This document shows, piece by piece, positions 1 to 64,000 of a stretch of DNA of 64,000 nucleotides (its first letter is position 1; every line of letters starts with the position of its first letter). This stretch comes from Alphaproteobacteria bacterium (GTDB taxonomy: Bacteria > Pseudomonadota > Alphaproteobacteria > UBA828), in assembly GCA_965221125.1 (NCBI GenBank), contig CBDCRW010000006.1:160001-224000 (forward strand), written 5' to 3'. Under the pieces are notes generated by a model that made no database searches, had not been told where the DNA came from, and saw nothing but the letters and a program-made list of their open reading frames with translations. The position numbers were made by a program, and so were the translations under genes.

Positions 1-1
1 C

Positions 2-499
2 GGCTGGTCCACCCTGGACGTCGCGATCTTCATCTGGGTGATCGTCGCCCTCGTCATGCTGGCGCTGTGGTGGACCGACCGCTCGCGCGCCGGCGCCGTG
101 CTGCGCGCGGTCGGCGAGGACGAGCTCGCGGCCCAGAGCGTCGGTATCAACCTGACGGCGGTGAAGGTCGGCGCGTTCGCCGCCGGCGGCTTCATCGCCG
201 GCATCGGCGGCGCGATCTACGCCCACTACACCACGCACATCGAGCACCTGAACTTCGGCGTCATGCTGGCGACCTTCGCCATCGCCTATCCCATCCTGGG
301 CGGCCTGCGCAACGTCTTCGGCACGCTCGTCGCCGTGATCTTCATCCAGGGGATTCTGGTCGAGGGCCTGCGCTTCATGGGCGACTGGCGGAACCTGCTG
401 TTCGGCGCGCTGATCGTGCTCGCCATGAACATCCAGCCGCGCGGGCTGATCGACGAGCGCTCGGTGAAGCTCGTGCGCGGGCTGTTCATCCGCAAGTAG
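2..499 (+). CDS. livM: Branched-chain amino acid ABC transporter permease (LivM-like), 5' end outside window
   Basis: Hydrophobic ORF open from the window start; 'LRAVGEDELAAQSVGIN', 'ILGGL' and 'PRGLI' motifs of BPD_transp_2 permeases. Confidence 0.85.
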   Translation, partial: GWSTLDVAIFIWVIVALVMLALWWTDRSRAGAVLRAVGEDELAAQSVGINLTAVKVGAFAAGGFIAGIGGAIYAHYTTHIEHLNFGVMLATFAIAYPILGGLRNVFGTLVAVIFIQGILVEGLRFMGDWRNLLFGALIVLAMNIQPRGLIDERSVKLVRGLFIRK

Positions 500-503
500 C
501 GCC

Positions 504-1271
504 ATGCCGATCCTCGAACTCACATCCCTCACCAAGCACTTCGGCGGCGTCCATGCCGTGGACGAGCTCGACCTCGCGGTGGAAGAAGGCGAGATCTTCG
601 GCCTGATCGGCCCCAACGGCTCGGGCAAGAGCACCACGGTCAACCTGATCTGCGGCGTGGTCTCGGTCACCGCCGGGCGCGTCGCCTTCGAGGGCCGCGA
701 CATCACCGGGACCGCATCGCACCGGGTGCTGGCGGCGGGCGTCGCGCGCACGTTTCAGAATATCCGCCTGTTCGGCCACCTCACGGTCTGGCAGAACCTG
801 TGGGTCGCGCAGAACTCGGTGGAGGACCGGCGCAGCGAGAACTTCGCGAAGCGCTGGTTCTTCGGCTCGGGCGCCGTGCGCGACGCGGTGGACCGGCAGC
901 TCGACTTCGCCGGCCTGATCGAGAAGCGCAACGAGCTCGCCGCCAACCTCGCCTTCGGCGAGCAGCGCCGCCTCGAACTCGCCCGGGCGCTCGCCACCAA
1001 GCCCCGCCTCCTGCTTCTCGACGAGCCCGCCGCCGGCATGAACCTGGAGGAGGTCCATGCGCTCGACGGCCGCCTGCGCGCGCTGCAGCAGGCGGGCATC
1101 ACCATCGTCCTGGTCGAGCACGTCATGGAGCTCGTCATGGGCGTGACCGACCGCATCGCGGTGCTCAACTTCGGGCGCAAGATCGCCGAGGGCCTGCCCG
1201 CCGAGATCCAGGAGAACGACGCGGTCCAGCAGGCCTATCTCGGCGGCAGCGTGGAGGCGGCGCATGCTTGA
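504..1271 (+). CDS. livG: ABC transporter ATP-binding protein (LivG-like)
   Basis: Walker A GPNGSGKST, 'ARTFQNIRLF', Walker B LLLLDEPAAG, C-terminal AYLG. Confidence 0.9.
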   Translation: MPILELTSLTKHFGGVHAVDELDLAVEEGEIFGLIGPNGSGKSTTVNLICGVVSVTAGRVAFEGRDITGTASHRVLAAGVARTFQNIRLFGHLTVWQNLWVAQNSVEDRRSENFAKRWFFGSGAVRDAVDRQLDFAGLIEKRNELAANLAFGEQRRLELARALATKPRLLLLDEPAAGMNLEEVHALDGRLRALQQAGITIVLVEHVMELVMGVTDRIAVLNFGRKIAEGLPAEIQENDAVQQAYLGGSVEAAHA

Positions 1272-2031
1272 GGTCAGCGGCATCGCCGCCGCCTACGGCA
1301 ACATCGAGGCCCTGCGCGGCGTCGACCTCGCGGTGGACGAGGGCGGCATCACCTGCCTGCTGGGCCCGAACGGCGCCGGCAAGACGACGCTGATGATGAC
1401 CATCGCCGGCATCCTGAGGCCGAGGCGGGGCAGCATCGGCTTTCTCGGCCGCGATATCACCGGCATGAAGCCGAGCGGCATCGTGCGGCGCGGCATCGCG
1501 CTGGTGCCGGAGAACCGGCTCGTCTTCCCCGACATGAACGTGCACGAGAACCTGATCGCCGGCGCCTACCTGCGGCTCGGCAAGAGCAAGGCGCAGGTGA
1601 ACCGGGACATCGACCACGTCTTCACCCGCTTCCCCCGGCTGGAGGAGCGCGCGAAGCAGATGGCGGGCACGCTGTCCGGCGGCGAGCAGCAGATGCTGGC
1701 CGTCGCCCGCGCGCTCATGGCGCGGCCCAAGCTGCTCATGATGGACGAGCCCTCGCTGGGCTTGGCACCCTTGGTGGTCGAGGAAATCTTCCGCATCATC
1801 GGCGACCTCAACGCCGACGGCACCACGATCTTCCTGGTCGAGCAGAACGCCCACATGGCGCTGCAGGTGGCCGATCACTTCTTCCTGCTGGAGCAGGGGC
1901 AGGTCACGTTCAGCGGCAAGCCCGGCCAGCTCTCCGAGCACGAGGTGATCCAGCGCGCCTACCTCGGCAAGGGCCAGGGGCGCGAGCAACCTGAGCCGGA
2001 CCGCGGCCGGCCCGACGGGGCGACGCTATAG
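1264..2031 (+). CDS. livF: ABC transporter ATP-binding protein (LivF-like)
   Basis: GPNGAGKTT, LSGGEQQM signature, DEPSLGLAP, LVEQN. Confidence 0.9.
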   Translation: MLEVSGIAAAYGNIEALRGVDLAVDEGGITCLLGPNGAGKTTLMMTIAGILRPRRGSIGFLGRDITGMKPSGIVRRGIALVPENRLVFPDMNVHENLIAGAYLRLGKSKAQVNRDIDHVFTRFPRLEERAKQMAGTLSGGEQQMLAVARALMARPKLLMMDEPSLGLAPLVVEEIFRIIGDLNADGTTIFLVEQNAHMALQVADHFFLLEQGQVTFSGKPGQLSEHEVIQRAYLGKGQGREQPEPDRGRPDGATL

Positions 2032-2082
2032 GCCGGCAGGCGCCGATGACCGGACCTCCGACAGCGACGCGGGACGGGGCCG

Positions 2083-2982
2083 GTGGTTGACTTCATCCAG
2101 AACTGCCTCGACGGCATCATGCTGGGCTCGTCCTATGCGCTGCTCGCCATAGGCTTCACCCTGATCTTCGGCGTCATGCGCCGGCTCAACCTCTCCTACG
2201 GGCCGTCGATCATGGTGGGCGCCTTCGTCGGCACGCTGGTCTATCTCGAATTCAAGGCCAATGCCGTCGCCATCGCCGCCGCCACCGTGGTCGGCGCCGT
2301 GATCGCCGGCATCTACGTCGAGCGCCTCTGCTTCCGCGCCATCCGGCGCGGCGCGGCGGTGGCGTCCATGGTCTCGAGCTTCGTCATCTGGATGCAGCTC
2401 GAAGAGATCGTGACCGTGGTGTTTCCGGATCGCACCTACCCCTTCCCGCCGCTGGTGACGGCCGATCCGGTGGAGCTTGGCCCCTTCTTCTTCAAGCTGG
2501 AGAACGTCGTGATGTTCGCCTGCGCGGCCGTCATGACCGTCCTGCTCCACTGGCTGCTGCAGCACACCCGCTTCGGCCTGGCCCTCCGCGCGGTCTCGGA
2601 GGACCCGCGCGCGGCCCGCTTCATGGGCATCAACGTGGGCGCGGTGATGTCCCTCGCCTTCGTCATCGCGTCCGCCTTCGGCGGCGTTGCCGCCTATCTC
2701 ATCGTGAGTGCCGACGGCCAGGTCACGCCGCTCTTCGGCCTCTGGGCCACCTTCAAGGGGCTGATCGCCATGATGCTGGGCGGCATGGGCTCGATCCCCG
2801 GCGCCATCCTGGGCGGCCTGCTGCTCGGCGTCGTCGAGGCGCAAAGCCTCTGGTATCTCGGTACCGAGTACCGCGACCTCTCCGCCTACTTCCTGCTCTT
2901 CCTCTTCCTGGTCTTCCGCCCCGGCGGCCTGATGGGCCAGCTCGCCGTGGAGCGCGAGCAGGCGGCGACGCGGCGGGTCTGA
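2083..2982 (+). CDS. livH: Branched-chain amino acid ABC transporter permease (LivH-like)
   Basis: 'GSSYALLAIGFTLIFG', 'LGGMGSIPGAILGGLLLG', 'RPGGLMG'. Confidence 0.9.
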   Translation: MVDFIQNCLDGIMLGSSYALLAIGFTLIFGVMRRLNLSYGPSIMVGAFVGTLVYLEFKANAVAIAAATVVGAVIAGIYVERLCFRAIRRGAAVASMVSSFVIWMQLEEIVTVVFPDRTYPFPPLVTADPVELGPFFFKLENVVMFACAAVMTVLLHWLLQHTRFGLALRAVSEDPRAARFMGINVGAVMSLAFVIASAFGGVAAYLIVSADGQVTPLFGLWATFKGLIAMMLGGMGSIPGAILGGLLLGVVEAQSLWYLGTEYRDLSAYFLLFLFLVFRPGGLMGQLAVEREQAATRRV

Positions 2983-2985
2983 GCG

Positions 2986-3897
2986 ATGGACAGCATCTAC
3001 CTCATCGCCGTCCTCTCCAACATCGGCATGATCTCGTTCATCGCGCTCTCGGCCTACCTGCTGCTCGTCGTCGGCGAGATCTCGTTCGGCCAGCAGGCCT
3101 TCTTCGCCGTCAGCGCCTACGGCTCCGGCATCGCCACCGCGATGTGGGGCTGGCCGATCTGGCTCGGCCTGCTGTGGGGCGCGCTGCTCGCGGGCGGCGC
3201 GGCGCTGATCGTGGCGATCCCGACCGTCCGCCTGCGCGGGCTCTACTTCTCCGTCGCCACGCTGGCCTTCGCCGAGATGGTGCGGCTGATCCTCGAGGTC
3301 TTCACCTACCAGGTCGAGATCGACGGCGAGCTGGTCGGCCCCGACGGCTCCGACGGCTTCCGCGACATCCGCGCCATCTACGACAGCAACGTCTCGGACT
3401 TCGAGTACCTGCTCATCATCTACGGGCTGCTGGCTGTGGTCCTCGTCGGCTTCCTGATCCTGGAGCGCTCCCGCCTCGGCGCCATCTTCCGCATGATCGG
3501 CGAGGACCCGATGCTGACCGAGATGCAGGGTCTCAACGTCAACGCCTACAAGATCCTGGCGGTCGTCATGGCGGGCGTCGTCGCCGGCGTCGGCGGCGCC
3601 CTCTACGCCCACTTGGCCACCTACGTCGAGCCCAAGATCTTCAACGTCATGCTGGGCGTGCACGGCCTGGCCTACGGCCTGATCGGCGGGCTGGGCACGG
3701 CCTTCGGGCCGCTCATCGGCGTCGCCATCGACATCGGCCTGCTGGAATCGATCCGCGCGATCTCCGGCTACCGCATGATCGTCTTCGGCGGCCTGGTGGC
3801 CGTGCTGCTCATCGTGCGCCCGCGCGGGCTCTTGGACGAAGCCGCCGTGCACTGGCTCGGCGCACGCTGCCGGGGTCTGCTCCGTGCTGAGCGTTGA
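2986..3897 (+). CDS. livM: Branched-chain amino acid ABC transporter permease (LivM-like)
   Basis: 'GEISFGQQAFF', 'RLRGLYFSVATLAFAE', 'RPRGLL'. Confidence 0.88.
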   Translation: MDSIYLIAVLSNIGMISFIALSAYLLLVVGEISFGQQAFFAVSAYGSGIATAMWGWPIWLGLLWGALLAGGAALIVAIPTVRLRGLYFSVATLAFAEMVRLILEVFTYQVEIDGELVGPDGSDGFRDIRAIYDSNVSDFEYLLIIYGLLAVVLVGFLILERSRLGAIFRMIGEDPMLTEMQGLNVNAYKILAVVMAGVVAGVGGALYAHLATYVEPKIFNVMLGVHGLAYGLIGGLGTAFGPLIGVAIDIGLLESIRAISGYRMIVFGGLVAVLLIVRPRGLLDEAAVHWLGARCRGLLRAER

Positions 3898-4639
3898 GCG
3901 CCTGAGCCGCGCCTTCGGCGGCGTCGCCGCGCTGGAGGACCTCGACCTCGCGGTCGCCGACGGCGAGGTGCTGGGGCTCATCGGCCCCAATGGCTCGGGC
4001 AAGACGACGCTCTTCAACGTGATCACCGGCGTCCATCCGCCGGATGCCGGCCGCGTCCTCCTGCGGGGCGCGGACATCAGCCATAGCACGCCGGCCCGGA
4101 TCGTCCGCCACGGCATCGCGCGGACCTTCCAGAACCTGCGCATCTACAAGCGCATGAGCGTGCGCGAGAACGTCTGGGTGGCGCAGCACAGCCTGCCCGG
4201 CGTCCGCCCCCTGGAGCTTCTGTCCAACCGCTCGGCGGCGGAGCGGGAACGCAGGATCGAGGTCGACCGGCTGCTCGACGCCGTCGGCCTCGCCGAGCGG
4301 CGGGACACGCTGGCCGGCAGCCTGCCGCTCCCCGACCAGCGGCGGCTGGAACTCGCCCGCGCGCTCGTGCGCTCCCCGTCGCTGCTGCTGCTCGACGAGC
4401 CGGCGGGCGGCATGACCCCGGCGGAGACGGCGGAGATGGCCGCGCTCATCCGCGACATCGCTCTGCCGGGGCGCACCTGCATCGTCATCGAGCACAAGCT
4501 CGACCTGATCTCGGAGCTCTGCCAGCGCCTCTGCGTTCTCAACTTCGGCCGCAAGATCGCCGACGGCGCGCCGGGCGCGGTGCTGCAGCAGGCCGAGGTG
4601 CTGGAGGCCTACCTCGGCCGGGACGCGGCCCATGCTTGA
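3884..4639 (+). CDS. livG: ABC transporter ATP-binding protein (LivG-like), second copy
   Basis: GPNGSGKTT, ARTFQN, LLLLDEPAGG. Confidence 0.9.
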   Translation: MLSVERLSRAFGGVAALEDLDLAVADGEVLGLIGPNGSGKTTLFNVITGVHPPDAGRVLLRGADISHSTPARIVRHGIARTFQNLRIYKRMSVRENVWVAQHSLPGVRPLELLSNRSAAERERRIEVDRLLDAVGLAERRDTLAGSLPLPDQRRLELARALVRSPSLLLLDEPAGGMTPAETAEMAALIRDIALPGRTCIVIEHKLDLISELCQRLCVLNFGRKIADGAPGAVLQQAEVLEAYLGRDAAHA

Positions 4640-5348
4640 GGTCCGCGACCTGCACGTGAGCTACGGCAAGGTGCGCGCCGTGCAAGGCGTGTCGCTGGCG
4701 GTGAACGAGGGCGAGATCGTCGCCCTCATCGGCGCGAACGGCGCGGGCAAGAGCTCGACCATGCACGCGGTCTGCGGCATCGAGCGCCCGGCCGCCGGCG
4801 AGATTCGCTTCCTCGGCCGGCACATCGCCCGCCTGACGCCGCACCGGATCATGCGGCGCGGCATCGTGCAGGTGCCGGAGGGCCGCCTGATCTTCGGCGG
4901 ACTCACCATCGCGCAGAACCTGCGGCTCGGCGCCTACAACGTGCCGGGCCGCGCCAAGGCCGAGGCGTCCATCGACGACGTGCTCGAGTTCTTCCCCATG
5001 CTTCAGGGTCGGCTCGACGAGCGCGGCTCGGCGCTAAGCGGCGGCCAGGCCCAGATGCTGGCGCTCGCCCGCGGGCTGATGGCCCGGCCCAGGCTCCTGA
5101 TGCTCGACGAGCCCTCGCTCGGCCTCGCCCCCATCGCGGCGCAGGAAGTCTTCGCCCTGATCGCGCGGCTGCGGGAGTCGGGCGTCACGATCCTGCTGGT
5201 CGAGCAGAACGTGCGCCAGGCGCTCGCCATCGCCGACCGGGGCTACGTGCTCGAAGGCGGGCGGATCATACTGGAGGGTGAGGCTGCGGCGCTCGCCGAA
5301 CATGAATTGTTGGTCAGTGCCTATCTCGGTCTGAAACGAGGAGGATGA
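4632..5348 (+). CDS. livF: ABC transporter ATP-binding protein (LivF-like), second copy
   Basis: GANGAGKSS, LSGGQAQM, DEPSLGLAP. Confidence 0.9.
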   Translation: MLEVRDLHVSYGKVRAVQGVSLAVNEGEIVALIGANGAGKSSTMHAVCGIERPAAGEIRFLGRHIARLTPHRIMRRGIVQVPEGRLIFGGLTIAQNLRLGAYNVPGRAKAEASIDDVLEFFPMLQGRLDERGSALSGGQAQMLALARGLMARPRLLMLDEPSLGLAPIAAQEVFALIARLRESGVTILLVEQNVRQALAIADRGYVLEGGRIILEGEAAALAEHELLVSAYLGLKRGG

Positions 5349-5351
5349 GCG

Positions 5352-5810
5352 ATGCGTATCCCGATCGGATTGTTGGCGCTCTCGGCGATGCTGGCGGCGA
5401 GCGTTTCGGCGTGGGCGGGCGAGCGTGTGGCGGCCGACGTGAGCTGCGCACCGGCGGCGGAAAAACTCACCTACGACTGCACGATCATGCTCACGGGCAG
5501 GAAGAGCGGCGATCCCGTCGAAGGCGCCGGGGTCGTCGTCAAGGCCGACATGCCGTCCATGCCGCTCGCGCACAACGTGCGGCCCGTGCAGGCTGCGCCC
5601 GGCCCCATGCCGGGCCACTACACCGCCACGCTTGAGCTGGAAATGCAGGGCGAGTGGGCGCTCACCCTCGACGTCAGCGGCCCGACCCGTGACCGCGTCG
5701 TCAAGAAGCTCGATTTCGGCGCCGGCGCCGGCGACATGGACCACGGCGAGATGAAGGACCACGGCGGCGACATGGACCACGGCGACATGGAGATGGACGA
5801 GGCCGAGTAG
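5352..5810 (+). CDS. Secreted YtkA/FixH-like protein with His/Met-rich tail (possible copper/metal chaperone)
   Basis: Signal peptide, 'ADMPSMP..H', 'PGHY...LEMQGEW' YtkA-like motif, C-terminal GDMDHG repeats; GAGGA RBS upstream. Confidence 0.7.
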   Translation: MRIPIGLLALSAMLAASVSAWAGERVAADVSCAPAAEKLTYDCTIMLTGRKSGDPVEGAGVVVKADMPSMPLAHNVRPVQAAPGPMPGHYTATLELEMQGEWALTLDVSGPTRDRVVKKLDFGAGAGDMDHGEMKDHGGDMDHGDMEMDEAE

Positions 5811-5888
5811 CCGGTCTTCTCCCGGCGATCCCGCGAGGCCCGCCAAGGGGCTTCACCTTTGCCGAGCCGGCAGGCAAGGTAACGGACC

Positions 5889-6833
5889 ATGCGCGTCTAC
5901 AGTGCCGACGAGACCCGGAACCTGCTGCCGTTCGGCGCGCTGATCGAGGCGCTGCGCGAGATGTTCCGGGCCGGCGCGGCCGCGCCCCTGCGCCATCACC
6001 ACGGCATCGCGTTAGACGGGCTGCCGGAGGCGACCCTGCTCCTGATGCCCGCGTGGAACCCGGCGGGCATCGGCGGGGTCAAGATCGTGAACGTCAATCC
6101 TGGCAACGCGACCATGGGCATGCCGGCGCTGTCCTCGTCCTATCTTCTCTTCGATGCGCGCACCGGCCGGCACCTCGCGATGCTGGACGGCGGCGAGATC
6201 ACCAACCGGCGCACCGCCGCCGCCGCCGCGCTCGCGGCGAGCTACCTGGCGCGCGCCGATGCGCGGCGGCTGCTGGTGGTGGGCGCAGGGCGCGTCGCCC
6301 GCAACCTGGCCGATGCCTTTCGCGCCGTGCGCCCGATCGAGGACGTGACGGTGTGGGACATCGACGCAGGCCTGGCCGGGCAGTTGGCGGAGAGGCTGAA
6401 CGGTGCGGGCTTCCGCGCCGCCGTCGCGGCCGACCTCGAAGCCGCGGTCGCGGACGCCGATATCGTCAGCTGCGCGACGCTCGCGACCGACCCGCTGATC
6501 GCAGGCGCCTGGCTCAGGCCGGGTCAGCACCTTGACCTGATCGGCAGCTTCCGGCCCGCCATGCGCGAGGCCGACGACGACGCGGTGCGCCGCGCGCGCG
6601 TCTACATCGACACCGACGGCGCGCTCAAGGAGAGCGGCGACCTCATCGGCCCGCTCCGCTCCGGCGCGTTGACGGAGGCGGAGATCGCGGGCGACCTCTT
6701 CGGCCTCTGCCGCGGCACCGCCGCCGGCCGCGGAGCCAAGCAGGAAATCACGCTGTTCAAGGCCACCGGAACCGCGCTCGCGGACCTCGCGGCGGCGACT
6801 CTCGCGCACCGAAGCCTGGGAGACGGGGACTGA
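5889..6833 (+). CDS. Ornithine cyclodeaminase/mu-crystallin family, likely delta1-pyrroline-2-carboxylate reductase
   Basis: 'LLLMPAW', 'T.RRTAAA', Rossmann GAGRVA, 'ITLFK..G.AL.DLAAA'; adjacent to a proline-racemase-family gene. Confidence 0.8.
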   Translation: MRVYSADETRNLLPFGALIEALREMFRAGAAAPLRHHHGIALDGLPEATLLLMPAWNPAGIGGVKIVNVNPGNATMGMPALSSSYLLFDARTGRHLAMLDGGEITNRRTAAAAALAASYLARADARRLLVVGAGRVARNLADAFRAVRPIEDVTVWDIDAGLAGQLAERLNGAGFRAAVAADLEAAVADADIVSCATLATDPLIAGAWLRPGQHLDLIGSFRPAMREADDDAVRRARVYIDTDGALKESGDLIGPLRSGALTEAEIAGDLFGLCRGTAAGRGAKQEITLFKATGTALADLAAATLAHRSLGDGD

Positions 6834-6889
6834 CCGGCGCTCCCGGCCGGGAGACCGGCGCGAGTATCAGCACAATCGCGGAGTGAACG

Positions 6890-7920
6890 ATGCGATCGCA
6901 ACGGCTGGTGCAGATCGTCGGCTGCCACGCGGAGGGCGAGGTGGGCGACGTCATCATCGGCGGCGTCGCCCCGCCGCCCGGTGAGACGCTGTGGGAGCAG
7001 TCCCGCTTCATCGCCCGCGACCAGTCCCTCCGCCGCTTCGTGCTGAACGAGCCCAGAGGCGGGGTCTTCCGCCACGTCAACCTGCTGGTGCCGCCCAAGG
7101 ATTCTCGTGCCGCCATGGGCTTCATCGTCATGGAGCCCGAGGACACGCCGCCCATGTCCGGCTCGAACAGCCTCTGCGTCGCCACGGTGCTGCTGGAGAC
7201 CGGCATCCTGCCGATGACCGAGCCGGAGACGGTGATGGTGCTGGAGGCCCCCGGCGGCCTCATCCGCGTCCACGCCGCGTGTAGCGACGGCCGCGTGGAG
7301 TCCGTCCGCGTGCACAACGTGCCGTCGTTCGCGGCCCGGCTCGGCGCCGCGCTGGAGGTCGAGGGGCTGGGCACGCTCACGGCGGACACCGCTTACGGCG
7401 GCGACAGCTTCGTGATCGTGGACTCAGGTCCGCTCGGCTTCGCGCTGAGTGCGGACGAAGCGCGGGACATCGTCGAGACCGGCATCCGCATCACGCGCGC
7501 CGCCAACGAGCAGCTCGGCTTTACTCATCCCGAGAACCCCGACTGGCGCCACATCTCGTTCTGCCAGATCGCGGCGCCGGTCGAGGACGTGGACGGCGTA
7601 CCCACCGGCCGCAACGCCGTCGTGATCCGGCCGGGCAAGATCGACCGCTGCCCGACCGGCACCGGCTGCTCCGCGCGCATGGCCGTGCTGCACGCGCAGG
7701 GCGCGCTCGGGGTCGGGGCGCGCTTCCGCGGCGTGTCGATCATCGATTCGGTCTTCGACTGCCGCATCGAGGGCGAGACGACGGTGGCCGGGCGCCCGGC
7801 GATCCTGCCCTCCGTCTCCGGCCGCGCCTGGGTGACCGGCACGACCCAGCTCCATCTCGACCCGCGCGATCCCTGGCCGGAGGGATATCGCCTGAGCGAC
7901 ACCTGGCCGCTCGGCCCGGA
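6890..7920 (+). CDS. Proline racemase family, Ser/Thr type, likely trans-3-hydroxy-L-proline dehydratase; no stop codon, frame runs on into the next gene (3' coordinate approximate)
   Basis: '[12 protein letters not shown]', 'LNEPRGG', catalytic positions MSGSN and DRCPTGTG, family C-terminus '[14 protein letters not shown]'. Confidence 0.75.
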
Positions 7921-8095
7921 CGTCGCCGCCACCCCAAACGACGGAGCGCAGAGGGCGACGACTGACGCGCGCTGCACGTCCGCTCCGGGGCGCGTAAGAT
8001 ACTTGATTCGGAGCCGGCACCTGCATCAAGTTCCGCTCCGAGCGCGGCCGGCGCGCATGGCGTGCCGCCCCGCGGCTGGAGGAGCCTATTCTGCG

Positions 8096-9523
8096 ATGAG
8101 CCAACCCGCCCAAGCCGACGTGTTCGAGCGCGACCCGGCCGCCATCGTGGGCGCGCTGGTCCGCCGCGCGCGCACGGCCATGGCGGCCTTCGCGGACGCG
8201 GACCAGGTGCGGGTCGACGAGGCGGTGACGGCGCTGGCGTGGTCGCTCTACAAGCCCGCGCACGCCGAGGCCCTTGCCGCGATGGCGGTGGACGACACCG
8301 GCCTCGGCAACGCGGCCGACAAGGTCGTGAAGAACCAGCGCAAGACCTTCGGCACGCTGCGCGACCTCATGCGGGCGAAGACCGTCGGCATCATCGAGGA
8401 GCGGCCGGAGCTCGGGCTCGTGAAGTACGCGAAGCCGGTCGGCGTGGTCGGCGCGGTGACGCCGTCGACCAATCCCGCCGCGACGCCGGTGAACAAGGCG
8501 ATGATGGCGCTCAAGGGCCGCAACGCCATCGTCATCGCGCCCTCGCCTGCCGGCCTGGCTACGACCACGCGCACGGTCGCGCTGATGCGGGCTGAGCTGC
8601 AGAAGATCGGCGCGCCGGCGGACCTCGTCCAGGTGCTCCCCGCCCCGGTGGACAAGGCGCTCACCCACGCGCTCATGGCCGCCTGCGACCTCGTGGTCGT
8701 CACCGGCTCGCAGAGCAACGTGCGCGCCGCCTACCGCAGCGGCACGCCGGCCATCGGGGTCGGCGCGGGCAACGTCCCGGTCATCGTCGATTCCAGCGCG
8801 GACCTGGGCGGGGCGGCTGAAAAAATCGCCGCGTCCAAGTGCTTCGACAACGCGACCTCGTGCTCGTCGGAGAACGCGGCGATCGTCCTGGACGACGTCT
8901 ACGACGAGGCGCTGGCGGCGCTGCAGCGCGCCGGCGGCTACCTGGCGAGCGCGGCGGAGAAGGAGGCGATCCAGAACACCCTCTGGGTGGACGGCGCGCT
9001 CAACCGCGATGTCATCGCCAAGGATTTTCCGGTGTTCGCGGCGGCGTGCGGTCTCGGCGAACGGGCGCAGGGCGCAAGGTTCGTCATGGTCGAGGAGACC
9101 GGCATCGGCCGCGACCATCCGTTCTCCGACGAGAAGCTCGCCCTGGTGCTCACCGTCTACCGCGCCCAGAGTTTCGACGACGCCATGGACAAGGTCCGCG
9201 CGATCATGGCGGTGAAGGGCCTGGGCCACTCCGTCGGCATCCACACGCAGGAGATCGCGCACGCGCGCAGGCTGGCGGAGGATCTCGACACCGCCCGCGT
9301 CCTGGTGAACATGGCGCACACCTTCGGCAACGGCGGCGGCTTCGACAGCGGGCTCAACTTCACGCTCTCCATGGGCTGCGGCACCTGGCAGGGCAACAGC
9401 ATCAGCGAGAACCTGAACTACCGGCACTTCCTCAACATCACCCATCTCGCGGTGCCGATCCCCGAGGACAGGCCCAGCGAGGAGGCGCTGTTCGGCGCCT
9501 ACTGGGCGAAGTACGGCAAGTAG
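8096..9523 (+). CDS. sauS: CoA-acylating aldehyde dehydrogenase, likely sulfoacetaldehyde dehydrogenase (acylating)
   Basis: In-frame ATG at 8096 after GGAGG; '[15 protein letters not shown]', 'GVGAGN', '[14 protein letters not shown]', '[22 protein letters not shown]'; xsc/pta/tauABC context. Confidence 0.75.
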
Positions 9524-9557
9524 GCGCGGGCCGGAGCGCCATTCGGAACCAGGCATC

Positions 9558-10721
9558 GTGAACTTCGAGGAGCACGCGGCGAAGCCCCTGCTGCACGCGG
9601 CGGGGATTTCCGTCCCGCGCGGGCAACTCGCCCGGAGCGCAGCCGAAGCCGAGGCCGCAGCGGCGCAGCTCGGCGTTCCGGTGGTGGTCAAGGCGCAAGT
9701 GCCGGCGGGCAAGCGCGGCAAGGCGGGCGGCATCCTGGCGGCGGACGACCCCCGCGCCGCGCACGACGCGGCGCAGGCGATCCTCGGCATGGAGATCGCG
9801 GGGCACAGGGTCGCCACGGTGCTCGTGGAAGAGCGGGCGGAGATCGCGGCGGAATACTACGCGGCGGTGCTGGGCGACGCGGCTTCCAAGGGGCCGCTCG
9901 TGATGTTCTCGCCGGACGGCGGCATGGACGTGGAAGAAATCGCGGCCACGGTGCCGGACAGGCTGCGGCGGACGCCGGTCGACATCCTGCGGGGCTTCGA
10001 CGTGGGCGCCGCGCGCGCGATGCTGGGCGGCCTCGGCCTCGGCGCGGCGGAGGAGCCGGTCGCCAACACCCTCGCCGCGCTCTACCGCGCCTGGCGCGAG
10101 AACGACGCCGAGCTGCTCGAGGTCAATCCGCTGGCCCGGCTCACGGACGGGCGGCTGGTCGCGCTCGACTGCAAGTTCACCCTCGACGATTCCGGCATCC
10201 AGCGCCAACCGGCGCTTGCGGCCGCGGGGAGCCCGGAGCTACTGACGGCGCTGGAGGAGCGGGCGCGCGCGCTTGGCCTGAGCTACATCGAGATGGACGG
10301 CGACATCGGCGTGCTCGCCAACGGCGCCGGGCTCACCATGACCACCATGGACGTGATCGCGCACCACGGCGGGCGGCCGGCAAATTTCTTGGAGATCGGC
10401 GGGGCCGCGTACACGAAGGCCCGGCCGGCGCTTGAGCTCGTGCTCGACAACCCGAGGGTGCGCTGCCTGCTGGTGAACTTCTGCGGCGCCTTCGCCCGCA
10501 CCGACGTGATGGTCGCAGGGATGCTCGACGCCTGGGAGGCGCTCGGCCCCACCATCCCGGTCTTCTTCAGCGTGCACGGCACCGGCTCGGCGGAAGCGCG
10601 GGCCATGCTGCGCGAACGCCTCGGCGTGGACCCCTACCAGACCATGGACGAGGCCATCGCCGCCGCCGTCACCGCGGCAGGGCATGCGCGGCACGCGGAG
10701 CACGCGGGCGACGCGCCATGA
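9558..10721 (+). CDS. ADP-forming acyl-CoA ligase beta subunit (SucC-like ATP-grasp), candidate sulfoacetate-CoA ligase
   Basis: 'VVKAQV..GKRGKAGGI', 'LLEVNPL', 'NGAGLTMTTMD', 'PANFLEIGG'. Confidence 0.85.
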   Translation: MNFEEHAAKPLLHAAGISVPRGQLARSAAEAEAAAAQLGVPVVVKAQVPAGKRGKAGGILAADDPRAAHDAAQAILGMEIAGHRVATVLVEERAEIAAEYYAAVLGDAASKGPLVMFSPDGGMDVEEIAATVPDRLRRTPVDILRGFDVGAARAMLGGLGLGAAEEPVANTLAALYRAWRENDAELLEVNPLARLTDGRLVALDCKFTLDDSGIQRQPALAAAGSPELLTALEERARALGLSYIEMDGDIGVLANGAGLTMTTMDVIAHHGGRPANFLEIGGAAYTKARPALELVLDNPRVRCLLVNFCGAFARTDVMVAGMLDAWEALGPTIPVFFSVHGTGSAEARAMLRERLGVDPYQTMDEAIAAAVTAAGHARHAEHAGDAP

Positions 10722-11587
10722 TCGCGGCAGGCGCGGAGCGCGTCCTCGTCCAGGGGATCACGGGCAGGCAGGGCACGTTCTGGACCGAGCGCATGCAGGC
10801 CTACGGCACCCGCGTCGTGGCCGGCGTCAACCCGAAGAAGGCCAATACCCGGCACTGCGGCGTGCCGGTCTACGCCAACGCCGGCGAGGCGATGCGCGAT
10901 GTGGGCTTCGACCTCGCGGTCCAGTTCATCCCGCCGCTCGGCGTGAAGGCGGCGTCGCGGGACGCGATCGAGGCGGGCTGCCGGCGCCTCGTCATCCTGA
11001 CCGAGCACGTGCCGGTGCACGACGTGATGGAGGTGCTGGCGATGGCCCGCGCCAACGGCGCCGCCGTCGTCGGCCCCAACACCGCAGGCCTGGTCACGCC
11101 CGGCGCGTGCTTCGTGGGCTTCATGCCGGCCTTCGAGAGCGGCATCTTCCGGCCCGGCCGCGTGGGCGTGATCTCCCGCAGCGGCAGCCTCGGCACGCTG
11201 ATCTGCCTCAACCTCGTGCAGGCGGGCTTCGGCCAGTCTGCCTTCATCGGCATCGGCGGCGACCCCATCGTCGGCACGACCACCCGCGACGCGCTGGAGC
11301 AGCTCGATGCCGACGAGGGAACCGACGCGGTCGTGATTGTGGGCGAGATCGGCGGCGCGATGGAGGAGGACGCAGCCGACTACGCGCGTGCCATGTCCAA
11401 GCCTGTCGTGGCCTTCATCGCGGGCAGCGCGGCGCCTCCCGGCAAGAAGATGGGGCACGCCGGCGCCATCGTCATGGGCGACAAGGGCACTCATGCGTCG
11501 AAGCGCGCGGCGCTGGAGGCGGCCGGCGCCCTGGTGCTCGACACGCCGTCCGGAGTCGGACCCGCGCTGCGCGCTGCGCTCGGCTGA
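10718..11587 (+). CDS. ADP-forming acyl-CoA ligase alpha subunit (SucD-like)
   Basis: 'VQGITGRQG', 'GPNTAG', 'SRSGSL', 'GEIGG', phospho-His motif 'MGHAGA'; ATGA overlap with beta subunit. Confidence 0.88.
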
Positions 11588-11655
11588 ACCCGCGATTGCG
11601 CGGCCGGCCGGGCGGACTAGATTCGGACTGGCGACAGGCCGAAGGGGAGACGACC

Positions 11656-12798
11656 ATGACCGATGCCAACCAGCCCGAGGTGCATCGCGGCCTGAAGGAT
11701 CTCTGCTTCGACCGCTCGCCCACCACGCTCATCGACGGCCGGGCCGGCGAGCTTCGCTATCGCGGCTACTCCATCCACGACCTCGCGGCGCACTCGTCGT
11801 TCGAGGAGACCGCCTACCTCCTGCTGCACGGCGCGCTGCCGACGCGCGCGGCCCTCGACGCCTTCGACGCCGCGCTGAAGGAGGCGCGCACGCTCCCCGG
11901 CGAAATCCACGAGGTCATCCGCGCGGTGAAGGACTCGCACCCCATGGACGTGCTGCGCACGTCCGTCTCCGCGCTCGCGGCGTTCGATCCCGAGACCGGC
12001 GACAACACGCTGGAGGCGACGCGGCGCAAGGGCATCCGGCTCACCTCGCAGGTGCCGATGATCGTGACCGCGCACCACCACATCCGCCAGGGCCGCGAGC
12101 CCGTGGCAGCGCGCGCGGACCTCGGCCATGCCGCGAACTTCCTCCACATGCTCAAGGGCGAGGCGCCGAGCGCGGACGCCTGCGCGCTGATGGACACCGA
12201 CATGGTGCTGCACGCCGAACACGGCTCCAACGCGTCGTCGTTCACCGCGCGGGTCGTCGTCAGCACCGATGCGAACCTGCACGCGGGCATCACCGCGGCG
12301 GTGGCCGCGCTCTCCGGCCCTGCCCACGGCGGCGCGGCGGAGAACGTGATGCGCATGGCCAAGGAGATCGGCGATCCGGCGAAGACTGCGGCCTACGTCA
12401 AGGCGAAGCGCAAGGCGCGCGAGCCGATCATGGGCTTCGGCCACCGCGTCTACCGGGCCGAGGACCCCCGCGCCCGGCACATGCGCGAAGGCGTCCGGCG
12501 GCTCTCCGAAGAGATGGGAGAGCCCCACTGGCACGCGATCCTGGAAGCGCTGGTGGACGCGATGCGCCCCTACGCCCGGCACGGCGTCAACGTGAACGTC
12601 GATTTCTACGCGGGCGTCGTCTACCACCTGCACGGAATCCCGGAGGACCTGTTCGTGCCGATCTTCGCCATCGGCCGCATTCCAGGCTGGACCGTGCAGG
12701 CGATGGAGCAGCTCGACAACAACATCCTGATCCGCCCGCGCCTGCTCTACACCGGGCCCGACGCCCGCGCCTACGTCCCCATCGACGAGAGAAGCTAG
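11656..12798 (+). CDS. Citrate synthase / 2-methylcitrate synthase family
   Basis: ATG at 11656 after GAAGGGGAG; 'LRYRGYSI', 'LHAEH..NASSF', 'GPAHGGA', 'MGFGHRVY...DPRA', 'NVDFY'. Confidence 0.9.
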   Translation: MTDANQPEVHRGLKDLCFDRSPTTLIDGRAGELRYRGYSIHDLAAHSSFEETAYLLLHGALPTRAALDAFDAALKEARTLPGEIHEVIRAVKDSHPMDVLRTSVSALAAFDPETGDNTLEATRRKGIRLTSQVPMIVTAHHHIRQGREPVAARADLGHAANFLHMLKGEAPSADACALMDTDMVLHAEHGSNASSFTARVVVSTDANLHAGITAAVAALSGPAHGGAAENVMRMAKEIGDPAKTAAYVKAKRKAREPIMGFGHRVYRAEDPRARHMREGVRRLSEEMGEPHWHAILEALVDAMRPYARHGVNVNVDFYAGVVYHLHGIPEDLFVPIFAIGRIPGWTVQAMEQLDNNILIRPRLLYTGPDARAYVPIDERS

Positions 12799-12939
12799 AG
12801 CGCGTCCGACTTTGACGGACGCGCGACAGGCCGCGGCAGCGGCCCGCCGCGAACGCGGCGCCCTCGCGGAGGCGCTGGCCGCAGGCCAGCTGCCGTGAGC
12901 GATAAAGAGTCAGAGCGCTTCCATCTCAGGTGGAACCGC

Positions 12940-13914
12940 TCACGCCATCGCGGCGGTGATGGCCGCCGCGGCGACGATGTCGTCCACCGTCGCCCCGCGG
13001 GAGAGGTCGCAGAGCGGCCGCGCGAAGCCCTGCAGGAAGGGGCCGAGCGCGCGCATGCCGCCCGCGTGCCCGCAGAGCTTGTAGCCGATATTGCCGGAGT
13101 CGAGGTCGGGGAAGACGAGCACGTTGGCCCGCCCCGCCACGTCGCTCGGTCCACTGGTCTTGAGCGCGGCGATGCGCGGCACCAGCGCGGCGTCCGCCTG
13201 AAGCTCGCCGTCGACGGCGATCTCCGGCGCCCGCGCGCGCACGATCTCCACCGCGCGGCGGACCTTGTCCACCCTCTCGTGCTTGGCGCTGCCGTGGGTG
13301 GAGAAGGAGAGCATGGCCACCCTGGCCGGTGCCCCGAGCAGGCGCTCGGCGCTGCCGGCCGACGCGATGGCGATGTCCGCGAGCGCGTCCGCGTCCGGGT
13401 CTGCGTTGACGGCGCAGTCGGCGAAGATCAGCGGCTCGCCCCCGCCCTGCGGCACCATGACGAAGAAGCTCGACGGCGTCGCGATGCCATCAGCGAGGCC
13501 CACGGACATCAGCCCGGCTTCGATCACCCGCGCGGTGGGCTGGCTCGCGCCGGCGACCAGCGCGTCCGCTTCTCCTGCCTTCACCATCATCGCCGCGTAG
13601 AAGAGCGGCTTCGCGAGCAAGCGCCTCGCCACGCGGTCGCTCGCCTTGGGCCGGCCTTCGACGTAGAGCGCGGCGTAGGCGTCGAGCGCGGCGCCTGTCC
13701 CCGGCGCCACGCTCTCGATGGCATCGAGGGAAACACCCGCCTTTGCGCCCGCCTCTTCCAGCGCGTCGCGCGCGCCGATCAGGACCGGCCGCGCGATGCC
13801 CTCGTCGTGCAGGCGCCGCGCCGCTTGCAGGATGCGCGCATCCTCGCCCTCCGGCAGGGCGACGCGGCGCCGACGCTCCTTCGCTTGCGCGACGAGGCGG
13901 TCCGCGATGTCCAC
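12940..13914 (-). CDS. pta: Phosphate acetyltransferase
   Basis: '[12 protein letters not shown]', 'FADCAVN', '[10 protein letters not shown]', 'DGELQADAA', '[12 protein letters not shown]', 'DLSRG'. Confidence 0.92.
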
Positions 13915-15680
13915 TATTGCGGGTGCATGTCGGCGCCGTCGATGCCGGCGACGACGTTGGGCTTCTTCATCGCGTCGCGGCGGAACGGCTCGCCCAGCTC
14001 CTGGTTCAGGATCACCTCGATGAAGGTGGTGACCCCGTCGGCCTGGGCCGCGCAGGAGTCGCGCAGCGCCGCCGTCAGCGCCTCCATGGTGCTCACCGCG
14101 ACGCCCTTCAGGCCGCAGGCGTCAGCCACCTTCGCGTAGCTCAGGTCCGGGTTCAGCTCCGTGCCGACGAAGTTGTTGTCGTACCAGAGGATCGAGTTGC
14201 GCTTCTCCGCGCCCCACTGGTAGTTGCGGAACACCACCATGGTGATCGCGGGCCAGCCCTCGCGCCCGACCGAGACCATCTCGTTCATCGAGATGCCGAA
14301 GGCGCCGTCGCCCGCGAAACCGACGACAGGCACCTCCGCACACCCGATCTTAGCGCCGAGGATGGCGGGGAAGCCGTAGCCGCACGGCCCGAACAGCCCC
14401 GGCGCGAGGTACTTCCTGCCCTCCTCGAAGGTGGGGTACGCGTTGCCGATGGCGCAGTTGTTGCCGATGTCCGACGAGATGATGGCGTCCGGTGGCAGGC
14501 CGTCCTGGATCGCGCGCCACGCCATCCGCGCCGACATGCGCTCCGGCTCGCGCGTGCGCGCGTCCACGTTCCACGTGGTGCCGGGGTCGTCGTCCTCGTG
14601 GTCCATGCTGGCGAGCGTCTGCAGCCACGCCGAGCGGGTCTGGTGGATCGCCGCCCGGCGCTCGTCGCGGCCTAAGTTGCCGGCCGTGGCCGAGAGCTGC
14701 TCGCGGAGCTGGCGCGCTACCTTCTTCGCATCGCCGCAGATGCCGACCGTGACCTTCTTCGTGAGCCCGATGCGGTCCGGGTTCAGCTCCACCTGGATGA
14801 TCGCCGCGTCCTTCGGCCAGTAGTCGATGCCGTAGCCCGGCAGCGTCGAGAACGGGTTGAGGCGGGTACCCAATGCCAGCACCACGTCGGCGCGCGCGAT
14901 CAGCTCCATCGCCGCCTTCGAGCCGTTGTAGCCGAGCGGGCCCACGGCGAGCGGGTGCGAGCCGGGGAAGCTGTCGTTGTGCTGGTAGCCGGAGCAGACC
15001 GGCGCGTCGAGGCGCTCGGCCAGCGCCCGGCACTCGCCGATGGCGCCCCCGATCACCACGCCGCCGCCGGAGAGGATCACCGGGAAGCGCGCCTCAGACA
15101 GCAGCCGTGCTGCTTCCGCCACCGAGTCCTCGCCGCCCGCTGCGCGTTCCAGGTGCACCACCGGCGGCAGCTCGATGTCGACTTCTTGCGTCCAGAGATC
15201 GCGCGGCACGTTGATCTGCGCCGGCGCCGACTGGCGGACCGCGTTCTCGATCACCCGGTTCAGCACCTCGGCCATGCGCGACGCGTCGCGCACCTCCTCC
15301 TGGTAGCAGACCATCTCCTCGAACAGCGCCATCTGCGGCACTTCCTGGAAGCCGCCCTGGCCGATGGTCTTGTTGGCCGCCTGCGGCGTCACCAGCAGCA
15401 GCGGCGTGTGGTTCCAGTACGCGGTCTTCACCGGCGTCACGAGGTTGGTGATGCCGGGGCCGTTCTGGCCGATGCACATGGCGATCTTGCCGGTGGCCCG
15501 CGTGTAGCCGTCGCACATGAAGCCCGCGTTGCTCTCGTGGGCCACGTCCCAGAAGGTGATCCCGGCCTTCGGGAAGAGGTCGGAGATCGGCATGAAGGCC
15601 GAGCCGATGATCCCGAACACGTGCTCGATCCCGTGCCGCTGCAGCACCTTCACGAAGGCCTCTTCGGTCGTCATTCTCAT
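13914..15680 (-). CDS. xsc: Sulfoacetaldehyde acetyltransferase (ThDP-dependent)
   Basis: Characteristic N-terminus '[27 protein letters not shown]', ThDP motif GDGAFG..N, '[10 protein letters not shown]', '[14 protein letters not shown]'. Confidence 0.95.
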
Positions 15681-15737
15681 GGCGTTACGTTCCTGTTCCT
15701 TTCGTTTCCGCGCTGCGGGCGGTCATGGTTCGAGGCA

Positions 15738-16664
15738 TCAACCCTTCCCCTTCCAGGGGATCAGCCAGCGCTCGAGCAGGCGCATGAACATCTCGATGGC
15801 GAAGCCGATGGCGCCGATGATGATGATGCCGATCACCACCACGTCGGTCTGGAGGAAGTTCTTGGCGATCATCATCATGGAGCCCACGCCCTGGTCGGCG
15901 GCCACCAGCTCGGCAGCGACCAGCGTCCCCCAGCACACACCCATGGAGGTCCGGAGCCCCGTGAAGATCTCGGGCAGCGCGTTCGGCAGGATGACGTGGC
16001 GCAGCACCTGGAACTTGGACGCGCCCAGCGAATAGGCCGCGTGGACCTTGGAAATCTGCACCGAGCTCACGCCGGCGCGGGCCGCGATCAGCATGATGAA
16101 GAGCGCCGCCAGGAAGAGCAGGAAGATCTTTGCGACCTCGTCGATCCCCAGCCACAGGATGACCAGCGGGATGAGCGCCAGCGGCGGGATCGGGCGGATG
16201 AACTCGACGATGGGATCGAACAGCCCGCGCGCCACCGAGTTGAGCCCCATGGCGAAGCCGAGCGGAATGCCGACCAGCGCGCCGATGATGACGCCGAGGA
16301 GCACGCGCTTGACCGAGGTACCCACGTGCTCCCACAGCGAGATGTTGCGGTAGCCGTCGACGAAGAGGCTGACGAAGCGGTCGACCACGCCGGGCCGCGC
16401 GCGGTCGGGATTGTCCCAGGGGTAAAGGCTGCCCTCGAGCGGCGGCCAGAAGAGCGGGTCGATGATCCCGCCGACGGTGGCGAGCCACCAGGCGAGGATC
16501 AGCAGGATGAGCGTGAGCACCGACCACAGCCGGCCGGAGTTCACCGCGGACGCATCGCCGAACTTGACCGTCTTCTGCCGGGTGAACGAGGTGTCGGCGA
16601 TGCCGAGCCACATGCCCCAGCGCGAGGGCTGCGCCGATCGCCCGCCTTGCTTGCGCTTCGCCAC
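15738..16664 (-). CDS. tauC: Taurine/sulfonate ABC transporter permease
   Basis: 'RPIPPLALIPLVILWLGI', 'ILPNALPEIFTGLR', 'LVAAELVAA'. Confidence 0.85.
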   Translation of the reverse strand: MAKRKQGGRSAQPSRWGMWLGIADTSFTRQKTVKFGDASAVNSGRLWSVLTLILLILAWWLATVGGIIDPLFWPPLEGSLYPWDNPDRARPGVVDRFVSLFVDGYRNISLWEHVGTSVKRVLLGVIIGALVGIPLGFAMGLNSVARGLFDPIVEFIRPIPPLALIPLVILWLGIDEVAKIFLLFLAALFIMLIAARAGVSSVQISKVHAAYSLGASKFQVLRHVILPNALPEIFTGLRTSMGVCWGTLVAAELVAADQGVGSMMMIAKNFLQTDVVVIGIIIIGAIGFAIEMFMRLLERWLIPWKGKG

Positions 16665-16674
16665 GGCCCGCTCG

Positions 16675-17478
16675 TCAGTGCGTGTCCACGCCGCCCATGA
16701 TCTCCTCCTCCATCTCCCAGATCATGGAGAGGATCTCCTCGCGGGCGGCGATGAAGTCCGGCTGGGCCTTGATGGCGCGCGCGTCCCCGTCTACCCCCTG
16801 CTCGGCGAAGGGGAGCGCGTATTCCTTGTGGATGCGGCCGGGGCGGGGCGCCATCACCACCAGGCGCTCGCCGAGGAAGAGCGCCTCCTCGACCGAATGG
16901 GTGATCAGGATGATGGTCTTGCCGGTCTCCTTCCAGAGCTTGAGCACGAGCCCCTGCATCTTCTCGCGGGTGAGCGCGTCCAGCGCGCCCAGCGGCTCGT
17001 CCATCAGGATCACGTCGGGGTCGTTCGCGAGGCAGCGCGCCAGCGCCACGCGCTGCTGCATGCCGCCGGAGAGCTGATAGACCGGCTTGTCGGCGAAGGT
17101 CTTCAGCGCCACGGTGTCGAGCAGGCGGCTCACGATCTTTCTGGTCTCGGCGCGCGGCACGCCGCACATGCGCGGGCCGAAGCTCACGTTCTGGGCGACC
17201 GTCATCCACTCGAACAGCGCGCCCTGCTGGAACACCACGCCGCGCTCCTTGTGCGGGCCGGTCACCTCGTGGCCGTTGAGCAGCGCCTGGCCTGCGGTCG
17301 GCGCGAGGAAGCCGCCGACGATGTTGAGCAGCGTCGTCTTGCCACAGCCCGACGGGCCGAGCACGGCCATCAGCTCGCCGGGCTTTAGGTGCAGCGAGAT
17401 GTCTTCGAGGGCGTGGACCTCGCCGCCGTTCGGCAAGGTGAAGACCATCGAGACGTTGTCGATGACGAGCCCGTCCAA
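16675..17478 (-). CDS. tauB: Taurine/sulfonate ABC transporter ATP-binding protein
   Basis: GPSGCGKTT, LSGGMQQR, 'MDEPLGALDALTRE', 'ITHSVEEA', 'PRPGRI'. Confidence 0.88.
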   Translation of the reverse strand: MDGLVIDNVSMVFTLPNGGEVHALEDISLHLKPGELMAVLGPSGCGKTTLLNIVGGFLAPTAGQALLNGHEVTGPHKERGVVFQQGALFEWMTVAQNVSFGPRMCGVPRAETRKIVSRLLDTVALKTFADKPVYQLSGGMQQRVALARCLANDPDVILMDEPLGALDALTREKMQGLVLKLWKETGKTIILITHSVEEALFLGERLVVMAPRPGRIHKEYALPFAEQGVDGDARAIKAQPDFIAAREEILSMIWEMEEEIMGGVDTH

Positions 17479-17601
17479 CGCGCCTTCCCCGCTCCGTGTC
17501 CGGAACGACCGGACCCTAACAGCCGCGCGCCACCTGCGCCACGAACGCGCTGCACGGCCCGCCTCGCGTGCGGGCCGCCTCCCTTTGCAACGCGCAGGGC
17601 G

Positions 17602-17649
17602 CCCTCCCTGCCTCGCCCCGGCCTTGAGGGCCTGGGAAGGCAGGGAGGG
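17602..17649. terminator. GC-rich stem-loop between tauA and tauB (terminator or mRNA stabiliser)
   Basis: CCCTCCCTGCC (17602-17612) pairs with GGCAGGGAGGG (17639-17649). Confidence 0.4.
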
Positions 17650-17688
17650 AATTGACGCCCGCAGCGCTACGGCTGCGGTGCCTTCGCC

Positions 17689-18663
17689 TTACAGGTAGCT
17701 GTCGTCGATGGCGGAGTCGTAGCTGTCGAGCGCCTTCTCGAGCTGGCCTTGTTGCACGAAGAAGTCCGCCACTTCCTTGGTGAAGGCCTGCACGGTGCCG
17801 CCCATCCAGGCTTCGGACTTCTGCGCCTCGGCGGACGGGAACGAGAACATGCCGAGCATGTCTTCCGTCGCGGCGAGGTCCATGCCGGCGGCCGTGGAGA
17901 TCGTCTCGACGAACGGCGCCGGATCAGCGTTGTAGGCCGCGTTCGCCTGGTCGGTCACCTCCATGAACTTGCGCAGAAGCTCGGGATGGTCGTTGGCGAA
18001 GTCTTCGGTCACCGAGACCACGTCGAAGACGCGGATGCCGATGGCCTCCTGCTCCGCCGGGGTCATCAGCTCGTCGCCGTACTCCTTCATGCGCTGCAGC
18101 GGGCCGCCGAAGGCGCAGGCCGCGGCGACATCGCCGCGCGCGAGCGCCACGGAGGCATCGGCGCCGTTCATTTGCACCATGTCGACCTTGGAGGCGTCGA
18201 CGCCGAGGTGATCCAGCGTGCGCAGCAGCTTGTAGTGGGTGACGTTGCCGATGGGCGTCGCGATCTGCATGCCCTCCAGCTCGGACGCGTTGGCCTGCGT
18301 GATGCCGGTGTCGGCGTGGACCACGCAGTTGTCGGCCTCGGCGTAGCTCACCGCGACGCCGACCAGCTTGAGCGGCAGCCCGTTGGTGACGGCGACCACC
18401 CACGGGACCAGCCCCTGCGAGTAGGCGATCTGCACGTCGCCGGAGACCATCGCCTGGCTCATCTCGTTGCCGTTGCCGAAGGCGCGCCATTCCACTTCGA
18501 CGCCCATCGCCTCGTCATAGGTCTTCTCGAGCTGGGCGACCTGGTTCGCGGTCGGCCATTCGAGGAAGTAAGCCACCGTGATCTTGTCGAGGGCGGATGC
18601 CGACGACGCGAACAGCATCGCCACGCCCGCCGCGACGACTGCCATAAAGCCGGTGCGTTTCAT
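17689..18663 (-). CDS. tauA: Taurine/sulfonate ABC transporter substrate-binding protein
   Basis: Signal peptide MKRTGF...ASA; 'ITVAYFLEWP', TauA/SsuA-type periplasmic protein; first gene of the tauABC-xsc-pta run. Confidence 0.82.
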   Translation of the reverse strand: MKRTGFMAVVAAGVAMLFASSASALDKITVAYFLEWPTANQVAQLEKTYDEAMGVEVEWRAFGNGNEMSQAMVSGDVQIAYSQGLVPWVVAVTNGLPLKLVGVAVSYAEADNCVVHADTGITQANASELEGMQIATPIGNVTHYKLLRTLDHLGVDASKVDMVQMNGADASVALARGDVAAACAFGGPLQRMKEYGDELMTPAEQEAIGIRVFDVVSVTEDFANDHPELLRKFMEVTDQANAAYNADPAPFVETISTAAGMDLAATEDMLGMFSFPSAEAQKSEAWMGGTVQAFTKEVADFFVQQGQLEKALDSYDSAIDDSYL

Positions 18664-18808
18664 GTCGAGCACTCCTTTCGATGTGGGTCAGGTGAGTTTC
18701 GAATCCCGGCAACGGGTCCGTGCGTGTCCGGTGGTGCAGCCACAGCGACGTCTCGCCATCGACCCATGCTCCCGCAGGTCCGCGCACGCATACGGCCCCA
18801 TTGACTTG

Positions 18809-18874
18809 AGCAACCGGTTTGGCGTACTGCAACCGGTTACACGGACCCAACATAGCACCTGTAACCGGTTACAG
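18809..18874. promoter_or_regulatory. Three LacI-type operators in the divergent tauA/lacI intergenic region
   Basis: Perfect palindrome CTGTAACCGGTTACAG at 18859-18874; near copies TGCAACCGGTTACA 18828-18841 and AGCAACCGGTTTGG 18809-18822; central CG typical of LacI/GalR sites. Confidence 0.8.
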
Positions 18875-19083
18875 AAAGGATTGTTCCGTGTTGCACGGCG
18901 CGGGATGACGGGCGCGTCGCTCATGCCGCTGCGCTCCCGGCCCGCGCGCCGCGTCTTGACCGCACAGCCGCCGGGCGACAGGATTTCGGTGACAGCGTGT
19001 ATTCTTTCCGTGCATGCACGGCGCCGCCGGGCTCGGCGCCGGTCCGAACGGCGCCCGCAGCCTAGGACGCCCCGGAAGCCGCG

Positions 19084-20130
19084 ATGGCCGAACGCACATC
19101 ACCGCAGAGCAGGCAATCCTCGCGACGGGTCACCCTGCGGGACGTCGCGCGCGAGGCAGGCGTCTCGGTCGCCACCGCATCGCGGGTGCTGAACGGCTCG
19201 CCGTCGGTCTCGCCGGCAACCCGCGAGGATGTGCTCCGCGTCGTCGCCCAGCTCGAATTCGCGCCGGACCCGCTCGCGCGCGCGCTCAACGCCGGCGGCA
19301 CCAACACCGTCGGCGCCGTGATCCCCACCATCAACCACGCGATCTTCGCCGCGTTCCTCGAAGCGCTGGAAGCGAGGCTGGACGCCAACGGCTACTGCCT
19401 GCTCATGGCCACGACCGGCATGGACCGGCGCGTGGAGCTCGAGCGCGCCCGCTCGCTGCTCGAGATGGGCGCGCGGGCGCTGATCGTCACCGGGCTGGAT
19501 CACGAGCCTGAGCTCACCGCCATGGCCAAGCGCTTCGGCGCGCCCGTGGTCGCGACCTCGATCTACGAGGCCAGCGCCCCGCTGCCGACCATCGGCTACG
19601 ACAACACCGCGTTGGGCCGCCAGGCCATGCGGCACCTGCTCGACCTCGGCCACACGGATGTCGCCCTGGTCTCCGGGCCGACGGCGCAGAACGACCGGGC
19701 GCGCTTCCGGATCCGCGGTGCGGAATCGGTGGGCGGCGTGCGCTCGCTGCGCACGATCGAGACGGAGTTGAGCGTCGGCGGCGGCGCCGAGGCCGCGAAG
19801 CGGATTTTGGGGTGGGAGCGGCGGCCGACAGCGCTGCTCTGCGTCACCGACCTCGTGGCACTCGGCGCCATGTTCGAGCTTCAGCGGAGCGGCCTCCTCC
19901 TGCCCCGCGACATGTCGGTGATCGGCTTCGATCACATCTCGTGGTCGGAGCACAGCCACCCGCGCCTGACCTGCATCAGCCTCCCCGTCGCCGCCATGGG
20001 CCAGGAGAGCGCGCAGGCGATCTGCAATTTCCTCACCGACGGCACGCTGATCCCCTCGGTCCGGCTGCAGGGCGAGATCAACGTGCGCGGCTCCACCTGC
20101 CGCCCGCCCGAACCCGGAACAGTCGGATAG
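19084..20130 (+). CDS. LacI/GalR family transcriptional regulator
   Basis: HTH 'TLRDVAREAGVSVATASRVLN', hinge 'ARAL', 'DMSVIGFD', C-terminal 'RGST'. Confidence 0.93.
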   Translation: MAERTSPQSRQSSRRVTLRDVAREAGVSVATASRVLNGSPSVSPATREDVLRVVAQLEFAPDPLARALNAGGTNTVGAVIPTINHAIFAAFLEALEARLDANGYCLLMATTGMDRRVELERARSLLEMGARALIVTGLDHEPELTAMAKRFGAPVVATSIYEASAPLPTIGYDNTALGRQAMRHLLDLGHTDVALVSGPTAQNDRARFRIRGAESVGGVRSLRTIETELSVGGGAEAAKRILGWERRPTALLCVTDLVALGAMFELQRSGLLLPRDMSVIGFDHISWSEHSHPRLTCISLPVAAMGQESAQAICNFLTDGTLIPSVRLQGEINVRGSTCRPPEPGTVG

Positions 20131-20134
20131 TGCC

Positions 20135-21751
20135 TTAGCCGCCCTCCCCCCGTGCGGACCGGGGCGGGAGCAGCACGCCGGGGTTGAGGATCTCGTGCGG
20201 GTCGAGCGCGCGCTTCGCCGCCGCGAGCGCCGCGCCGAAGAGCGCTGGCCGCTGCGCCTCGTACCACGGCATGTGGTCGCGGCCGACGGCGTGGTGATGG
20301 GTGATCGTGCCCCCCGCCTGGATCAGCGCGTCCGAGGCCGCACCCTTGATCGCCCGCCACTGCTCGATCTCGGCGCCGGGCGCGGGCTGCGCGAGATAGG
20401 TGAAGTAGGGCGCCGGCCCGTCCGGGTAGACGTGGGTGAAGCGACAGGTCACGTGCCCCGCCTTGCCGGTGGCATCCCGGATGGCGCGCTCCGTCGCCGC
20501 CTTCACGCCCGCGTGGAACTCCTCGAAGCGGTCCCAGGTGATCGCGGTCTCGAAGGTATCGTGCAGCAGGCCGTGGGCGATCAGCCCCTCGCGGTCGTAG
20601 GGCGCGCGGATGAAGGCCTCGCGCCAGGCGTCCGCCAGCGGGTCGCGCGCCTGGCTAACTGCCTCCGGGTCGAAGACCGCGCCGTGATCGGCCATGCACT
20701 CGAGCGCGCGGCTCATCCACGCGTCCACGGGGTGATCGGCGCTCTCGAACGCGAGCACGGCGAGGTGGAAGCTGCCGTCGCCCGCGCCCGCGAGCCGCGC
20801 CTCCTCGGAATCGACGAGGCGGAGGTTGGTCGGGTAGAGCCCGGCCTGGCCCACCGCGCGAATGCCCGCCGCCGCCGCCCCGAAGTCGGCGAAGCGGAGC
20901 GCGGCGGAGGCGCGGTGGGTCGGCCTATCCTGCAGCCGCATCCAGGCTTCGGTGATGATGCCGAGCGCGCCTTCGGAGCCGATCATCAGCCGGTCCGGGC
21001 TCGGTCCTGCGCCGGAGCCCGGCAGGCGGCGGCTCTCCATGGTGCCGGCCGGCGTCACCGTGCGCAGGCTTTCAACGAACTCGTCGATGTGGGTGTAGAG
21101 CGTGGCGTAGTGGCCGCCGGAGCGCGTGGCGATCCAGCCGCCGAGGGTCGAGAAGCCGAAGGACTGCGGGAAGTGCCGCAGCGTGAGCCCCGCCGGCTTG
21201 AGCTGGGCTTCGAGAGCGGGCCCGAGCACGCCGCCCTGGATGCGGGCCGCGCGGGAGGCGCGGTCGATCTCCAGCACCTTGTCGAGGCGGCCCAAGTCGA
21301 TGGTGAGCGTGCCCGCGTAGGCGTCGCCGACGGCGGGCTCGACGCCGCCCACCACGGACGACCCGGCGCCGTAGGGAATGACCGCGAGCCCCGCATCGCC
21401 CGCCCAGTCGAGCAGCGAGACCACGTCCGCCTCGTCCTCCGGGTAGGCGACGACGTCCGGCGCCACGGCGAAGTCGCGCGCCCAGGCGCGGACGTAGTCC
21501 GGGTACGACTTGCCGTAGGTGTGGCTCGCGCGGCAGTGGGCGTCGCTGCGGCAGAGCCGGGCCAGCGTCTCGGGCGGGGCCACCCTTGGCGCGGGCAGGT
21601 CCAGTTCGCCCTCGGCAGGCGGCGCCGCGTAAGCGCCGGGCACGAGGCCGGTGAGCCCGCCCACGCGCCGGGCGATCCTGCCCGCGTCCGCCTCGCTCAG
21701 CGTCTCCGATTCGAGGCCCCAGCCCCAGAACTTGCGCCGCGCCTCCGCCAT
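20135..21751 (-). CDS. FAD-binding oxidoreductase (alkylglycerone-phosphate synthase-like, FAD_binding_4)
   Basis: 'KFWGWG', 'IPYGAGSSVVGG', 'HFPQSF.FSTLGGWIATRSGG', 'GSEGALG', 'ITHHHAVG', 'LNPG'; start taken at ATG 21751. Confidence 0.85.
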   Translation of the reverse strand: MAEARRKFWGWGLESETLSEADAGRIARRVGGLTGLVPGAYAAPPAEGELDLPAPRVAPPETLARLCRSDAHCRASHTYGKSYPDYVRAWARDFAVAPDVVAYPEDEADVVSLLDWAGDAGLAVIPYGAGSSVVGGVEPAVGDAYAGTLTIDLGRLDKVLEIDRASRAARIQGGVLGPALEAQLKPAGLTLRHFPQSFGFSTLGGWIATRSGGHYATLYTHIDEFVESLRTVTPAGTMESRRLPGSGAGPSPDRLMIGSEGALGIITEAWMRLQDRPTHRASAALRFADFGAAAAGIRAVGQAGLYPTNLRLVDSEEARLAGAGDGSFHLAVLAFESADHPVDAWMSRALECMADHGAVFDPEAVSQARDPLADAWREAFIRAPYDREGLIAHGLLHDTFETAITWDRFEEFHAGVKAATERAIRDATGKAGHVTCRFTHVYPDGPAPYFTYLAQPAPGAEIEQWRAIKGAASDALIQAGGTITHHHAVGRDHMPWYEAQRPALFGAALAAAKRALDPHEILNPGVLLPPRSARGEGG

Positions 21752-21756
21752 GCCGT

Positions 21757-22280
21757 TCAGCTCCCCGAAGCCAGCGCCCGCGTCGGATGCGCGGCGCCGC
21801 GATAGAGCACCTCCGCCTGCACCTCGACCTCGCGCCGCCACGCCGCCCGCGCCGCCGGGCTCATCTCCTCGGCCGGGCGCGGGTCGACGTCGAAATGATG
21901 GAAGCGGTCGACGCCCCGCACCAGCATCGCGGATTCGCGTGGCTCATGCTGGTAGGCGTGGGTCGGCACGTACTCGATGAGGAAGACGATGCGCCGCTCG
22001 CCGCTCACGTTGGGGCCGGAGGAATGGCAGATCGCGTTGTTGAAGAGCACCGCCTCGCCTGCCGCCATCGGCAGCGTCACCGCCGCCGCCTCGTCGACGG
22101 GCGCCTCGATCTGCTGCTCGCGGGTGAGCAGGCTGCCGGTGCCGAAGTGCTCGCGGTGCGGCAGCAGCGCGCCCCGGTGGGAGCCGGGAATCACGCGGAG
22201 GCACCCGGCCTCGCTGCCGCAGTCGGAGAGCGCCAGCGCCGTGATCACGACGATCGGCCTGATGTCGCAGTAGGCGGTGT
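21757..22280 (-). pseudogene. Phytanoyl-CoA dioxygenase (PhyH) family, 5'-truncated
   Basis: 'ALSDC..EAGCLRVIPGSH', 'H.SGPN.S..RR' C-terminal half present; N-terminal half and HxD iron motif replaced by the 44-bp repeat. Confidence 0.75.
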
Positions 22281-22369
22281 GCAGTAACATAAGCGATCAG
22301 TCAGTGCTCAGTGGCTGACGCTGGGCAGTAACATAAGCGATCAGTCAGTGCTCAGTGGCTGACGCTGGG
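22281..22369. repeat. Exact 44-bp tandem direct repeat (2 copies) at the chromosome/island junction
   Basis: GCAGTAACATAAGCGATCAGTCAGTGCTCAGTGGCTGACGCTGG at 22281-22324 and 22325-22368. Confidence 0.95.
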
Positions 22370-22674
22370 TTGCCATTTCCTCCTGTATTCGATATATGCT
22401 AGAGTATGTTACGGCTGACGTCAAGGGCGAATGGAGCGGGGATGGCGGACACATTGACTGATCTTGTGTCTCTCAGAAGTTGCATTAGGGGAAGCCGGGT
22501 TGTGGAATTTATCGTGGATGGTTGGTATGGTTTCTGCGCTGAGGGTGGATAATTCAGTCAGGACATACGAATGGCATATAATATTAGGTGCGAGGAATTA
22601 TATAGGAGTTTCATGATCTATTCTACATCCAAGGAGAGCCGCGTGTCCCGGCTGCAGAAGGTCTATACGGACGG

Positions 22675-23046
22675 ATGGCCACGATGAGGGAGGATGCCGG
22701 CGGACGGCGCCAGCGCGCGGTCATGGCCACCGATGCGGAGTGGGAACGGATCGGCCGGGCGGCGGCGGCGAGCGGCATGGACCTGTCGCGCTACGTGATC
22801 CATCGCGCGCTGGACCGGGACCCTCTGCCGCCGGAGGTCCTGCGCCGGGCGGTTCGCGAGATGCTGGTGCTGTCCAGGCTGGAGGAGAGGCGGCTGCGCG
22901 GGGCGGGCGCCGGCGAGGCCTGGGAGGACGCCTGCGACGCGGTGGACGAATGGCTCGAGCGGGAGGGCATGCTTGACCGGCTCACCGATCCAGGTGCTGC
23001 GAACCGCTGGAAGGCGGCGGGGCCGGTTGAGGAGGACGGGTCGTGA
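22675..23046 (+). CDS. Ribbon-helix-helix / MobC-like relaxosome accessory protein
   Basis: 'RQRAVMATDAEWERIGRAAAASGMDLSRYVIHRAL' strand-helix-helix pattern; upstream of relaxase. Confidence 0.65.
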   Translation: MATMREDAGGRRQRAVMATDAEWERIGRAAAASGMDLSRYVIHRALDRDPLPPEVLRRAVREMLVLSRLEERRLRGAGAGEAWEDACDAVDEWLEREGMLDRLTDPGAANRWKAAGPVEEDGS

Positions 23047-23354
23047 CTGAGGAGGCGGCGCGGCCGCTCAGGCGTCAGCGGAGCCTGCACTGCAAGCCGG
23101 CTGAACAGGCGATGATCCGGGAGCGCGCGGCGGCGACGGAGAAGACCGTGTCGCGCTATGTGCTGGATCTCGCGCTCGCCGACGATCCGGACCGTCATCC
23201 CCTGGTGCTGACGGAAGCGGAACAGGTGGAGCAGCGGGACGGGGTGCGGGAGTTGCAGGCATTCGTGCGGGCCTTGCGGCGCGAGCTTCCGGGGGGCAGC
23301 GGGCTCAGCCTTCTGAGCGCGATCTCCGTCCTTGCACGGGAGCGCGCGCCGTGA
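23043..23354 (+). CDS. Ribbon-helix-helix / MobC-like protein
   Basis: 'RQRSLHCKPAEQAMIRERAAATEKTVSRYVLDLAL'; GTGA-coupled to neighbours. Confidence 0.65.
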   Translation: MTEEAARPLRRQRSLHCKPAEQAMIRERAAATEKTVSRYVLDLALADDPDRHPLVLTEAEQVEQRDGVRELQAFVRALRRELPGGSGLSLLSAISVLARERAP

Positions 23355-23890
23355 GACGGGTGCGACGTCGGCGGAAGGCGCGCAGGCCAAGCAGGCACAT
23401 CTCGATCTCGGCGACGGACGCGGAATGGGAGATCGTTCGCAGCAACGCGCAGCGGCGCGGGCTGTCGATCGCGCGCTACCTGCTGGGGTTGGTGGAACGT
23501 GACGCTGCGGAAGAGGACGCGGGTCTACGGCACGAGCATCCCGCGCTGGCGTTGGCCAAGGAAGAGCAGCGGGAGCAGCTGGAGGCGGTACGGGAGGTTC
23601 GCGCGCTGATGCTGGAGGGGGAGGATGCGGGCCCCCTTGTGCGCGACATGCAGGAGCGGATCGCGGTGATGTTCGCCGCCTGGGCGTCTGCGATGGCGGG
23701 ATCGGGCCGCTCGGAAGAGCTGCGGCTGGCGCTCGCCTCGGTGCTTGGCGAGGAGCGGGCGGGGATCGCTGCGGCCTCGGTCGTACCGACCTCGGTCGCG
23801 GTCTCGTCCGAGCCGCCGGCAGCGAAGCAAGAGGTCGCGCCAGAGGCCCGCGAGGGGAAGACGGACTCCCGCCAGAACCGGCTCTTGTGA
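23351..23890 (+). CDS. Ribbon-helix-helix / MobC-like protein
   Basis: 'RHISISATDAEWEIVRSNAQRRGLSIARYL', paralogous to 22675-23046. Confidence 0.6.
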   Translation: MRRVRRRRKARRPSRHISISATDAEWEIVRSNAQRRGLSIARYLLGLVERDAAEEDAGLRHEHPALALAKEEQREQLEAVREVRALMLEGEDAGPLVRDMQERIAVMFAAWASAMAGSGRSEELRLALASVLGEERAGIAAASVVPTSVAVSSEPPAAKQEVAPEAREGKTDSRQNRLL

Positions 23891-24140
23891 GGCACTCACC
23901 GTCAGCGCCGCCGGCATGATTGATGTGCGCGAGGCCGGTCGAACGAGGAGAGAGATGGCGTGACACCGGAACGCGACAGCAGAAGCAAACGGTCGCGCCT
24001 CGGGCCTGCGAAGGGGAGACGGACCCCCGCCAGACCCGGTTGCTGTGAGGCGGGCGCCATGTGCGTCTCCGGCATGAACGAGGTGCACGAGGTCGCCCAC
24101 ACGAGGGGACAAATGGCGTGACTGCAGAGCGCGACGGCAA
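23821..24140. repeat. Diverged tandem duplication, 158-bp period
   Basis: 23821 AGCGAAGCAAGAGGTCGCGCC...GACGGACTCCCGCCAGAACCGG..TGTGAGGC...CCGGCATGA...ATGGCGTGAC recurs at about 23979 with substitutions (ATG at 23916 vs 24074). Confidence 0.75.
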
Positions 24141-24759
24141 GAGCGGACGGACGGGCCAGCCGGACCTTCTGGCGAGCCTGCCGGCGGAGGGCCCGCCCGC
24201 TTCGCGGCCGGATCCTGGTATCGATCCGGCCGTGATCGAGGAACTGCTCACCGAAGTGCGGGGCCTGCGGGAGCAGGTGGCCGAACTGAAGGAAGCGGTG
24301 TCGACGGAACGGTCAGCGCCGGAGCCTGCGGCATTGCCTGACACACTGACGCTGGAGGCGCTTGAGGCCTGGGGCGACAAGCTCGTGGCCCGCGTCGCCG
24401 AAGCCGCGCCAAAGGACGACGCAGCATCGGCCGTTGCAGACCATACCGGCAGGATCGAGGAAGCGGCGGCGAAGGCGGTTGCGGCGGCAGAGCGCATCGA
24501 CGGGGGGCTGGACGTCACTGCGGACCGGGTGACGGCCGAGGTCGGGGCGGCCGCCGCCAGGATCGAGACGGGATTCCGGATTACGCGCAACCACGTCGAC
24601 CTGAAGTCCCGCCTGGTCCATGGGGCTGTAGAAGAGCTCCGGACACGCGTGGCCGGGCGGAGGTTCGGTTTGGGGACGGTTCTCGTGTTTTCGATCGTCT
24701 TCGTCCTGGTGGGCGTGTTGCTCGAGAGATACACCCACATCCCCTACCGATGGCTGTGA
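24118..24759 (+). CDS. Hypothetical coiled-coil protein with C-terminal transmembrane anchor
   Basis: GTG at 24118 after GAGGGG; helical Ala/Glu-rich body; 'FGLGTVLVFSIVFVLVGVLL' TM segment. Confidence 0.6.
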   Translation: MTAERDGKSGRTGQPDLLASLPAEGPPASRPDPGIDPAVIEELLTEVRGLREQVAELKEAVSTERSAPEPAALPDTLTLEALEAWGDKLVARVAEAAPKDDAASAVADHTGRIEEAAAKAVAAAERIDGGLDVTADRVTAEVGAAAARIETGFRITRNHVDLKSRLVHGAVEELRTRVAGRRFGLGTVLVFSIVFVLVGVLLERYTHIPYRWL

Positions 24760-24834
24760 GCCCGTCGAGCCGGCGGCGTTCCCCCTCTCTGCCACTGCGG
24801 CGCACAGGCACGGCCGCACCCGAGGTCTGAGCCG

Positions 24835-27800
24835 ATGGTCGCGACGGTCGTCGAGCTTCGTTCGTCGGCCATGGCGGTGACCTACTACGAGCGCGACGGC
24901 TACTACGCAAAGAACGACCCCGAGCACCGCCAGGCGAGTTTTTGGTACGGGGACGCGGCGAAGGCGCTGGGGCTCAAGGCCCATGTGCGTCCCTCGCGCT
25001 TCGAATCGGTGCTGTCGGGATACGTGCCGGGCACGGACCTGCGTCTCGGCCGGATGCGCGAAGGGGAGCACGATCACCGGCCCGGCTGGGATATCACCCT
25101 GTCGGCGCCCAAGTCGGTATCGCTGGAGGCGCTGGTGATGGGCGACCGCAGGGTGATCCGGGCTCATGACGAGGCGGTGCGGGCGACGCTGGGCTTCGTG
25201 GAGTCGGACCTTCTGCAGACCCGGGGCTGGGACCCGGCGACGCGCCGCCGTCCCCGGGTGAAGGCGCAGGGCATGGTGGTGGCGGGGTTCCGCCATCTCG
25301 CGAGCCGCGACCAGGACCCGCAGCTGCACACCCACTGCGTGCTGGCCAACATGACGCGCAATGCCTCCGGGGAATGGCGGAGCGTTGAGCCGACGAAGAT
25401 CCGCCGCAGCGAGAAGCTGATCGGGGCGTATTACCGGAACGAGCTCGCGCAGCGTCTCCAGACTTTGGGTATGGCCGTCTCGCCGACCCTGGTGGGACGG
25501 GTGCCGGGGTTCGAGCTTGCGGGCTACGACCGCGCCTTCCTGGACGCGTTCTCGGGCAGGCGCCGGGAGATTCTCGCGTACCTGGAGCAAAAGGACCTGT
25601 CCTACACGGCGAAGCATACGCAGATGGCGGCGCTGCACACGCGCCGGCGCAAGGAGGACAAGGGCCTCGCGGACCTGGTGCCGGAATGGCGCGAACGGGC
25701 GCGGGCGCTGGGTCTGGTGCGGGAGAAGACGGCCCTCACGCCGTCCCGGCCGCTCGACCCTGTGACCGGCGAGCGGGTGGGGTTGCCGCGCGTGCCCGCG
25801 CTGGACCTGCCGGCCAACGAGATCCGCAGCCTGAAGCGCGCGCCGGCGCTGCCGGCGCTGCCGAGGCAGCCCCGCGACGACGTTGCCGCGTCGGCGGGGG
25901 TGAATTCCACGCCCCCTCGCTCTCCGGCGCCGGCGGAGCTGTCGCAGGAGCCCGAGCGGGGCGTCCTGGAGGCGGTGGCGCGGGCTGTGGCACATGTTGC
26001 GGAGCGACGCACCGCGATCCCGGAGGCTGAGATCCGGGCGGTGGCGCTGGGCCATGCGCCGGGGCGCTACACCCTGGCCGAGGTCGACGGGGCGATCGCA
26101 CGGCTGGTGTCCGGCGGCGAGCTCATCGAGGCGGAACGCCGGGGCATGGACCGGGCCTTCGTCACCGACCGGGCTGTGAAGGCCGAACGCCAGGTGCTGG
26201 CGTCGATGCGGACAGGACGGGGCAAGGGAGCGGCGCTGGCCGGCGCGGATGCCGTCGAGGCCCGGCTCGGGGCGTCGCGTCTCACCAAGGGCCAGAGGGA
26301 GGCGGTCCGCACGGTGCTGCTGTCGGACGATCTCACGGTCGGCGTGCAGGGCCATGCCGGCAGCGGCAAGACCACCATGCTGAGGGAGGTGAAGGCGCTT
26401 CTCGGGGACAGGACGATACAGGGCCTTGCGCCGTCGGCCGCCGCGGCACGGGTTCTCGCCAGGGGGGCCAGCATCCCGTCCAGGACGCTGCAATACTTCC
26501 TGACGCGCTTCAACGACCTCCCGGCCCCGGCGCGGCTGGCGCGGGGCCGGGAGGAGTACGGGGGCGCGGTGCTGGCGGTGGACGAGGCCTCGATGATCGA
26601 CACCGTGCGCATGGAGGCGCTGCTGCGCATCGCGCGCGATCTGGACGTAGCGCGGGTGGCGCTGGTAGGCGACACCGCGCAGTTGAGGGCGGTGGATGCG
26701 GGCCAGCCCTTCCGGCTGCTGCAGAAGGCGGGCATGGCGACGGCGACCATGGACGAGGTGCTGCGCCAGCGCGACCCGGAGCTGCGTGCGACGGTAGGCC
26801 GCGTCAGGGAGGGGGAGCCGGGCGCGGCGATCGCGGCGCTGGGCAACCGGGTGCGCGAGGCGCCCCGTGAGGAGCTCGGCATCGAGGCGGCGCGGCGCTG
26901 GCTGGCGCTGGCGCCGGAGCAGCGGGCGGACACCTTGATTCTCGCCCCCACGCACGCGATCCGCCGGCAGGCGAACGAGGCGGTGCGCGAGGGGCTCGCG
27001 GAGGAGGGCGTGTTGAAGGGCCGCACCCTCGCCGTCGACCGCCTGGTAAACCGGCGGCTCACCCGTGCGCTGGCCTCCGACATCCAGAGCTACGAGCCCG
27101 GAGACACCATAGTGTTCCACCGCGACGTCTTCGGCTGCCGCGCAAACGACGTCTGCACCGTCATGGGCCACGACGGCGGCAGGGTCGTTCTGGCCCATCC
27201 GGACGGCGAGCGCCGGTTCCGGCCCTCGGGCAATGCGGCGCGCTATCTGGGCCTCTACGACACCGAGCGGATCGAGCTGCGCGCCGGCGACCTGATCCGC
27301 TGGACGCGCAACCGCAAGGCCCCGCCTGCCCGCGGCAGGCATCCCCAGGCACCGAACCTGGTCAACGGCGGCGAGGCGGAGATCGTGGAGATCGGCTACA
27401 GGCGGGTGCGCTTCCGCGAGGGCGGCCGGGAGTTCAGTCTTGCGCTTGCCGACCCGCAGTTGCGCCATCTCGATCATGCCTACTGTTCCACCGTGCATTC
27501 TGCGCAGGGCCGGACGGCGCGTGCGGCGATCGCGGTGCTGGACGCGGGCGGCTGGGTCGACCGCGAGCTGTTCCATGTCGAGCTCAGCCGGGTCTCGGAA
27601 GAGTTCCTGCTGCTGACCGACGACCGCGACGCGCTCATCGAGAGCATGGCATACGACCGGAGCGAGGACGGGGCGCTGGAGGCCCTGGGGATCGACCTTT
27701 CCGGGCCCCCAGTCGTGGACCCCGAGGAGTTCGCGGCGTTGGCGGCGGACTGGCGGGCGCTTCTGCGGGAGGGCGAGGCGACGAACACCGTTCCGTTCCT

Positions 27801-29646
27801 CCTACCGGGCTACCGGGACACGATGGCGCAGGCTGCTGCGCTCGCGCAGATCGAGGACCTGCCGGAGGACATGCGCCGCCTCACCGATACCATGCTGGCG
27901 CAACACGAGGGGCATCTCGCGCATGACCGCGAGGTGCAGGGCCTCGTCGAGGGCATGCGGGACCATTGGCGGCGCTGGCCGGAGCTGGGCTGGGCGGCCT
28001 CTGCGCAGGAAGTGCCGGTGGAGGAGCTTCCCGCACACGCTGCCTGGCGCGAGGAAGGGGCGGCGCTTCTGCAGGCAGGCCGGAGCCTGCTGGAGACGGA
28101 GGGCGAGGCGGCCCACCGCGTGGCGGCACATCGCGATGTGGCCCGCCACCTCCATGCCATGCCGGGCGGGCGCGCCGGCCTGGAAGACGCTGTTGGGATG
28201 CTCGAGCGCACGCGCCTCCTCGACGATTCCGGACGGTTCGAGAGAGCTTGGCACGCGCTTCGCGAGCGGGCGGCTGAGAGCGTCGTCCCGGAGATTTACG
28301 CGCCGGGCTACCGGCAGGTGGCGGCGCTTGGCCGAGAGCTTGCGGTCGCCGAGGGGCTCGATGCGCACGCGCGGCGCACGGTGGCGGAATGGCGGGAGAT
28401 CGATACGGCGCAGACGGCGCTTGCGGACGAGGTGCGCACCCTGCCCGGCAGTATCGCGGCGTGGCAGGCGGCGGTCCCGCCGCAGGACGAGCCCGGCGGG
28501 CTCGATCCGGACCATCCCGCGCGGCAGTCCTGGCGCGAGGAAGGCGCCACACTGGAGGCCATGGCCGGGGACATGCTGCGCCCGGAAGATGTCCATGCGC
28601 ACTACCTGGACGCCGTGCCGGGCAGGCGCGAGGCTGTCCGACAGGCGGCCGAGGAGGTCGCCGACGCGCTCCGGCACGACCGCTACCGAGCATTCGGGTG
28701 GCTGACGAACGAAGTGAACCGGCAGGCGCGAGAAACCCGGACCGAGGCGTTCCATGTGCCGCGCTACGGAGAGCTGGTCGCACAGGCCGAGGCGCTCTCC
28801 GCGCAGGCGGTGCTGCCGGCGCGCACGCAGGAAGCCGTCGCCTCATGGCTCGTCTATCACGCCAGGAGCGAACCGGACTGCCGGCAGATCCGGGATTGGC
28901 CCGCACGGCTGGACGCGCTGACGGCGGACTGCCCCGAGCGTCCCGCGACGCTGGACGCCCTGACCGGTTGGCGGCAGCAGGCGGAGCCCCTGCTCACCGA
29001 GGCCCGTGCGATGCTGGCAAACGATGCCCCTCATGCGCCCCATCTGGCCGCCTTACCGGCCGAGTGCAAGGCGTTGGCCGAGGGAACGGTCCGCCTCGAC
29101 CGCGCGCTGATCGAGGTCGAGGCGCGGGAGACGGACGTGCTGTCTTCGGTCGTGCAGCAATGGGCGGAGGAGACGGGCGGGATCGGCTTCGATAGTCGCG
29201 ACTATGCCGCGCTGATGGACAGGGCGCGTTCTCTCGATGCCAGGCCGCATCTGCCGGAGAGGCTGCGCGACAGGGTCGACGTCCTGCTCTTGAGGGACGA
29301 GCGCTGGGCGCATAACCGGGATCGGGTCGAGGCATTCCTTGCGCGGGCCGCGGAGGCCGAGCGCGCGCGGCAAGTCCTGACGCAGCAGCGCGTCACGACC
29401 GCGTCGTTCGAGGAGCGTCTGCAAGCCCGGCAGGACTGCCGGCAGAAGGAGAAGGAGGTTCTCGACGAAGCGGCGGCGCTCAGGAAGGACATGCCGAAGC
29501 ACGAGCTCGCCGCCCATCTGGCCGCCGCCGGTGTAGGCCCGGACACGGTCCAGAAGCGGGAAGAGGGGATCCGCAACAGGATCGCCCAGGAACAGGAAAG
29601 GCAGGCCGCCCTGCGAAGGAGCCGGGGCCGGGGAATGTCGATGTAG
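24835..29646 (+). CDS. MOBF relaxase-helicase (TrwC/TraI-like) with long repetitive C-terminal extension
   Basis: 'YYERDGYY' tyrosine motif, 'DITLSAPKSVS', HUH 'RH..SRDQDPQLHTH', helicase 'VQGHAGSGKTT', 'VDEASM', 'GDTAQL', 'HAYCSTVHSAQGRT'. Confidence 0.93.
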   Translation: MVATVVELRSSAMAVTYYERDGYYAKNDPEHRQASFWYGDAAKALGLKAHVRPSRFESVLSGYVPGTDLRLGRMREGEHDHRPGWDITLSAPKSVSLEALVMGDRRVIRAHDEAVRATLGFVESDLLQTRGWDPATRRRPRVKAQGMVVAGFRHLASRDQDPQLHTHCVLANMTRNASGEWRSVEPTKIRRSEKLIGAYYRNELAQRLQTLGMAVSPTLVGRVPGFELAGYDRAFLDAFSGRRREILAYLEQKDLSYTAKHTQMAALHTRRRKEDKGLADLVPEWRERARALGLVREKTALTPSRPLDPVTGERVGLPRVPALDLPANEIRSLKRAPALPALPRQPRDDVAASAGVNSTPPRSPAPAELSQEPERGVLEAVARAVAHVAERRTAIPEAEIRAVALGHAPGRYTLAEVDGAIARLVSGGELIEAERRGMDRAFVTDRAVKAERQVLASMRTGRGKGAALAGADAVEARLGASRLTKGQREAVRTVLLSDDLTVGVQGHAGSGKTTMLREVKALLGDRTIQGLAPSAAAARVLARGASIPSRTLQYFLTRFNDLPAPARLARGREEYGGAVLAVDEASMIDTVRMEALLRIARDLDVARVALVGDTAQLRAVDAGQPFRLLQKAGMATATMDEVLRQRDPELRATVGRVREGEPGAAIAALGNRVREAPREELGIEAARRWLALAPEQRADTLILAPTHAIRRQANEAVREGLAEEGVLKGRTLAVDRLVNRRLTRALASDIQSYEPGDTIVFHRDVFGCRANDVCTVMGHDGGRVVLAHPDGERRFRPSGNAARYLGLYDTERIELRAGDLIRWTRNRKAPPARGRHPQAPNLVNGGEAEIVEIGYRRVRFREGGREFSLALADPQLRHLDHAYCSTVHSAQGRTARAAIAVLDAGGWVDRELFHVELSRVSEEFLLLTDDRDALIESMAYDRSEDGALEALGIDLSGPPVVDPEEFAALAADWRALLREGEATNTVPFLLPGYRDTMAQAAALAQIEDLPEDMRRLTDTMLAQHEGHLAHDREVQGLVEGMRDHWRRWPELGWAASAQEVPVEELPAHAAWREEGAALLQAGRSLLETEGEAAHRVAAHRDVARHLHAMPGGRAGLEDAVGMLERTRLLDDSGRFERAWHALRERAAESVVPEIYAPGYRQVAALGRELAVAEGLDAHARRTVAEWREIDTAQTALADEVRTLPGSIAAWQAAVPPQDEPGGLDPDHPARQSWREEGATLEAMAGDMLRPEDVHAHYLDAVPGRREAVRQAAEEVADALRHDRYRAFGWLTNEVNRQARETRTEAFHVPRYGELVAQAEALSAQAVLPARTQEAVASWLVYHARSEPDCRQIRDWPARLDALTADCPERPATLDALTGWRQQAEPLLTEARAMLANDAPHAPHLAALPAECKALAEGTVRLDRALIEVEARETDVLSSVVQQWAEETGGIGFDSRDYAALMDRARSLDARPHLPERLRDRVDVLLLRDERWAHNRDRVEAFLARAAEAERARQVLTQQRVTTASFEERLQARQDCRQKEKEVLDEAAALRKDMPKHELAAHLAAAGVGPDTVQKREEGIRNRIAQEQERQAALRRSRGRGMSM

Positions 29647-30103
29647 GCGCAGACCACCGCGTTCCTGCACGCCGCAGGGCGATGCTGTCGAGGCGGGACG
29701 CCGTTCTGGCGGAGCGGCGCGCGCAGCTCCACCCTCGAGACCACGGCGCGCGGGCTGGTGATCAGCATCCCACGATGAGCAAAGCCCCTTGGTGAACTTC
29801 GTGCAACGTCGCCGAGGTGCGGCCATCGCGCGGGCACTAGATGGCGGCGGGGCCGGAAACGGCGGCTGACCCGCCTCGCCGCCGCCAGCAGGCGCCGCGC
29901 CCCTCACCAGCGGAAGAGCGACCGCAGCATCACGCCGTGTTCGGCCTCGTTGTCGTTCGCGGCCTATTCGCTGGCCCCCATGCACTGTTTTTGGCCGGAA
30001 GCTCCATGGGGATGTGGCGGCCGGCTCTTTGGACGGGATAGCGTTCGTTGAGTACGGTCGCATTGCACTTCGGCTTCCGCCCGTAGGAAGAGGTAAGAGC
30101 TGA

Positions 30104-30501
30104 ATGATCAGAGTCGTGAGTTGGAATATCGCCAAGCGTTGGGACCCGTGGCTAGAGCTGTCGGAGATGGCGCGCCGGGGCGAGGTCGACGTCGCGCTGC
30201 TCCAGGAAGCTGGTAGCCCGCCCCAGGAACTGGTGCATGCGATTCAATTCGAGGACGACGTGCTATGGAGCCGGCACCTCTATGATCGGTGGCCGCTTGT
30301 CGTGCAGCTGTCCGATAGGGTCGAAGTCGAGGGGTTCCGACAGGTTCCGCCGATCAGCGAGTTGGGCGAGGGTGATATCGGCGTCAGCGGTATCGGGACA
30401 ATGGCTGTCGCGAACGTGACGCCGCTTGGTCGACCGGAGAAGGCATTCGTGGCCGCTTCAATGTATGCGCGCTGGATGAAGCCTCACCCATCCACCCGCA
30501 G
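30104..30501 (+). pseudogene. Endonuclease/exonuclease/phosphatase (EEP) family gene, 5' part, interrupted by transposon
   Basis: 'IRVVSWNI', 'DVALLQEA'; rejoins in frame with 36589-37042 when the insert is removed. Confidence 0.85.
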
Positions 30502-30906
30502 TGTTGTTTCGCACGTTATTTGACGCCGAATCTCCCAGATTATTTGACGTGATCGCTGCCCTGATTTCCCAGATTGCTCGGTCTTTTCCGGATCGAAGCG
30601 TAGGAGCTCATGGTCTCTGCGGGCGGTCCGGGGTCGCTGTCTGATTGAGGTTTGGACTGGTGCTTGAGGAGAGCTGACGAGGTGTCGCGCGGCCGTCGGC
30701 GCGTCAAGCGGCTGCGCCGCTCCTGCGCTTCGCTTCGGCCCTTCGGGTGACTCGCCACCGTCCACACGACGAAGTGCTGCCATGGCCTGAAGCAAGCTTC
30801 CGGCCACGGACTGGCCGCTCACCTGACGTAGTATCCCGGTGGAGGCGCAGCGCCTTCCGGACCGTTGGGGAAGGGTGGTTCCCGACGGCGGTTCCGGCTC
30901 GAACCC

Positions 30907-31947
30907 CTAGGCGTTGGCGGAACCGGGCTCCGGGAACCGCGGGGCCTGCGGCCGACTGCTGCCGTTGGCGGCGGCGGCCGCCGCCCGCTTGTCCGCTGCG
31001 CCTGCGACGACGCTGTAGCCGCCCTCGGCGTTGCGCGCGACGCGACCCTCCTGGACGAGCTTTTGCAAGATTACGCCGACGGTCTTGTGCCGGGTCGCGG
31101 CGCGTTCCCGGATCTGGCGTTGCGAGAGCGGCGCCCCGGCGTCGGCGAGCGCCTTGAGAACGCGGCATTCGGGTGTTTCGGGCTGAGGCGCCCCGCCGCC
31201 GGCCGTGGGCGGCTGGCGCAGCCGGAAGGAGGGCTCCTCTCCGTCTTCCTTGAGCTCGATCTCGATGTCGTCGAGACCGCGTGCGGCGCGATGCTCGACG
31301 GTCATGAGGGTCTGCCGGTCCCGGCGGCGCAGGTAGAGGTTCGAGTCCCCCCAGGCGTGCAGCTCACTGCTGCCCCGCAGGGCCTGCCCCGGCCTCGTGG
31401 CCCCGCTCTTGCGGGCGTGGTGGACGAGGAGGACGGCGGTCTCGAAGCGGCGTTGCAGGTCGCGCAGGAAGCCGAGGATCGGGGCGACGTCCGCAACCGT
31501 GTTCTCGTCCACGCCGTGCAGGCGGACCAGGGGGTCGAGGACCACGAGGCGCGGTGCGATGCGCTCCACGGTCTGCTGCAGGCGGCGGCGGTCGTCGAGA
31601 TGGTCGAGGCGCAGTGTGGGCACGTCGATGACGGCGATGTCGAGGGTCTCGAAGCGGGCGCCTGCGGCGCGGGCGATCCCCTGCAGGCGCTTGCGCACGA
31701 GGTGGCCGGCGTCTTCTGCGGCGAACAGCAGGACCGGGCCAGGCCGGGCCGGGGCGAAGTGCCGCAGGCATGGGACGCCGGCGGCGACTGCGACCGCGAG
31801 GTCCAGCGCCAGGATGGACTTGCCGCACTTCGGCTCGCCGCCGACGATGCCGACGGCCTGCTCGCCCCATAGCGTGTCCACCAGCCATTGCTGCTCGCGC
31901 GGCCGCTCCTCCAGCTCGATCGGGGCGCGGGTCGGGAAGCCGGTCAT
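30907..31947 (-). CDS. AAA_25 / RepA-like (RecA-fold) ATPase-helicase with C-terminal HTH-like region
   Basis: 'QWLVDTLW', Walker A GGEPKCGKS, 'LVVLDPL', 'LVHH', 'LRGSS'; ATGA-coupled to the upstream ATPase (start 31947). Confidence 0.8.
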   Translation of the reverse strand: MTGFPTRAPIELEERPREQQWLVDTLWGEQAVGIVGGEPKCGKSILALDLAVAVAAGVPCLRHFAPARPGPVLLFAAEDAGHLVRKRLQGIARAAGARFETLDIAVIDVPTLRLDHLDDRRRLQQTVERIAPRLVVLDPLVRLHGVDENTVADVAPILGFLRDLQRRFETAVLLVHHARKSGATRPGQALRGSSELHAWGDSNLYLRRRDRQTLMTVEHRAARGLDDIEIELKEDGEEPSFRLRQPPTAGGGAPQPETPECRVLKALADAGAPLSQRQIRERAATRHKTVGVILQKLVQEGRVARNAEGGYSVVAGAADKRAAAAAANGSSRPQAPRFPEPGSANA

Positions 31948-32744
31948 GGCCGCAGTTCCTCGAGCGCGTGCTGCAGGTGGTCGGCACTGACGGTCCTCGC
32001 CTCGTCGAGAGCGGCGGCGGAGAGCGCGTAGTGGGCGATGCGGTTGATCTGGCGCGGCAGGCCGCGCGCGCCCTGGAACAGGGCCTCGACGGCGGGCTCT
32101 TCGAACAGCGGCAGTTCGCATCCCGCGAGCCTGAGGCGGTGCTTGATGTAAGCGTCGACCTCGTCGCGGTCGAGACCGCTCAGGTGGTGGCGGACGACGA
32201 GGCGCTGGCTGAGGGATTCGTGCATGGCCATGGCCAGGCGGCGCCTGAGCTCGGTCAGACCGACGAGGACGAGGCACAGGCGCTGCTCTGCATCCATGGC
32301 GAAGTTGGTGAGCAGGCGCAGGTCCTCAAGGACGTCGTTGCGCAGATGATGGGCCTCGTCGATGACGAGGACCGGCAGCTGCTTGGCCTCGGTGACGAGG
32401 CGGGAGATCTCGTTTCGGATGGCCTGATAGGCCGAGGCGCGGGAGCGCTCGATGGGCAGGCCGATCTCCCACGCGATCGCCTTGTACATGTCGAGCACGT
32501 TGCCCGTGGTCAGCGAGACGTAGTGGACCCGGTAGAGGCCTGGATGAAGCTGCGCGGTCAGATGCCGGCACACGGTGGTCTTGCCGGAGCCCACCTCGCC
32601 GGTGAGCAGGCCGATGCCGCGCAGGTCGATGAGGTGGCCGAGCCTGGCCTCGGCCTCGCGGCGCGCGTTGGACTCGAACAGCTCGTCGGTCTCTGCCGGG
32701 GTCTCGAAGGGCAGGCGGGTGAAGGCGAAGTGGCGCAGGTACAT
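31944..32744 (-). CDS. ExeA/TniB/TnsC-like AAA+ ATPase (transposition helper)
   Basis: 'MYLRHFAF...PF', GEVGSGKT, 'VIDEAHHL', 'LVG', 'SLSQRL', 'GLPRQINR'. Confidence 0.85.
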   Translation of the reverse strand: MYLRHFAFTRLPFETPAETDELFESNARREAEARLGHLIDLRGIGLLTGEVGSGKTTVCRHLTAQLHPGLYRVHYVSLTTGNVLDMYKAIAWEIGLPIERSRASAYQAIRNEISRLVTEAKQLPVLVIDEAHHLRNDVLEDLRLLTNFAMDAEQRLCLVLVGLTELRRRLAMAMHESLSQRLVVRHHLSGLDRDEVDAYIKHRLRLAGCELPLFEEPAVEALFQGARGLPRQINRIAHYALSAAALDEARTVSADHLQHALEELRP

Positions 32745-34072
32745 CACTCGTCCTCCTTCTTGTCCTTGAGGTTGCGCATGGCCAGCGGCGAGGGCGGAGG
32801 CTCGGGCGCCGGATCTTCGGCCTCGATCTCCCTGGCCGGGTAGGTGCGCCTGACGGCGGTATTGGCGTAGGCGTCGAGAGGGCTGGCCTTGCCGGCCGGC
32901 TTGCCGTCATGGACCACGTCGAGAGGGCGCGAGGGCGGCGCGGCCGGGTCGTAGCGCAGGATGACGTTCTGACCCACCAGGAGGGCGTCGACCTCGTAGA
33001 CGCGGCCGTTCAGACTAACGGTGCGGTCCTTGTAGACACGGCGCCTGGCCTCGAAGAGGAACAGATCGTCGAGGTCCATGGTGGCGTCGGGATAGCGCAC
33101 GCCGGCCGAGGCCAGCGCCCACTGCTCAAGCGGGGTGCGCCCCTCGTCGAGGCCACGATGCGGGCTGTTGTGATACTCCCCCTCGATCCAGGCCCAGAGG
33201 CTGCGGTTGAGCGCCTCCAGGCTGTCGACGTCATCGCCGAGGTGGCGGAGCCAGCCGGCCCGGAGGGTGCGGAAGAAGCGCTCGATCTTACCCTTTCCCG
33301 CTGGCTGGAACGCCCTTGCGTGAATCAACGCAACGCCGAGCCTGGCGCAGACCAGGGAGAGATGACGGGAGCGGTAGGCGCTTCCGTTGTCGACGTACAA
33401 GCGGGCCGGGAGGCCGCGCCGGATCAGCGCGTCCTTGAACACCGGCAGGAACGCCGCAGTGTTCTCCGCCATGGCGAAGGCGGCGAACGGGATGACGCGG
33501 GTGGCGTCGTCGATGAAGGCGATCAGGTAGGTCTTGCGCCGGGTTCGGCCGTGCCGGACCTTGGGTCCGTGCATGACGTCGCTCATCCACATCTCGCCGG
33601 CATGCCGGAAGGCGAAGCGGCGGCGATCCGCCCCGTCGGGCGGCTTCTTGTCGAACAGGCCCTCGCGGCTGAAGAGGCGGTGCACGGTGGACGAGGCGAG
33701 CGGGTGGTCGATACCCTCCTCCTTGACCTTCTGGATGATGGCGCGAACCGACAATGCGTCGTTCTCGGTCTTCAGCGCGATGAGGCGCTCGGCGACCTCG
33801 GGCGGCAGCCGCCGGGGCTTCCCCCGGTCGGTGCGGGGCTTGGGGTAGAGCGCGTCGAAGCCGCCGTAGCGGTAGTCCTTGATCCAGCGCCGCATGGTCT
33901 CGGCGGCGACCCGGGTCCTGGTGGTTCCGGGGATCGTGTAGGTCTTCTCGGCTTTGGCGCGCATCATCGCGCCGGCACCCGGTGCACCCACGGGCAGATG
34001 CACCAGATCGGCGATGACGTCGTATCGGAAGAGCGCGATCTGTTGGCGAAGGTCGTCGTCTGAGCTGTTCAT
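32744..34072 (-). CDS. DDE transposase (Mu/TnsB-like, integrase core with Mu-transposase C-terminal domain)
   Basis: HTH N-terminus, 'WMSDVMHG', 'LIAFIDDATR', 'LYVDNGSAY', 'GKGKIERFFRT', 'VSLNGRVYEV...LRYDP'. Confidence 0.9.
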   Translation of the reverse strand: MNSSDDDLRQQIALFRYDVIADLVHLPVGAPGAGAMMRAKAEKTYTIPGTTRTRVAAETMRRWIKDYRYGGFDALYPKPRTDRGKPRRLPPEVAERLIALKTENDALSVRAIIQKVKEEGIDHPLASSTVHRLFSREGLFDKKPPDGADRRRFAFRHAGEMWMSDVMHGPKVRHGRTRRKTYLIAFIDDATRVIPFAAFAMAENTAAFLPVFKDALIRRGLPARLYVDNGSAYRSRHLSLVCARLGVALIHARAFQPAGKGKIERFFRTLRAGWLRHLGDDVDSLEALNRSLWAWIEGEYHNSPHRGLDEGRTPLEQWALASAGVRYPDATMDLDDLFLFEARRRVYKDRTVSLNGRVYEVDALLVGQNVILRYDPAAPPSRPLDVVHDGKPAGKASPLDAYANTAVRRTYPAREIEAEDPAPEPPPSPLAMRNLKDKKEDE

Positions 34073-34117
34073 GGTGCGATCCTCGTTCAGGGACTCCCTG
34101 GCCCCGGGATCGTCACG

Positions 34118-34753
34118 CTACGAACTCTCCGGCGGCGGGTCCGGCCCCGCCCGTTGTTGGAACTGCGGTTTGCGATTCCCCACGTCGATGCCGTGGGGTT
34201 GGAAGCCCAGAGGCGCGGGTAGCGTCCGGAGCTGCCCGGCGACCAGGCCGCGCAGTTCCATCAACGCGCTGTCGCTCTTCAGACGCTCGCGCACCGCGCT
34301 CATGGTGGGCGCGCAGCCCGCGAGCAGGTCGGGGATCAGGCCGATGACGCGCACAAGCGCGTCGTGCACAAGCTTCAGCCTGCGGCGGATCCAACGCACG
34401 GCGCCGGGAAGCTCGATGGCGTCCTCGTCCTCGGGGCAGCGCACCTCGTCCGCTGCCTCCTCCAGGCTGCCGGCCTCCTCCGCCACGACAACAACCGCTT
34501 CCAGCGCATCGAGCGTGCCCGGCAGCCGCGCCGCCAGACAGTCGGCCAGCAGGCCGATGGTCGTATGGCTCTCACGGCAATACCAGCGAGGAACCCTTGC
34601 GCCGGGCGGGGTCTTCCGCTCGTAGGTGCCGTGGCTTGCCACAGAACATCCGCCGTGCGGGTGATTCGGGCAGCGCTCAAGCCTTGCGTCGCGCCACGCC
34701 TCGGTCTTAACGTATTCCTCGCTGGTGAGCCCCGTTTCGTAGCGAAGCTGCAC
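34118..34753 (-). CDS. Transposon-associated hypothetical protein with Cys/His (Zn-finger-like) N-terminus
   Basis: 'CPNHPHGGC...HGTYER...RWYC..SH'; first gene of the transposon operon. Confidence 0.65.
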   Translation of the reverse strand: MQLRYETGLTSEEYVKTEAWRDARLERCPNHPHGGCSVASHGTYERKTPPGARVPRWYCRESHTTIGLLADCLAARLPGTLDALEAVVVVAEEAGSLEEAADEVRCPEDEDAIELPGAVRWIRRRLKLVHDALVRVIGLIPDLLAGCAPTMSAVRERLKSDSALMELRGLVAGQLRTLPAPLGFQPHGIDVGNRKPQFQQRAGPDPPPESS

Positions 34754-34951
34754 CGGCCCTGGCCCGGCGGGAGTTCCGTCCCCCGGGCCTCTCTTTGTCG
34801 TTCAGTGAGAGGCCAAGATTACGGACGCTCCCCGCCGCCGCCAAGCTGTGGAGCCGTGGACGCGTCCTGCGGACCGATCGGCGTCCTGCGGACCGTGTGG
34901 ACAGCCCGTGGACAAGCTGGCGCTTGCCCACCGCCTGACCACACTCGCCGA

Positions 34952-36404
34952 GGTTGTGTCCCCAGACGTGGTGTAGGAGCTCCCGCTACCCCCGGTAGCT
35001 GTGGGTAACCGGCTTGGCGCCGCGACCGCCCTCGAGTCTGGTGGCGCCAAGCCGGTTATCCACAGCGGGGTGGCCATCGCGGTTCCGGTTTAGGGTTTGG
35101 GTGAATCCGAATCGACCCGAGCCTAAGGAGAACCACGATGACCGATGACAAGCTTACCCTGCGGACGCTGTTGGAGAAGAGCTCTGACGCCGATCTGCTG
35201 CGTGAGATGATCGCCTTCTCTGCGCAGCGCCTTATGGAGCTGGAAGTCGAGGGCCTGACCGGCGCCGAGCATGGCGCGCGGACGCCGGAGCGGATCAACC
35301 AGCGCAACGGCTACCGCGATCGGCCTTGGGAGACCCGGGCCGGCACGGTCGACCTGAAGATTCCGAAGCTCAGGAAGGGGAGCTACTTCCCCGGCTTCCT
35401 GGAGCCCCGACGGACGGCGGAGAAGGCGCTCACGGCGGTGATCCAGGAGGCCTACATCCAGGGGGTATCGACCCGCTCGGTCGACGAACTGGTTCAGGCC
35501 ATGGGCATGAGCGGGATATCGAAGAGCCAGGTCTCGCGCCTTTGCGGGGAGATAGACGACAAGATCCGCAGCTTCCTCGACCGCCCGCTCGAAGGCGACT
35601 GGCCCTATCTCTGGCTGGATGCGACTTACGTGAAGGTGCGCGAGGCCGGGCGCATCGTCCCGGTCGCGGTCACCGTGGCCGTCGCGGTCAACGACCAGGG
35701 CCGGCGCGAGATCCTCGGCATGGCGATCGGCGCCTCCGAGGCCGAGACCTTCTGGACCGAGTTCCTGCGCTCGCTGACCAGGCGCGGCCTGCGCGGCGTG
35801 CAGCTGGTGATCTCCGACGACCACAAGGGCCTGAAGGCCGCCACCACCCGGATCCTCGGCGCCACCTGGCAGAGATGCCGCGTCCACTTCATGCGCAACC
35901 TGCTGGCCCATGCCGGCAAGCAGGGCCGGCGCGTCGTCTCCGCCTTCGTCGCCACCGCCTTCGCCCAGGACGATGCCGAGGCCGCTGCCGCCCAGTGGCG
36001 CCTGATCGCCGACCAGCTCAGGCCCAAGGCCTCCAAGCTGGCGGCCCTCATGGACGAGGCCCAGCACGACGTCCTCGCCTACATGAGCTTCCCCAAGGAG
36101 CACCGGGTCAAGCTTCACTCGACCAACCCGCTCGAACGCGTCAACGGCGAGATCAAGCGACGCACCAACGTCGTCGGCATCTTCCCCAACGAGGACGCCA
36201 TCACCCGCCTCGTCGGCGCCGTGCTGCTCGAGCAGAACGACGAATGGACCGTCGGAAGGAGGTACATGACGCTGGAATCGATCGCTCCCCTGAGCGACAA
36301 TCCCACGATCAAGCTGTCCGCTGTGGCAGCCTGAATAACCCGGCCCTACCCGCCGGATGCCGCGTAAAGCGCGACGCTCTTACACCACTCCTCGGGACAC
36401 GATC
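34952..36404 (+). mobile_element. IS256-family insertion sequence
   Basis: Imperfect TIRs GGTTGTGTCCCCAGACGTGGTGTA / GATCGTGTCCCGAGGAGTGGTGTA (reverse complement); 8-bp TSD CTCGCCGA at 34944-34951 and 36405-36412. Confidence 0.92.
35138..36334 (+). CDS. IS256-family transposase
   Basis: 'RNGYRDR', '[11 protein letters not shown]', 'YLWLDATY', 'ISDDHKGL', '[11 protein letters not shown]', '[16 protein letters not shown]'. Confidence 0.95.
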
Positions 36405-36588
36405 CTCGCCGATCTCGCGCCCACCGCTCCACAGCTTCAACAGCAATGAGGATTCTGCTGAGGATCAAAAAAATGCCGCAGGCAGCGTCCTTCCCGCACT
36501 CGGCCACCATCCCGGGAAATCCACCAACCAATCAAAGTGAGAAAAAAACCCGTGCTTCTATCCGGCTAGACCGGAAAACAACACGCAG

Positions 36589-37042
36589 TCCGTGGAGGGC
36601 AGGGGCTTCCGACGTTTCAGCCCACCGGATCCTCTCGGACCTCTCGGCCTTGATCGGCCACGAGGATCCATCCCGGCACCGAATTCTCGCGGCGGGAGAT
36701 CTGAACATGATCTACGGTGCGACCGGGCGAACCCTGGCACTGCCTGAGCGCGACCGCTCCGTCTGGAACCGCTTCGAGGCGCTCGGCCTGGAGTTTCTCG
36801 GGCCTCAAGCGCCGAACGGCCGACAGTCCCTGGTGCCACCGCCCGATGTGCCGCCGGACACGCAAAACGTTCCGACCTTCTATCCCGTCGGCAAGTCTGC
36901 GGCCGATGCCGCGGTCCAGCTCGACTACGCCTTCGCGTCGCGCGGCTTCCATGAAATGGTGAAGGTGCGCGCCCTCAACAATGTTGATGAGTGGGGCTCA
37001 AGCGACCATTGCCGGCTGCTGATCGAGATTGAGACAGAATGA
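36589..37042 (+). pseudogene. EEP family gene, 3' part
   Basis: 'ILAAGDLN', 'QLDYAF', 'SSDHC' catalytic motifs. Confidence 0.85.
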
Positions 37043-37138
37043 GGCATCCTGCCCACCGGCGCAGGAAAGTGAGTCATTCGCGATTCCGGTCCGGCAATCA
37101 CCACAAGGTCTATCCTTTGGCATTACGGTCTCTCGCAG

Positions 37139-37380
37139 TTGATACTCAATGACGTCGGAATGAAGGATGTGAGACTGCATGACCTTCGACATGCGATTGT
37201 TAGTAACGCCGTCCGGCGGGGCATCCCGCTGGCTGTCGTCTCCCGCCTGCTCGGCCACAGGCGGCCGGGCATGACGCTGCGCCATGCACACGTCGGAGCC
37301 AGCGAGACTGAGGCGGCGGCGGAGCGTATTGGTGGGGCCGTCGCGCGGGCACTGCGTAGTGATGCAGCCGCAAATTCCCA
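37139..37380 (+). pseudogene. Tyrosine recombinase/integrase C-terminal remnant
   Basis: 'VRLHDLRH...VSRLLGH....MTLRHAH'; expected catalytic Tyr (TLRYAH) is His; no N-terminal part. Confidence 0.75.
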
Positions 37381-37521
37381 ATCGGTCCTGAAACGTCTCC
37401 ACGCGCCTCACGAGTATCTTGACCCACAGCAGTTCCCCCTTCAGGCTCCGAGCTCGAATCGGCTGGCAGAGGTCCACAAGCCGCGCTGGGGCGTGGCGTA
37501 TAGCATCAGAAGCACCGGATC

Positions 37522-39018
37522 ATGAGCACCGGGGTGATCAGGCAGAAGATAAACCGTCTTTCGGGTGGTGCGCGCCCGCGTGTGCTAGACCTTTTCGCCG
37601 GCTGCGGCGGATTGTCACTTGGCTTCCTGGCCGCCGGCTGTGAAATCGCGGCTGCTGTGGAGTCGGATCCCGATGCTGCCGGATCTCACGGAACCAATTT
37701 TCATCCCGGCGATGACCGACATGCTCAGCCGCGTGATATCACCAGTGTAACGCCGTCAGTCCTTGCTGAAGAGCTGGCTCTGAGCGATCCAGCACACGCA
37801 GTCGACATCATTGTTGGTGGCCCGCCCTGTCAGGCATTTGCCCGTGTAGGTCGGTCAAAGCTCCGGGAAGTTGCTGATCACCCAGAGGCTTTTCGGCATG
37901 ATCCACGGTCCCGATTGTATATTCGTTACTTGGACTATGTTGAAGCATGTGCCCCTCTCGCAGTTGTCCTCGAGAATGTACCAGACATGCTTAATTTTGC
38001 TGGCCGTAACATTGCCCATGAAGTCTGTGAGGTTCTCGCGGAGCGAAATTATTCCTGCGCTTATACCTTGCTCAACGCTGCCTATTATGGTGTGCCGCAG
38101 ATGCGGGAACGCGCATTTCTGATCGCTGTCACCAAAGAGCTATTAGCCAGCGTCACGTTCCCCGCGCCTACGCACTGGATTAAATTGCCTTCCGGCTATG
38201 AGGGATCCCGCGCTGTGGCCCTCAAGCTTCTCGCACATAGCGACACGCATGGTCCGGACGAATTCTGGAAGCCATTTCCTGATTCCAGGGCCGACTTGCC
38301 GACCGCCGTTACAGCAAAGGAGGCATTGCAGGACTTGCCGGAGATTGATGCGCGGGCGGAGCTCGCGAGCGGCAGGCTGAAGAGAGGTGCCCGTCGTTTC
38401 GATAAACCCATTCCGTTTCCAATTCCAAACATCCTCACCGATTATGCACGTATCATGCGTAATTGGCCAGGATTCGAGGCGCGTGACGAGATTTGCGACC
38501 ACGTTATTCGGTACTTACCCCGTGATTACCCACTCTTCGCCCGTCTTGATCCAGGTGACCAGTATCCTGAAGCGCATCGCCATGCGGAGAAAATGTTTGA
38601 CGAAATACTAACTGAACGTCGCAAACAGAAACAGACGCTGCGCAAAGGATCGAAAGCATGGCGTGAGCTTCGCGGCAGTATCGTGCCACCTTATGATAAC
38701 TGCAAGTTTCCTAACAAATGGCGGAAGATGGAATCAGATCAACCGGCACGAACCCTACTGGCCCATCTGGGTAAAGACAGCTACAGCCACATTCACTACG
38801 ACAGTAAACAGGCCCGCACCATATCGGTGCGCGAAGCCGCTCGACTCCAATCCTTTCCCGATGGCTTTGTTTTCTGTGGCACAATGAATCCCGCATTCAG
38901 ACAGATTGGCAATGCCGTGCCGCCACTCTTGGCCAAAGCAATTGGAGAGACTCTGCTTTCCCAGATCACATCTGCCATCGACGTACCGACTTCAGCAACG
39001 GCTGTTGCCGGGGGGTGA
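37522..39018 (+). CDS. dcm: DNA (cytosine-5)-methyltransferase
   Basis: Motif I 'DLFAGCGG', IV 'GGPPCQAF', VI 'ENV', VIII 'PQMRER', IX-X 'ISVREAARLQSFPD...QIGNAVPP'. Confidence 0.93.
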   Translation: MSTGVIRQKINRLSGGARPRVLDLFAGCGGLSLGFLAAGCEIAAAVESDPDAAGSHGTNFHPGDDRHAQPRDITSVTPSVLAEELALSDPAHAVDIIVGGPPCQAFARVGRSKLREVADHPEAFRHDPRSRLYIRYLDYVEACAPLAVVLENVPDMLNFAGRNIAHEVCEVLAERNYSCAYTLLNAAYYGVPQMRERAFLIAVTKELLASVTFPAPTHWIKLPSGYEGSRAVALKLLAHSDTHGPDEFWKPFPDSRADLPTAVTAKEALQDLPEIDARAELASGRLKRGARRFDKPIPFPIPNILTDYARIMRNWPGFEARDEICDHVIRYLPRDYPLFARLDPGDQYPEAHRHAEKMFDEILTERRKQKQTLRKGSKAWRELRGSIVPPYDNCKFPNKWRKMESDQPARTLLAHLGKDSYSHIHYDSKQARTISVREAARLQSFPDGFVFCGTMNPAFRQIGNAVPPLLAKAIGETLLSQITSAIDVPTSATAVAGG

Positions 39019-39021
39019 GAT

Positions 39022-40962
39022 GTGTCAAACGAATCGCCGGAGGTCATAATTGTCCGCTCCCTTGCTGAGTCTGACCTTGGTCTATTCGCAGCTCACCGTA
39101 AGGCCGCCCGGAGCAAACAACGAGCAATCAATATCAACTCGTCCATTGCCCGCAAGTTTCTGAGTCCCGCCGTCTACAAGCTTGGCAAAACGAAACTCAA
39201 CTGCATCTGTGTTTTCGGAGACACGGTAGTCCGAGAGGCCCGACGATTCGGGAAGACGCATAAGAACTGGCGTCTTGGTGGCAAGAAGATTGAAGGAGAG
39301 ATCTTTGCCACACTCGACAGCAAGGATTTTGCCTTAATCCGGTCTGTTGCCGGCAATGACGGGTCTTATCCGGTAACGATCACGTTTGTATCACGTCACA
39401 CGAATAGGGTCGTTCACGCCGGTCTTGCCGCTGTGGTCGAACGAAAACTGACTGACAGTATGACGATATTTGAAGAAGGTGTTGACGGATTTGGCTCCAT
39501 CGCCGAACACTGTCCTTGTCTGAGTTGGGACGAAGCACCTGCAGGGCCGCGTTCACCAGCGGGCCGGTCTCGGCCGATACCTCCGATGCCAACGGAGGAC
39601 AGCGAGGCCCGCCCTCGCAAGGCCAGAACGATCAGGGACAAGGTGCGTAGTCCTCACATCCTTGAAAGGATGCTGCGGGTGGCTGGCGATCTGTCGGCAC
39701 CTGCTCAACTGCGCTTTATGGAAACGGTGGAACAGCTTGCAAGCCAGCTACGACACGTGCTGATTGAGACCGGAGGAATCCAACGCATAGAGAAGAATCA
39801 CCGAAATCTTTGGGGCAGTGTCGCTGGTCGGCCGATCGGTTTCGTGGACGGTGGTCTTGCTAATCTTTCCATGCTTGGATCAGCGCCGATCGCGGCTCGA
39901 GTGGGCGGCTATACCGTTATACCCGGCGTGCATGGGGAGGAGCGGGAGAGATTTGTAGTCCTGAAACACCTTATCGATGAGCTCTACGCTCATGACCAGG
40001 AGGCTGTTTACGAGGACACCTTTCCCGATATCGGCGCGCTTCGGGATGCTGCTCGTATTTCGATCGAGGCGGCTGGCGCGGTCCGGTTGCTTGCCGACCA
40101 GAGCGATCTGTCGTGGGTGTTCCTCCACGGTGCACTTGTAAACCCTGTGTCCCGCTATACAGATGTCATGCGGGATCGTAGGGTGCGGCACCGTTTCCCT
40201 AACTTTTCGAAGTCAGCGCTAACAGAGCTCTTGCCGACGGGGGAGCCACCAAGGCGTGGCCGAGATTGTAATTTCATCAGTGTCCATCTCAGGCAGCTCG
40301 AATTTCTTTCAGATGCAGAGGCAGTTGTCTGCGGTGTGATAGAGCGAGAGAGCACAACCACCTCAGTTTGTCGGGCTGTGCTTGACAGTCTTGAGGACGA
40401 CCTGATCCGCGATTTCTTGCCCTTACCGCCGGCTGAGTGGAAGCGCTGGTTCCGCACTGCCGTTGACCCGTCAGATGATGATGAGTTCGAAGGTCAGCGG
40501 ATCACGGACTCGTTGCTGTTCCGGTGCGTGCTTGAACCTGGCGAGGCGCTTCTGCCCGTGATGGTTGATCGTAACGATATGCGGCGGGCGCCAGATGCGT
40601 GGCGGGACCTTATTGTTCGTTATCCTAAGCCACATGTTTCCTATATTCAGGTGACAGAATGGAGCGCGCCTGTGAGACTGGAACTGTTTGAAAAGGACCT
40701 GGGACGGTTCCGGAACACAGCCGGTCTAGTCTTGCATTGCGCGTTACTGCTTCCCCGCTACGCCTTTCCTGTAGGTCTCGATATTGTGGACAAATTCGCT
40801 CGGATTCCGAACTGGATGAGTCGACCGATAAACACTCACACTGCTGTGCAAGCTATGAAGCAAGCCCTTGACCGGGGAGATACGCGGCTGTTTGACGCCT
40901 TGCGCCACACGCTATGCGGATCCGGTCGAGAATTCTTGCTTCGTCCTGGCATATATCGATAG
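39022..40962 (+). CDS. NurA-like nuclease fused to an N-terminal ~165-aa putative DNA-recognition domain
   Basis: C-terminal part: 'IGFVDGG', 'R...E', 'VFLHGAL' (usually D-G), 'RYAFPVGLDIVDKFA' resembling the NurA 'GYP..L..A' end; sits directly before HerA; Pro-rich linker separates the N-domain. Confidence 0.65.
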   Translation: MSNESPEVIIVRSLAESDLGLFAAHRKAARSKQRAININSSIARKFLSPAVYKLGKTKLNCICVFGDTVVREARRFGKTHKNWRLGGKKIEGEIFATLDSKDFALIRSVAGNDGSYPVTITFVSRHTNRVVHAGLAAVVERKLTDSMTIFEEGVDGFGSIAEHCPCLSWDEAPAGPRSPAGRSRPIPPMPTEDSEARPRKARTIRDKVRSPHILERMLRVAGDLSAPAQLRFMETVEQLASQLRHVLIETGGIQRIEKNHRNLWGSVAGRPIGFVDGGLANLSMLGSAPIAARVGGYTVIPGVHGEERERFVVLKHLIDELYAHDQEAVYEDTFPDIGALRDAARISIEAAGAVRLLADQSDLSWVFLHGALVNPVSRYTDVMRDRRVRHRFPNFSKSALTELLPTGEPPRRGRDCNFISVHLRQLEFLSDAEAVVCGVIERESTTTSVCRAVLDSLEDDLIRDFLPLPPAEWKRWFRTAVDPSDDDEFEGQRITDSLLFRCVLEPGEALLPVMVDRNDMRRAPDAWRDLIVRYPKPHVSYIQVTEWSAPVRLELFEKDLGRFRNTAGLVLHCALLLPRYAFPVGLDIVDKFARIPNWMSRPINTHTAVQAMKQALDRGDTRLFDALRHTLCGSGREFLLRPGIYR

Positions 40963-40985
40963 AGAAAAACACACAGGCGGACGTT

Positions 40986-42749
40986 GTGAACGAGCTTGAA
41001 CAAAACGGATGGCGAAAAATCGGCACCGTAGTCGGCAATGCGGGTACTGCAGAGTTCACGTTTATTCTAAAGCATTTTGAGGCACGAGTGGGTGACATTG
41101 TAGCCCTCGGTATGCAGATACCGGACAGCGCATATCAAGGGCGAACACGAATCTATGTCTGGACCAGAATCACAGACATCAGACGCTTCAACCCGTTCTT
41201 TCCATATGAGGCTGCACAAGAAATTGCGGGAGAGGGTATATCCCTCGAAGATACAGTCCTATCTGATACGCGTGACCAGCTTGAGGCCGTGGCCCTGATT
41301 CTTGGAACAACACCAGAAACTGAGCTTTCCCACCTCTCACCGCTCACCTATCCGGTCAAGCCAGCCTCGTCGGTCTATCACCCACCCGCCGAGGCTATCC
41401 GCCGGCTCTTGATCGGCGGCCGGGAGGATGAACGCAAGACGCTGATTGGTTCTCTCATCGCGCGCAGCGATGTCGAGGTAACACTGTCCGCGCCTCGCCT
41501 TGTTGCCCGTCATCTTGCCATCCTGGCCATGACAGGAGGCGGAAAGACCGTTGCTGCACGGCGCATCATTCGCGAGCTTATCACTCATCAATACCCATTG
41601 CTGATACTTGATCCACACGGTGACTACGTGGGACTCGCGAACAGCAGTGAGCTCTTCGAGAGGGAAGCTCCAGGGTCGACGATCAAGCTCTTCTATCCGG
41701 ATTTGCTCATGCAGCAGTCGGGCGAGGCTCTGATTGAAAAGGTCATTGGTCAGATGACCGACGGCCTTAGCGAACCCCAGTCGGATTATCTCCGCTCCGT
41801 CTTCAACGCCCAAGCTGCAAAGGATGGCGAGCCAGCGATCGACTATATAGAGCGGCTACTGAAGCGTACCGATAGCGACATCGCGAACGCACGCGATAAG
41901 CGCCAAGTACCCACCATGTACGCTGTGAGGCGTTCGCTCCGCATCGTTCACGGCAGGCTCGACAGCATGCGCCGCACGAGTGAGATGATGCGCCGCAGCT
42001 CTCGGCTGCGTCATTTGCCTTTTGAAGCGTTGCCAAATCCCTTTAGTCAGCCCGAGGACATTGTCCAACCTGGGCAAGTCTCTATCCTGTATCTGGGCGG
42101 CTACGACCACATCACGCAATGTTCAATTGCCGCCATTACGTTGGAAACGTTGTTTGAGTTCAGAGCCAATCTGACGGGGCGCATCGCCCCGTTCCTGACT
42201 GTCGTCGAAGAAGCACACAATTTCATTCCGTCGGCCCGCGAGGGCACACAGGACGCCGTTTCGCTCCCTGTCATGCGTCGCGTAATCACGGAAGGCAGGA
42301 AATTTGGCACAGGACTGATGCTGATTTCACAGCGGCCGAGCCGGCTGGACGAAACCATCGTCTCGCAATGCAATTCCTTCCTAATCCTTCGACTTGTCAA
42401 CCCCCGAGATCAAAATTTCGTTCGTTCCATTATGGAAAATCTCACCGAATCCGACGCGCGAATGATTCCGGGCTTTGGACCGGGGCAAGGAATTGTCAGC
42501 GGTCAGGTTGTGCGCTTTCCCCTCCCAGTGCGCGTAAAGATGGACGAGGATCTCTTGGCGTCCGAGATCGGCGATGAGGATTTCTTCGAACAGGCTGCTG
42601 CATGGCAGCCTGATGCGCACGCACCTGCCCGCAAGGCCATCGGCAACTCGATTTCCGCTGTGAACCGAAGTCGCCGAAAAGCGGGTTCGGCATCTACCTC
42701 CAAAGCTAAGACGCGGCGACGACGATCACCTAAGACGCAGCAAGAATAA
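40986..42749 (+). CDS. HerA/FtsK-family ATPase (HAS barrel plus DUF87)
   Basis: N-terminal barrel 'KIGTVVG', 'RHLAILAMTGGGKT', 'ILDPHGDY', 'VVEEAHNF', 'EGRKFG.GL.LISQRPS.LD'. Confidence 0.9.
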   Translation: MNELEQNGWRKIGTVVGNAGTAEFTFILKHFEARVGDIVALGMQIPDSAYQGRTRIYVWTRITDIRRFNPFFPYEAAQEIAGEGISLEDTVLSDTRDQLEAVALILGTTPETELSHLSPLTYPVKPASSVYHPPAEAIRRLLIGGREDERKTLIGSLIARSDVEVTLSAPRLVARHLAILAMTGGGKTVAARRIIRELITHQYPLLILDPHGDYVGLANSSELFEREAPGSTIKLFYPDLLMQQSGEALIEKVIGQMTDGLSEPQSDYLRSVFNAQAAKDGEPAIDYIERLLKRTDSDIANARDKRQVPTMYAVRRSLRIVHGRLDSMRRTSEMMRRSSRLRHLPFEALPNPFSQPEDIVQPGQVSILYLGGYDHITQCSIAAITLETLFEFRANLTGRIAPFLTVVEEAHNFIPSAREGTQDAVSLPVMRRVITEGRKFGTGLMLISQRPSRLDETIVSQCNSFLILRLVNPRDQNFVRSIMENLTESDARMIPGFGPGQGIVSGQVVRFPLPVRVKMDEDLLASEIGDEDFFEQAAAWQPDAHAPARKAIGNSISAVNRSRRKAGSASTSKAKTRRRRSPKTQQE

Positions 42750-43210
42750 TGGTGGACGTACTGACACCGGAGCAGCGTCGCCTAAATATGAGTCGTGTCC
42801 GGGGGCGCGATACGAAACCCGAGATGCTACTACGACGGGCTTTGCATGCTCGTGGATTGCGTTTTCGTTTGCATCGCCGCGACCTGCCGGGCAGACCCGA
42901 CCTTGTGTTCTCTCGTTACCGCGCTTGTCTGCTGGTTCACGGGTGCTTTTGGCACGGTCACGACTGTGCCCTTTTTCAGTGGCCAGCAACGCGTCGAGAA
43001 TTTTGGATCCAAAAGATTGCAGCAAACCGCCAGCGTGATCAGGAAACACTCAATAGGTTGATGGAATCGGGATGGCGTGTTTTGGTCGTTTGGGAATGCG
43101 CGCTGAGAGGGACTGGGAGAAAGGATTTTCCGGCAGTCATAGACGAGTGTGTGAGTTTTGTTACCGGTCTCAACTTAGAAGCCGAAATTGCGGGGTACAA
43201 ACGAATCTAG
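42749..43210 (+). CDS. vsr: Very-short-patch repair endonuclease
   Basis: 'D.LTPEQR..NMSRVR.RDTKPE', 'LPGRPD', 'VHGCFWHGH', 'GWRVLVVWEC'. Confidence 0.95.
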   Translation: MVDVLTPEQRRLNMSRVRGRDTKPEMLLRRALHARGLRFRLHRRDLPGRPDLVFSRYRACLLVHGCFWHGHDCALFQWPATRREFWIQKIAANRQRDQETLNRLMESGWRVLVVWECALRGTGRKDFPAVIDECVSFVTGLNLEAEIAGYKRI

Positions 43211-43527
43211 ATCGCAGTACCGCTGGTGGCTCAAGGCCTCCGAGGAGCACTGGGAGCGCTTCCGCAGCCTGTGGCGCCGCGCCAAGGTGCTCGACGTGTG
43301 AATCGACACCCTGCCCGCCCATACGGACTGGCTGGAGCGCAACGAGCGCCTGCGCCGGGAGGGCAGGGCGATCCTCGACGATCCCGGGACCTACGGCGTC
43401 CACCTCAAGCGCGGGGACGACTTCGTGGAACCCCGTGGCCGACCCGGTGTCGCGGATGAACCGCCTCTCGCCGCAGCACCGGGCCCAGTCGCAAAGCCGC
43501 GACAGGGGGCGGTCATGGAGCATGTAA
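43211..43527 (+). pseudogene. Decayed 3' end of a second relaxase gene
   Basis: Translates to 'EHWERFRSLWRRAKVLDV*IDTLPAHTDWLERNERLRREGRAIL...GVHL' and ends 'SRDRGRSWSM*', paralleling the intact relaxase's 'DHWRRWPELG...EELPAHAAWREEG..L...GRSLL' and 'SRGRGMSM*'. Confidence 0.6.
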
Positions 43528-43798
43528 GCGCTTTGGAGGAGGCGCGGAATATCCCGGCGAAAGCCCGGCGCGTGCAGGGTAGCATTACCCGCCGCTCACC
43601 GGCACCCTGTAACCGCCGTTCATGAGCTTGAGCGCCTGCTTGGCTGAATGGAGTTCGGTTCATACTCCACCTCATTATACCGTTGGGGGTCGCGCTCGGA
43701 GAGCCGCGTTCGTGGTGAGAGCTCTAGCCGTTGTTTGGTTGCTCAGCAGGTTCGGGTATCTGGATCATGGTCCCCAGGAATGACTCGAGGTCGCTGCC

Positions 43799-45028
43799 GT
43801 GAACACCTCGCCGCTGCTGATTACCGCACATGACGATGAGCTGGTCGGGGCGTCCAACCCCGCGGACGCGATGGGCGTTCTCGCGATATGGTCCATCAGA
43901 GGCCGAGACCTTGTCCCGCATCTCACAGAGCAGACAACCAACGTTCGGGGCTTTCAGATCCTCGTGGAGGCCTTCCGCCTATGGGAGCTCTACGAGCCCG
44001 CACACCCAGAGCACGCCGGCCGGCTGGACGATTTCTTTCTGCTGATTGAGCAAGCCTTCGCCCGCGTCGTTGGTTGGCGTGACGGGGACTGGTACTTGCC
44101 CGGTGCCCATCGGGTGCGAGCGCGATCCTCGGAAACGCCTCGGATATCACTGGAGGACTTGGGCTGGCACCTGCTTGGTGGCCAGAAGGCGAACGGACTG
44201 TGGGGACTATATCGGGGGGCGTCACGACGGGCAGGGCTGCTAACAGACGATATGACGCGGCTCTCCGATGAGACGATGAACGAGGCCAAGAGAAACGCAG
44301 GAGTCGTGGGTCGGGCCCAAACGCGACTGTTCAGGGCAGTGCGGGATGCGATGGATGGCCGCACGGTCGAGCTTCCGACGCACAGGAACAACGCGCTACC
44401 CAACGCGCTTTACGAAACGTTCTGGGATGTGCCGCTCGCCGATCATTTGCATGTGCGGCTGATTGAAGGGCATGACCTAAACAGACAGCTCGCCGAGCGT
44501 CTGCTCGATATTGAAGAACTTGCACACCGAAATTTTCTCAGCGATGCGGCCCGAGATCTGCCCGAACATCGAGCCAAGATCAAGGATGCGGTTCGCTGCG
44601 AAGACTTTCTCGCCGTTGTGGAGGCGGTCTTCCGCTGGCTTTGCGCCAGAAAGGGCAAGACGGTCGAAGCTGCGGTGGAGGACCTTCCTGTCGATTTGGA
44701 TACGCTTTCCGCGGCGCGCGACTCGTTCGAGCACTCCGGCTTCTACGGAAGAGGAACCGCGCGAGAACGTCAACGTCGGTTCCGTGAGGAACTCGACCCG
44801 TCGAGCAAGGTCAAGTTAGCGCGCTCGGTGCTCCTGCTCCACGAGATGGTGAGCGAGGAGAGGAAGCGGGCTCCTAGGGTGTGGGAGGAACAAGGCGTGC
44901 TGTTGAGCGACGTGGAAGTGGACCCTCCATCCAAACGCGAGCTTCGGGTGGGAGCGGCTTGGTGCAACGATTACTACCTCGCACCGCTGCAAAACATCGT
45001 TAAGCAGCTTGCGGAGGTGCGCGAGTGA
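43799..45028 (+). CDS. Hypothetical protein, first gene of a three-gene defence-like operon
   Basis: 409-aa ORF GTGA-coupled to the PLD gene; N-terminal 'DAMGVLAIWS..GR.LVP.LT..T..VRGF' motif. Confidence 0.7.
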   Translation: MNTSPLLITAHDDELVGASNPADAMGVLAIWSIRGRDLVPHLTEQTTNVRGFQILVEAFRLWELYEPAHPEHAGRLDDFFLLIEQAFARVVGWRDGDWYLPGAHRVRARSSETPRISLEDLGWHLLGGQKANGLWGLYRGASRRAGLLTDDMTRLSDETMNEAKRNAGVVGRAQTRLFRAVRDAMDGRTVELPTHRNNALPNALYETFWDVPLADHLHVRLIEGHDLNRQLAERLLDIEELAHRNFLSDAARDLPEHRAKIKDAVRCEDFLAVVEAVFRWLCARKGKTVEAAVEDLPVDLDTLSAARDSFEHSGFYGRGTARERQRRFREELDPSSKVKLARSVLLLHEMVSEERKRAPRVWEEQGVLLSDVEVDPPSKRELRVGAAWCNDYYLAPLQNIVKQLAEVRE

Positions 45029-46923
45029 ACGACCTGAACACGGTGCGGACGCGAATCGAGCGGGCATCGCAGTACTTCCGCGAGATGCACGGCGTCGTGC
45101 TGACCACGTTCAACTTGAACGGGGAGTTCCTCGAGGACCACGCATTACCCGCCGTTCTTGGCGTCGATGCGAGCACCTCCGCAGGTCGCCGAGCAGAGCT
45201 TCACCAGCGCCTCGGAACGACGCCCTGCACGGTCTTCTACGATCCGGCGACCCAGCCCAGGATATCGGGCCGATACCGATATGTCGCGCGGCCAATGCCG
45301 ATCCGCGGCCGCTTCTTTCACCCAAAGCTCGTCGTCATCGCCGGCCGATCGGAGAACCGCACGACCTGGGTGTATCTGGCGGTCTCGTCGGCCAATCTTA
45401 CTCTTTCCGGGTGGGGACGGAATGCTGAATCATTCGGCGAGACATGGATTCACACACGTGGCCAACAGGCATGGACGGCTCTTGATGCCCTGTTTGACTG
45501 GCTAAGTTCTCACAGCTCTTTGGGAGAGAAGCAAGGCAGCACCGACGCCGTGGCCCGTGTCCGCGCCGCTTTGGCGCGTATGCCCAACCGAAGACGCTTC
45601 AGCAACGACGATTCGGAGCCTTGGTCGGGCACGCTTCACGCCGACCTGTATGTGTCGGTTGTGCACACTTCGGGGTTTGCCGAGTTTCTCCGGGGCAAGC
45701 GCGCCCGGGGTCCCTCCGAGCTGTGGGCGTACAGCCCATACTGGAGCGACGTGACCGAGCAGGTAGCGAAATTTGATGCGCAAGAGACCGTGCTCGTTCC
45801 GGCGCTTCGCACCGACGGGGGCGCGCTCGGGCTCTCACGGGAGCAGGTGGAGGAACTCAGCGACGGAATCAAGATTTTCCGCAACGAGCGAGACGTTGGA
45901 GACCGGTTCTGGCACATGAAGGCGTACTGGGCTCGGCAAGGGGAGAGGATTCGCACTGCCGTCGGCAGCTGCAATTTCACACACGCCGGACTCTCCGGCA
46001 GTGATGGGAACGTCGAGGCAATGCTCGTGCTGGACGGCGAGCCTGAATCGCTTCCTGAAGGCGCGGAAATCGAGGACGACGACTTCGCTGAAGAAACAGA
46101 GGCTGAGGAGGGCAAGCCCGAGGCGGCTCCTGTGGCCATCGTGGTGGCGTGGGATTGGAGAGCCAGCGCTTGGCGATGGTGGCTGGAAGCGGGCCCGCGC
46201 CAGCGCAGCTTCATGCTGTGCGTTCCCGGTCTCGCTTCATTTCGGATCAAGTCGGGTGTCGGGAAAAAGCCAAGCATGCCACCCAAGCCAAGCGCAAACT
46301 TCACCGTGTTCTACCGCGCCGACCAAGATCCAGCCGAATGGCAAGGTCAGGTCGTCGAACTGAACCTTGACTATAGCTCGAGGACTTACGGTCGGCGGCT
46401 CACCGCAAACGAGATACTCGAGAGTTGGCGAGGCAGGGCGCCCACATGGGATCCAGGGGGAGGGGGAGGCGGAGGGAATGGCGATCCGAGTGACGAGGAC
46501 GACGACTTGGACGGCGACACCCCCGCCGCATTCAACGCCGTAAATCTGTTCGATTTCTACAGATCGATGAGCGCGCTGCGCAGTAAGGTACGGGCGCTGG
46601 ACGAGGATCAGGACATCCAACGTGGATATCTCGTTGGCCGACCGGACAGCGTCATGGCCCTTGCCCACCTTGTTGACCGAGACGATGAAGCGCCAATCGT
46701 GCGATTTCTAGTCCTCCGTGAACTGCACGCCGTCGCCTCGACTTGGGCAAACATTCTTGATGCGGAGCTTGTGGAACGGATCGGACAAATGACGAGAACG
46801 GCCCGAGATCGCACTTACGCCCGACTCCGGCAAGAACTGGATGGGAATAAGAAGAAGGCCGACCGCATGCTCGATTGGTTCGAAAACGAGCTCTCTAGAC
46901 TCGACGGCGAGATGGACGCGTGA
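45025..46923 (+). CDS. Phospholipase D-superfamily (HKD) nuclease-like protein
   Basis: Two HxK motifs: 'FHPKL...VSSANLT..GW..N.E' and 'WHMKAY...VGSCNFT..G'. Confidence 0.8.
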   Translation: MNDLNTVRTRIERASQYFREMHGVVLTTFNLNGEFLEDHALPAVLGVDASTSAGRRAELHQRLGTTPCTVFYDPATQPRISGRYRYVARPMPIRGRFFHPKLVVIAGRSENRTTWVYLAVSSANLTLSGWGRNAESFGETWIHTRGQQAWTALDALFDWLSSHSSLGEKQGSTDAVARVRAALARMPNRRRFSNDDSEPWSGTLHADLYVSVVHTSGFAEFLRGKRARGPSELWAYSPYWSDVTEQVAKFDAQETVLVPALRTDGGALGLSREQVEELSDGIKIFRNERDVGDRFWHMKAYWARQGERIRTAVGSCNFTHAGLSGSDGNVEAMLVLDGEPESLPEGAEIEDDDFAEETEAEEGKPEAAPVAIVVAWDWRASAWRWWLEAGPRQRSFMLCVPGLASFRIKSGVGKKPSMPPKPSANFTVFYRADQDPAEWQGQVVELNLDYSSRTYGRRLTANEILESWRGRAPTWDPGGGGGGGNGDPSDEDDDLDGDTPAAFNAVNLFDFYRSMSALRSKVRALDEDQDIQRGYLVGRPDSVMALAHLVDRDDEAPIVRFLVLRELHAVASTWANILDAELVERIGQMTRTARDRTYARLRQELDGNKKKADRMLDWFENELSRLDGEMDA

Positions 46924-49900
46924 GGCCTTTCACCCGACCAGTGCGGCCCCAGGACGTGGGAGACCTCATCGACCTCACAGTGGTGGGCGACAACGAATCG
47001 CAGTCGATGGCCGATTTGCAGCTTGAGGGCGTCGCGGCCATTTACAACATTCTCTGCCAGCACAATTTTGCCTACCTGGCCGACGAGGTGGGCATGGGCA
47101 AGACGTACCAAGCGCTCGGGCTGGTTGCGCTCTTGTGGAATGAGATGCCAGACGCACGCGTGCTGTTCATCAGCCCTCGCCAGAACCTTCAGGTGAAGTG
47201 GCACGGAGACTACATCCGCTTCTTCGCCTCGAACTATCGCCGAGAGCAGGGACTAGGGGATGACCGGGCGGCGTCGGTGCTGTTCGGCGAGCCGCTTCAT
47301 CGGCCGGTGTTGTTCCATAACCTGAGAAGCTGGACGTCGACGATTGGCCTATCCGAGCGCATCGCGCCTTTTGTCCGACACACCAGCTTTACGCGGCCGG
47401 TCTACCTGACATCCAAAGACCTCGGCGACATGGATGACCTTTGGGAAAAGACCAGCAGACGGCTCCGCAGTTGCGGCCTGTTCGGGGTCGAGCCGCCCCG
47501 CGGTCTGACGGAGGACAACGCTCCGCTTCTACTCAATCTCGAATTCGCTGGGGCCGTAAACGCAAGACTCACCCGGGAGGTCGGCGAACGGCCTTATTTC
47601 GATCTCGTCATCGTAGACGAGGCTCAATGTCTGCGAAATCCCTGCAACCAGACAAACCGCGTGCTGTTCGCCATGCTAAAGGGTCATGTAAGGAAGTGGC
47701 TCTTCATGAGCGCGACGCCCGCCCACGGCGGACCTGAGGATCTCCCGAAAATCCTCAACCACTATCCGAACGGCGGCGAGGTTCTCGATCCAGATCTCGT
47801 TCACGATCTGCCGGCCATGCAAAAGGCCTTACAAGCTTTCCTTGTACGCCGACAGCGAAGCTATCGGGCAGCAGGGCCCAACAAGATGGTGCGAAAGGGC
47901 GAATATCGCAAGCATGACTCCAAGGACTGGGGCGTTCGAGACGATGAGATGAGCCCGCTGGCGACGCTAGCGACGGGGCTCGTCCAGAAGGGATTGGTGA
48001 ATGTTCTCCGCGGGAGGAGCAATCGGTACCGCATTGGATTTCTCTCCTCCTTCGAGAGCCTGCAGACCTCGCTAAATCGCACGCTGCCCGCATCCGTCTC
48101 GGACAGCGATGCGCAAGATGAGCAGGTGGCCGGGGACTGGCACCGCGACCAGGTAGACACCTTCACCGAGCCCGAGGCGCCCGACACCGACTTCATCGAG
48201 AAGCTGGCGTCCTCTTTCGAGGATCGCTTCGCCATGCCGATGCCGCATCCCAAGGTCGACTCCGTGGTGGACCGTGTCGCCCCGCTCGCATTTGGCGCTG
48301 ATGATGAGAAAGGTGGAGCAAAGTTCCTCATTTTCACGCGACGGGTCAGCACTGTGGATGCGTTGTGCAGTCGGCTGATGTACCGATACCACCGGAGCAT
48401 AGAGCAGCGGATATGGAGGTGCTGGGACACCGCGCTCGACTGGAGCGGCAAGAGCGTCCGTGTCGAGGATTCTGACGGCTCCGAGGATCCCGAAGCGTTC
48501 GATGCCGACCCGGGTGAAAGCCCCTTTCGTCGCGCGATGTCGAACAAGGGGTGGCTCTTTCGCTATCGCCAGACGTTTCGCGCGAGCGGCAGGAACGCAC
48601 TGTTCTTCGAGGATGGCTGGTTGCGGCGTCTGTGTTACGCCGGCGGCGTTGATCCAAGTGAAGCCGCAGACGAATTCCCGGAAGAGCTGTGGGCGGAGAG
48701 TTGGACACACGCATCTCGATCGGCCGGGCCACGTCAGAACCAGTATCGTGCGGAGAGGGCTCGCTATCTCGCCGTACAGGGGATCCGCCGGGCTCCTCAT
48801 GTGTTCGGCCTCGATGTCGAGAGTGCAGCTCCATGGCGGACCGCCTACGAGGCGGCGCTCCACGAGCACCTCGATCGAGCGGAGCCTGCTGACGACCCGC
48901 ATTACGCGCCAGAGCTATTCACACAGCGGACGCTGTGGACGGAATGGGATGACCGCATTTCCGACGAGCATTTGAGCCTTCCCGTCGCTATGCCCGAGGG
49001 TGTTGGGGCTGAGTTCAATCGCGACAAGCTGTGCGATGAGTTGTGTCGTCGGCAAGTCGTGCGCACGGTGCTGGGGCAGACATTTCGGTTGACGGACGTG
49101 CTGCTCGATTTGTACTTCGCCAACGAACAGGCAGAGCGGGACGCAGACGTGTTCCCGCGTCGCTTTCTGGACTGGCTACTATCGGCCGATCCTGGCGCCC
49201 GCCAAGTCCAAGCCGATTGCGTCCAGTGGATACAGCACATTCGCCTCATCGTGGATAGCTGTCTGGACGGGGCCGGTCAAAGTTGGCGTGTACTGGCTCG
49301 CGAAGAAAGCTGGCCCCAGCTCTACAATCCTTTGGCGGTTATCGGGGTGGTCGGCGGATCGGGCGCCCATCGCGTCGCGACGAGGCAGTTCCGCACGCCG
49401 TCACTTCCACGCGTGATCGTCTGCACCGATACGTTGAAGGAGGGTGTGGACCTGCACCTCTTTTGCGATCGAGTTCTTCACTACGGCGTCGCTTGGACCT
49501 CCGGGGACCTTGAGCAGCGCGTCGGCCGCGTGGACCGTTTCTTTTCGCAGATCGAGCGACGCCTTCGCTCCGAGGGCGCCCCTCCGGATGTGGTCCTTGG
49601 TGTTGGATACCCGCATGTGGTCGCTTCGCTCGAACGAGCGCAGATCGACCGCGTGATCGAGCGCCAGAAGCGGGCCGAGCAGCTGATGGATTCCCCGCTC
49701 GCCGGCACTCGGCGCGAAAGCAGGGAACTGGTCGTCGGCGCCGGAGCGCCGCGCGCGGCTGAGAGCGCGCTGGAGCCCTACGCGCGCAAACGGAATCAAT
49801 ACCCGCGAAATGGGCGTCAGGTCGTGGTCGTGTCGAAGCGGGACGCCCGAAAAAGCGTGGAGCACTATTGCTCCTGGTACGACGAGCTCACGAACGCGGT

Positions 49901-50645
49901 GAGGGATTGCGGCTGGGAAATCTCTCCAGAGGACCGTGTTCCGCCACCAGTGGCAACCCTGCACGGCAAGGCCGAGCACCACGCGCTCGCATGGAGGTTC
50001 GATGCCGCTTTGGGCCGATATGTCATCACACTCTCCGCCGTGCCGAGGAAGAACAGAGCCGGAGCAGACGGGAGCGTGCGTCGGCGTCTCATGGGGCGGA
50101 ATTTAGGGGAGGAGGCTTTCCTTGGAATTCTAGTCCCAACTCCGAACGAAGGCGTGGACCGCCGCCTCTTCGACTGCCTGGTGGCCGCGCTCGAAGGGAA
50201 GTTACCGCGTCCTGACGTTAACGCCTCCGCGCATTGGGGGAGGCCGCTCGCCTCGCTCGCCGAGGGCGAGGTGGAGTGGGTCTCCGCCCACAGGGCACGC
50301 GCAGTCGTACCTCGCCCCGGCCGTGAGCGGCAGCAGATAATATCCCTAAATTCCAGAGAGGGCGGTGTTCGGATCTCCAGTGTTGTCGCCCCTCTGGACG
50401 AACTTCAACATCGCGGCGAATGGGACGGAGCACCGACGTTTGGCCATGTCCGCGCCTGGGCGATGGAAGCTACGAGCGAGCTTACGTTGGGGCATTTGAA
50501 GGTGCGCAAGCGTAACCGTCTCGTCTTCGGTATAGACGTGCTTCACGGGGACTTGCCTCAGAAGTCGCGCAAGCAGCTGATAAACGAAGTTGCATGGCGC
50601 GGCGATGCGTGGGAGGCGGCGCTTACCGGAGCGGACCGAAGGTAG
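46920..50645 (+). CDS. SNF2-like SF2 helicase/ATPase
   Basis: 'LADEVGMGKT', 'IVDEAQ', 'MSATP', 'TDTLKEGVDLH', 'LEQRVGRVDR'. Confidence 0.88.
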   Translation: MRPFTRPVRPQDVGDLIDLTVVGDNESQSMADLQLEGVAAIYNILCQHNFAYLADEVGMGKTYQALGLVALLWNEMPDARVLFISPRQNLQVKWHGDYIRFFASNYRREQGLGDDRAASVLFGEPLHRPVLFHNLRSWTSTIGLSERIAPFVRHTSFTRPVYLTSKDLGDMDDLWEKTSRRLRSCGLFGVEPPRGLTEDNAPLLLNLEFAGAVNARLTREVGERPYFDLVIVDEAQCLRNPCNQTNRVLFAMLKGHVRKWLFMSATPAHGGPEDLPKILNHYPNGGEVLDPDLVHDLPAMQKALQAFLVRRQRSYRAAGPNKMVRKGEYRKHDSKDWGVRDDEMSPLATLATGLVQKGLVNVLRGRSNRYRIGFLSSFESLQTSLNRTLPASVSDSDAQDEQVAGDWHRDQVDTFTEPEAPDTDFIEKLASSFEDRFAMPMPHPKVDSVVDRVAPLAFGADDEKGGAKFLIFTRRVSTVDALCSRLMYRYHRSIEQRIWRCWDTALDWSGKSVRVEDSDGSEDPEAFDADPGESPFRRAMSNKGWLFRYRQTFRASGRNALFFEDGWLRRLCYAGGVDPSEAADEFPEELWAESWTHASRSAGPRQNQYRAERARYLAVQGIRRAPHVFGLDVESAAPWRTAYEAALHEHLDRAEPADDPHYAPELFTQRTLWTEWDDRISDEHLSLPVAMPEGVGAEFNRDKLCDELCRRQVVRTVLGQTFRLTDVLLDLYFANEQAERDADVFPRRFLDWLLSADPGARQVQADCVQWIQHIRLIVDSCLDGAGQSWRVLAREESWPQLYNPLAVIGVVGGSGAHRVATRQFRTPSLPRVIVCTDTLKEGVDLHLFCDRVLHYGVAWTSGDLEQRVGRVDRFFSQIERRLRSEGAPPDVVLGVGYPHVVASLERAQIDRVIERQKRAEQLMDSPLAGTRRESRELVVGAGAPRAAESALEPYARKRNQYPRNGRQVVVVSKRDARKSVEHYCSWYDELTNAVRDCGWEISPEDRVPPPVATLHGKAEHHALAWRFDAALGRYVITLSAVPRKNRAGADGSVRRRLMGRNLGEEAFLGILVPTPNEGVDRRLFDCLVAALEGKLPRPDVNASAHWGRPLASLAEGEVEWVSAHRARAVVPRPGRERQQIISLNSREGGVRISSVVAPLDELQHRGEWDGAPTFGHVRAWAMEATSELTLGHLKVRKRNRLVFGIDVLHGDLPQKSRKQLINEVAWRGDAWEAALTGADRR

Positions 50646-50905
50646 GTAGACGATCATGGTCTATCCGCAAGTCCCAGCTACTGGGCGACACGCACTCTCA
50701 ATTGCTTTCGCTCAGCGTGCCGGCTTGAAATTTCTCATCCAGGTTATCGCGCTATAGGCGATCCCGCATTGGACCACGTCACCGTTGAGCGAGTTGGTTA
50801 TCCCCGTTCCGAGCACCTTGCTTGTGCGGAAAATTATCTGAAATCCTTCCAAAGCATACGACCGGATATGACGCACCTGGTCGCTAGACTGCCGCCATAT
50901 CACCG

Positions 50906-53002
50906 ATGGAGGCAGTCATGCTGAGCGCCTACGAACGCTATCTCATAGCCTTTTACCTATCCAATGCCGCCGCGCGGCTTCACCCGCAGGATCGGGAGGC
51001 GTCCGCTCTGGCCGACTGGATTGGCGACCGGGACCACCGTTCCGCCTACGACCGAAGGAATGACTTGTTCTCCCGCCTGAGCCGCGGCGATCTCGACCTT
51101 GAGGAGCCCATTTCCAAGCGCCAACTGCGCAACCTTCGGCAGGCACTCCGTAACGAGAGCGCGGCCCTGAAGGGAACTAAGCTTGACCGGACCGCACAAC
51201 GCCTCCGGCGGCTTGGAAAGGCCACAGGCCTCGAACCGATCGACATCGACATCCTGGAGGTGCTGCTGCGCTATCAGACGCAGCCTGTCATCGAATCCAT
51301 GGTTGACGACATCTTCGGCCGCGCCAGCAGGCGCGTGGCGCCTCTCAATGTGAGGGGCGCGGCAATTCCCTCTCTTTTGGGAGTATCGCCGGGCGCTGTT
51401 TATCGCCGCCTCGCGCACGGGGCGCCGCTGGTGAGTTCGGGACTTGTCGTCATCGACAGCGATGGCGACATGACGCCCGTGGACCGCTTGCGGCGCCTGA
51501 CCACGGTTCCCGACAGGGCGGGGCTCGACGTGAACCGCCTGCTGCTTGACGCCGCGCCCGGAAGCGAGCTTGAGTGGGCAGACTTCGATCACATTGCTGA
51601 GGGACGCGATCATATCGAACGCCTGATCCGTGGAGCGCTCCAAAGCGGAACGGCGGGGGTGAACGTGCTCCTCTACGGTCCGCCCGGGACTGGCAAGACG
51701 GAGTTCTGCAAGGTGCTGGCGGAGCGGCTCGGCGCCACCCTCTACAGCGTCGGCGAAAGCGACGACGACGGCGACGAGCCCAGCCGCCGCGAGCGCTTGC
51801 AGGACCTCCGCCTCGCCCAGCGGCTTCTCAGGCGGAACCGCGGATCGCTGCTCCTGTTCGACGAAATGGAGGACCTGCTGTCGGAATCCGCCGGCGGCGG
51901 GATGTTCCTGCTCGGGCAGCCGCTCTTCGCAGGCACCCGCGGCGGCAGCTCCAAAGTGTATATGAACCGGCTGCTGGAACGCGCGCCCGCGCCGACGCTC
52001 TGGACGATGAACGACGCCCGTCCGGTCAGCCGCGCGCTGCTGCGGCGCATGATGTTCGCGCTGGAACTTCGCCCGCCGACGGCGGCGGTCAGGGCGCGCA
52101 TCTGGGCCCGGCAGCTCGAGCACCACGGGATCGAGGCCGGACCGGACGAGGCCGACGCCCTCGCGCGGGAGTTCGCCGCGACCCCTGGCGTTGCGGCGGG
52201 CGCCACCGCAGCCGCCCGGATCGGCGGCGGAGGGATCGACACCGTGCGGCGCGGGGTGCGTGGCCTCTCCCGGGTGCTCTCCTGCGAAACGCCACCGCAG
52301 GGAACGCCGCCGCGCTTCGACCCCGCGCTGATCCACGCCGATATCGACCTTGGCGCGCTCGCCGATAGCCTCGTCGCTGGCGGAAACCCGCGCTTCTCCC
52401 TCTGCCTTCAGGGACCGCCCGGCACCGGCAAGAGCGCCTTCGTCCGCTACCTCGCCGAGCGCATGGGGCTGGAAATAATGCAGAAGCGCGCCTCCGACCT
52501 GATGTCGATGTGGGTGGGCGAGACGGAGAAGGAGATCGCCGCCGCCTTCGCCGAGGCACGGGACACCGGCGCCTTCCTGATCTTCGACGAGGCGGATTCT
52601 CTGCTCGCCGACCGCCGTGTCGCGCAGCGGAGCTGGGAAGTGAGCCAAGTGAACGAGATGCTCACCTGGATGGAAAGCCATCCGCTTCCCTTCGCCTGCA
52701 CCACCAACTTCGCCGAGCATCTGGACGCGGCGACCCTGAGGCGCTTCGTCTTCAAGGTCGTGCTCGACTACCTCTCTCCGGAGCAGGTGGAGATGGCGTT
52801 CCGGGGGTATTTCGGGATGGCGTCGCCCGCGCAGGCCGCGGCGCTGACCGCCCTGACGCCGGGCGATTTCGCGGTGGTGCGCAGGAAAGCCGAACTCCTC
52901 GACAGGCTGGGGGAGCCGGACGCGCTGGCGGCCATGCTGAGCGCGGAGTGCGCCGCCAAGCCGGACAGGCCCCGGCCCGTCGGCTTCAGGCCTTCGAAAT
53001 AG
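50906..53002 (+). CDS. Tandem AAA+ ATPase (two AAA modules, SpoVK/Cdc48-like)
   Basis: 'LLYGPPGTGKT...LLFDEMED' and 'LQGPPGTGKS...WVGETEK...IFDEADS...LDAATLRRF'; C-terminal 'RPVGF'. Confidence 0.88.
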   Translation: MEAVMLSAYERYLIAFYLSNAAARLHPQDREASALADWIGDRDHRSAYDRRNDLFSRLSRGDLDLEEPISKRQLRNLRQALRNESAALKGTKLDRTAQRLRRLGKATGLEPIDIDILEVLLRYQTQPVIESMVDDIFGRASRRVAPLNVRGAAIPSLLGVSPGAVYRRLAHGAPLVSSGLVVIDSDGDMTPVDRLRRLTTVPDRAGLDVNRLLLDAAPGSELEWADFDHIAEGRDHIERLIRGALQSGTAGVNVLLYGPPGTGKTEFCKVLAERLGATLYSVGESDDDGDEPSRRERLQDLRLAQRLLRRNRGSLLLFDEMEDLLSESAGGGMFLLGQPLFAGTRGGSSKVYMNRLLERAPAPTLWTMNDARPVSRALLRRMMFALELRPPTAAVRARIWARQLEHHGIEAGPDEADALAREFAATPGVAAGATAAARIGGGGIDTVRRGVRGLSRVLSCETPPQGTPPRFDPALIHADIDLGALADSLVAGGNPRFSLCLQGPPGTGKSAFVRYLAERMGLEIMQKRASDLMSMWVGETEKEIAAAFAEARDTGAFLIFDEADSLLADRRVAQRSWEVSQVNEMLTWMESHPLPFACTTNFAEHLDAATLRRFVFKVVLDYLSPEQVEMAFRGYFGMASPAQAAALTALTPGDFAVVRRKAELLDRLGEPDALAAMLSAECAAKPDRPRPVGFRPSK

Positions 53003-53088
53003 CGGTGCAACCCGCCCCGTCTACCGCGTCTTCCTGCCGCCCGCTAGGTTGGAAGGCGCGGAACCGCGGGGCCGGAAGGAGAAGCCTG

Positions 53089-54078
53089 GTGCGCTACGAA
53101 CGTCTGAAGGACATCGTCACGCTGGCGATCCGCATGCAGGGCCTGCGCGCCGGCATGACCCTCGACGACATCCGGGCGGAATTCGGTGTCAGCCGGCGCA
53201 CTGCCGAGCGTATGCGCGACGGGGTCGAGTGGGCGTTCGGTCCGCTGGAGCTGATCGAGAGCGGCGACAACAGGCGCCACTGGCGGCTCGGCTCCGACGC
53301 ACTGCGCCGCCTCGCCAGGATATCGGCCACCGAGCTGGCGGACCTCGCGGCCGCGGCAGACACCCTGGACGCCACCGGGTTCGGAGAGCGCGCTTCGGCG
53401 CTGCGGGAGCTGGACACCAGGCTGCGGGCCACGCTGCATAGCGACTCGCGGGCCCGCATCGAGACCGACATCGAGTTGCTGGCCCAAGCCGAGGGGCTCG
53501 CCATGCGTCCCGGTCCCAGGCCGCAACTCGACAGGGACCTGCTCGACAGTCTCCGCGAGGCCATCGCGACCTGCCGCATCGTCGAGCTCCGCTATCTGTC
53601 CCAGTCCACGGGCCGGCGCAGCGGCCAGCGGATCGAGCCCTATGGCCTCCTCTACGGCAACCGCGCCTTCCTGGTCGGCCGGACGGACTGGACCGGCGAC
53701 ATGCGGCTGTGGCGGCTCGCGAACATGAGCGAGCCGCGTGTGACCGGCGAGACCTTCATGCGCGACCCGGAATTCGATCTGGAAGCCTTCGCGAAGCGCT
53801 CCTTCGGCACCTTCCAGGAGGAGCCGGTGGATGTGGTGCTACGTTTCTCCGCCCAGGCGAGGCGAGACGCGTCCACGTTCCTCTTCCATCCTGGTCAATC
53901 CATCGAGGAGAACGCCGACGGCACGCTCACCGTCCGCTTCACCGCCGGCGGCATCGACGAGATGTGCTGGCACCTCATCACCTGGGGCGAGAGCGTCACG
54001 GTGGTAGAACCCGACCGCCTCCGCCAACGCCTCGCCGAGATGTGCGCCGCGCTGGCCGCGCATCATGAACCCCAATAG
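53089..54078 (+). CDS. WYL-domain transcriptional regulator (HTH-WYL-WCX)
   Basis: GTG at 53089 after AAGGAGA; HTH 'IRAEFGVSRRTAERM', 'IEPYGLLYG..AFLVG...RLWRL..M', WCX '...WG..V.VVEP..LR'. Confidence 0.88.
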   Translation: MRYERLKDIVTLAIRMQGLRAGMTLDDIRAEFGVSRRTAERMRDGVEWAFGPLELIESGDNRRHWRLGSDALRRLARISATELADLAAAADTLDATGFGERASALRELDTRLRATLHSDSRARIETDIELLAQAEGLAMRPGPRPQLDRDLLDSLREAIATCRIVELRYLSQSTGRRSGQRIEPYGLLYGNRAFLVGRTDWTGDMRLWRLANMSEPRVTGETFMRDPEFDLEAFAKRSFGTFQEEPVDVVLRFSAQARRDASTFLFHPGQSIEENADGTLTVRFTAGGIDEMCWHLITWGESVTVVEPDRLRQRLAEMCAALAAHHEPQ

Positions 54079-54093
54079 CAAGGAGGGCTCACC

Positions 54094-54636
54094 ATAGCCT
54101 GGCAAGGATCCCTGGACGGCCTTTGCGGGCCCTACGCGATCGTCAACGCCTATCATCTGTGCGGTATCGACGAGGACTGGCTGGGCAAGGACATCTTCAA
54201 GATCACGTGTTCGGCGATCAACGACTGGCCAAAGGCACTGTGGAAAGGAACCACGTTCGAGCAGATGAGAACGATGCTCAAGGTCTTCCAGAAAGCGCTG
54301 AAGAAGGCTTACAGGGAAGCGGACTGTGAGTATCCGATCGAAATCGAGTATCCCTTCCGCGGGAACCCGCCGCGCACCGGCAAGAAATTCCGGAAGCGGC
54401 TTCACGAGATATTTTCCCGCGACGAGGTGATCTGCGGAATCGTCGGGATGGAAAAGCCTGCCGCTCACTGGTTCTCCTTCGTCAAGCACAAGGAGGCGCT
54501 GATCGTCTTCGACTCGGCTCCTCCCGGCGACGGTGAAATGCGCCGCATCGGGTTGGACGATCTCCATGTTCGGCGAGGTAGGAAGAAAGAACTGGTTCTT
54601 AACCCCAGAGAGCTGATCGTATTCCGGGAGAAATGA
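54094..54636 (+). CDS. Papain-fold (C39-like) cysteine peptidase-like protein with apparent ATA start
   Basis: Frame open from 54079; AAGGAGG at 54080-54086 then ATA at 54094; 'QGSLDGLCGPYAIVNA' (Cys), 'AHW' (His), 'VFDS' (Asp). Confidence 0.65.
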   Translation: MAWQGSLDGLCGPYAIVNAYHLCGIDEDWLGKDIFKITCSAINDWPKALWKGTTFEQMRTMLKVFQKALKKAYREADCEYPIEIEYPFRGNPPRTGKKFRKRLHEIFSRDEVICGIVGMEKPAAHWFSFVKHKEALIVFDSAPPGDGEMRRIGLDDLHVRRGRKKELVLNPRELIVFREK

Positions 54637-54724
54637 TCATGCCGGCGCTGGCTTGTGCATCGATCGATCGTCTGGCAACTGGAGGCGCCATCGCCGTGAT
54701 GCTGCCGGCACCGGGACGTGTGAC

Positions 54725-57394
54725 GTGAACATCGGGGAATCGCCGCGCCGAACGGTCGTCGCCCACAGCCGGCTCAGGATGCGGGAGCTGCGGCTGGAGG
54801 CGGCTCGGAACCGGTGGCACGGGCTTCAAGTCATGACCTTCGAGCAAGTCGCGGCGCGGCTCGCGGGGGGATTGACACAGCCCGTTGATGACGATGCCCT
54901 TCGGGAAGCAATCGTCGCCGTGCTGCCCGAAACGGATCTGGGGCAGCTCGAGGGGATCAAGGCGCTGCCGGGCATGGTGGGCGCCGCCACCGACACGCTG
55001 CGCAAGGCGTGGCGGGCCGGCCTCGACCTTCAGGCCCGGGCCGGCGAGCATCCGCGCCTCCGCTCCATCGCAAGCCTCGAGAATGCGGTCGTGGCGGCGC
55101 TGCCGCCGTCGATGATGCGTCCCGCCGACCTTGTCGCCGCGGGACTCGCGCGGCTGGATCACGCGGTGGCGCTGTTCGGGCCCATCGAGATCGTCGGCAT
55201 CACCGAGCTGTCGCCGGTCTGGCGGCCCCTTCTCCACGCCATCGCCCGCCGCGTGCCGGTGCGCTGGAACGCGGGCCCCCGCCCGGTGCCCGACTGGCTC
55301 GATGACGAGGTAGTCGAGATCGTGCGCGACGAGTTGAAATCACCGGACATTTCCGCCGTGAGCGCCGCCACGGCCTACCACGAGGCGGTCGAGGCCATGC
55401 GCTGGGCGCGCGACCTGCTCGCGTCAGGCAGGGCGGAGCCCGCCGACATCGCCATCGCTTCGGCCACGCCCGCCGAGTATGACGACCACCTGCTCGCCCT
55501 CCGCCCCGACGCCAATCTCGACTTGCATTTCGTGCACGGCGTCACGGTGACGGCCTGCCGGGAGGGGCAGGCGGCGGCGGCGCTCGCCGACATCCTGCTG
55601 CGCGGCCTCTCCCAGACGCGGATACGACGGCTGAACACGCTGCTGAGGGCACATGCCGGTCCGTTTGCGGACCTGCCGGAGGGCTGGACGCGCATCCTGC
55701 CGGCCGGCGCGCCGCTCTCGTCTCCCGATGCCTGGGCGCGCCTGATCGACGGGTTGAGCGCCACCGACTGGCCGGACGGAGCCGATAGCGGCCCGGCGCT
55801 CGCCGCCATCGTCGGCCTGCTATCCCGTGGCGTCGAGGCCGCCGATGACGCGGGCGAGACGCTGTTGCGCGGGCATGCGCGCGATATCTGGCGCAGGGCG
55901 CTCGCGGAGGGGCCTGCCGCATCGCTCGACCTCACCCTGGAGACTCTCAGGCAGGACGACGGCATCGATCCCTGCGTCTCGGTTTGCTGGATGCCGGCGA
56001 ACGCGCTCGCCGCATCGCCCCGTCGCTTCGTCCGGTTGCTCGGCCTCAACTCCGCACGCTGGCCGCGCGCCATGGTGGAGGACCGCCTCCTCTCCGATCA
56101 TATCGTCCCCACCGCAGAGCTCGATCCGCTGCCCGTCGCCGCCGCCGACCGCCGCGACTTCGCAACCGTCCTGACAACCACGGAGAGCGAGATCGTGCTG
56201 TCCCGCGCCCGGCGCGGCGAGGACGGCCGGCTGCTCGGGCGCAGCACCCTTCTTCTCCAGGTCGAGGCCGCCGAGACCTATGTGCCGCGCAACCGCGTGC
56301 CCGCGCACGCCTTCAGCGAGACCGACCGGCTGACGGCGCGGCCGGACGAGTTCCGTCGCCTGCCCCAGGCGGTGGCCGCGTCTGACTGCTGGGTCGACTG
56401 GCTGCGCGCGGAGATCACGCCGCATGACGGCGCAGTTCGGCCCGACCACCCGGTGATCAGGGCCATCCTCGAGCGCACCCAGTCGGCGAGCTCGCTGCGC
56501 ATGCTCCTGCGCAACCCGCTCGGGTTCGTCTGGCGCTACGGGCTCCGCTGGCGCGCGCCCGAGAGCGGAGAGGATCCACTTGTCCTCGATCCCCTCGCCA
56601 TGGGCGAGCTCGTTCACCAGACCCTCGACCGGGCGCTTCGCACGCTGGATGAGGACGGCGGTCTCGCAGGCGCCTCGGAGAAGCGGATCGGCACGGCCAT
56701 GGACACCGCCGCCACCGAGATCGCGGCATCCTGGGAAGCCGCTCAGGCCGTGCCCCCGCCCGTCATCTGGCGCCGCACGCTCGACGGGGTGCGCGAGCTG
56801 GGCGGCAGGGCACTCGGCTTCTGCGACGCGGAGCTCGTGGACGCGCGCGTCTATGGCGAGGTCCCGTTCGGCGGGTCGGAACCCAAGTTCGACGGTGCGG
56901 TACCGTGGGATGCCGGGGCCGCCGTCGAGATTGCCGGTACCGGGTTCGGCATTGCGGGGTACATCGACCGCCTGGACATCTCCGCCGACGGCGGACGCGC
57001 GCTGGTGCGCGACTACAAGACGGGGCGGGTTCCCAGGGACGACATCGTTCTCGACGGCGGAAAGGAACTGCAGCGCTGCCTCTACGCTTTCGCGGTGCGG
57101 GCTCTGCTGGGCGACGAGGTGTCCATCGCGGCATCGCTCCTCTATCCGCACGAAGAGTTGGACTTGCGGCTCGACGATCCGGACACCGTGCTCGGCACGC
57201 TCACCGGTCACCTGCGGGCGGCGCGCGCCAGCCTCGCCTCCGGGGGTGCGGTCATGGGCGCGGACACGGGCGAGAAGCATGACGACCTCGCATTCGCCCT
57301 TCCGGCCAACGCCGGCGCCGTCTACCGCGTCCGGAAGGAGGCGGCCGCGAACGCACTCCTCGGCGATGCGACCCATGTGTGGGACGCGCCGTGA
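54725..57394 (+). CDS. AddB/RexB-like protein: inactive helicase fold plus C-terminal PD-(D/E)xK nuclease
   Basis: 'SASSL..LL.NP..F', 'GEL.H', 'E.PF', 'GYIDRLD...VRDYKTG', 'Q...YA'; start taken at GTG 54725. Confidence 0.82.
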   Translation: MNIGESPRRTVVAHSRLRMRELRLEAARNRWHGLQVMTFEQVAARLAGGLTQPVDDDALREAIVAVLPETDLGQLEGIKALPGMVGAATDTLRKAWRAGLDLQARAGEHPRLRSIASLENAVVAALPPSMMRPADLVAAGLARLDHAVALFGPIEIVGITELSPVWRPLLHAIARRVPVRWNAGPRPVPDWLDDEVVEIVRDELKSPDISAVSAATAYHEAVEAMRWARDLLASGRAEPADIAIASATPAEYDDHLLALRPDANLDLHFVHGVTVTACREGQAAAALADILLRGLSQTRIRRLNTLLRAHAGPFADLPEGWTRILPAGAPLSSPDAWARLIDGLSATDWPDGADSGPALAAIVGLLSRGVEAADDAGETLLRGHARDIWRRALAEGPAASLDLTLETLRQDDGIDPCVSVCWMPANALAASPRRFVRLLGLNSARWPRAMVEDRLLSDHIVPTAELDPLPVAAADRRDFATVLTTTESEIVLSRARRGEDGRLLGRSTLLLQVEAAETYVPRNRVPAHAFSETDRLTARPDEFRRLPQAVAASDCWVDWLRAEITPHDGAVRPDHPVIRAILERTQSASSLRMLLRNPLGFVWRYGLRWRAPESGEDPLVLDPLAMGELVHQTLDRALRTLDEDGGLAGASEKRIGTAMDTAATEIAASWEAAQAVPPPVIWRRTLDGVRELGGRALGFCDAELVDARVYGEVPFGGSEPKFDGAVPWDAGAAVEIAGTGFGIAGYIDRLDISADGGRALVRDYKTGRVPRDDIVLDGGKELQRCLYAFAVRALLGDEVSIAASLLYPHEELDLRLDDPDTVLGTLTGHLRAARASLASGGAVMGADTGEKHDDLAFALPANAGAVYRVRKEAAANALLGDATHVWDAP

Positions 57395-60300
57395 TGGCGA
57401 ACGGGCGACTTGCACTCTCCGACGATGCCGCGCGGCGCGAGGCTGTCACGGTCCGCGACCGCTCTCTCCTTGTCGAGGCCGGCGCGGGATCGGGCAAGAC
57501 AGCGGTTCTGGCGGGCCGGATCGCGATGCTGCTGGCCGCTGGCGTCGCCCCCAAGTCCATTGCCGCCGTGACGTTCACCGAGTTCGCCGCGAGCGAGCTG
57601 CTCATTCGGGTGCGCGCCTTCGTGAGCGCGCTTGCGGCCGGCGACATTCCGGTCGAGCTTCGCTCCGCCCTGCCGGACGGTCTGTCGGAAGAGCAGCGCC
57701 GCAACCTCGCCCAGGCGGACGCGGCGCTCGACGAGATGACCTGCTCGACCATCCACGGCTTCTGCCAGCGGCTCATCACGCCCTATCCGGTCGAGGCCGA
57801 CATCGACCCCGGCGCCTCCGTGATGGACCGCGACCAGGCGGAGCTCGCCTTCGCCGAGATCGTCGACAATTGGCTGCGGGAAGAACTCGCCAGTGAGGAA
57901 GGCGGCCTACTGGCTGAGCTGGTTCTGCACGATCCCGACGCGACCATCGCGCTGATCCGCACCGTCCTCGAGCATCTCCGCCGGCATCGGGAGTTCGCCC
58001 CCTACGAGCTCCAGGACCTCGATCGGCTGGCTGCCGGGTTCCGGGATGCGGCGGACGGTTTCGCCACGTTCCTGGACGAGGCGGAGGCAGAGGAACCTGA
58101 AACCGTCGCCATCGCCGGCCACTTCCAGGAACTGGCCGGGGAGGTTGCCGCCGCGCTCCCGGTCGATACGCCCGCCGCGCTCGTCGCGCTGTTGGTGATG
58201 GCGCCCCACCCCGATCTATGCACCGGATCGGGCGCTTTCCGAGCCTATCAGAAAAAGGGGAAGTGGGTAGCCGCCGCAAGGCCCGCGGGTCTGGCCAAGG
58301 CCGATGCGGAGAGGCTGAACGACGCGGCCAGCGCTCATTACGCCCTTTGCCGCTCGACTTGGTCGGTTTTGCAGCAGGCCGTTGCCACCCATGTGCTCGC
58401 CGGTCTCGTGCCGCTGGTCGAGCCCGTCATGGACCTATTCCGCGAGCACAAGCGCGCCGCCGCGCTGCTCGATTTCGACGACCTGATATTCTCGGCGCGC
58501 GATCTGCTGCGCGACCATGACGACGTGCGCCGCGCGCTCTCCGCGCGATTCCGCCACGTCTTGGTCGATGAGTTCCAGGACACCGACCCGCTTCAGACGG
58601 AGATATTCTGGCGCCTCTGCGGAGATCCGCCGGGAGACGGCGATTCTGACGACTGGACGGCGTTCGCGCTTCGGCCGGGCGCGCTGTTCCTGGTCGGCGA
58701 CCCCAAGCAGGCGATATACCGCTTCCGCGGCGCCGACATCGCGGCCTATGTCCGGGCGCGCGAGGCGTTCCGCGCCGGGGCCGCGGACGCCGTGCTCTCG
58801 ATCGCCACCAACTTCCGCTCCCGCGCGCCGATCATGGAATACGTGAACGCGCGTTTCGAGACTGCGCTGTCCGAGGAGAAGGGCCAGCCCGGATTCCAGG
58901 CCCTCGACCCTTTCCGGCCGCCGCGGGACGGGGGACCCTCGGTCGCCGCCCTGGATGTTGCGGTGGCCGACGAGGACGGCAAGGCCAACGCGCAGCAACA
59001 GCGCGACGGAGAGGCCGAGGCCGTCGCCGAGTTGTGCGTGCGCCTGATTGGCAGCGAGCCGGTCCCCGACCCCGCGAACGGCGGGCTACGCCCGTGCCGG
59101 GCCGGAGACATCGCCCTGCTGGCGCCGACCGGGAACGACCTCTGGCGCTACGAGGAAGCGCTGGAAGAGCGCGGCATCCCCGTCGCCACCCAGGCGGGCA
59201 AGGGCCTGTACAGGCGCCAGGAGATCCAGGACCTCATCGCGGTCACCCGGGTCCTGGCCGACCGGCGCGATACGCTCGCGCTCGGCGCGCTGCTTCGCGG
59301 GCCGCTGGTGGGGCTGACCGAGGAGGAGCTCCTCGACATCGTCTGGTCGCTGCCGCGCGAGGACGACGCGCCCAACGATCTGCCGCGGCTCGATCTGGGT
59401 GTCGCGCCGGATGCGATCGCGAACCCTCTCGCGCGGGATATCGTCGGGAAGCTTCAGGTGCTGCAACGCGGTGCGAATGCGACCACGCCGCATGGGCTTC
59501 TCTCCCAGGCCGTCGACGTGCTCCGGGTCCGCCCCATCCTGCTCCGGCGCCATCGCGGCCAGGCAGAGCGCGCGTTGGCCAATGTCGATCTCTATCTCGG
59601 CTTCAGCCGGGCCTATGCGGTGCGGGGGCTGCGCGCATTCGCCGAGACGATGACGGCCGCGTGGAGCGACGAGGCCCGCGCCGTGGAAGGCCGGCCGGAT
59701 GCCCAGGAGGAGGCGGTGGCGCTCTACACCATGCACGCGGCCAAGGGGCTGGAGTGGCCCATCGTCGTGCCGATCAACACCATGACGCGGGTGATGGCGG
59801 CGGAGAGCGCCGTCACCGATCGCGCGACCGGGCGTTTCCATTGCCGCGTCTTCGGCGTCGAGCCCACCGGATACGAGGCGGCCCGCAAAGACGAAAGGGC
59901 CGAGCTCGACCGCGAGCGCGTTCGCCTCTGGTATGTTGCCAACACGCGGGCACGGGAACTCCTGGTTCTGCCCCGGCTCGATGTCGATGCCGCCCGCACG
60001 GCTTGGCTCTCCGTCGTCGATCTGGATTTGCCAAGGCTGCCGGCGCTCGATCTCGACCGTCTGCCGGCGGAAGTGGGTACAGGCGAGCCGGTGACGGAGA
60101 ACGAGCAGACGCGCGAGGTATTCGCCGCCGAGGCGGCAGCGATCGCGGAGCGTACGCGCATCATCGTCTGGCGGACGCCCAGCCGGGACGAGGGCGCGGC
60201 CCATCCGGTGCCGATGGAGGAAACGCCCACGATCCTCGTCACGGACGGCGACGGCGCCCCAGCCGATGGCGCTGGCGCAACCCCAATCCAGGGCGGGCGC

Positions 60301-60798
60301 GAGCGCGGCCTCATCCTGCACAAGCTGATCGAAGAGGTGCTCACGGGGGAGACCGTGGAGAACCTGCCGGATCTACGCGCCCGCGCCGAGGATCTGATCC
60401 GCGCCCTCGGCCAGCCCGTGATGGACGATCCGGCACAGGGGCTCGCGCCAGCTGAGCTCGCCGAAGGTGTGGTTCGTGCGCTCTCCCTTCCCGAAGTAGC
60501 CTCCCTCAGGCCGAGACTGGTGCCGGAGTTCGCGGCCTATGCGTCAGCCGATATGGGTGCGCATGAAGAGGCGACGGCCGGCATCGTCGACGCCATCGCT
60601 TTCGACGCGGACGGCACGCCGGAAGTAGTGATCGACTGGAAGAGCGACGTCGACCCCGCGCCCGAGACCGTCGCGCCTTACCGCGCCCAGGTTCACGCCT
60701 ACGTCGAGATGACGGGCGCGGAGCGCGGCTTGGTTGTCTTCATGACGTCGGGAGTCGTCGACCTGATCATGCGAAAAGACGGAGGCTCTGGGCATTGA
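57394..60798 (+). CDS. AddA/RexA-like UvrD helicase with C-terminal nuclease
   Basis: 'VEAGAGSGKT', 'VTFT', 'STIHGF', 'VDEFQDT', 'VGDPKQAIYRFRGAD', 'TMHAAKGLEW', 'YVA.TRAR', 'G.VD...IDWKS'. Confidence 0.9.
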   Translation: MANGRLALSDDAARREAVTVRDRSLLVEAGAGSGKTAVLAGRIAMLLAAGVAPKSIAAVTFTEFAASELLIRVRAFVSALAAGDIPVELRSALPDGLSEEQRRNLAQADAALDEMTCSTIHGFCQRLITPYPVEADIDPGASVMDRDQAELAFAEIVDNWLREELASEEGGLLAELVLHDPDATIALIRTVLEHLRRHREFAPYELQDLDRLAAGFRDAADGFATFLDEAEAEEPETVAIAGHFQELAGEVAAALPVDTPAALVALLVMAPHPDLCTGSGAFRAYQKKGKWVAAARPAGLAKADAERLNDAASAHYALCRSTWSVLQQAVATHVLAGLVPLVEPVMDLFREHKRAAALLDFDDLIFSARDLLRDHDDVRRALSARFRHVLVDEFQDTDPLQTEIFWRLCGDPPGDGDSDDWTAFALRPGALFLVGDPKQAIYRFRGADIAAYVRAREAFRAGAADAVLSIATNFRSRAPIMEYVNARFETALSEEKGQPGFQALDPFRPPRDGGPSVAALDVAVADEDGKANAQQQRDGEAEAVAELCVRLIGSEPVPDPANGGLRPCRAGDIALLAPTGNDLWRYEEALEERGIPVATQAGKGLYRRQEIQDLIAVTRVLADRRDTLALGALLRGPLVGLTEEELLDIVWSLPREDDAPNDLPRLDLGVAPDAIANPLARDIVGKLQVLQRGANATTPHGLLSQAVDVLRVRPILLRRHRGQAERALANVDLYLGFSRAYAVRGLRAFAETMTAAWSDEARAVEGRPDAQEEAVALYTMHAAKGLEWPIVVPINTMTRVMAAESAVTDRATGRFHCRVFGVEPTGYEAARKDERAELDRERVRLWYVANTRARELLVLPRLDVDAARTAWLSVVDLDLPRLPALDLDRLPAEVGTGEPVTENEQTREVFAAEAAAIAERTRIIVWRTPSRDEGAAHPVPMEETPTILVTDGDGAPADGAGATPIQGGRERGLILHKLIEEVLTGETVENLPDLRARAEDLIRALGQPVMDDPAQGLAPAELAEGVVRALSLPEVASLRPRLVPEFAAYASADMGAHEEATAGIVDAIAFDADGTPEVVIDWKSDVDPAPETVAPYRAQVHAYVEMTGAERGLVVFMTSGVVDLIMRKDGGSGH

Positions 60799-60859
60799 GC
60801 CCGAACGCCCCAAAGCAGCGTCCAGATTCCAGTCAGAGTCTCAAGCTCGGTCAGAACGA

Positions 60860-60977
60860 GCGAACTCTCTTCAGGTGTGCTGGCGACCTGCGCCTCGGTC
60901 ACGATCTTGCCCTTCTCGCCGACCACGCAGATGGTCGTGCTTGCCAGCGATACATCCAGCCCGATATGGACAGCCAT
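60860..60977 (-). pseudogene. IS110-family transposase N-terminal stub
   Basis: 'IGLDVSLASTTICVV..KGKIV.EA.VAS.PE' DEDD N-terminus, then similarity is lost. Confidence 0.75.
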
Positions 60978-61349
60978 GTCGTTGCCCTTTCCTCTCGAAG
61001 GATTGGCGCGCCTTCCGGCAAGACCCCGTGAGCACGCTGAGCGTGCAAGGGCAACGACACCCGATTCGCCGTCATCGGGACAGGCTCCGATGGCGCCAAT
61101 TGGCGCCGAGCCCCATTACGGCATCTGAATATAGTAACCCTGCTTTGAGGGGTGTAGGTCTGGCATGGCGATCGTAGCTCACTGTTTAGTGGGATTGAGG
61201 GTTGGCTGCAGACAGCCAAAACCGGGCTTTCGTTGTTGTCCTCGGAAGTGCAAACGACATCTTGACCCTCCAGAATCGTACGCGTTCAATGGATTACTTG
61301 AAATGCCGAGCAGTTCCCCACAAGCCGACAGGATCAGCGGGAGGTTGAG

Positions 61350-62306
61350 ATGCCCCGACAGCGACATCATTTCCAAAAAGGTTCCGTGATCAAGAAACAG
61401 TACAAAATATTGCGCAAAGTTGGCTCCGGCGGTTTTGGCGTCGTCTACCAAGCCCGCGATATGAGGTTGCGCCGTGACGTCGCCATCAAGGCGTTAACCC
61501 ACCACGACGACGTCTCGAAAGAGCGATTTGGACAAGAAGCGCGCAAGTTGGCGCGGATCAAAAACCAATACGTGGTTTCAGTATACAATCGTGGAAAGCA
61601 CAAAGATGTACCCTACTTTGTAATGGAATTTGTTCGGTACTCTCTAGCCGATCTACTGGAATGCGACTATCGCGATAGTCCGGTGGAATCTGAACTTGCA
61701 ATTAGGATACTCAGGCAGACGCTTGAAGGGTTGACAAAAGTCCATGATCAGGGCTGGACCCATCGTGACATCAAACCCGAGAACATCCTCCTCACAGACG
61801 ACGACGAAGTCAGATTGGCAGACTTCGGCTTGATAAAGGATACTGATGTGTCCCTAACTGAGAAGGGCGCGATCATGGGCACACTGAAATGGATGGCCCC
61901 CGAACAGCGAAAAGGCCTCGAGGTCTCTGAGCGCACAGACATATATGCCTTCGGACTCGTTGCTTTCCGGACGATCTCCGGGGAACACTACCCTTGCAGC
62001 AGTTCCGAGTTGTCCCTGTTCACTGATAGGCGAACTGCTCGGTTAGTTTCGAGTTGTTTGGAGGAACGGCCTTCTGACCGCCCCGAGGACGCGCAAGCCG
62101 TACTGCAGGATTGGAATGAGATCCAAGGGAAAATTCGGCAGCGACCACGGATTCGTGGGGACGCCTTGGTCGGAAATGTCAGGTCTAGAGTCGAACGCGA
62201 GTATGGCCTTCCGGAGGGTTCGGTAAAGTTGGTCTATCCGAGCTCCACGCGAGCGGTTCGTGCCAATGTCAAGGTCTCGAGAGTCCGCGAAAAGTGGGAG
62301 GCGTGA
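61350..62306 (+). CDS. Hanks-type Ser/Thr protein kinase with small C-terminal domain
   Basis: GSGGFGVVY, VAIK, HRDIKPEN, DFG, 'GT..WMAPE', DIYAFG. Confidence 0.92.
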   Translation: MPRQRHHFQKGSVIKKQYKILRKVGSGGFGVVYQARDMRLRRDVAIKALTHHDDVSKERFGQEARKLARIKNQYVVSVYNRGKHKDVPYFVMEFVRYSLADLLECDYRDSPVESELAIRILRQTLEGLTKVHDQGWTHRDIKPENILLTDDDEVRLADFGLIKDTDVSLTEKGAIMGTLKWMAPEQRKGLEVSERTDIYAFGLVAFRTISGEHYPCSSSELSLFTDRRTARLVSSCLEERPSDRPEDAQAVLQDWNEIQGKIRQRPRIRGDALVGNVRSRVEREYGLPEGSVKLVYPSSTRAVRANVKVSRVREKWEA

Positions 62307-62310
62307 TGGG

Positions 62311-62390
62311 GCCGGGTAGGAGGGGTCGTTGCCGAGCCTCTCCCCCCACAGATCCGGACGTGCCCACACTAGGGCATCCGGTTCCTCGCA
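62311..62390 (-). ncRNA. Group II intron 3' remnant (domains V and VI)
   Basis: Minus strand GAACCGGATGCCC-TAGTGT-GGGC-AC-GTCCGGATC (D5 with 2-nt bulge), then TGTGGGGGGAGAGGCTCGGCAACGACCCCTCCTACCCGGC (D6 with bulged A). Confidence 0.75.
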
Positions 62391-62404
62391 TGGCAGGTTC
62401 GCTC

Positions 62405-62562
62405 AAGCCTGTTCGGCCATCGGGCCTCTCTTCCCCGTCTTCGGCGAGTGCGCAGGCGATCACGAAGGGGGAGTTGTTCATGCCTGCCGAGAGGGCCCGC
62501 TCGGTGATCTCCGCCCATTCGGCCGGGCTGCAATAGAAGCTGCGGCGCCGGGCGCGGATCAT
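62405..62562 (-). pseudogene. RHH/MobC-like gene, apparently 3'-truncated by the intron remnant
   Basis: 'RRRSFYCSPAEWAEITERALSAGMNNSPFVIACALAED', paralogous to 23043-23354. Confidence 0.55.
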
Positions 62563-62921
62563 GACGGGGCATCGCCGGCGACCGGCCGCTCTGCGCGCAG
62601 TCTCAGGCCGACCCTGCGGGCTGCGGCCTCCCAGCCTTCCTCTTCGCCGCGCTCGGCGAGGCGTTGCCGCTCGACCTCGGCGAGCACCAGCACTGCGGTC
62701 TCGATGCGCTCCAGCCTAGCGAACACGGCCTCCGGGGCGAGACCCGGCGGCGGCGACCGCTCGGGTCCCGCCGCACGCTGGCAGATGAAGCGCGACATGG
62801 GCATGCCGGCGGCGGCCTCGGCGCGTTCGTTGATGCGCTGCCACTCGGTGTCGGTGGCGGTCACGGTTCGCGGGTACCGTCTGTGGTCCTGTGCGCCTTC
62901 CATAGCGTGTTCCGGTACCAC
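62559..62921 (-). CDS. RHH/MobC-like protein
   Basis: 'RTVTATDTEWQRINERAEAAAGMPMSRFI' and 'LAEVERQRL..RGEEEGWE', paralogous to 22675-23046. Confidence 0.65.
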   Translation of the reverse strand: MVPEHAMEGAQDHRRYPRTVTATDTEWQRINERAEAAAGMPMSRFICQRAAGPERSPPPGLAPEAVFARLERIETAVLVLAEVERQRLAERGEEEGWEAAARRVGLRLRAERPVAGDAPS

Positions 62922-63089
62922 TTCCCCAGATGCAACTATCGAACTCTATCAAGCGCCCCTCCGACCATGAATAAATCCCCAAAATGTGTCTTGCGATGCT
63001 ACCCAACCCCCTGTATATTCTCCCCAATCACAGGAGGAAAACAACCGTACGCAAGAGCGTATGCAACGCTTAGGTCACGTCTCGTGTTT

Positions 63090-63115
63090 CCACACCCCAC
63101 GCATCGGTGATGCGT
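63090..63115 (-). other. Putative MOBF origin of transfer (oriT), predicted nic between 63092 and 63091
   Basis: Minus strand ACGCATC-ACC-GATGCGT-GGGGTGT^GG: hairpin followed by the F-plasmid nic core TGCGTGGGGTGT^GG; upstream of RHH genes. Confidence 0.7.
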
Positions 63116-63281
63116 CCGAAACCCGGCGGCCCGTGTCTATTGATGCGAAATAACTCTATGCTTTACAAAGGGTTACGCTCTACAGAGACAACTCCCTTCG
63201 ACTCCATCTTACCCTTCATCCGTCCCCTGCTCAGGACACGACGCCAATACACTTCGAAGTCGAGTGCATCAACTGTTCCCG

Positions 63282-64000
63282 CTATTGGCCACCCTCCAAA
63301 TCCTCAATCACTTTCCTCAAGGCCTCCAGCGACTCCTCAGTCGGTAGTTCCGCCTTTCGCCCTTCCTTCACCAATTCGGCTGGCATCACATCCAAGTTGA
63401 TCCGAACAATCAATCCAACATTGTTCTTGTCAGCATCACTTTCCTCGATGTCTTCCCAGTCTTCCTCTAGAAAGGCCTCATAGCTCCCATCCGCGTCCAA
63501 ATGTGCTCCAATCTTCCTGGCAAGGTCCCTCGGCAGATAGCCGATCCTGTGTTCCTTGCAAGAGACCGCTACGGAAATCGACTCCTTCTCGTCCGAGGGT
63601 TCCGTCACCAGAGCTATTGGATCATCCATGCCGCAGCCATCAAGGTTATCGAGGTAGTGAGACGCCCCGTCCACATATGTCACCACTTCGGCAAAGGGAA
63701 CATCCGCATCCTCGTAAATGTCGACTTCATATTCTTGTTCATGTTCGTCATCTTCGAATGTGCTTCCCTGCCCCAGCTCAAATATAATCCCCGCCTCCAC
63801 CCTCCTTTTTTTCTTCTTAGCGCTACGAGAAGGTGACTTTGCACTAGACATTATTTCCGATTCTCCTATACCTAAAAGTTCGTAAAAATCAGACTCCGAA
63901 AGAATGGCTATTCCAACCCCTTTGCCGATCAGTGCTTCAATTTTGCGATGATTCGAACTCTTTTCATATCCTTTTAATTTACTTTCATCTTGTGCCCCTA
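63282..64000 (-). CDS. BRCT-HIRAN protein, 5' end outside window
   Basis: Frame open from the window edge: 'GAQDESKLKGYEKSSNHRKIEALIGKG..IAILSESDF' (BRCT end) continues in frame into 'V.GASHY...LV.EP......VAV....RIGYLPR' (HIRAN). Confidence 0.7.
   Translation of the reverse strand, partial: GAQDESKLKGYEKSSNHRKIEALIGKGVGIAILSESDFYELLGIGESEIMSSAKSPSRSAKKKKRRVEAGIIFELGQGSTFEDDEHEQEYEVDIYEDADVPFAEVVTYVDGASHYLDNLDGCGMDDPIALVTEPSDEKESISVAVSCKEHRIGYLPRDLARKIGAHLDADGSYEAFLEEDWEDIEESDADKNNVGLIVRINLDVMPAELVKEGRKAELPTEESLEALRKVIEDLEGGQ

Follow-up and report, generated by a model that had tools for sequence, protein, structure and literature searches.

This locus raises the question of whether a C5-methyltransferase with no classical restriction endonuclease beside it, followed instead by genes for a NurA-like protein, a HerA ATPase and Vsr, is the guard of an unusual restriction arm. 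An earlier note on the window (the whole 64,000-nucleotide stretch of DNA analysed here) read the locus as a candidate restriction-modification-like system in which a methyltransferase protects self DNA and a NurA-HerA engine attacks foreign DNA. That reading has passed the computational tests that were run, i.e. fold and co-occurrence. In our judgment the cassette is probably a horizontally mobile, ATP-dependent restriction-modification system, a function inferred without experiment or expression data, and it is most likely one so far undescribed as such.

Layout and mobility of the cassette

The cassette (37522-43210) consists of four abutting genes on the plus strand, in the order C5-methyltransferase, gene 2, HerA and Vsr, with the following features:

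37522-39018, + strand: C5 cytosine DNA methyltransferase, 498 aa (PF00145 1.4e-55, TIGR00675 9.2e-48, PADLOC MTase_II 2.5e-74)
39022-40962, + strand: gene 2, 646 aa
39022-39546, + strand: predicted B3-like DNA-binding pseudobarrel of gene 2 (aa 1-175, structured about 7-161), the proposed site reader
39547-39633, + strand: variable Pro-rich linker of gene 2 (about aa 176-204)
39634-40962, + strand: predicted NurA-like RNase H-fold nuclease of gene 2 (aa about 205-646), the proposed restriction nuclease
40914-42749, + strand: HerA-family hexameric ATPase/translocase, the proposed motor; longest ORF, 611 aa (DUF87 3.2e-25, PADLOC HerA 1e-47)
42749-43210, + strand: Vsr very-short-patch repair endonuclease, 153 aa (PF03852 1.8e-32, TIGR00632 1.3e-46, PADLOC Vsr 5.2e-40)

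The earlier description of four co-oriented, tightly packed genes of lower GC content is accurate: all four ORFs are present, 3 nt separate the methyltransferase gene from gene 2, the HerA stop and the Vsr start overlap by 1 nt, and GC is 0.52-0.58 over the cassette versus 0.63-0.73 upstream. It is also correct, as far as Pfam, NCBIfam and PADLOC models can tell, that no classical restriction endonuclease accompanies the methyltransferase, none of the four proteins matching such a family. A family-model search found neither mre11 nor rad50 in the cassette. The methyltransferase, whose translation shows the motifs FAGCGG, GGPPCQ, ENV, QMRER and GNAVPP, is proposed to be the modification (self-protection) arm, and Vsr is proposed to offset mutagenic 5mC deamination.

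HerA retains Walker A (TGGGKT) and Walker B (VVEEAH) motifs and matches the NCBIfam HerA model at 9.3e-47, but falls under its equivalog cutoff (159.8 vs 970). Its closest PDB sequence match is the NurA-partnered HerA of T. kodakarensis (9x1l_A, 8.1e-38), and TdpA is matched at 3.8e-8 in a PDB sequence search. Judging from the sequence, the more probable start codon is the in-frame GTG at 40986, 24 nt past the gene 2 stop, rather than the one at 40914, because homologue alignments begin at residues 9-36; the product would then be 587 aa.

The cassette is accessory and horizontally mobile. It is absent from all 30 relatives, including 18 of the same genus, and its neighbours include a relaxase, transposases or IS elements and an integrase remnant. 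It lies in a mobile defence island, adjoining a PDC-M27-like candidate system, and one IMG/VR contig carries the entire cassette.

Predicted folds of the two domains of gene 2

The landmarks that had been picked out in gene 2, namely the strings VRSLAESDLGLF, SKQRAININ and KNWRL and a Pro-rich linker, were all found, together with an FVDGG motif. The guess that the N-terminal domain is EcoRII-N/B3-like is borne out by its predicted structure (residues 1-175, AF2 pLDDT 91.1, pTM 0.88). The best VIA match is BfiI-C (3zi5, Z 12.2, 142 aligned, rmsd 3.1), and EcoRII-N (3hqf, Z 11.2), LlaJI.R1-N (Z 8.9) and the B3 domain of NgoAVII (Z 4.9) are also matched. The 13 best matches consist entirely of B3 domains, including nine restriction enzyme chains, and the first unrelated match reaches only Z 3.6; Foldseek matches to B3 domains have E values of 3.8e-5 to 5.4e-5. 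Four restriction-enzyme B3 entries among the structural matches are complexes with cognate DNA, and all the restriction-enzyme B3 structures among the matches listed are DNA-recognition or effector-binding domains. The invariant residues labelled as basic are R12, Q33, R34, R74, K81, N82, W83 and R84. On the strength of the model, the N-terminal domain is a B3-like fold; methylation-sensitive binding is an inference. The linker that follows is gap-rich and weakly conserved in a 24-sequence alignment (columns about 170-225), and tier-2 homologues start just past it, at about query residues 187-204.

The claim of a NurA-like C-terminal nuclease is likewise supported, since the predicted structure of residues 195-646 (AF2 pLDDT 81.5, pTM 0.82) has a NurA/RNase H-like fold. 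Its best VIA match is S. solfataricus NurA (2ygk, Z 16.1, 274 aligned), also the top Foldseek match (E 1.2e-6), followed by chain 8wet_G of the TdpAB complex (Z 12.4, 265 aligned), which we infer to be TdpB from the chain lettering of other HerA-NurA entries, and then by 7f6d_G (Z 11.3), 9x1l_G (Z 10.9) and 1zup (Z 10.4). These five NurA-type entries all rank above Argonaute and EndoV. Among 69 sequences of 23-86% identity, no variation occurs at D276, E349, E441, R442, D496 and D587, while H369 and D590 are conserved in at least 90%; all of these except R442 are counted as active-site residues. Gene 2 itself matches no model in Pfam (including NurA), NCBIfam r20 or PADLOC v2.0.0, and a PDB profile search with the 69-sequence profile recovered no solved NurA by sequence. 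Because Pfam NurA and the PDB profile search both miss gene 2, its assignment rests on the predicted fold and on transitive matches: distant family members match Pfam NurA (37.2 bits vs a cutoff of 21). Homologues carry the NCBI product name 'DNA double-strand break repair nuclease NurA'. Canonical NurA has Asp at the third catalytic position, in a DGS motif, whereas this position in gene 2 is apparently His (LHGxLV). The C-terminal domain is thus, by its model, a NurA-like RNase H fold; nuclease competence is inferred, with the apparent His placed without superposition.

Conservation and exchange of modules

We surveyed 76 genome loci, 24 of which encode a full-length B3-NurA protein. The four genes, taken as one system in the earlier note, do co-occur elsewhere. 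A methyltransferase ortholog (49-80% identity) lies immediately upstream on the same strand in 24/24 full-length loci, with abutting or overlapping reading frames; HerA is downstream in 23, the exception (L007) being a contig edge; and Vsr is found in 19, its absence from L003 and L004 not being due to a contig end. Since the order methyltransferase, B3-NurA and HerA recurs in the full-length loci of other genomes, the arrangement is not due to chance. HerA comes next after the NurA-like gene in 74 of the 76 loci, and both exceptions are contig ends. No B3-NurA without a methyltransferase was seen among the 24 full-length loci, which is what one would expect if the restriction arm is toxic. 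The full-length loci share 37-83% identity and span at least seven phyla, their hosts being Alpha- and Betaproteobacteria, Magnetococcales, Desulfovibrio/Thermodesulfobacteriota, Acidobacteriota, Chloroflexota, Bacteroidota and Verrucomicrobiota. Decay is visible in some relatives, with a split NurA-like gene in L022, a truncated HerA in L003 and fragmentation of L051-L053.

Both the reader and the effector are found in other company. On R. etli p42f, a methyltransferase (64% identity), a stand-alone B3 protein (49%) and Vsr occur in this order and adjoin MzaB (2.6e-108), MzaC (7.2e-168) and MzaD (2.5e-22). A methyl-directed REase-like gene was also observed after Vsr there. Elsewhere, fusions join the B3 module to MzaB-like GHKL ATPases (P0188, P0195), to NOV_C nuclease-like domains (P0186, P0199) and to an SF2 ResIII helicase (P0208), whose best PADLOC match is a Type IV methyl-directed REase model (1.7e-20). 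B3 thus looks like a transferable reader that stays with the cassette-type methyltransferase. Similarly, NurA-HerA behaves as a portable effector. In 31 loci a NurA-like gene without B3 is accompanied by HerA, with C5-methyltransferase similarity in 28 and Vsr in 26; some relatives combine NurA-HerA with a TGT/DpdA-like gene and lack Vsr; and AspBHI-like Type IV enzymes adjoin five related loci. An AIPR gene occurs in 23 of 25 core-only loci (the L027 copy being MzaE-like, 1.3e-124), in no B3-bearing locus (0 of 24), and in none of four loci with another intact N-terminal extension (L048, L050, L054 and L056). That the N-terminal domain and AIPR are never found together suggests that they are alternatives for one job, most simply target sensing.

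Known systems, alternatives and proposed mode of action

CglI/NgoAVII, TdpABC and Mza are the known systems most like the cassette. CglI and NgoAVII are paired with a methyltransferase. Like the cassette, they have a nuclease fused to a B3-like domain and a separately encoded NTP-hydrolysing motor, the pairing of B3-nuclease and ATPase being described for CglI (PMC5737866). Their R protein combines a B3-like domain with a PLD nuclease and their H/N motor is an SF2 ATPase with Z1, whereas the cassette has a NurA/RNase H fold and a hexameric FtsK-HerA-type motor; none of its proteins matches PLD, ResIII or Z1 among Pfam/PADLOC-type models. A NurA/HerA-type restriction arm has its precedent in TdpAB, where such a pair serves a modification-based self/non-self system, tdp being described as phosphorothioate (PT)-based restriction-modification (PMC12914056). 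The mark differs, phosphorothioate made by TdpC versus 5-methylcytosine made by the C5-methyltransferase, and the B3 reader on the nuclease and Vsr in the operon are features of the cassette. Likeness to Mza (mzaABCDE), reportedly first described by Gao et al. in 2020, lies in the orthologous R. etli backbone, the MzaB-like fusions with B3 and the MzaE-like AIPR of B3-less loci. None of the four cassette proteins matches an Mza model, and the Mza effector is a MutL-like ATPase, Z1 and PD-(D/E)XK set rather than NurA-HerA.

Other likenesses are partial. Canonical HerA-NurA of archaea, Deinococcus and Thermus shares the NurA fold and the order nurA then herA, but the cassette adds the N-terminal B3, methyltransferase and Vsr and lacks mre11/rad50. 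SIR2-HerA and DUF4297-HerA also combine a HerA hexamer with an effector for defence, and their HerAs match ours at 4.7e-28 to 1.1e-16; their effector is SIR2 or DUF4297 instead of a NurA nuclease with DNA reader and linked methyltransferase, and we know of no methyltransferase in these systems. The C5-methyltransferase and Vsr context recalls EcoRII/Dcm, and the N-terminal fold is that of EcoRII, BfiI, UbaLAI and LlaJI (VIA Z 8.2-12.2). The catalytic domains of these four enzymes are PD-(D/E)XK, PLD or McrBC-like, and none of the four is known to use NurA-HerA.

Several other explanations could be considered. The cassette might be a methylation-marked defence like Mza, BREX or DISARM, in which the methyltransferase marks self but B3 merely anchors the protein to DNA or exerts allosteric or auto-inhibitory control. 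Methylated and unmethylated DNA would then be told apart by some other route, and NurA-HerA would act after that trigger. EcoRII-N is an auto-inhibitory effector domain for EcoRII-C, 31 of 55 methyltransferase-linked NurA-like/HerA loci do without B3, 23 of the 25 core-only loci carry the MzaE-like AIPR instead, and the methyltransferase-B3-Vsr backbone is combined with MzaBCD in R. etli. In the survey literature, as far as it was available, no mechanism for Mza was found. We nevertheless regard this explanation as unlikely, given that in the surveyed loci AIPR is missing wherever B3 or another intact N-terminal extension is present and that the listed restriction-enzyme B3 structures recognize DNA or bind effectors. 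A methyl-directed, Type IV-like nuclease, in which B3 reads foreign methylation and the adjacent methyltransferase has another specificity or role, finds some echo in P0208, in the R. etli gene after Vsr and in the AspBHI-like neighbours. Type IV enzymes need no linked methyltransferase, however, and here one is immediately upstream in every full-length locus, in the abutting or overlapping frames typical of a cognate writer-reader pair, with the linkage to B3 persisting when the effector changes; we give this explanation hardly any weight.

A DNA repair cassette, with NurA-HerA performing 5'-3' resection after a Vsr nick or processing double-strand breaks and the methyltransferase link limiting 5mC deamination damage, would agree with the 5'-3' exonuclease activity of NurA, the NCBI product name, which implies the double-strand-break part of this explanation, and the adjacent Vsr in 19/24 full-length loci. 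It is very unlikely, because the cassette is accessory, of low GC and in a mobile defence island, its nuclease bears a restriction-enzyme-type sequence reader, Vsr is dispensed with in L003 and L004, mre11 and rad50 are lacking, and relatives pair NurA-HerA with abortive-infection-family AIPR (23 loci) or with the TGT/DpdA-like gene and no Vsr. Furthermore, recent work on T. kodakarensis HerA-NurA favours a defence role over resection (PMC12977600). The flanking integrase fragment and IS elements and the visibly degraded relatives could also mean that the cassette is a remnant, either decaying or merely selfish, and that as an addiction module it does not at present defend this host. This is most improbable, as the four ORFs in the window are intact with conserved catalytic motifs, and 50-83% identity along the whole length across phyla indicates purifying selection.

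In the restriction-modification model that we prefer, the C5-methyltransferase would mark a specific sequence wherever it occurs in the host. The B3-like domain, which resembles those that read the target site in BfiI, EcoRII, UbaLAI, LlaJI and CglI/NgoAVII, is joined by the flexible linker to the NurA nuclease, and this nuclease would work with the HerA hexameric translocase encoded next to it, like the partners in HerA-NurA of archaea and bacteria. B3 would bind unmethylated sites on incoming DNA and tether or activate NurA-HerA there, ATP-driven translocation would feed DNA into the NurA active sites for processive degradation, and methylated host sites would escape B3 binding. Vsr would mend T:G mismatches from 5mC deamination, lowering the cost of carrying the methylase. 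The B3-NurA/HerA complex, the mode of the first cut, the processive breakdown of DNA and a phenotype against phages or plasmids are all inferred. Entry at an internal unmethylated site is a difficulty that counts against the model, because canonical HerA-NurA loads on DNA ends. Moreover, the family can do without B3, since most NurA-like/HerA/methyltransferase loci lack it (31 vs 24), and self/non-self discrimination may reside elsewhere, e.g. in AIPR. The cassette represents a single branch of a family built from modules, in which AIPR or Mza effectors are employed as well.

Layout of the cassette and its neighbourhood

The cassette consists of four genes, located in the window as follows:

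37522-39018, +, C5-methyltransferase (C5-MTase; PF00145 1.4e-55, TIGR00675 9.2e-48)
39022-40962, +, gene 2 (646 aa), B3 and NurA by predicted fold
40914-42749 (longest ORF), +, HerA-family ATPase (DUF87 3.2e-25, PADLOC HerA 1e-47)
42749-43210, +, Vsr (PF03852 1.8e-32, TIGR00632 1.3e-46)

The earlier note had described four co-oriented genes of lower GC content, which is borne out: the ORFs are found at these coordinates, and the measured GC content drops to 0.52-0.58 across the cassette vs. 0.63-0.73 upstream. The cassette is present in a single copy in its genome, and the counts obtained from promoter and terminator scans are near chance (6 vs. 2.9 and 6 vs. 6.7). The longest HerA ORF shares 49 nt with gene 2; because the alignments with homologues start at residues 9-36, an in-frame GTG at 40986, 24 nt past the gene 2 stop, is the more likely, though only predicted, start of HerA. 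The central domain of HerA matches PF01935 with 89.9 bits (cutoff 23.2), and its translation has both Walker A (TGGGKT) and Walker B (VVEEAH). It falls below the NCBIfam equivalog cutoffs (NF040819, 159.8 vs. 970 bits; NF042944, 113.6 vs. 850 bits) and, judged from its sequence, belongs to a distinct HerA subfamily, its closest solved relative being a NurA-partnered HerA. The MTase shows C5-MTase family matches and every conserved motif that was checked, from which its activity is inferred.

The following features flank the cassette:

24835-29646, TrwC relaxase with helicase
30907-32277, -, AAA_25/MarR protein
32744-34072, -, Mu-like rve transposase
35138-36334, IS256/Mutator-family transposase
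36446-37042, +, 198-aa ORF weakly matching the C-terminal end of the endonuclease/exonuclease/phosphatase family (PF03372) below threshold (18.8 bits vs. 24.5)
37139-37525, phage-integrase C-terminal remnant (128 aa), abutting the MTase start
43799-50645, +, PDC-M27-like three-gene set (M27A 1.3e-11, M27B 1.2e-28, M27C 2.7e-90)
50906-53002, double AAA ATPase
52510-54078, WYL/WCX regulator
54653-57394, PD-(D/E)XK protein
57379-60798, UvrD-helicase/PD-(D/E)XK protein
61350-62306, Ser/Thr protein kinase

The stretch upstream (24835-37525) holds mobile-element genes; the 198-aa ORF, lying between its IS element and integrase fragment, is probably what remains of a gene, and no tRNA gene is found in the window. 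None of 30 relatives, 18 from the same genus, was found to have the cassette. One contig from IMG/VR (L081) carries it entire, and L080 has the MTase and the B3-NurA gene up to the contig end. The cassette is real, widespread and mobile. Directly downstream, the PDC-M27-like genes constitute a separate candidate defence system, in which M27B has a PLD-like domain and M27C is a 1241-aa SNF2/DEAD-type helicase. A link with the cassette was considered and rejected: M27 genes are absent from related NurA-HerA loci, only one of which (L071) has an M27C-like gene. Further downstream, 50906-62306 has more defence-island-like content, and the two PD-(D/E)XK proteins (54653-57394 and 57379-60798) are together AddAB-like.

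Predicted folds and conserved residues of gene 2

Gene 2 has no match in Pfam (E up to 10), NCBIfam r20 or PADLOC v2.0.0, and a phmmer search of the PDB yielded no usable match. Its family comprises 294 clusters (90% identity) at E ≤ 0.001, the 120 clusters listed being 61-100% identical, and it is large, common and well conserved.

Both halves of the protein were modelled with AlphaFold2. The N-domain model (aa 1-175, 24-sequence alignment) has a pLDDT of 91.1 and a pTM of 0.88. In the structure search VIA, its best 13 matches are B3 domains throughout: BfiI-C (3zi5; Z 12.2, 142 of 175 residues aligned, rmsd 3.1), BfiI (2c1l; Z 11.7), EcoRII-N (3hqf; Z 11.2), LlaJI.R1-N (Z 8.9), the UbaLAI B3 domain (Z 8.2), plant B3 domains (Z 6.3-8.1) and the NgoAVII B3 domain (Z 4.9) are all matched more strongly than the first unrelated structure (Z 3.6). 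Restriction-enzyme B3-like domains rank first in VIA and Foldseek alike, the best Foldseek matches having E values of 3.8e-5 to 5.4e-5. As modelled, the N-domain is a B3-like pseudobarrel of the EcoRII-N/BfiI-C type, and sequence-specific DNA binding by it is putative, conserved basic residues (R12, R34, R74, K81 and R84) being all that is seen of it.

The C-domain model (aa 195-646) was built from a 69-sequence alignment of 23-86% identity and has a pLDDT of 81.5 and a pTM of 0.82. NurA-type entries take VIA ranks 1-5: S. solfataricus NurA (2ygk; Z 16.1, 274 residues aligned, rmsd 4.4), 8wet_G of the TdpAB complex (Z 12.4), D. radiodurans 7f6d_G (Z 11.3), T. kodakarensis 9x1l_G (Z 10.9) and Thermotoga 1zup (Z 10.4). 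Argonaute PIWI and EndoV come next, at Z 9.3 or below, and 2ygk is also the best Foldseek match (E 1.2e-6). The earlier proposals of an EcoRII-N/B3-like N-domain and of a C-terminal part with a NurA/RNase H-like fold are thus both supported by the models. Sequence profiles are less direct. No match of gene 2 to Pfam NurA (PF09376) was obtained at E up to 10, nor in a whole-genome scan, and a PDB search with the 69-sequence profile of the NurA-like core brought up no NurA, the best match being a ribosomal protein (E 0.032). Three distant homologues pass the PF09376 cutoff of 21 bits (37.2 bits in L057, 21.5 in L054 and 21.1 in L069), and PF09376 occurs in 11% of the members of the protein atlas cluster that holds gene 2. 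Since gene 2 itself fails this threshold and only distant homologues pass it, its membership in NurA is merely transitive at the level of sequence. Fold and the partnership with HerA both mark gene 2 as a NurA, even though it stays below the Pfam threshold.

The NurA-like core has the family-wide motifs FxDGG, E, LHGxLV, GVVER, GLDIVDK and RDWLFRP. Across the 69 sequences no change is seen at D276, E349, E441, D496 or D587, and conservation reaches at least 90% at H369 and D590. Without superposition on a solved NurA, D276, E349, H369 and D587 are placed in predicted strand 1, the long helix that follows, a later strand (at its end) and the GLDIVDK motif near the C-terminus. The catalytic metal-binding residues of NurA are Asp/Glu/Asp/His, and its canonical third position is Asp, whereas gene 2 has His at the third position. 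NurA forms a toroidal homodimer; complex prediction for two copies of the core, run without controls (score 0.00, mark 0.42), points neither way.

Related loci, readers and effectors

Scanning one genome per species, with mapping by tblastn and ORF clustering, yielded 76 related loci. HerA follows the NurA-like gene in 74 of them, and both exceptions are contig ends. Full-length B3-NurA is found in 24 loci (L001-L024, 37-83% identity); L047 is an additional fragment of this type. The four genes had been expected to co-occur elsewhere, and they do: an orthologous MTase (49-80%) lies directly upstream on the same strand in 24/24 full-length loci, HerA lies downstream in 23/24 (L007 stops at the contig edge, and the HerA of L003 is only a fragment), and Vsr is present in 19/24 (it is missing from L003 and L004, while the contigs of L007, L014 and L021 stop before the place where it could be seen). 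The hosts are Alpha- and Betaproteobacteria, Magnetococcales, Desulfovibrio/Thermodesulfobacteriota, Acidobacteriota, Chloroflexota, Bacteroidota and Verrucomicrobiota.

An MTase-linked group of 31 loci lacks B3. These match gene 2 over residues ~190-646 only (28-42% identity), followed by HerA, with C5-MTase similarity in 28/31 and Vsr in 26/31. The NurA-like gene is core-only in 25 of them, and in 23 of these 25 an extra gene of ~685 aa adjoins HerA. The extra gene of L027 is an AIPR (PF10592, 6.3e-94) with MzaE-like matches (NF041935, 1.3e-124, below cutoff; PADLOC MzaE, 2.3e-95). This five-gene variant (L025-L046, L049, L051 and L066; e.g., L027:2083-9357) combines a C5-MTase and Vsr with a NurA-like core of 408-456 aa, HerA and, in 23 of the 25, the MzaE-like AIPR. 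No AIPR occurs in any of the 24 B3-bearing loci, nor in the four loci (L048, L050, L054 and L056) whose NurA-like proteins carry another intact extension, 170-204 aa long, at the N-terminus. These extensions have no Pfam match, the Atlas leads for L054 are sub-threshold (0.89), and hhalign of the B3 profile with those of L054, L048 and L056 gave no similarity (probability <1%). The proteins that carry them make up a third type of NurA-like protein, and the extension could be another target-sensing module.

The remaining group comprises 20 loci (23-31% identity) with neither MTase nor Vsr. DUF6884 lies upstream in 12 of them and a TGT-like gene downstream in 10; eight have pairs of the actinobacterial type in different surroundings. 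The DUF6884/NurA/HerA/TGT-like cluster (L057:5015-10106, L055, L058-L065, L067 and L076) is found in cyanobacteria, Chloroflexota, Planctomycetota, Acidobacteriota and others. Its TGT-like gene has weak DpdA similarity (5.5e-8, 1.1e-9), and its DUF6884 matches PDC-M57A (9.1e-9). This cluster may combine a 7-deazaguanine-type modification module with a NurA-HerA restriction arm. Overall, NurA-HerA is partnered by B3, by AIPR or by a different modification gene.

We also noticed that five cassettes neighbour a member of one gene cluster, c16 (L014:4105-5030, L015:10150-11310, L023:9793-10959, L043:3255-4430 and L054:12400-13281), which in L023 is placed between HerA and Vsr. The L015 member, the only one scanned, is an AspBHI-like 5mC-dependent Type IV enzyme (RE_AspBHI_N 1.8e-64, Mrr_cat 8.3e-12). 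A 5mC-directed nuclease next to a 5mC writer is an odd pairing, and the two presumably have non-overlapping specificities. Decaying copies are also found: the NurA-like gene of L022 is split by a frameshift, the HerA of L003 is cut to a 123-aa match, and L051-L053 have their NurA-like, HerA and MTase genes in fragments.

The B3 domain also occurs with other effectors. Its profile matched 237 representative proteins among 1.84 billion. Ten of these were scanned with Pfam, of which seven have family matches and three (P0207, P0124 and P0125) have none; PADLOC, run on nine of the ten, gave matches to MzaB, REase_II, Type IV mREase and TmtA. B3 is joined to a NOV_C nuclease-like domain in P0186 and P0199, to an MzaB-like GHKL ATPase in P0188 (1.9e-50) and P0195 (2.8e-50), to two GHKL ATPase domains in P0167 (best PADLOC match REase_II) and in P0168, which has the same Pfam architecture, and to an SF2 ResIII helicase in P0208. 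Five rhizobial plasmids match gene 2 at residues 7-176/196 only. On p42f of R. etli CFN42 (L078, 111841-120545), the gene order is a CopG-like regulator, C5-MTase, a stand-alone B3 protein of 193 aa and Vsr, with MzaB (2.6e-108), MzaC (7.2e-168) and MzaD (2.5e-22) on the opposite strand. The identity with the counterparts in the window is 64% for the MTase and 49% for the B3 protein. This B3 protein is annotated as hypothetical and matches no PADLOC model; it may be an unrecognised Mza component. Also encoded at the locus is a protein of 169 aa with matches to methyl-directed Type II REase models (5.7e-50). The presence of this backbone beside MzaBCD implies that one writer-reader-Vsr backbone takes either MzaBCD or NurA-HerA. 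A methylase-reader-Vsr backbone shared by two unrelated effector sets is direct evidence of mix-and-match evolution.

Proposed mechanism and implications

Canonical HerA-NurA works from DNA ends. We consider it reasonably probable that the cassette is an ATP-dependent restriction-modification (R-M) system with a B3-addressed NurA-HerA restriction arm. The MTase would shield host sites, B3 would read an unmethylated site and position or activate the NurA nuclease, HerA would translocate DNA into it, and Vsr would offset 5mC deamination. The domain identities, linkage and modularity of the cassette are observed. The rest is inference: that binding is methyl-sensitive, that a complex forms, how the first cut is made and what the phenotype is. 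Block of the nuclease by cognate methylation is likewise inferred, with only indirect support from the MTase linkage (24/24).

The MTase might mark self without B3 being the methyl discriminator: most MTase-linked relatives lack B3, so discrimination between methylated and unmethylated DNA may reside elsewhere. The complementary distribution of N-domains and AIPR weighs against this, arguing that the two are alternative sensors. A Type IV-like methyl-directed nuclease is less likely than B3-addressed restriction. Also less likely is a repair cassette, although NCBI labels some homologues of gene 2 "DNA double-strand break repair nuclease NurA", probably wrongly. The same grading applies to a decaying or selfish remnant; the conserved motifs and residues of gene 2 argue for an active enzyme, without residue superposition on a solved NurA.

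Among known systems, CglI has a B3-nuclease and a separate ATPase (PMC5737866), and the cassette, with the same division, would work like CglI and NgoAVII. However, PLD, ResIII and Z1 matches are absent from all four cassette proteins in Pfam and PADLOC, and B3 alone is common. Tdp is a phosphorothioate-based R-M system (PMC12914056), and the cassette would resemble its NurA/HerA-type restriction arm (TdpAB), whereas the modification gene of the cassette is a C5-MTase and the similarity of HerA to TdpA is weak (3.8e-8; no TdpC model was scanned); we have not filed it as Tdp. The MTase-B3-Vsr backbone is common to cassette-type and Mza loci, but Mza genes are found in related loci only, with no match to the PADLOC Mza models among seven scanned window proteins. 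The neighbours of HerA in the window have no SIR2 or DUF4297 match (Pfam, PADLOC), unlike SIR2-HerA and DUF4297-HerA. By these matches the cassette is not a member of CglI/NgoAVII or Mza. No title or abstract opening was found that describes it, most subscription journals being outside the search, and within the same partial coverage no published mechanism for Mza was found. A 2026 review asserts in one section, without detail there, a defence role for bacterial NurA-HerA (PMC13748450), and a 2026 T. kodakarensis study suggests one for archaeal NurA-HerA (PMC12977600).

The cassette fits best as an architecturally new form of R-M. In place of a site-bound endonuclease or an SF2-motor enzyme, it would have a reader fused to NurA, with a ring translocase as the motor. 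The backbone common to NurA-HerA and MzaBCD provides a lead on Mza, a sequence-addressed processive nuclease may be of use as a tool, and current tools may have a gap, as the family is common yet gene 2 goes unmatched in PADLOC v2.0.0 and NCBIfam r20. More tentatively, and with rather more doubt than belief, NurA-HerA might be a general plug-in restriction effector, independently coupled to 5-methylcytosine (the cassette and its AIPR-bearing relatives), to phosphorothioate (TdpABC) and possibly to 7-deazaguanine (the DUF6884/NurA/HerA/TGT-like clusters), and able to trade places with the Mza effector set on a common C5-MTase writer/B3 reader/Vsr backbone. If this were true, the B3-NurA fusion would be a sequence-addressable, processive DNA shredder, and most bacterial NurA-HerA pairs would be immune, not repair, machines. 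The evidence points to immunity over double-strand-break repair as the role of bacterial NurA-HerA, and therefore hundreds of database entries named as repair nucleases may be mislabelled.
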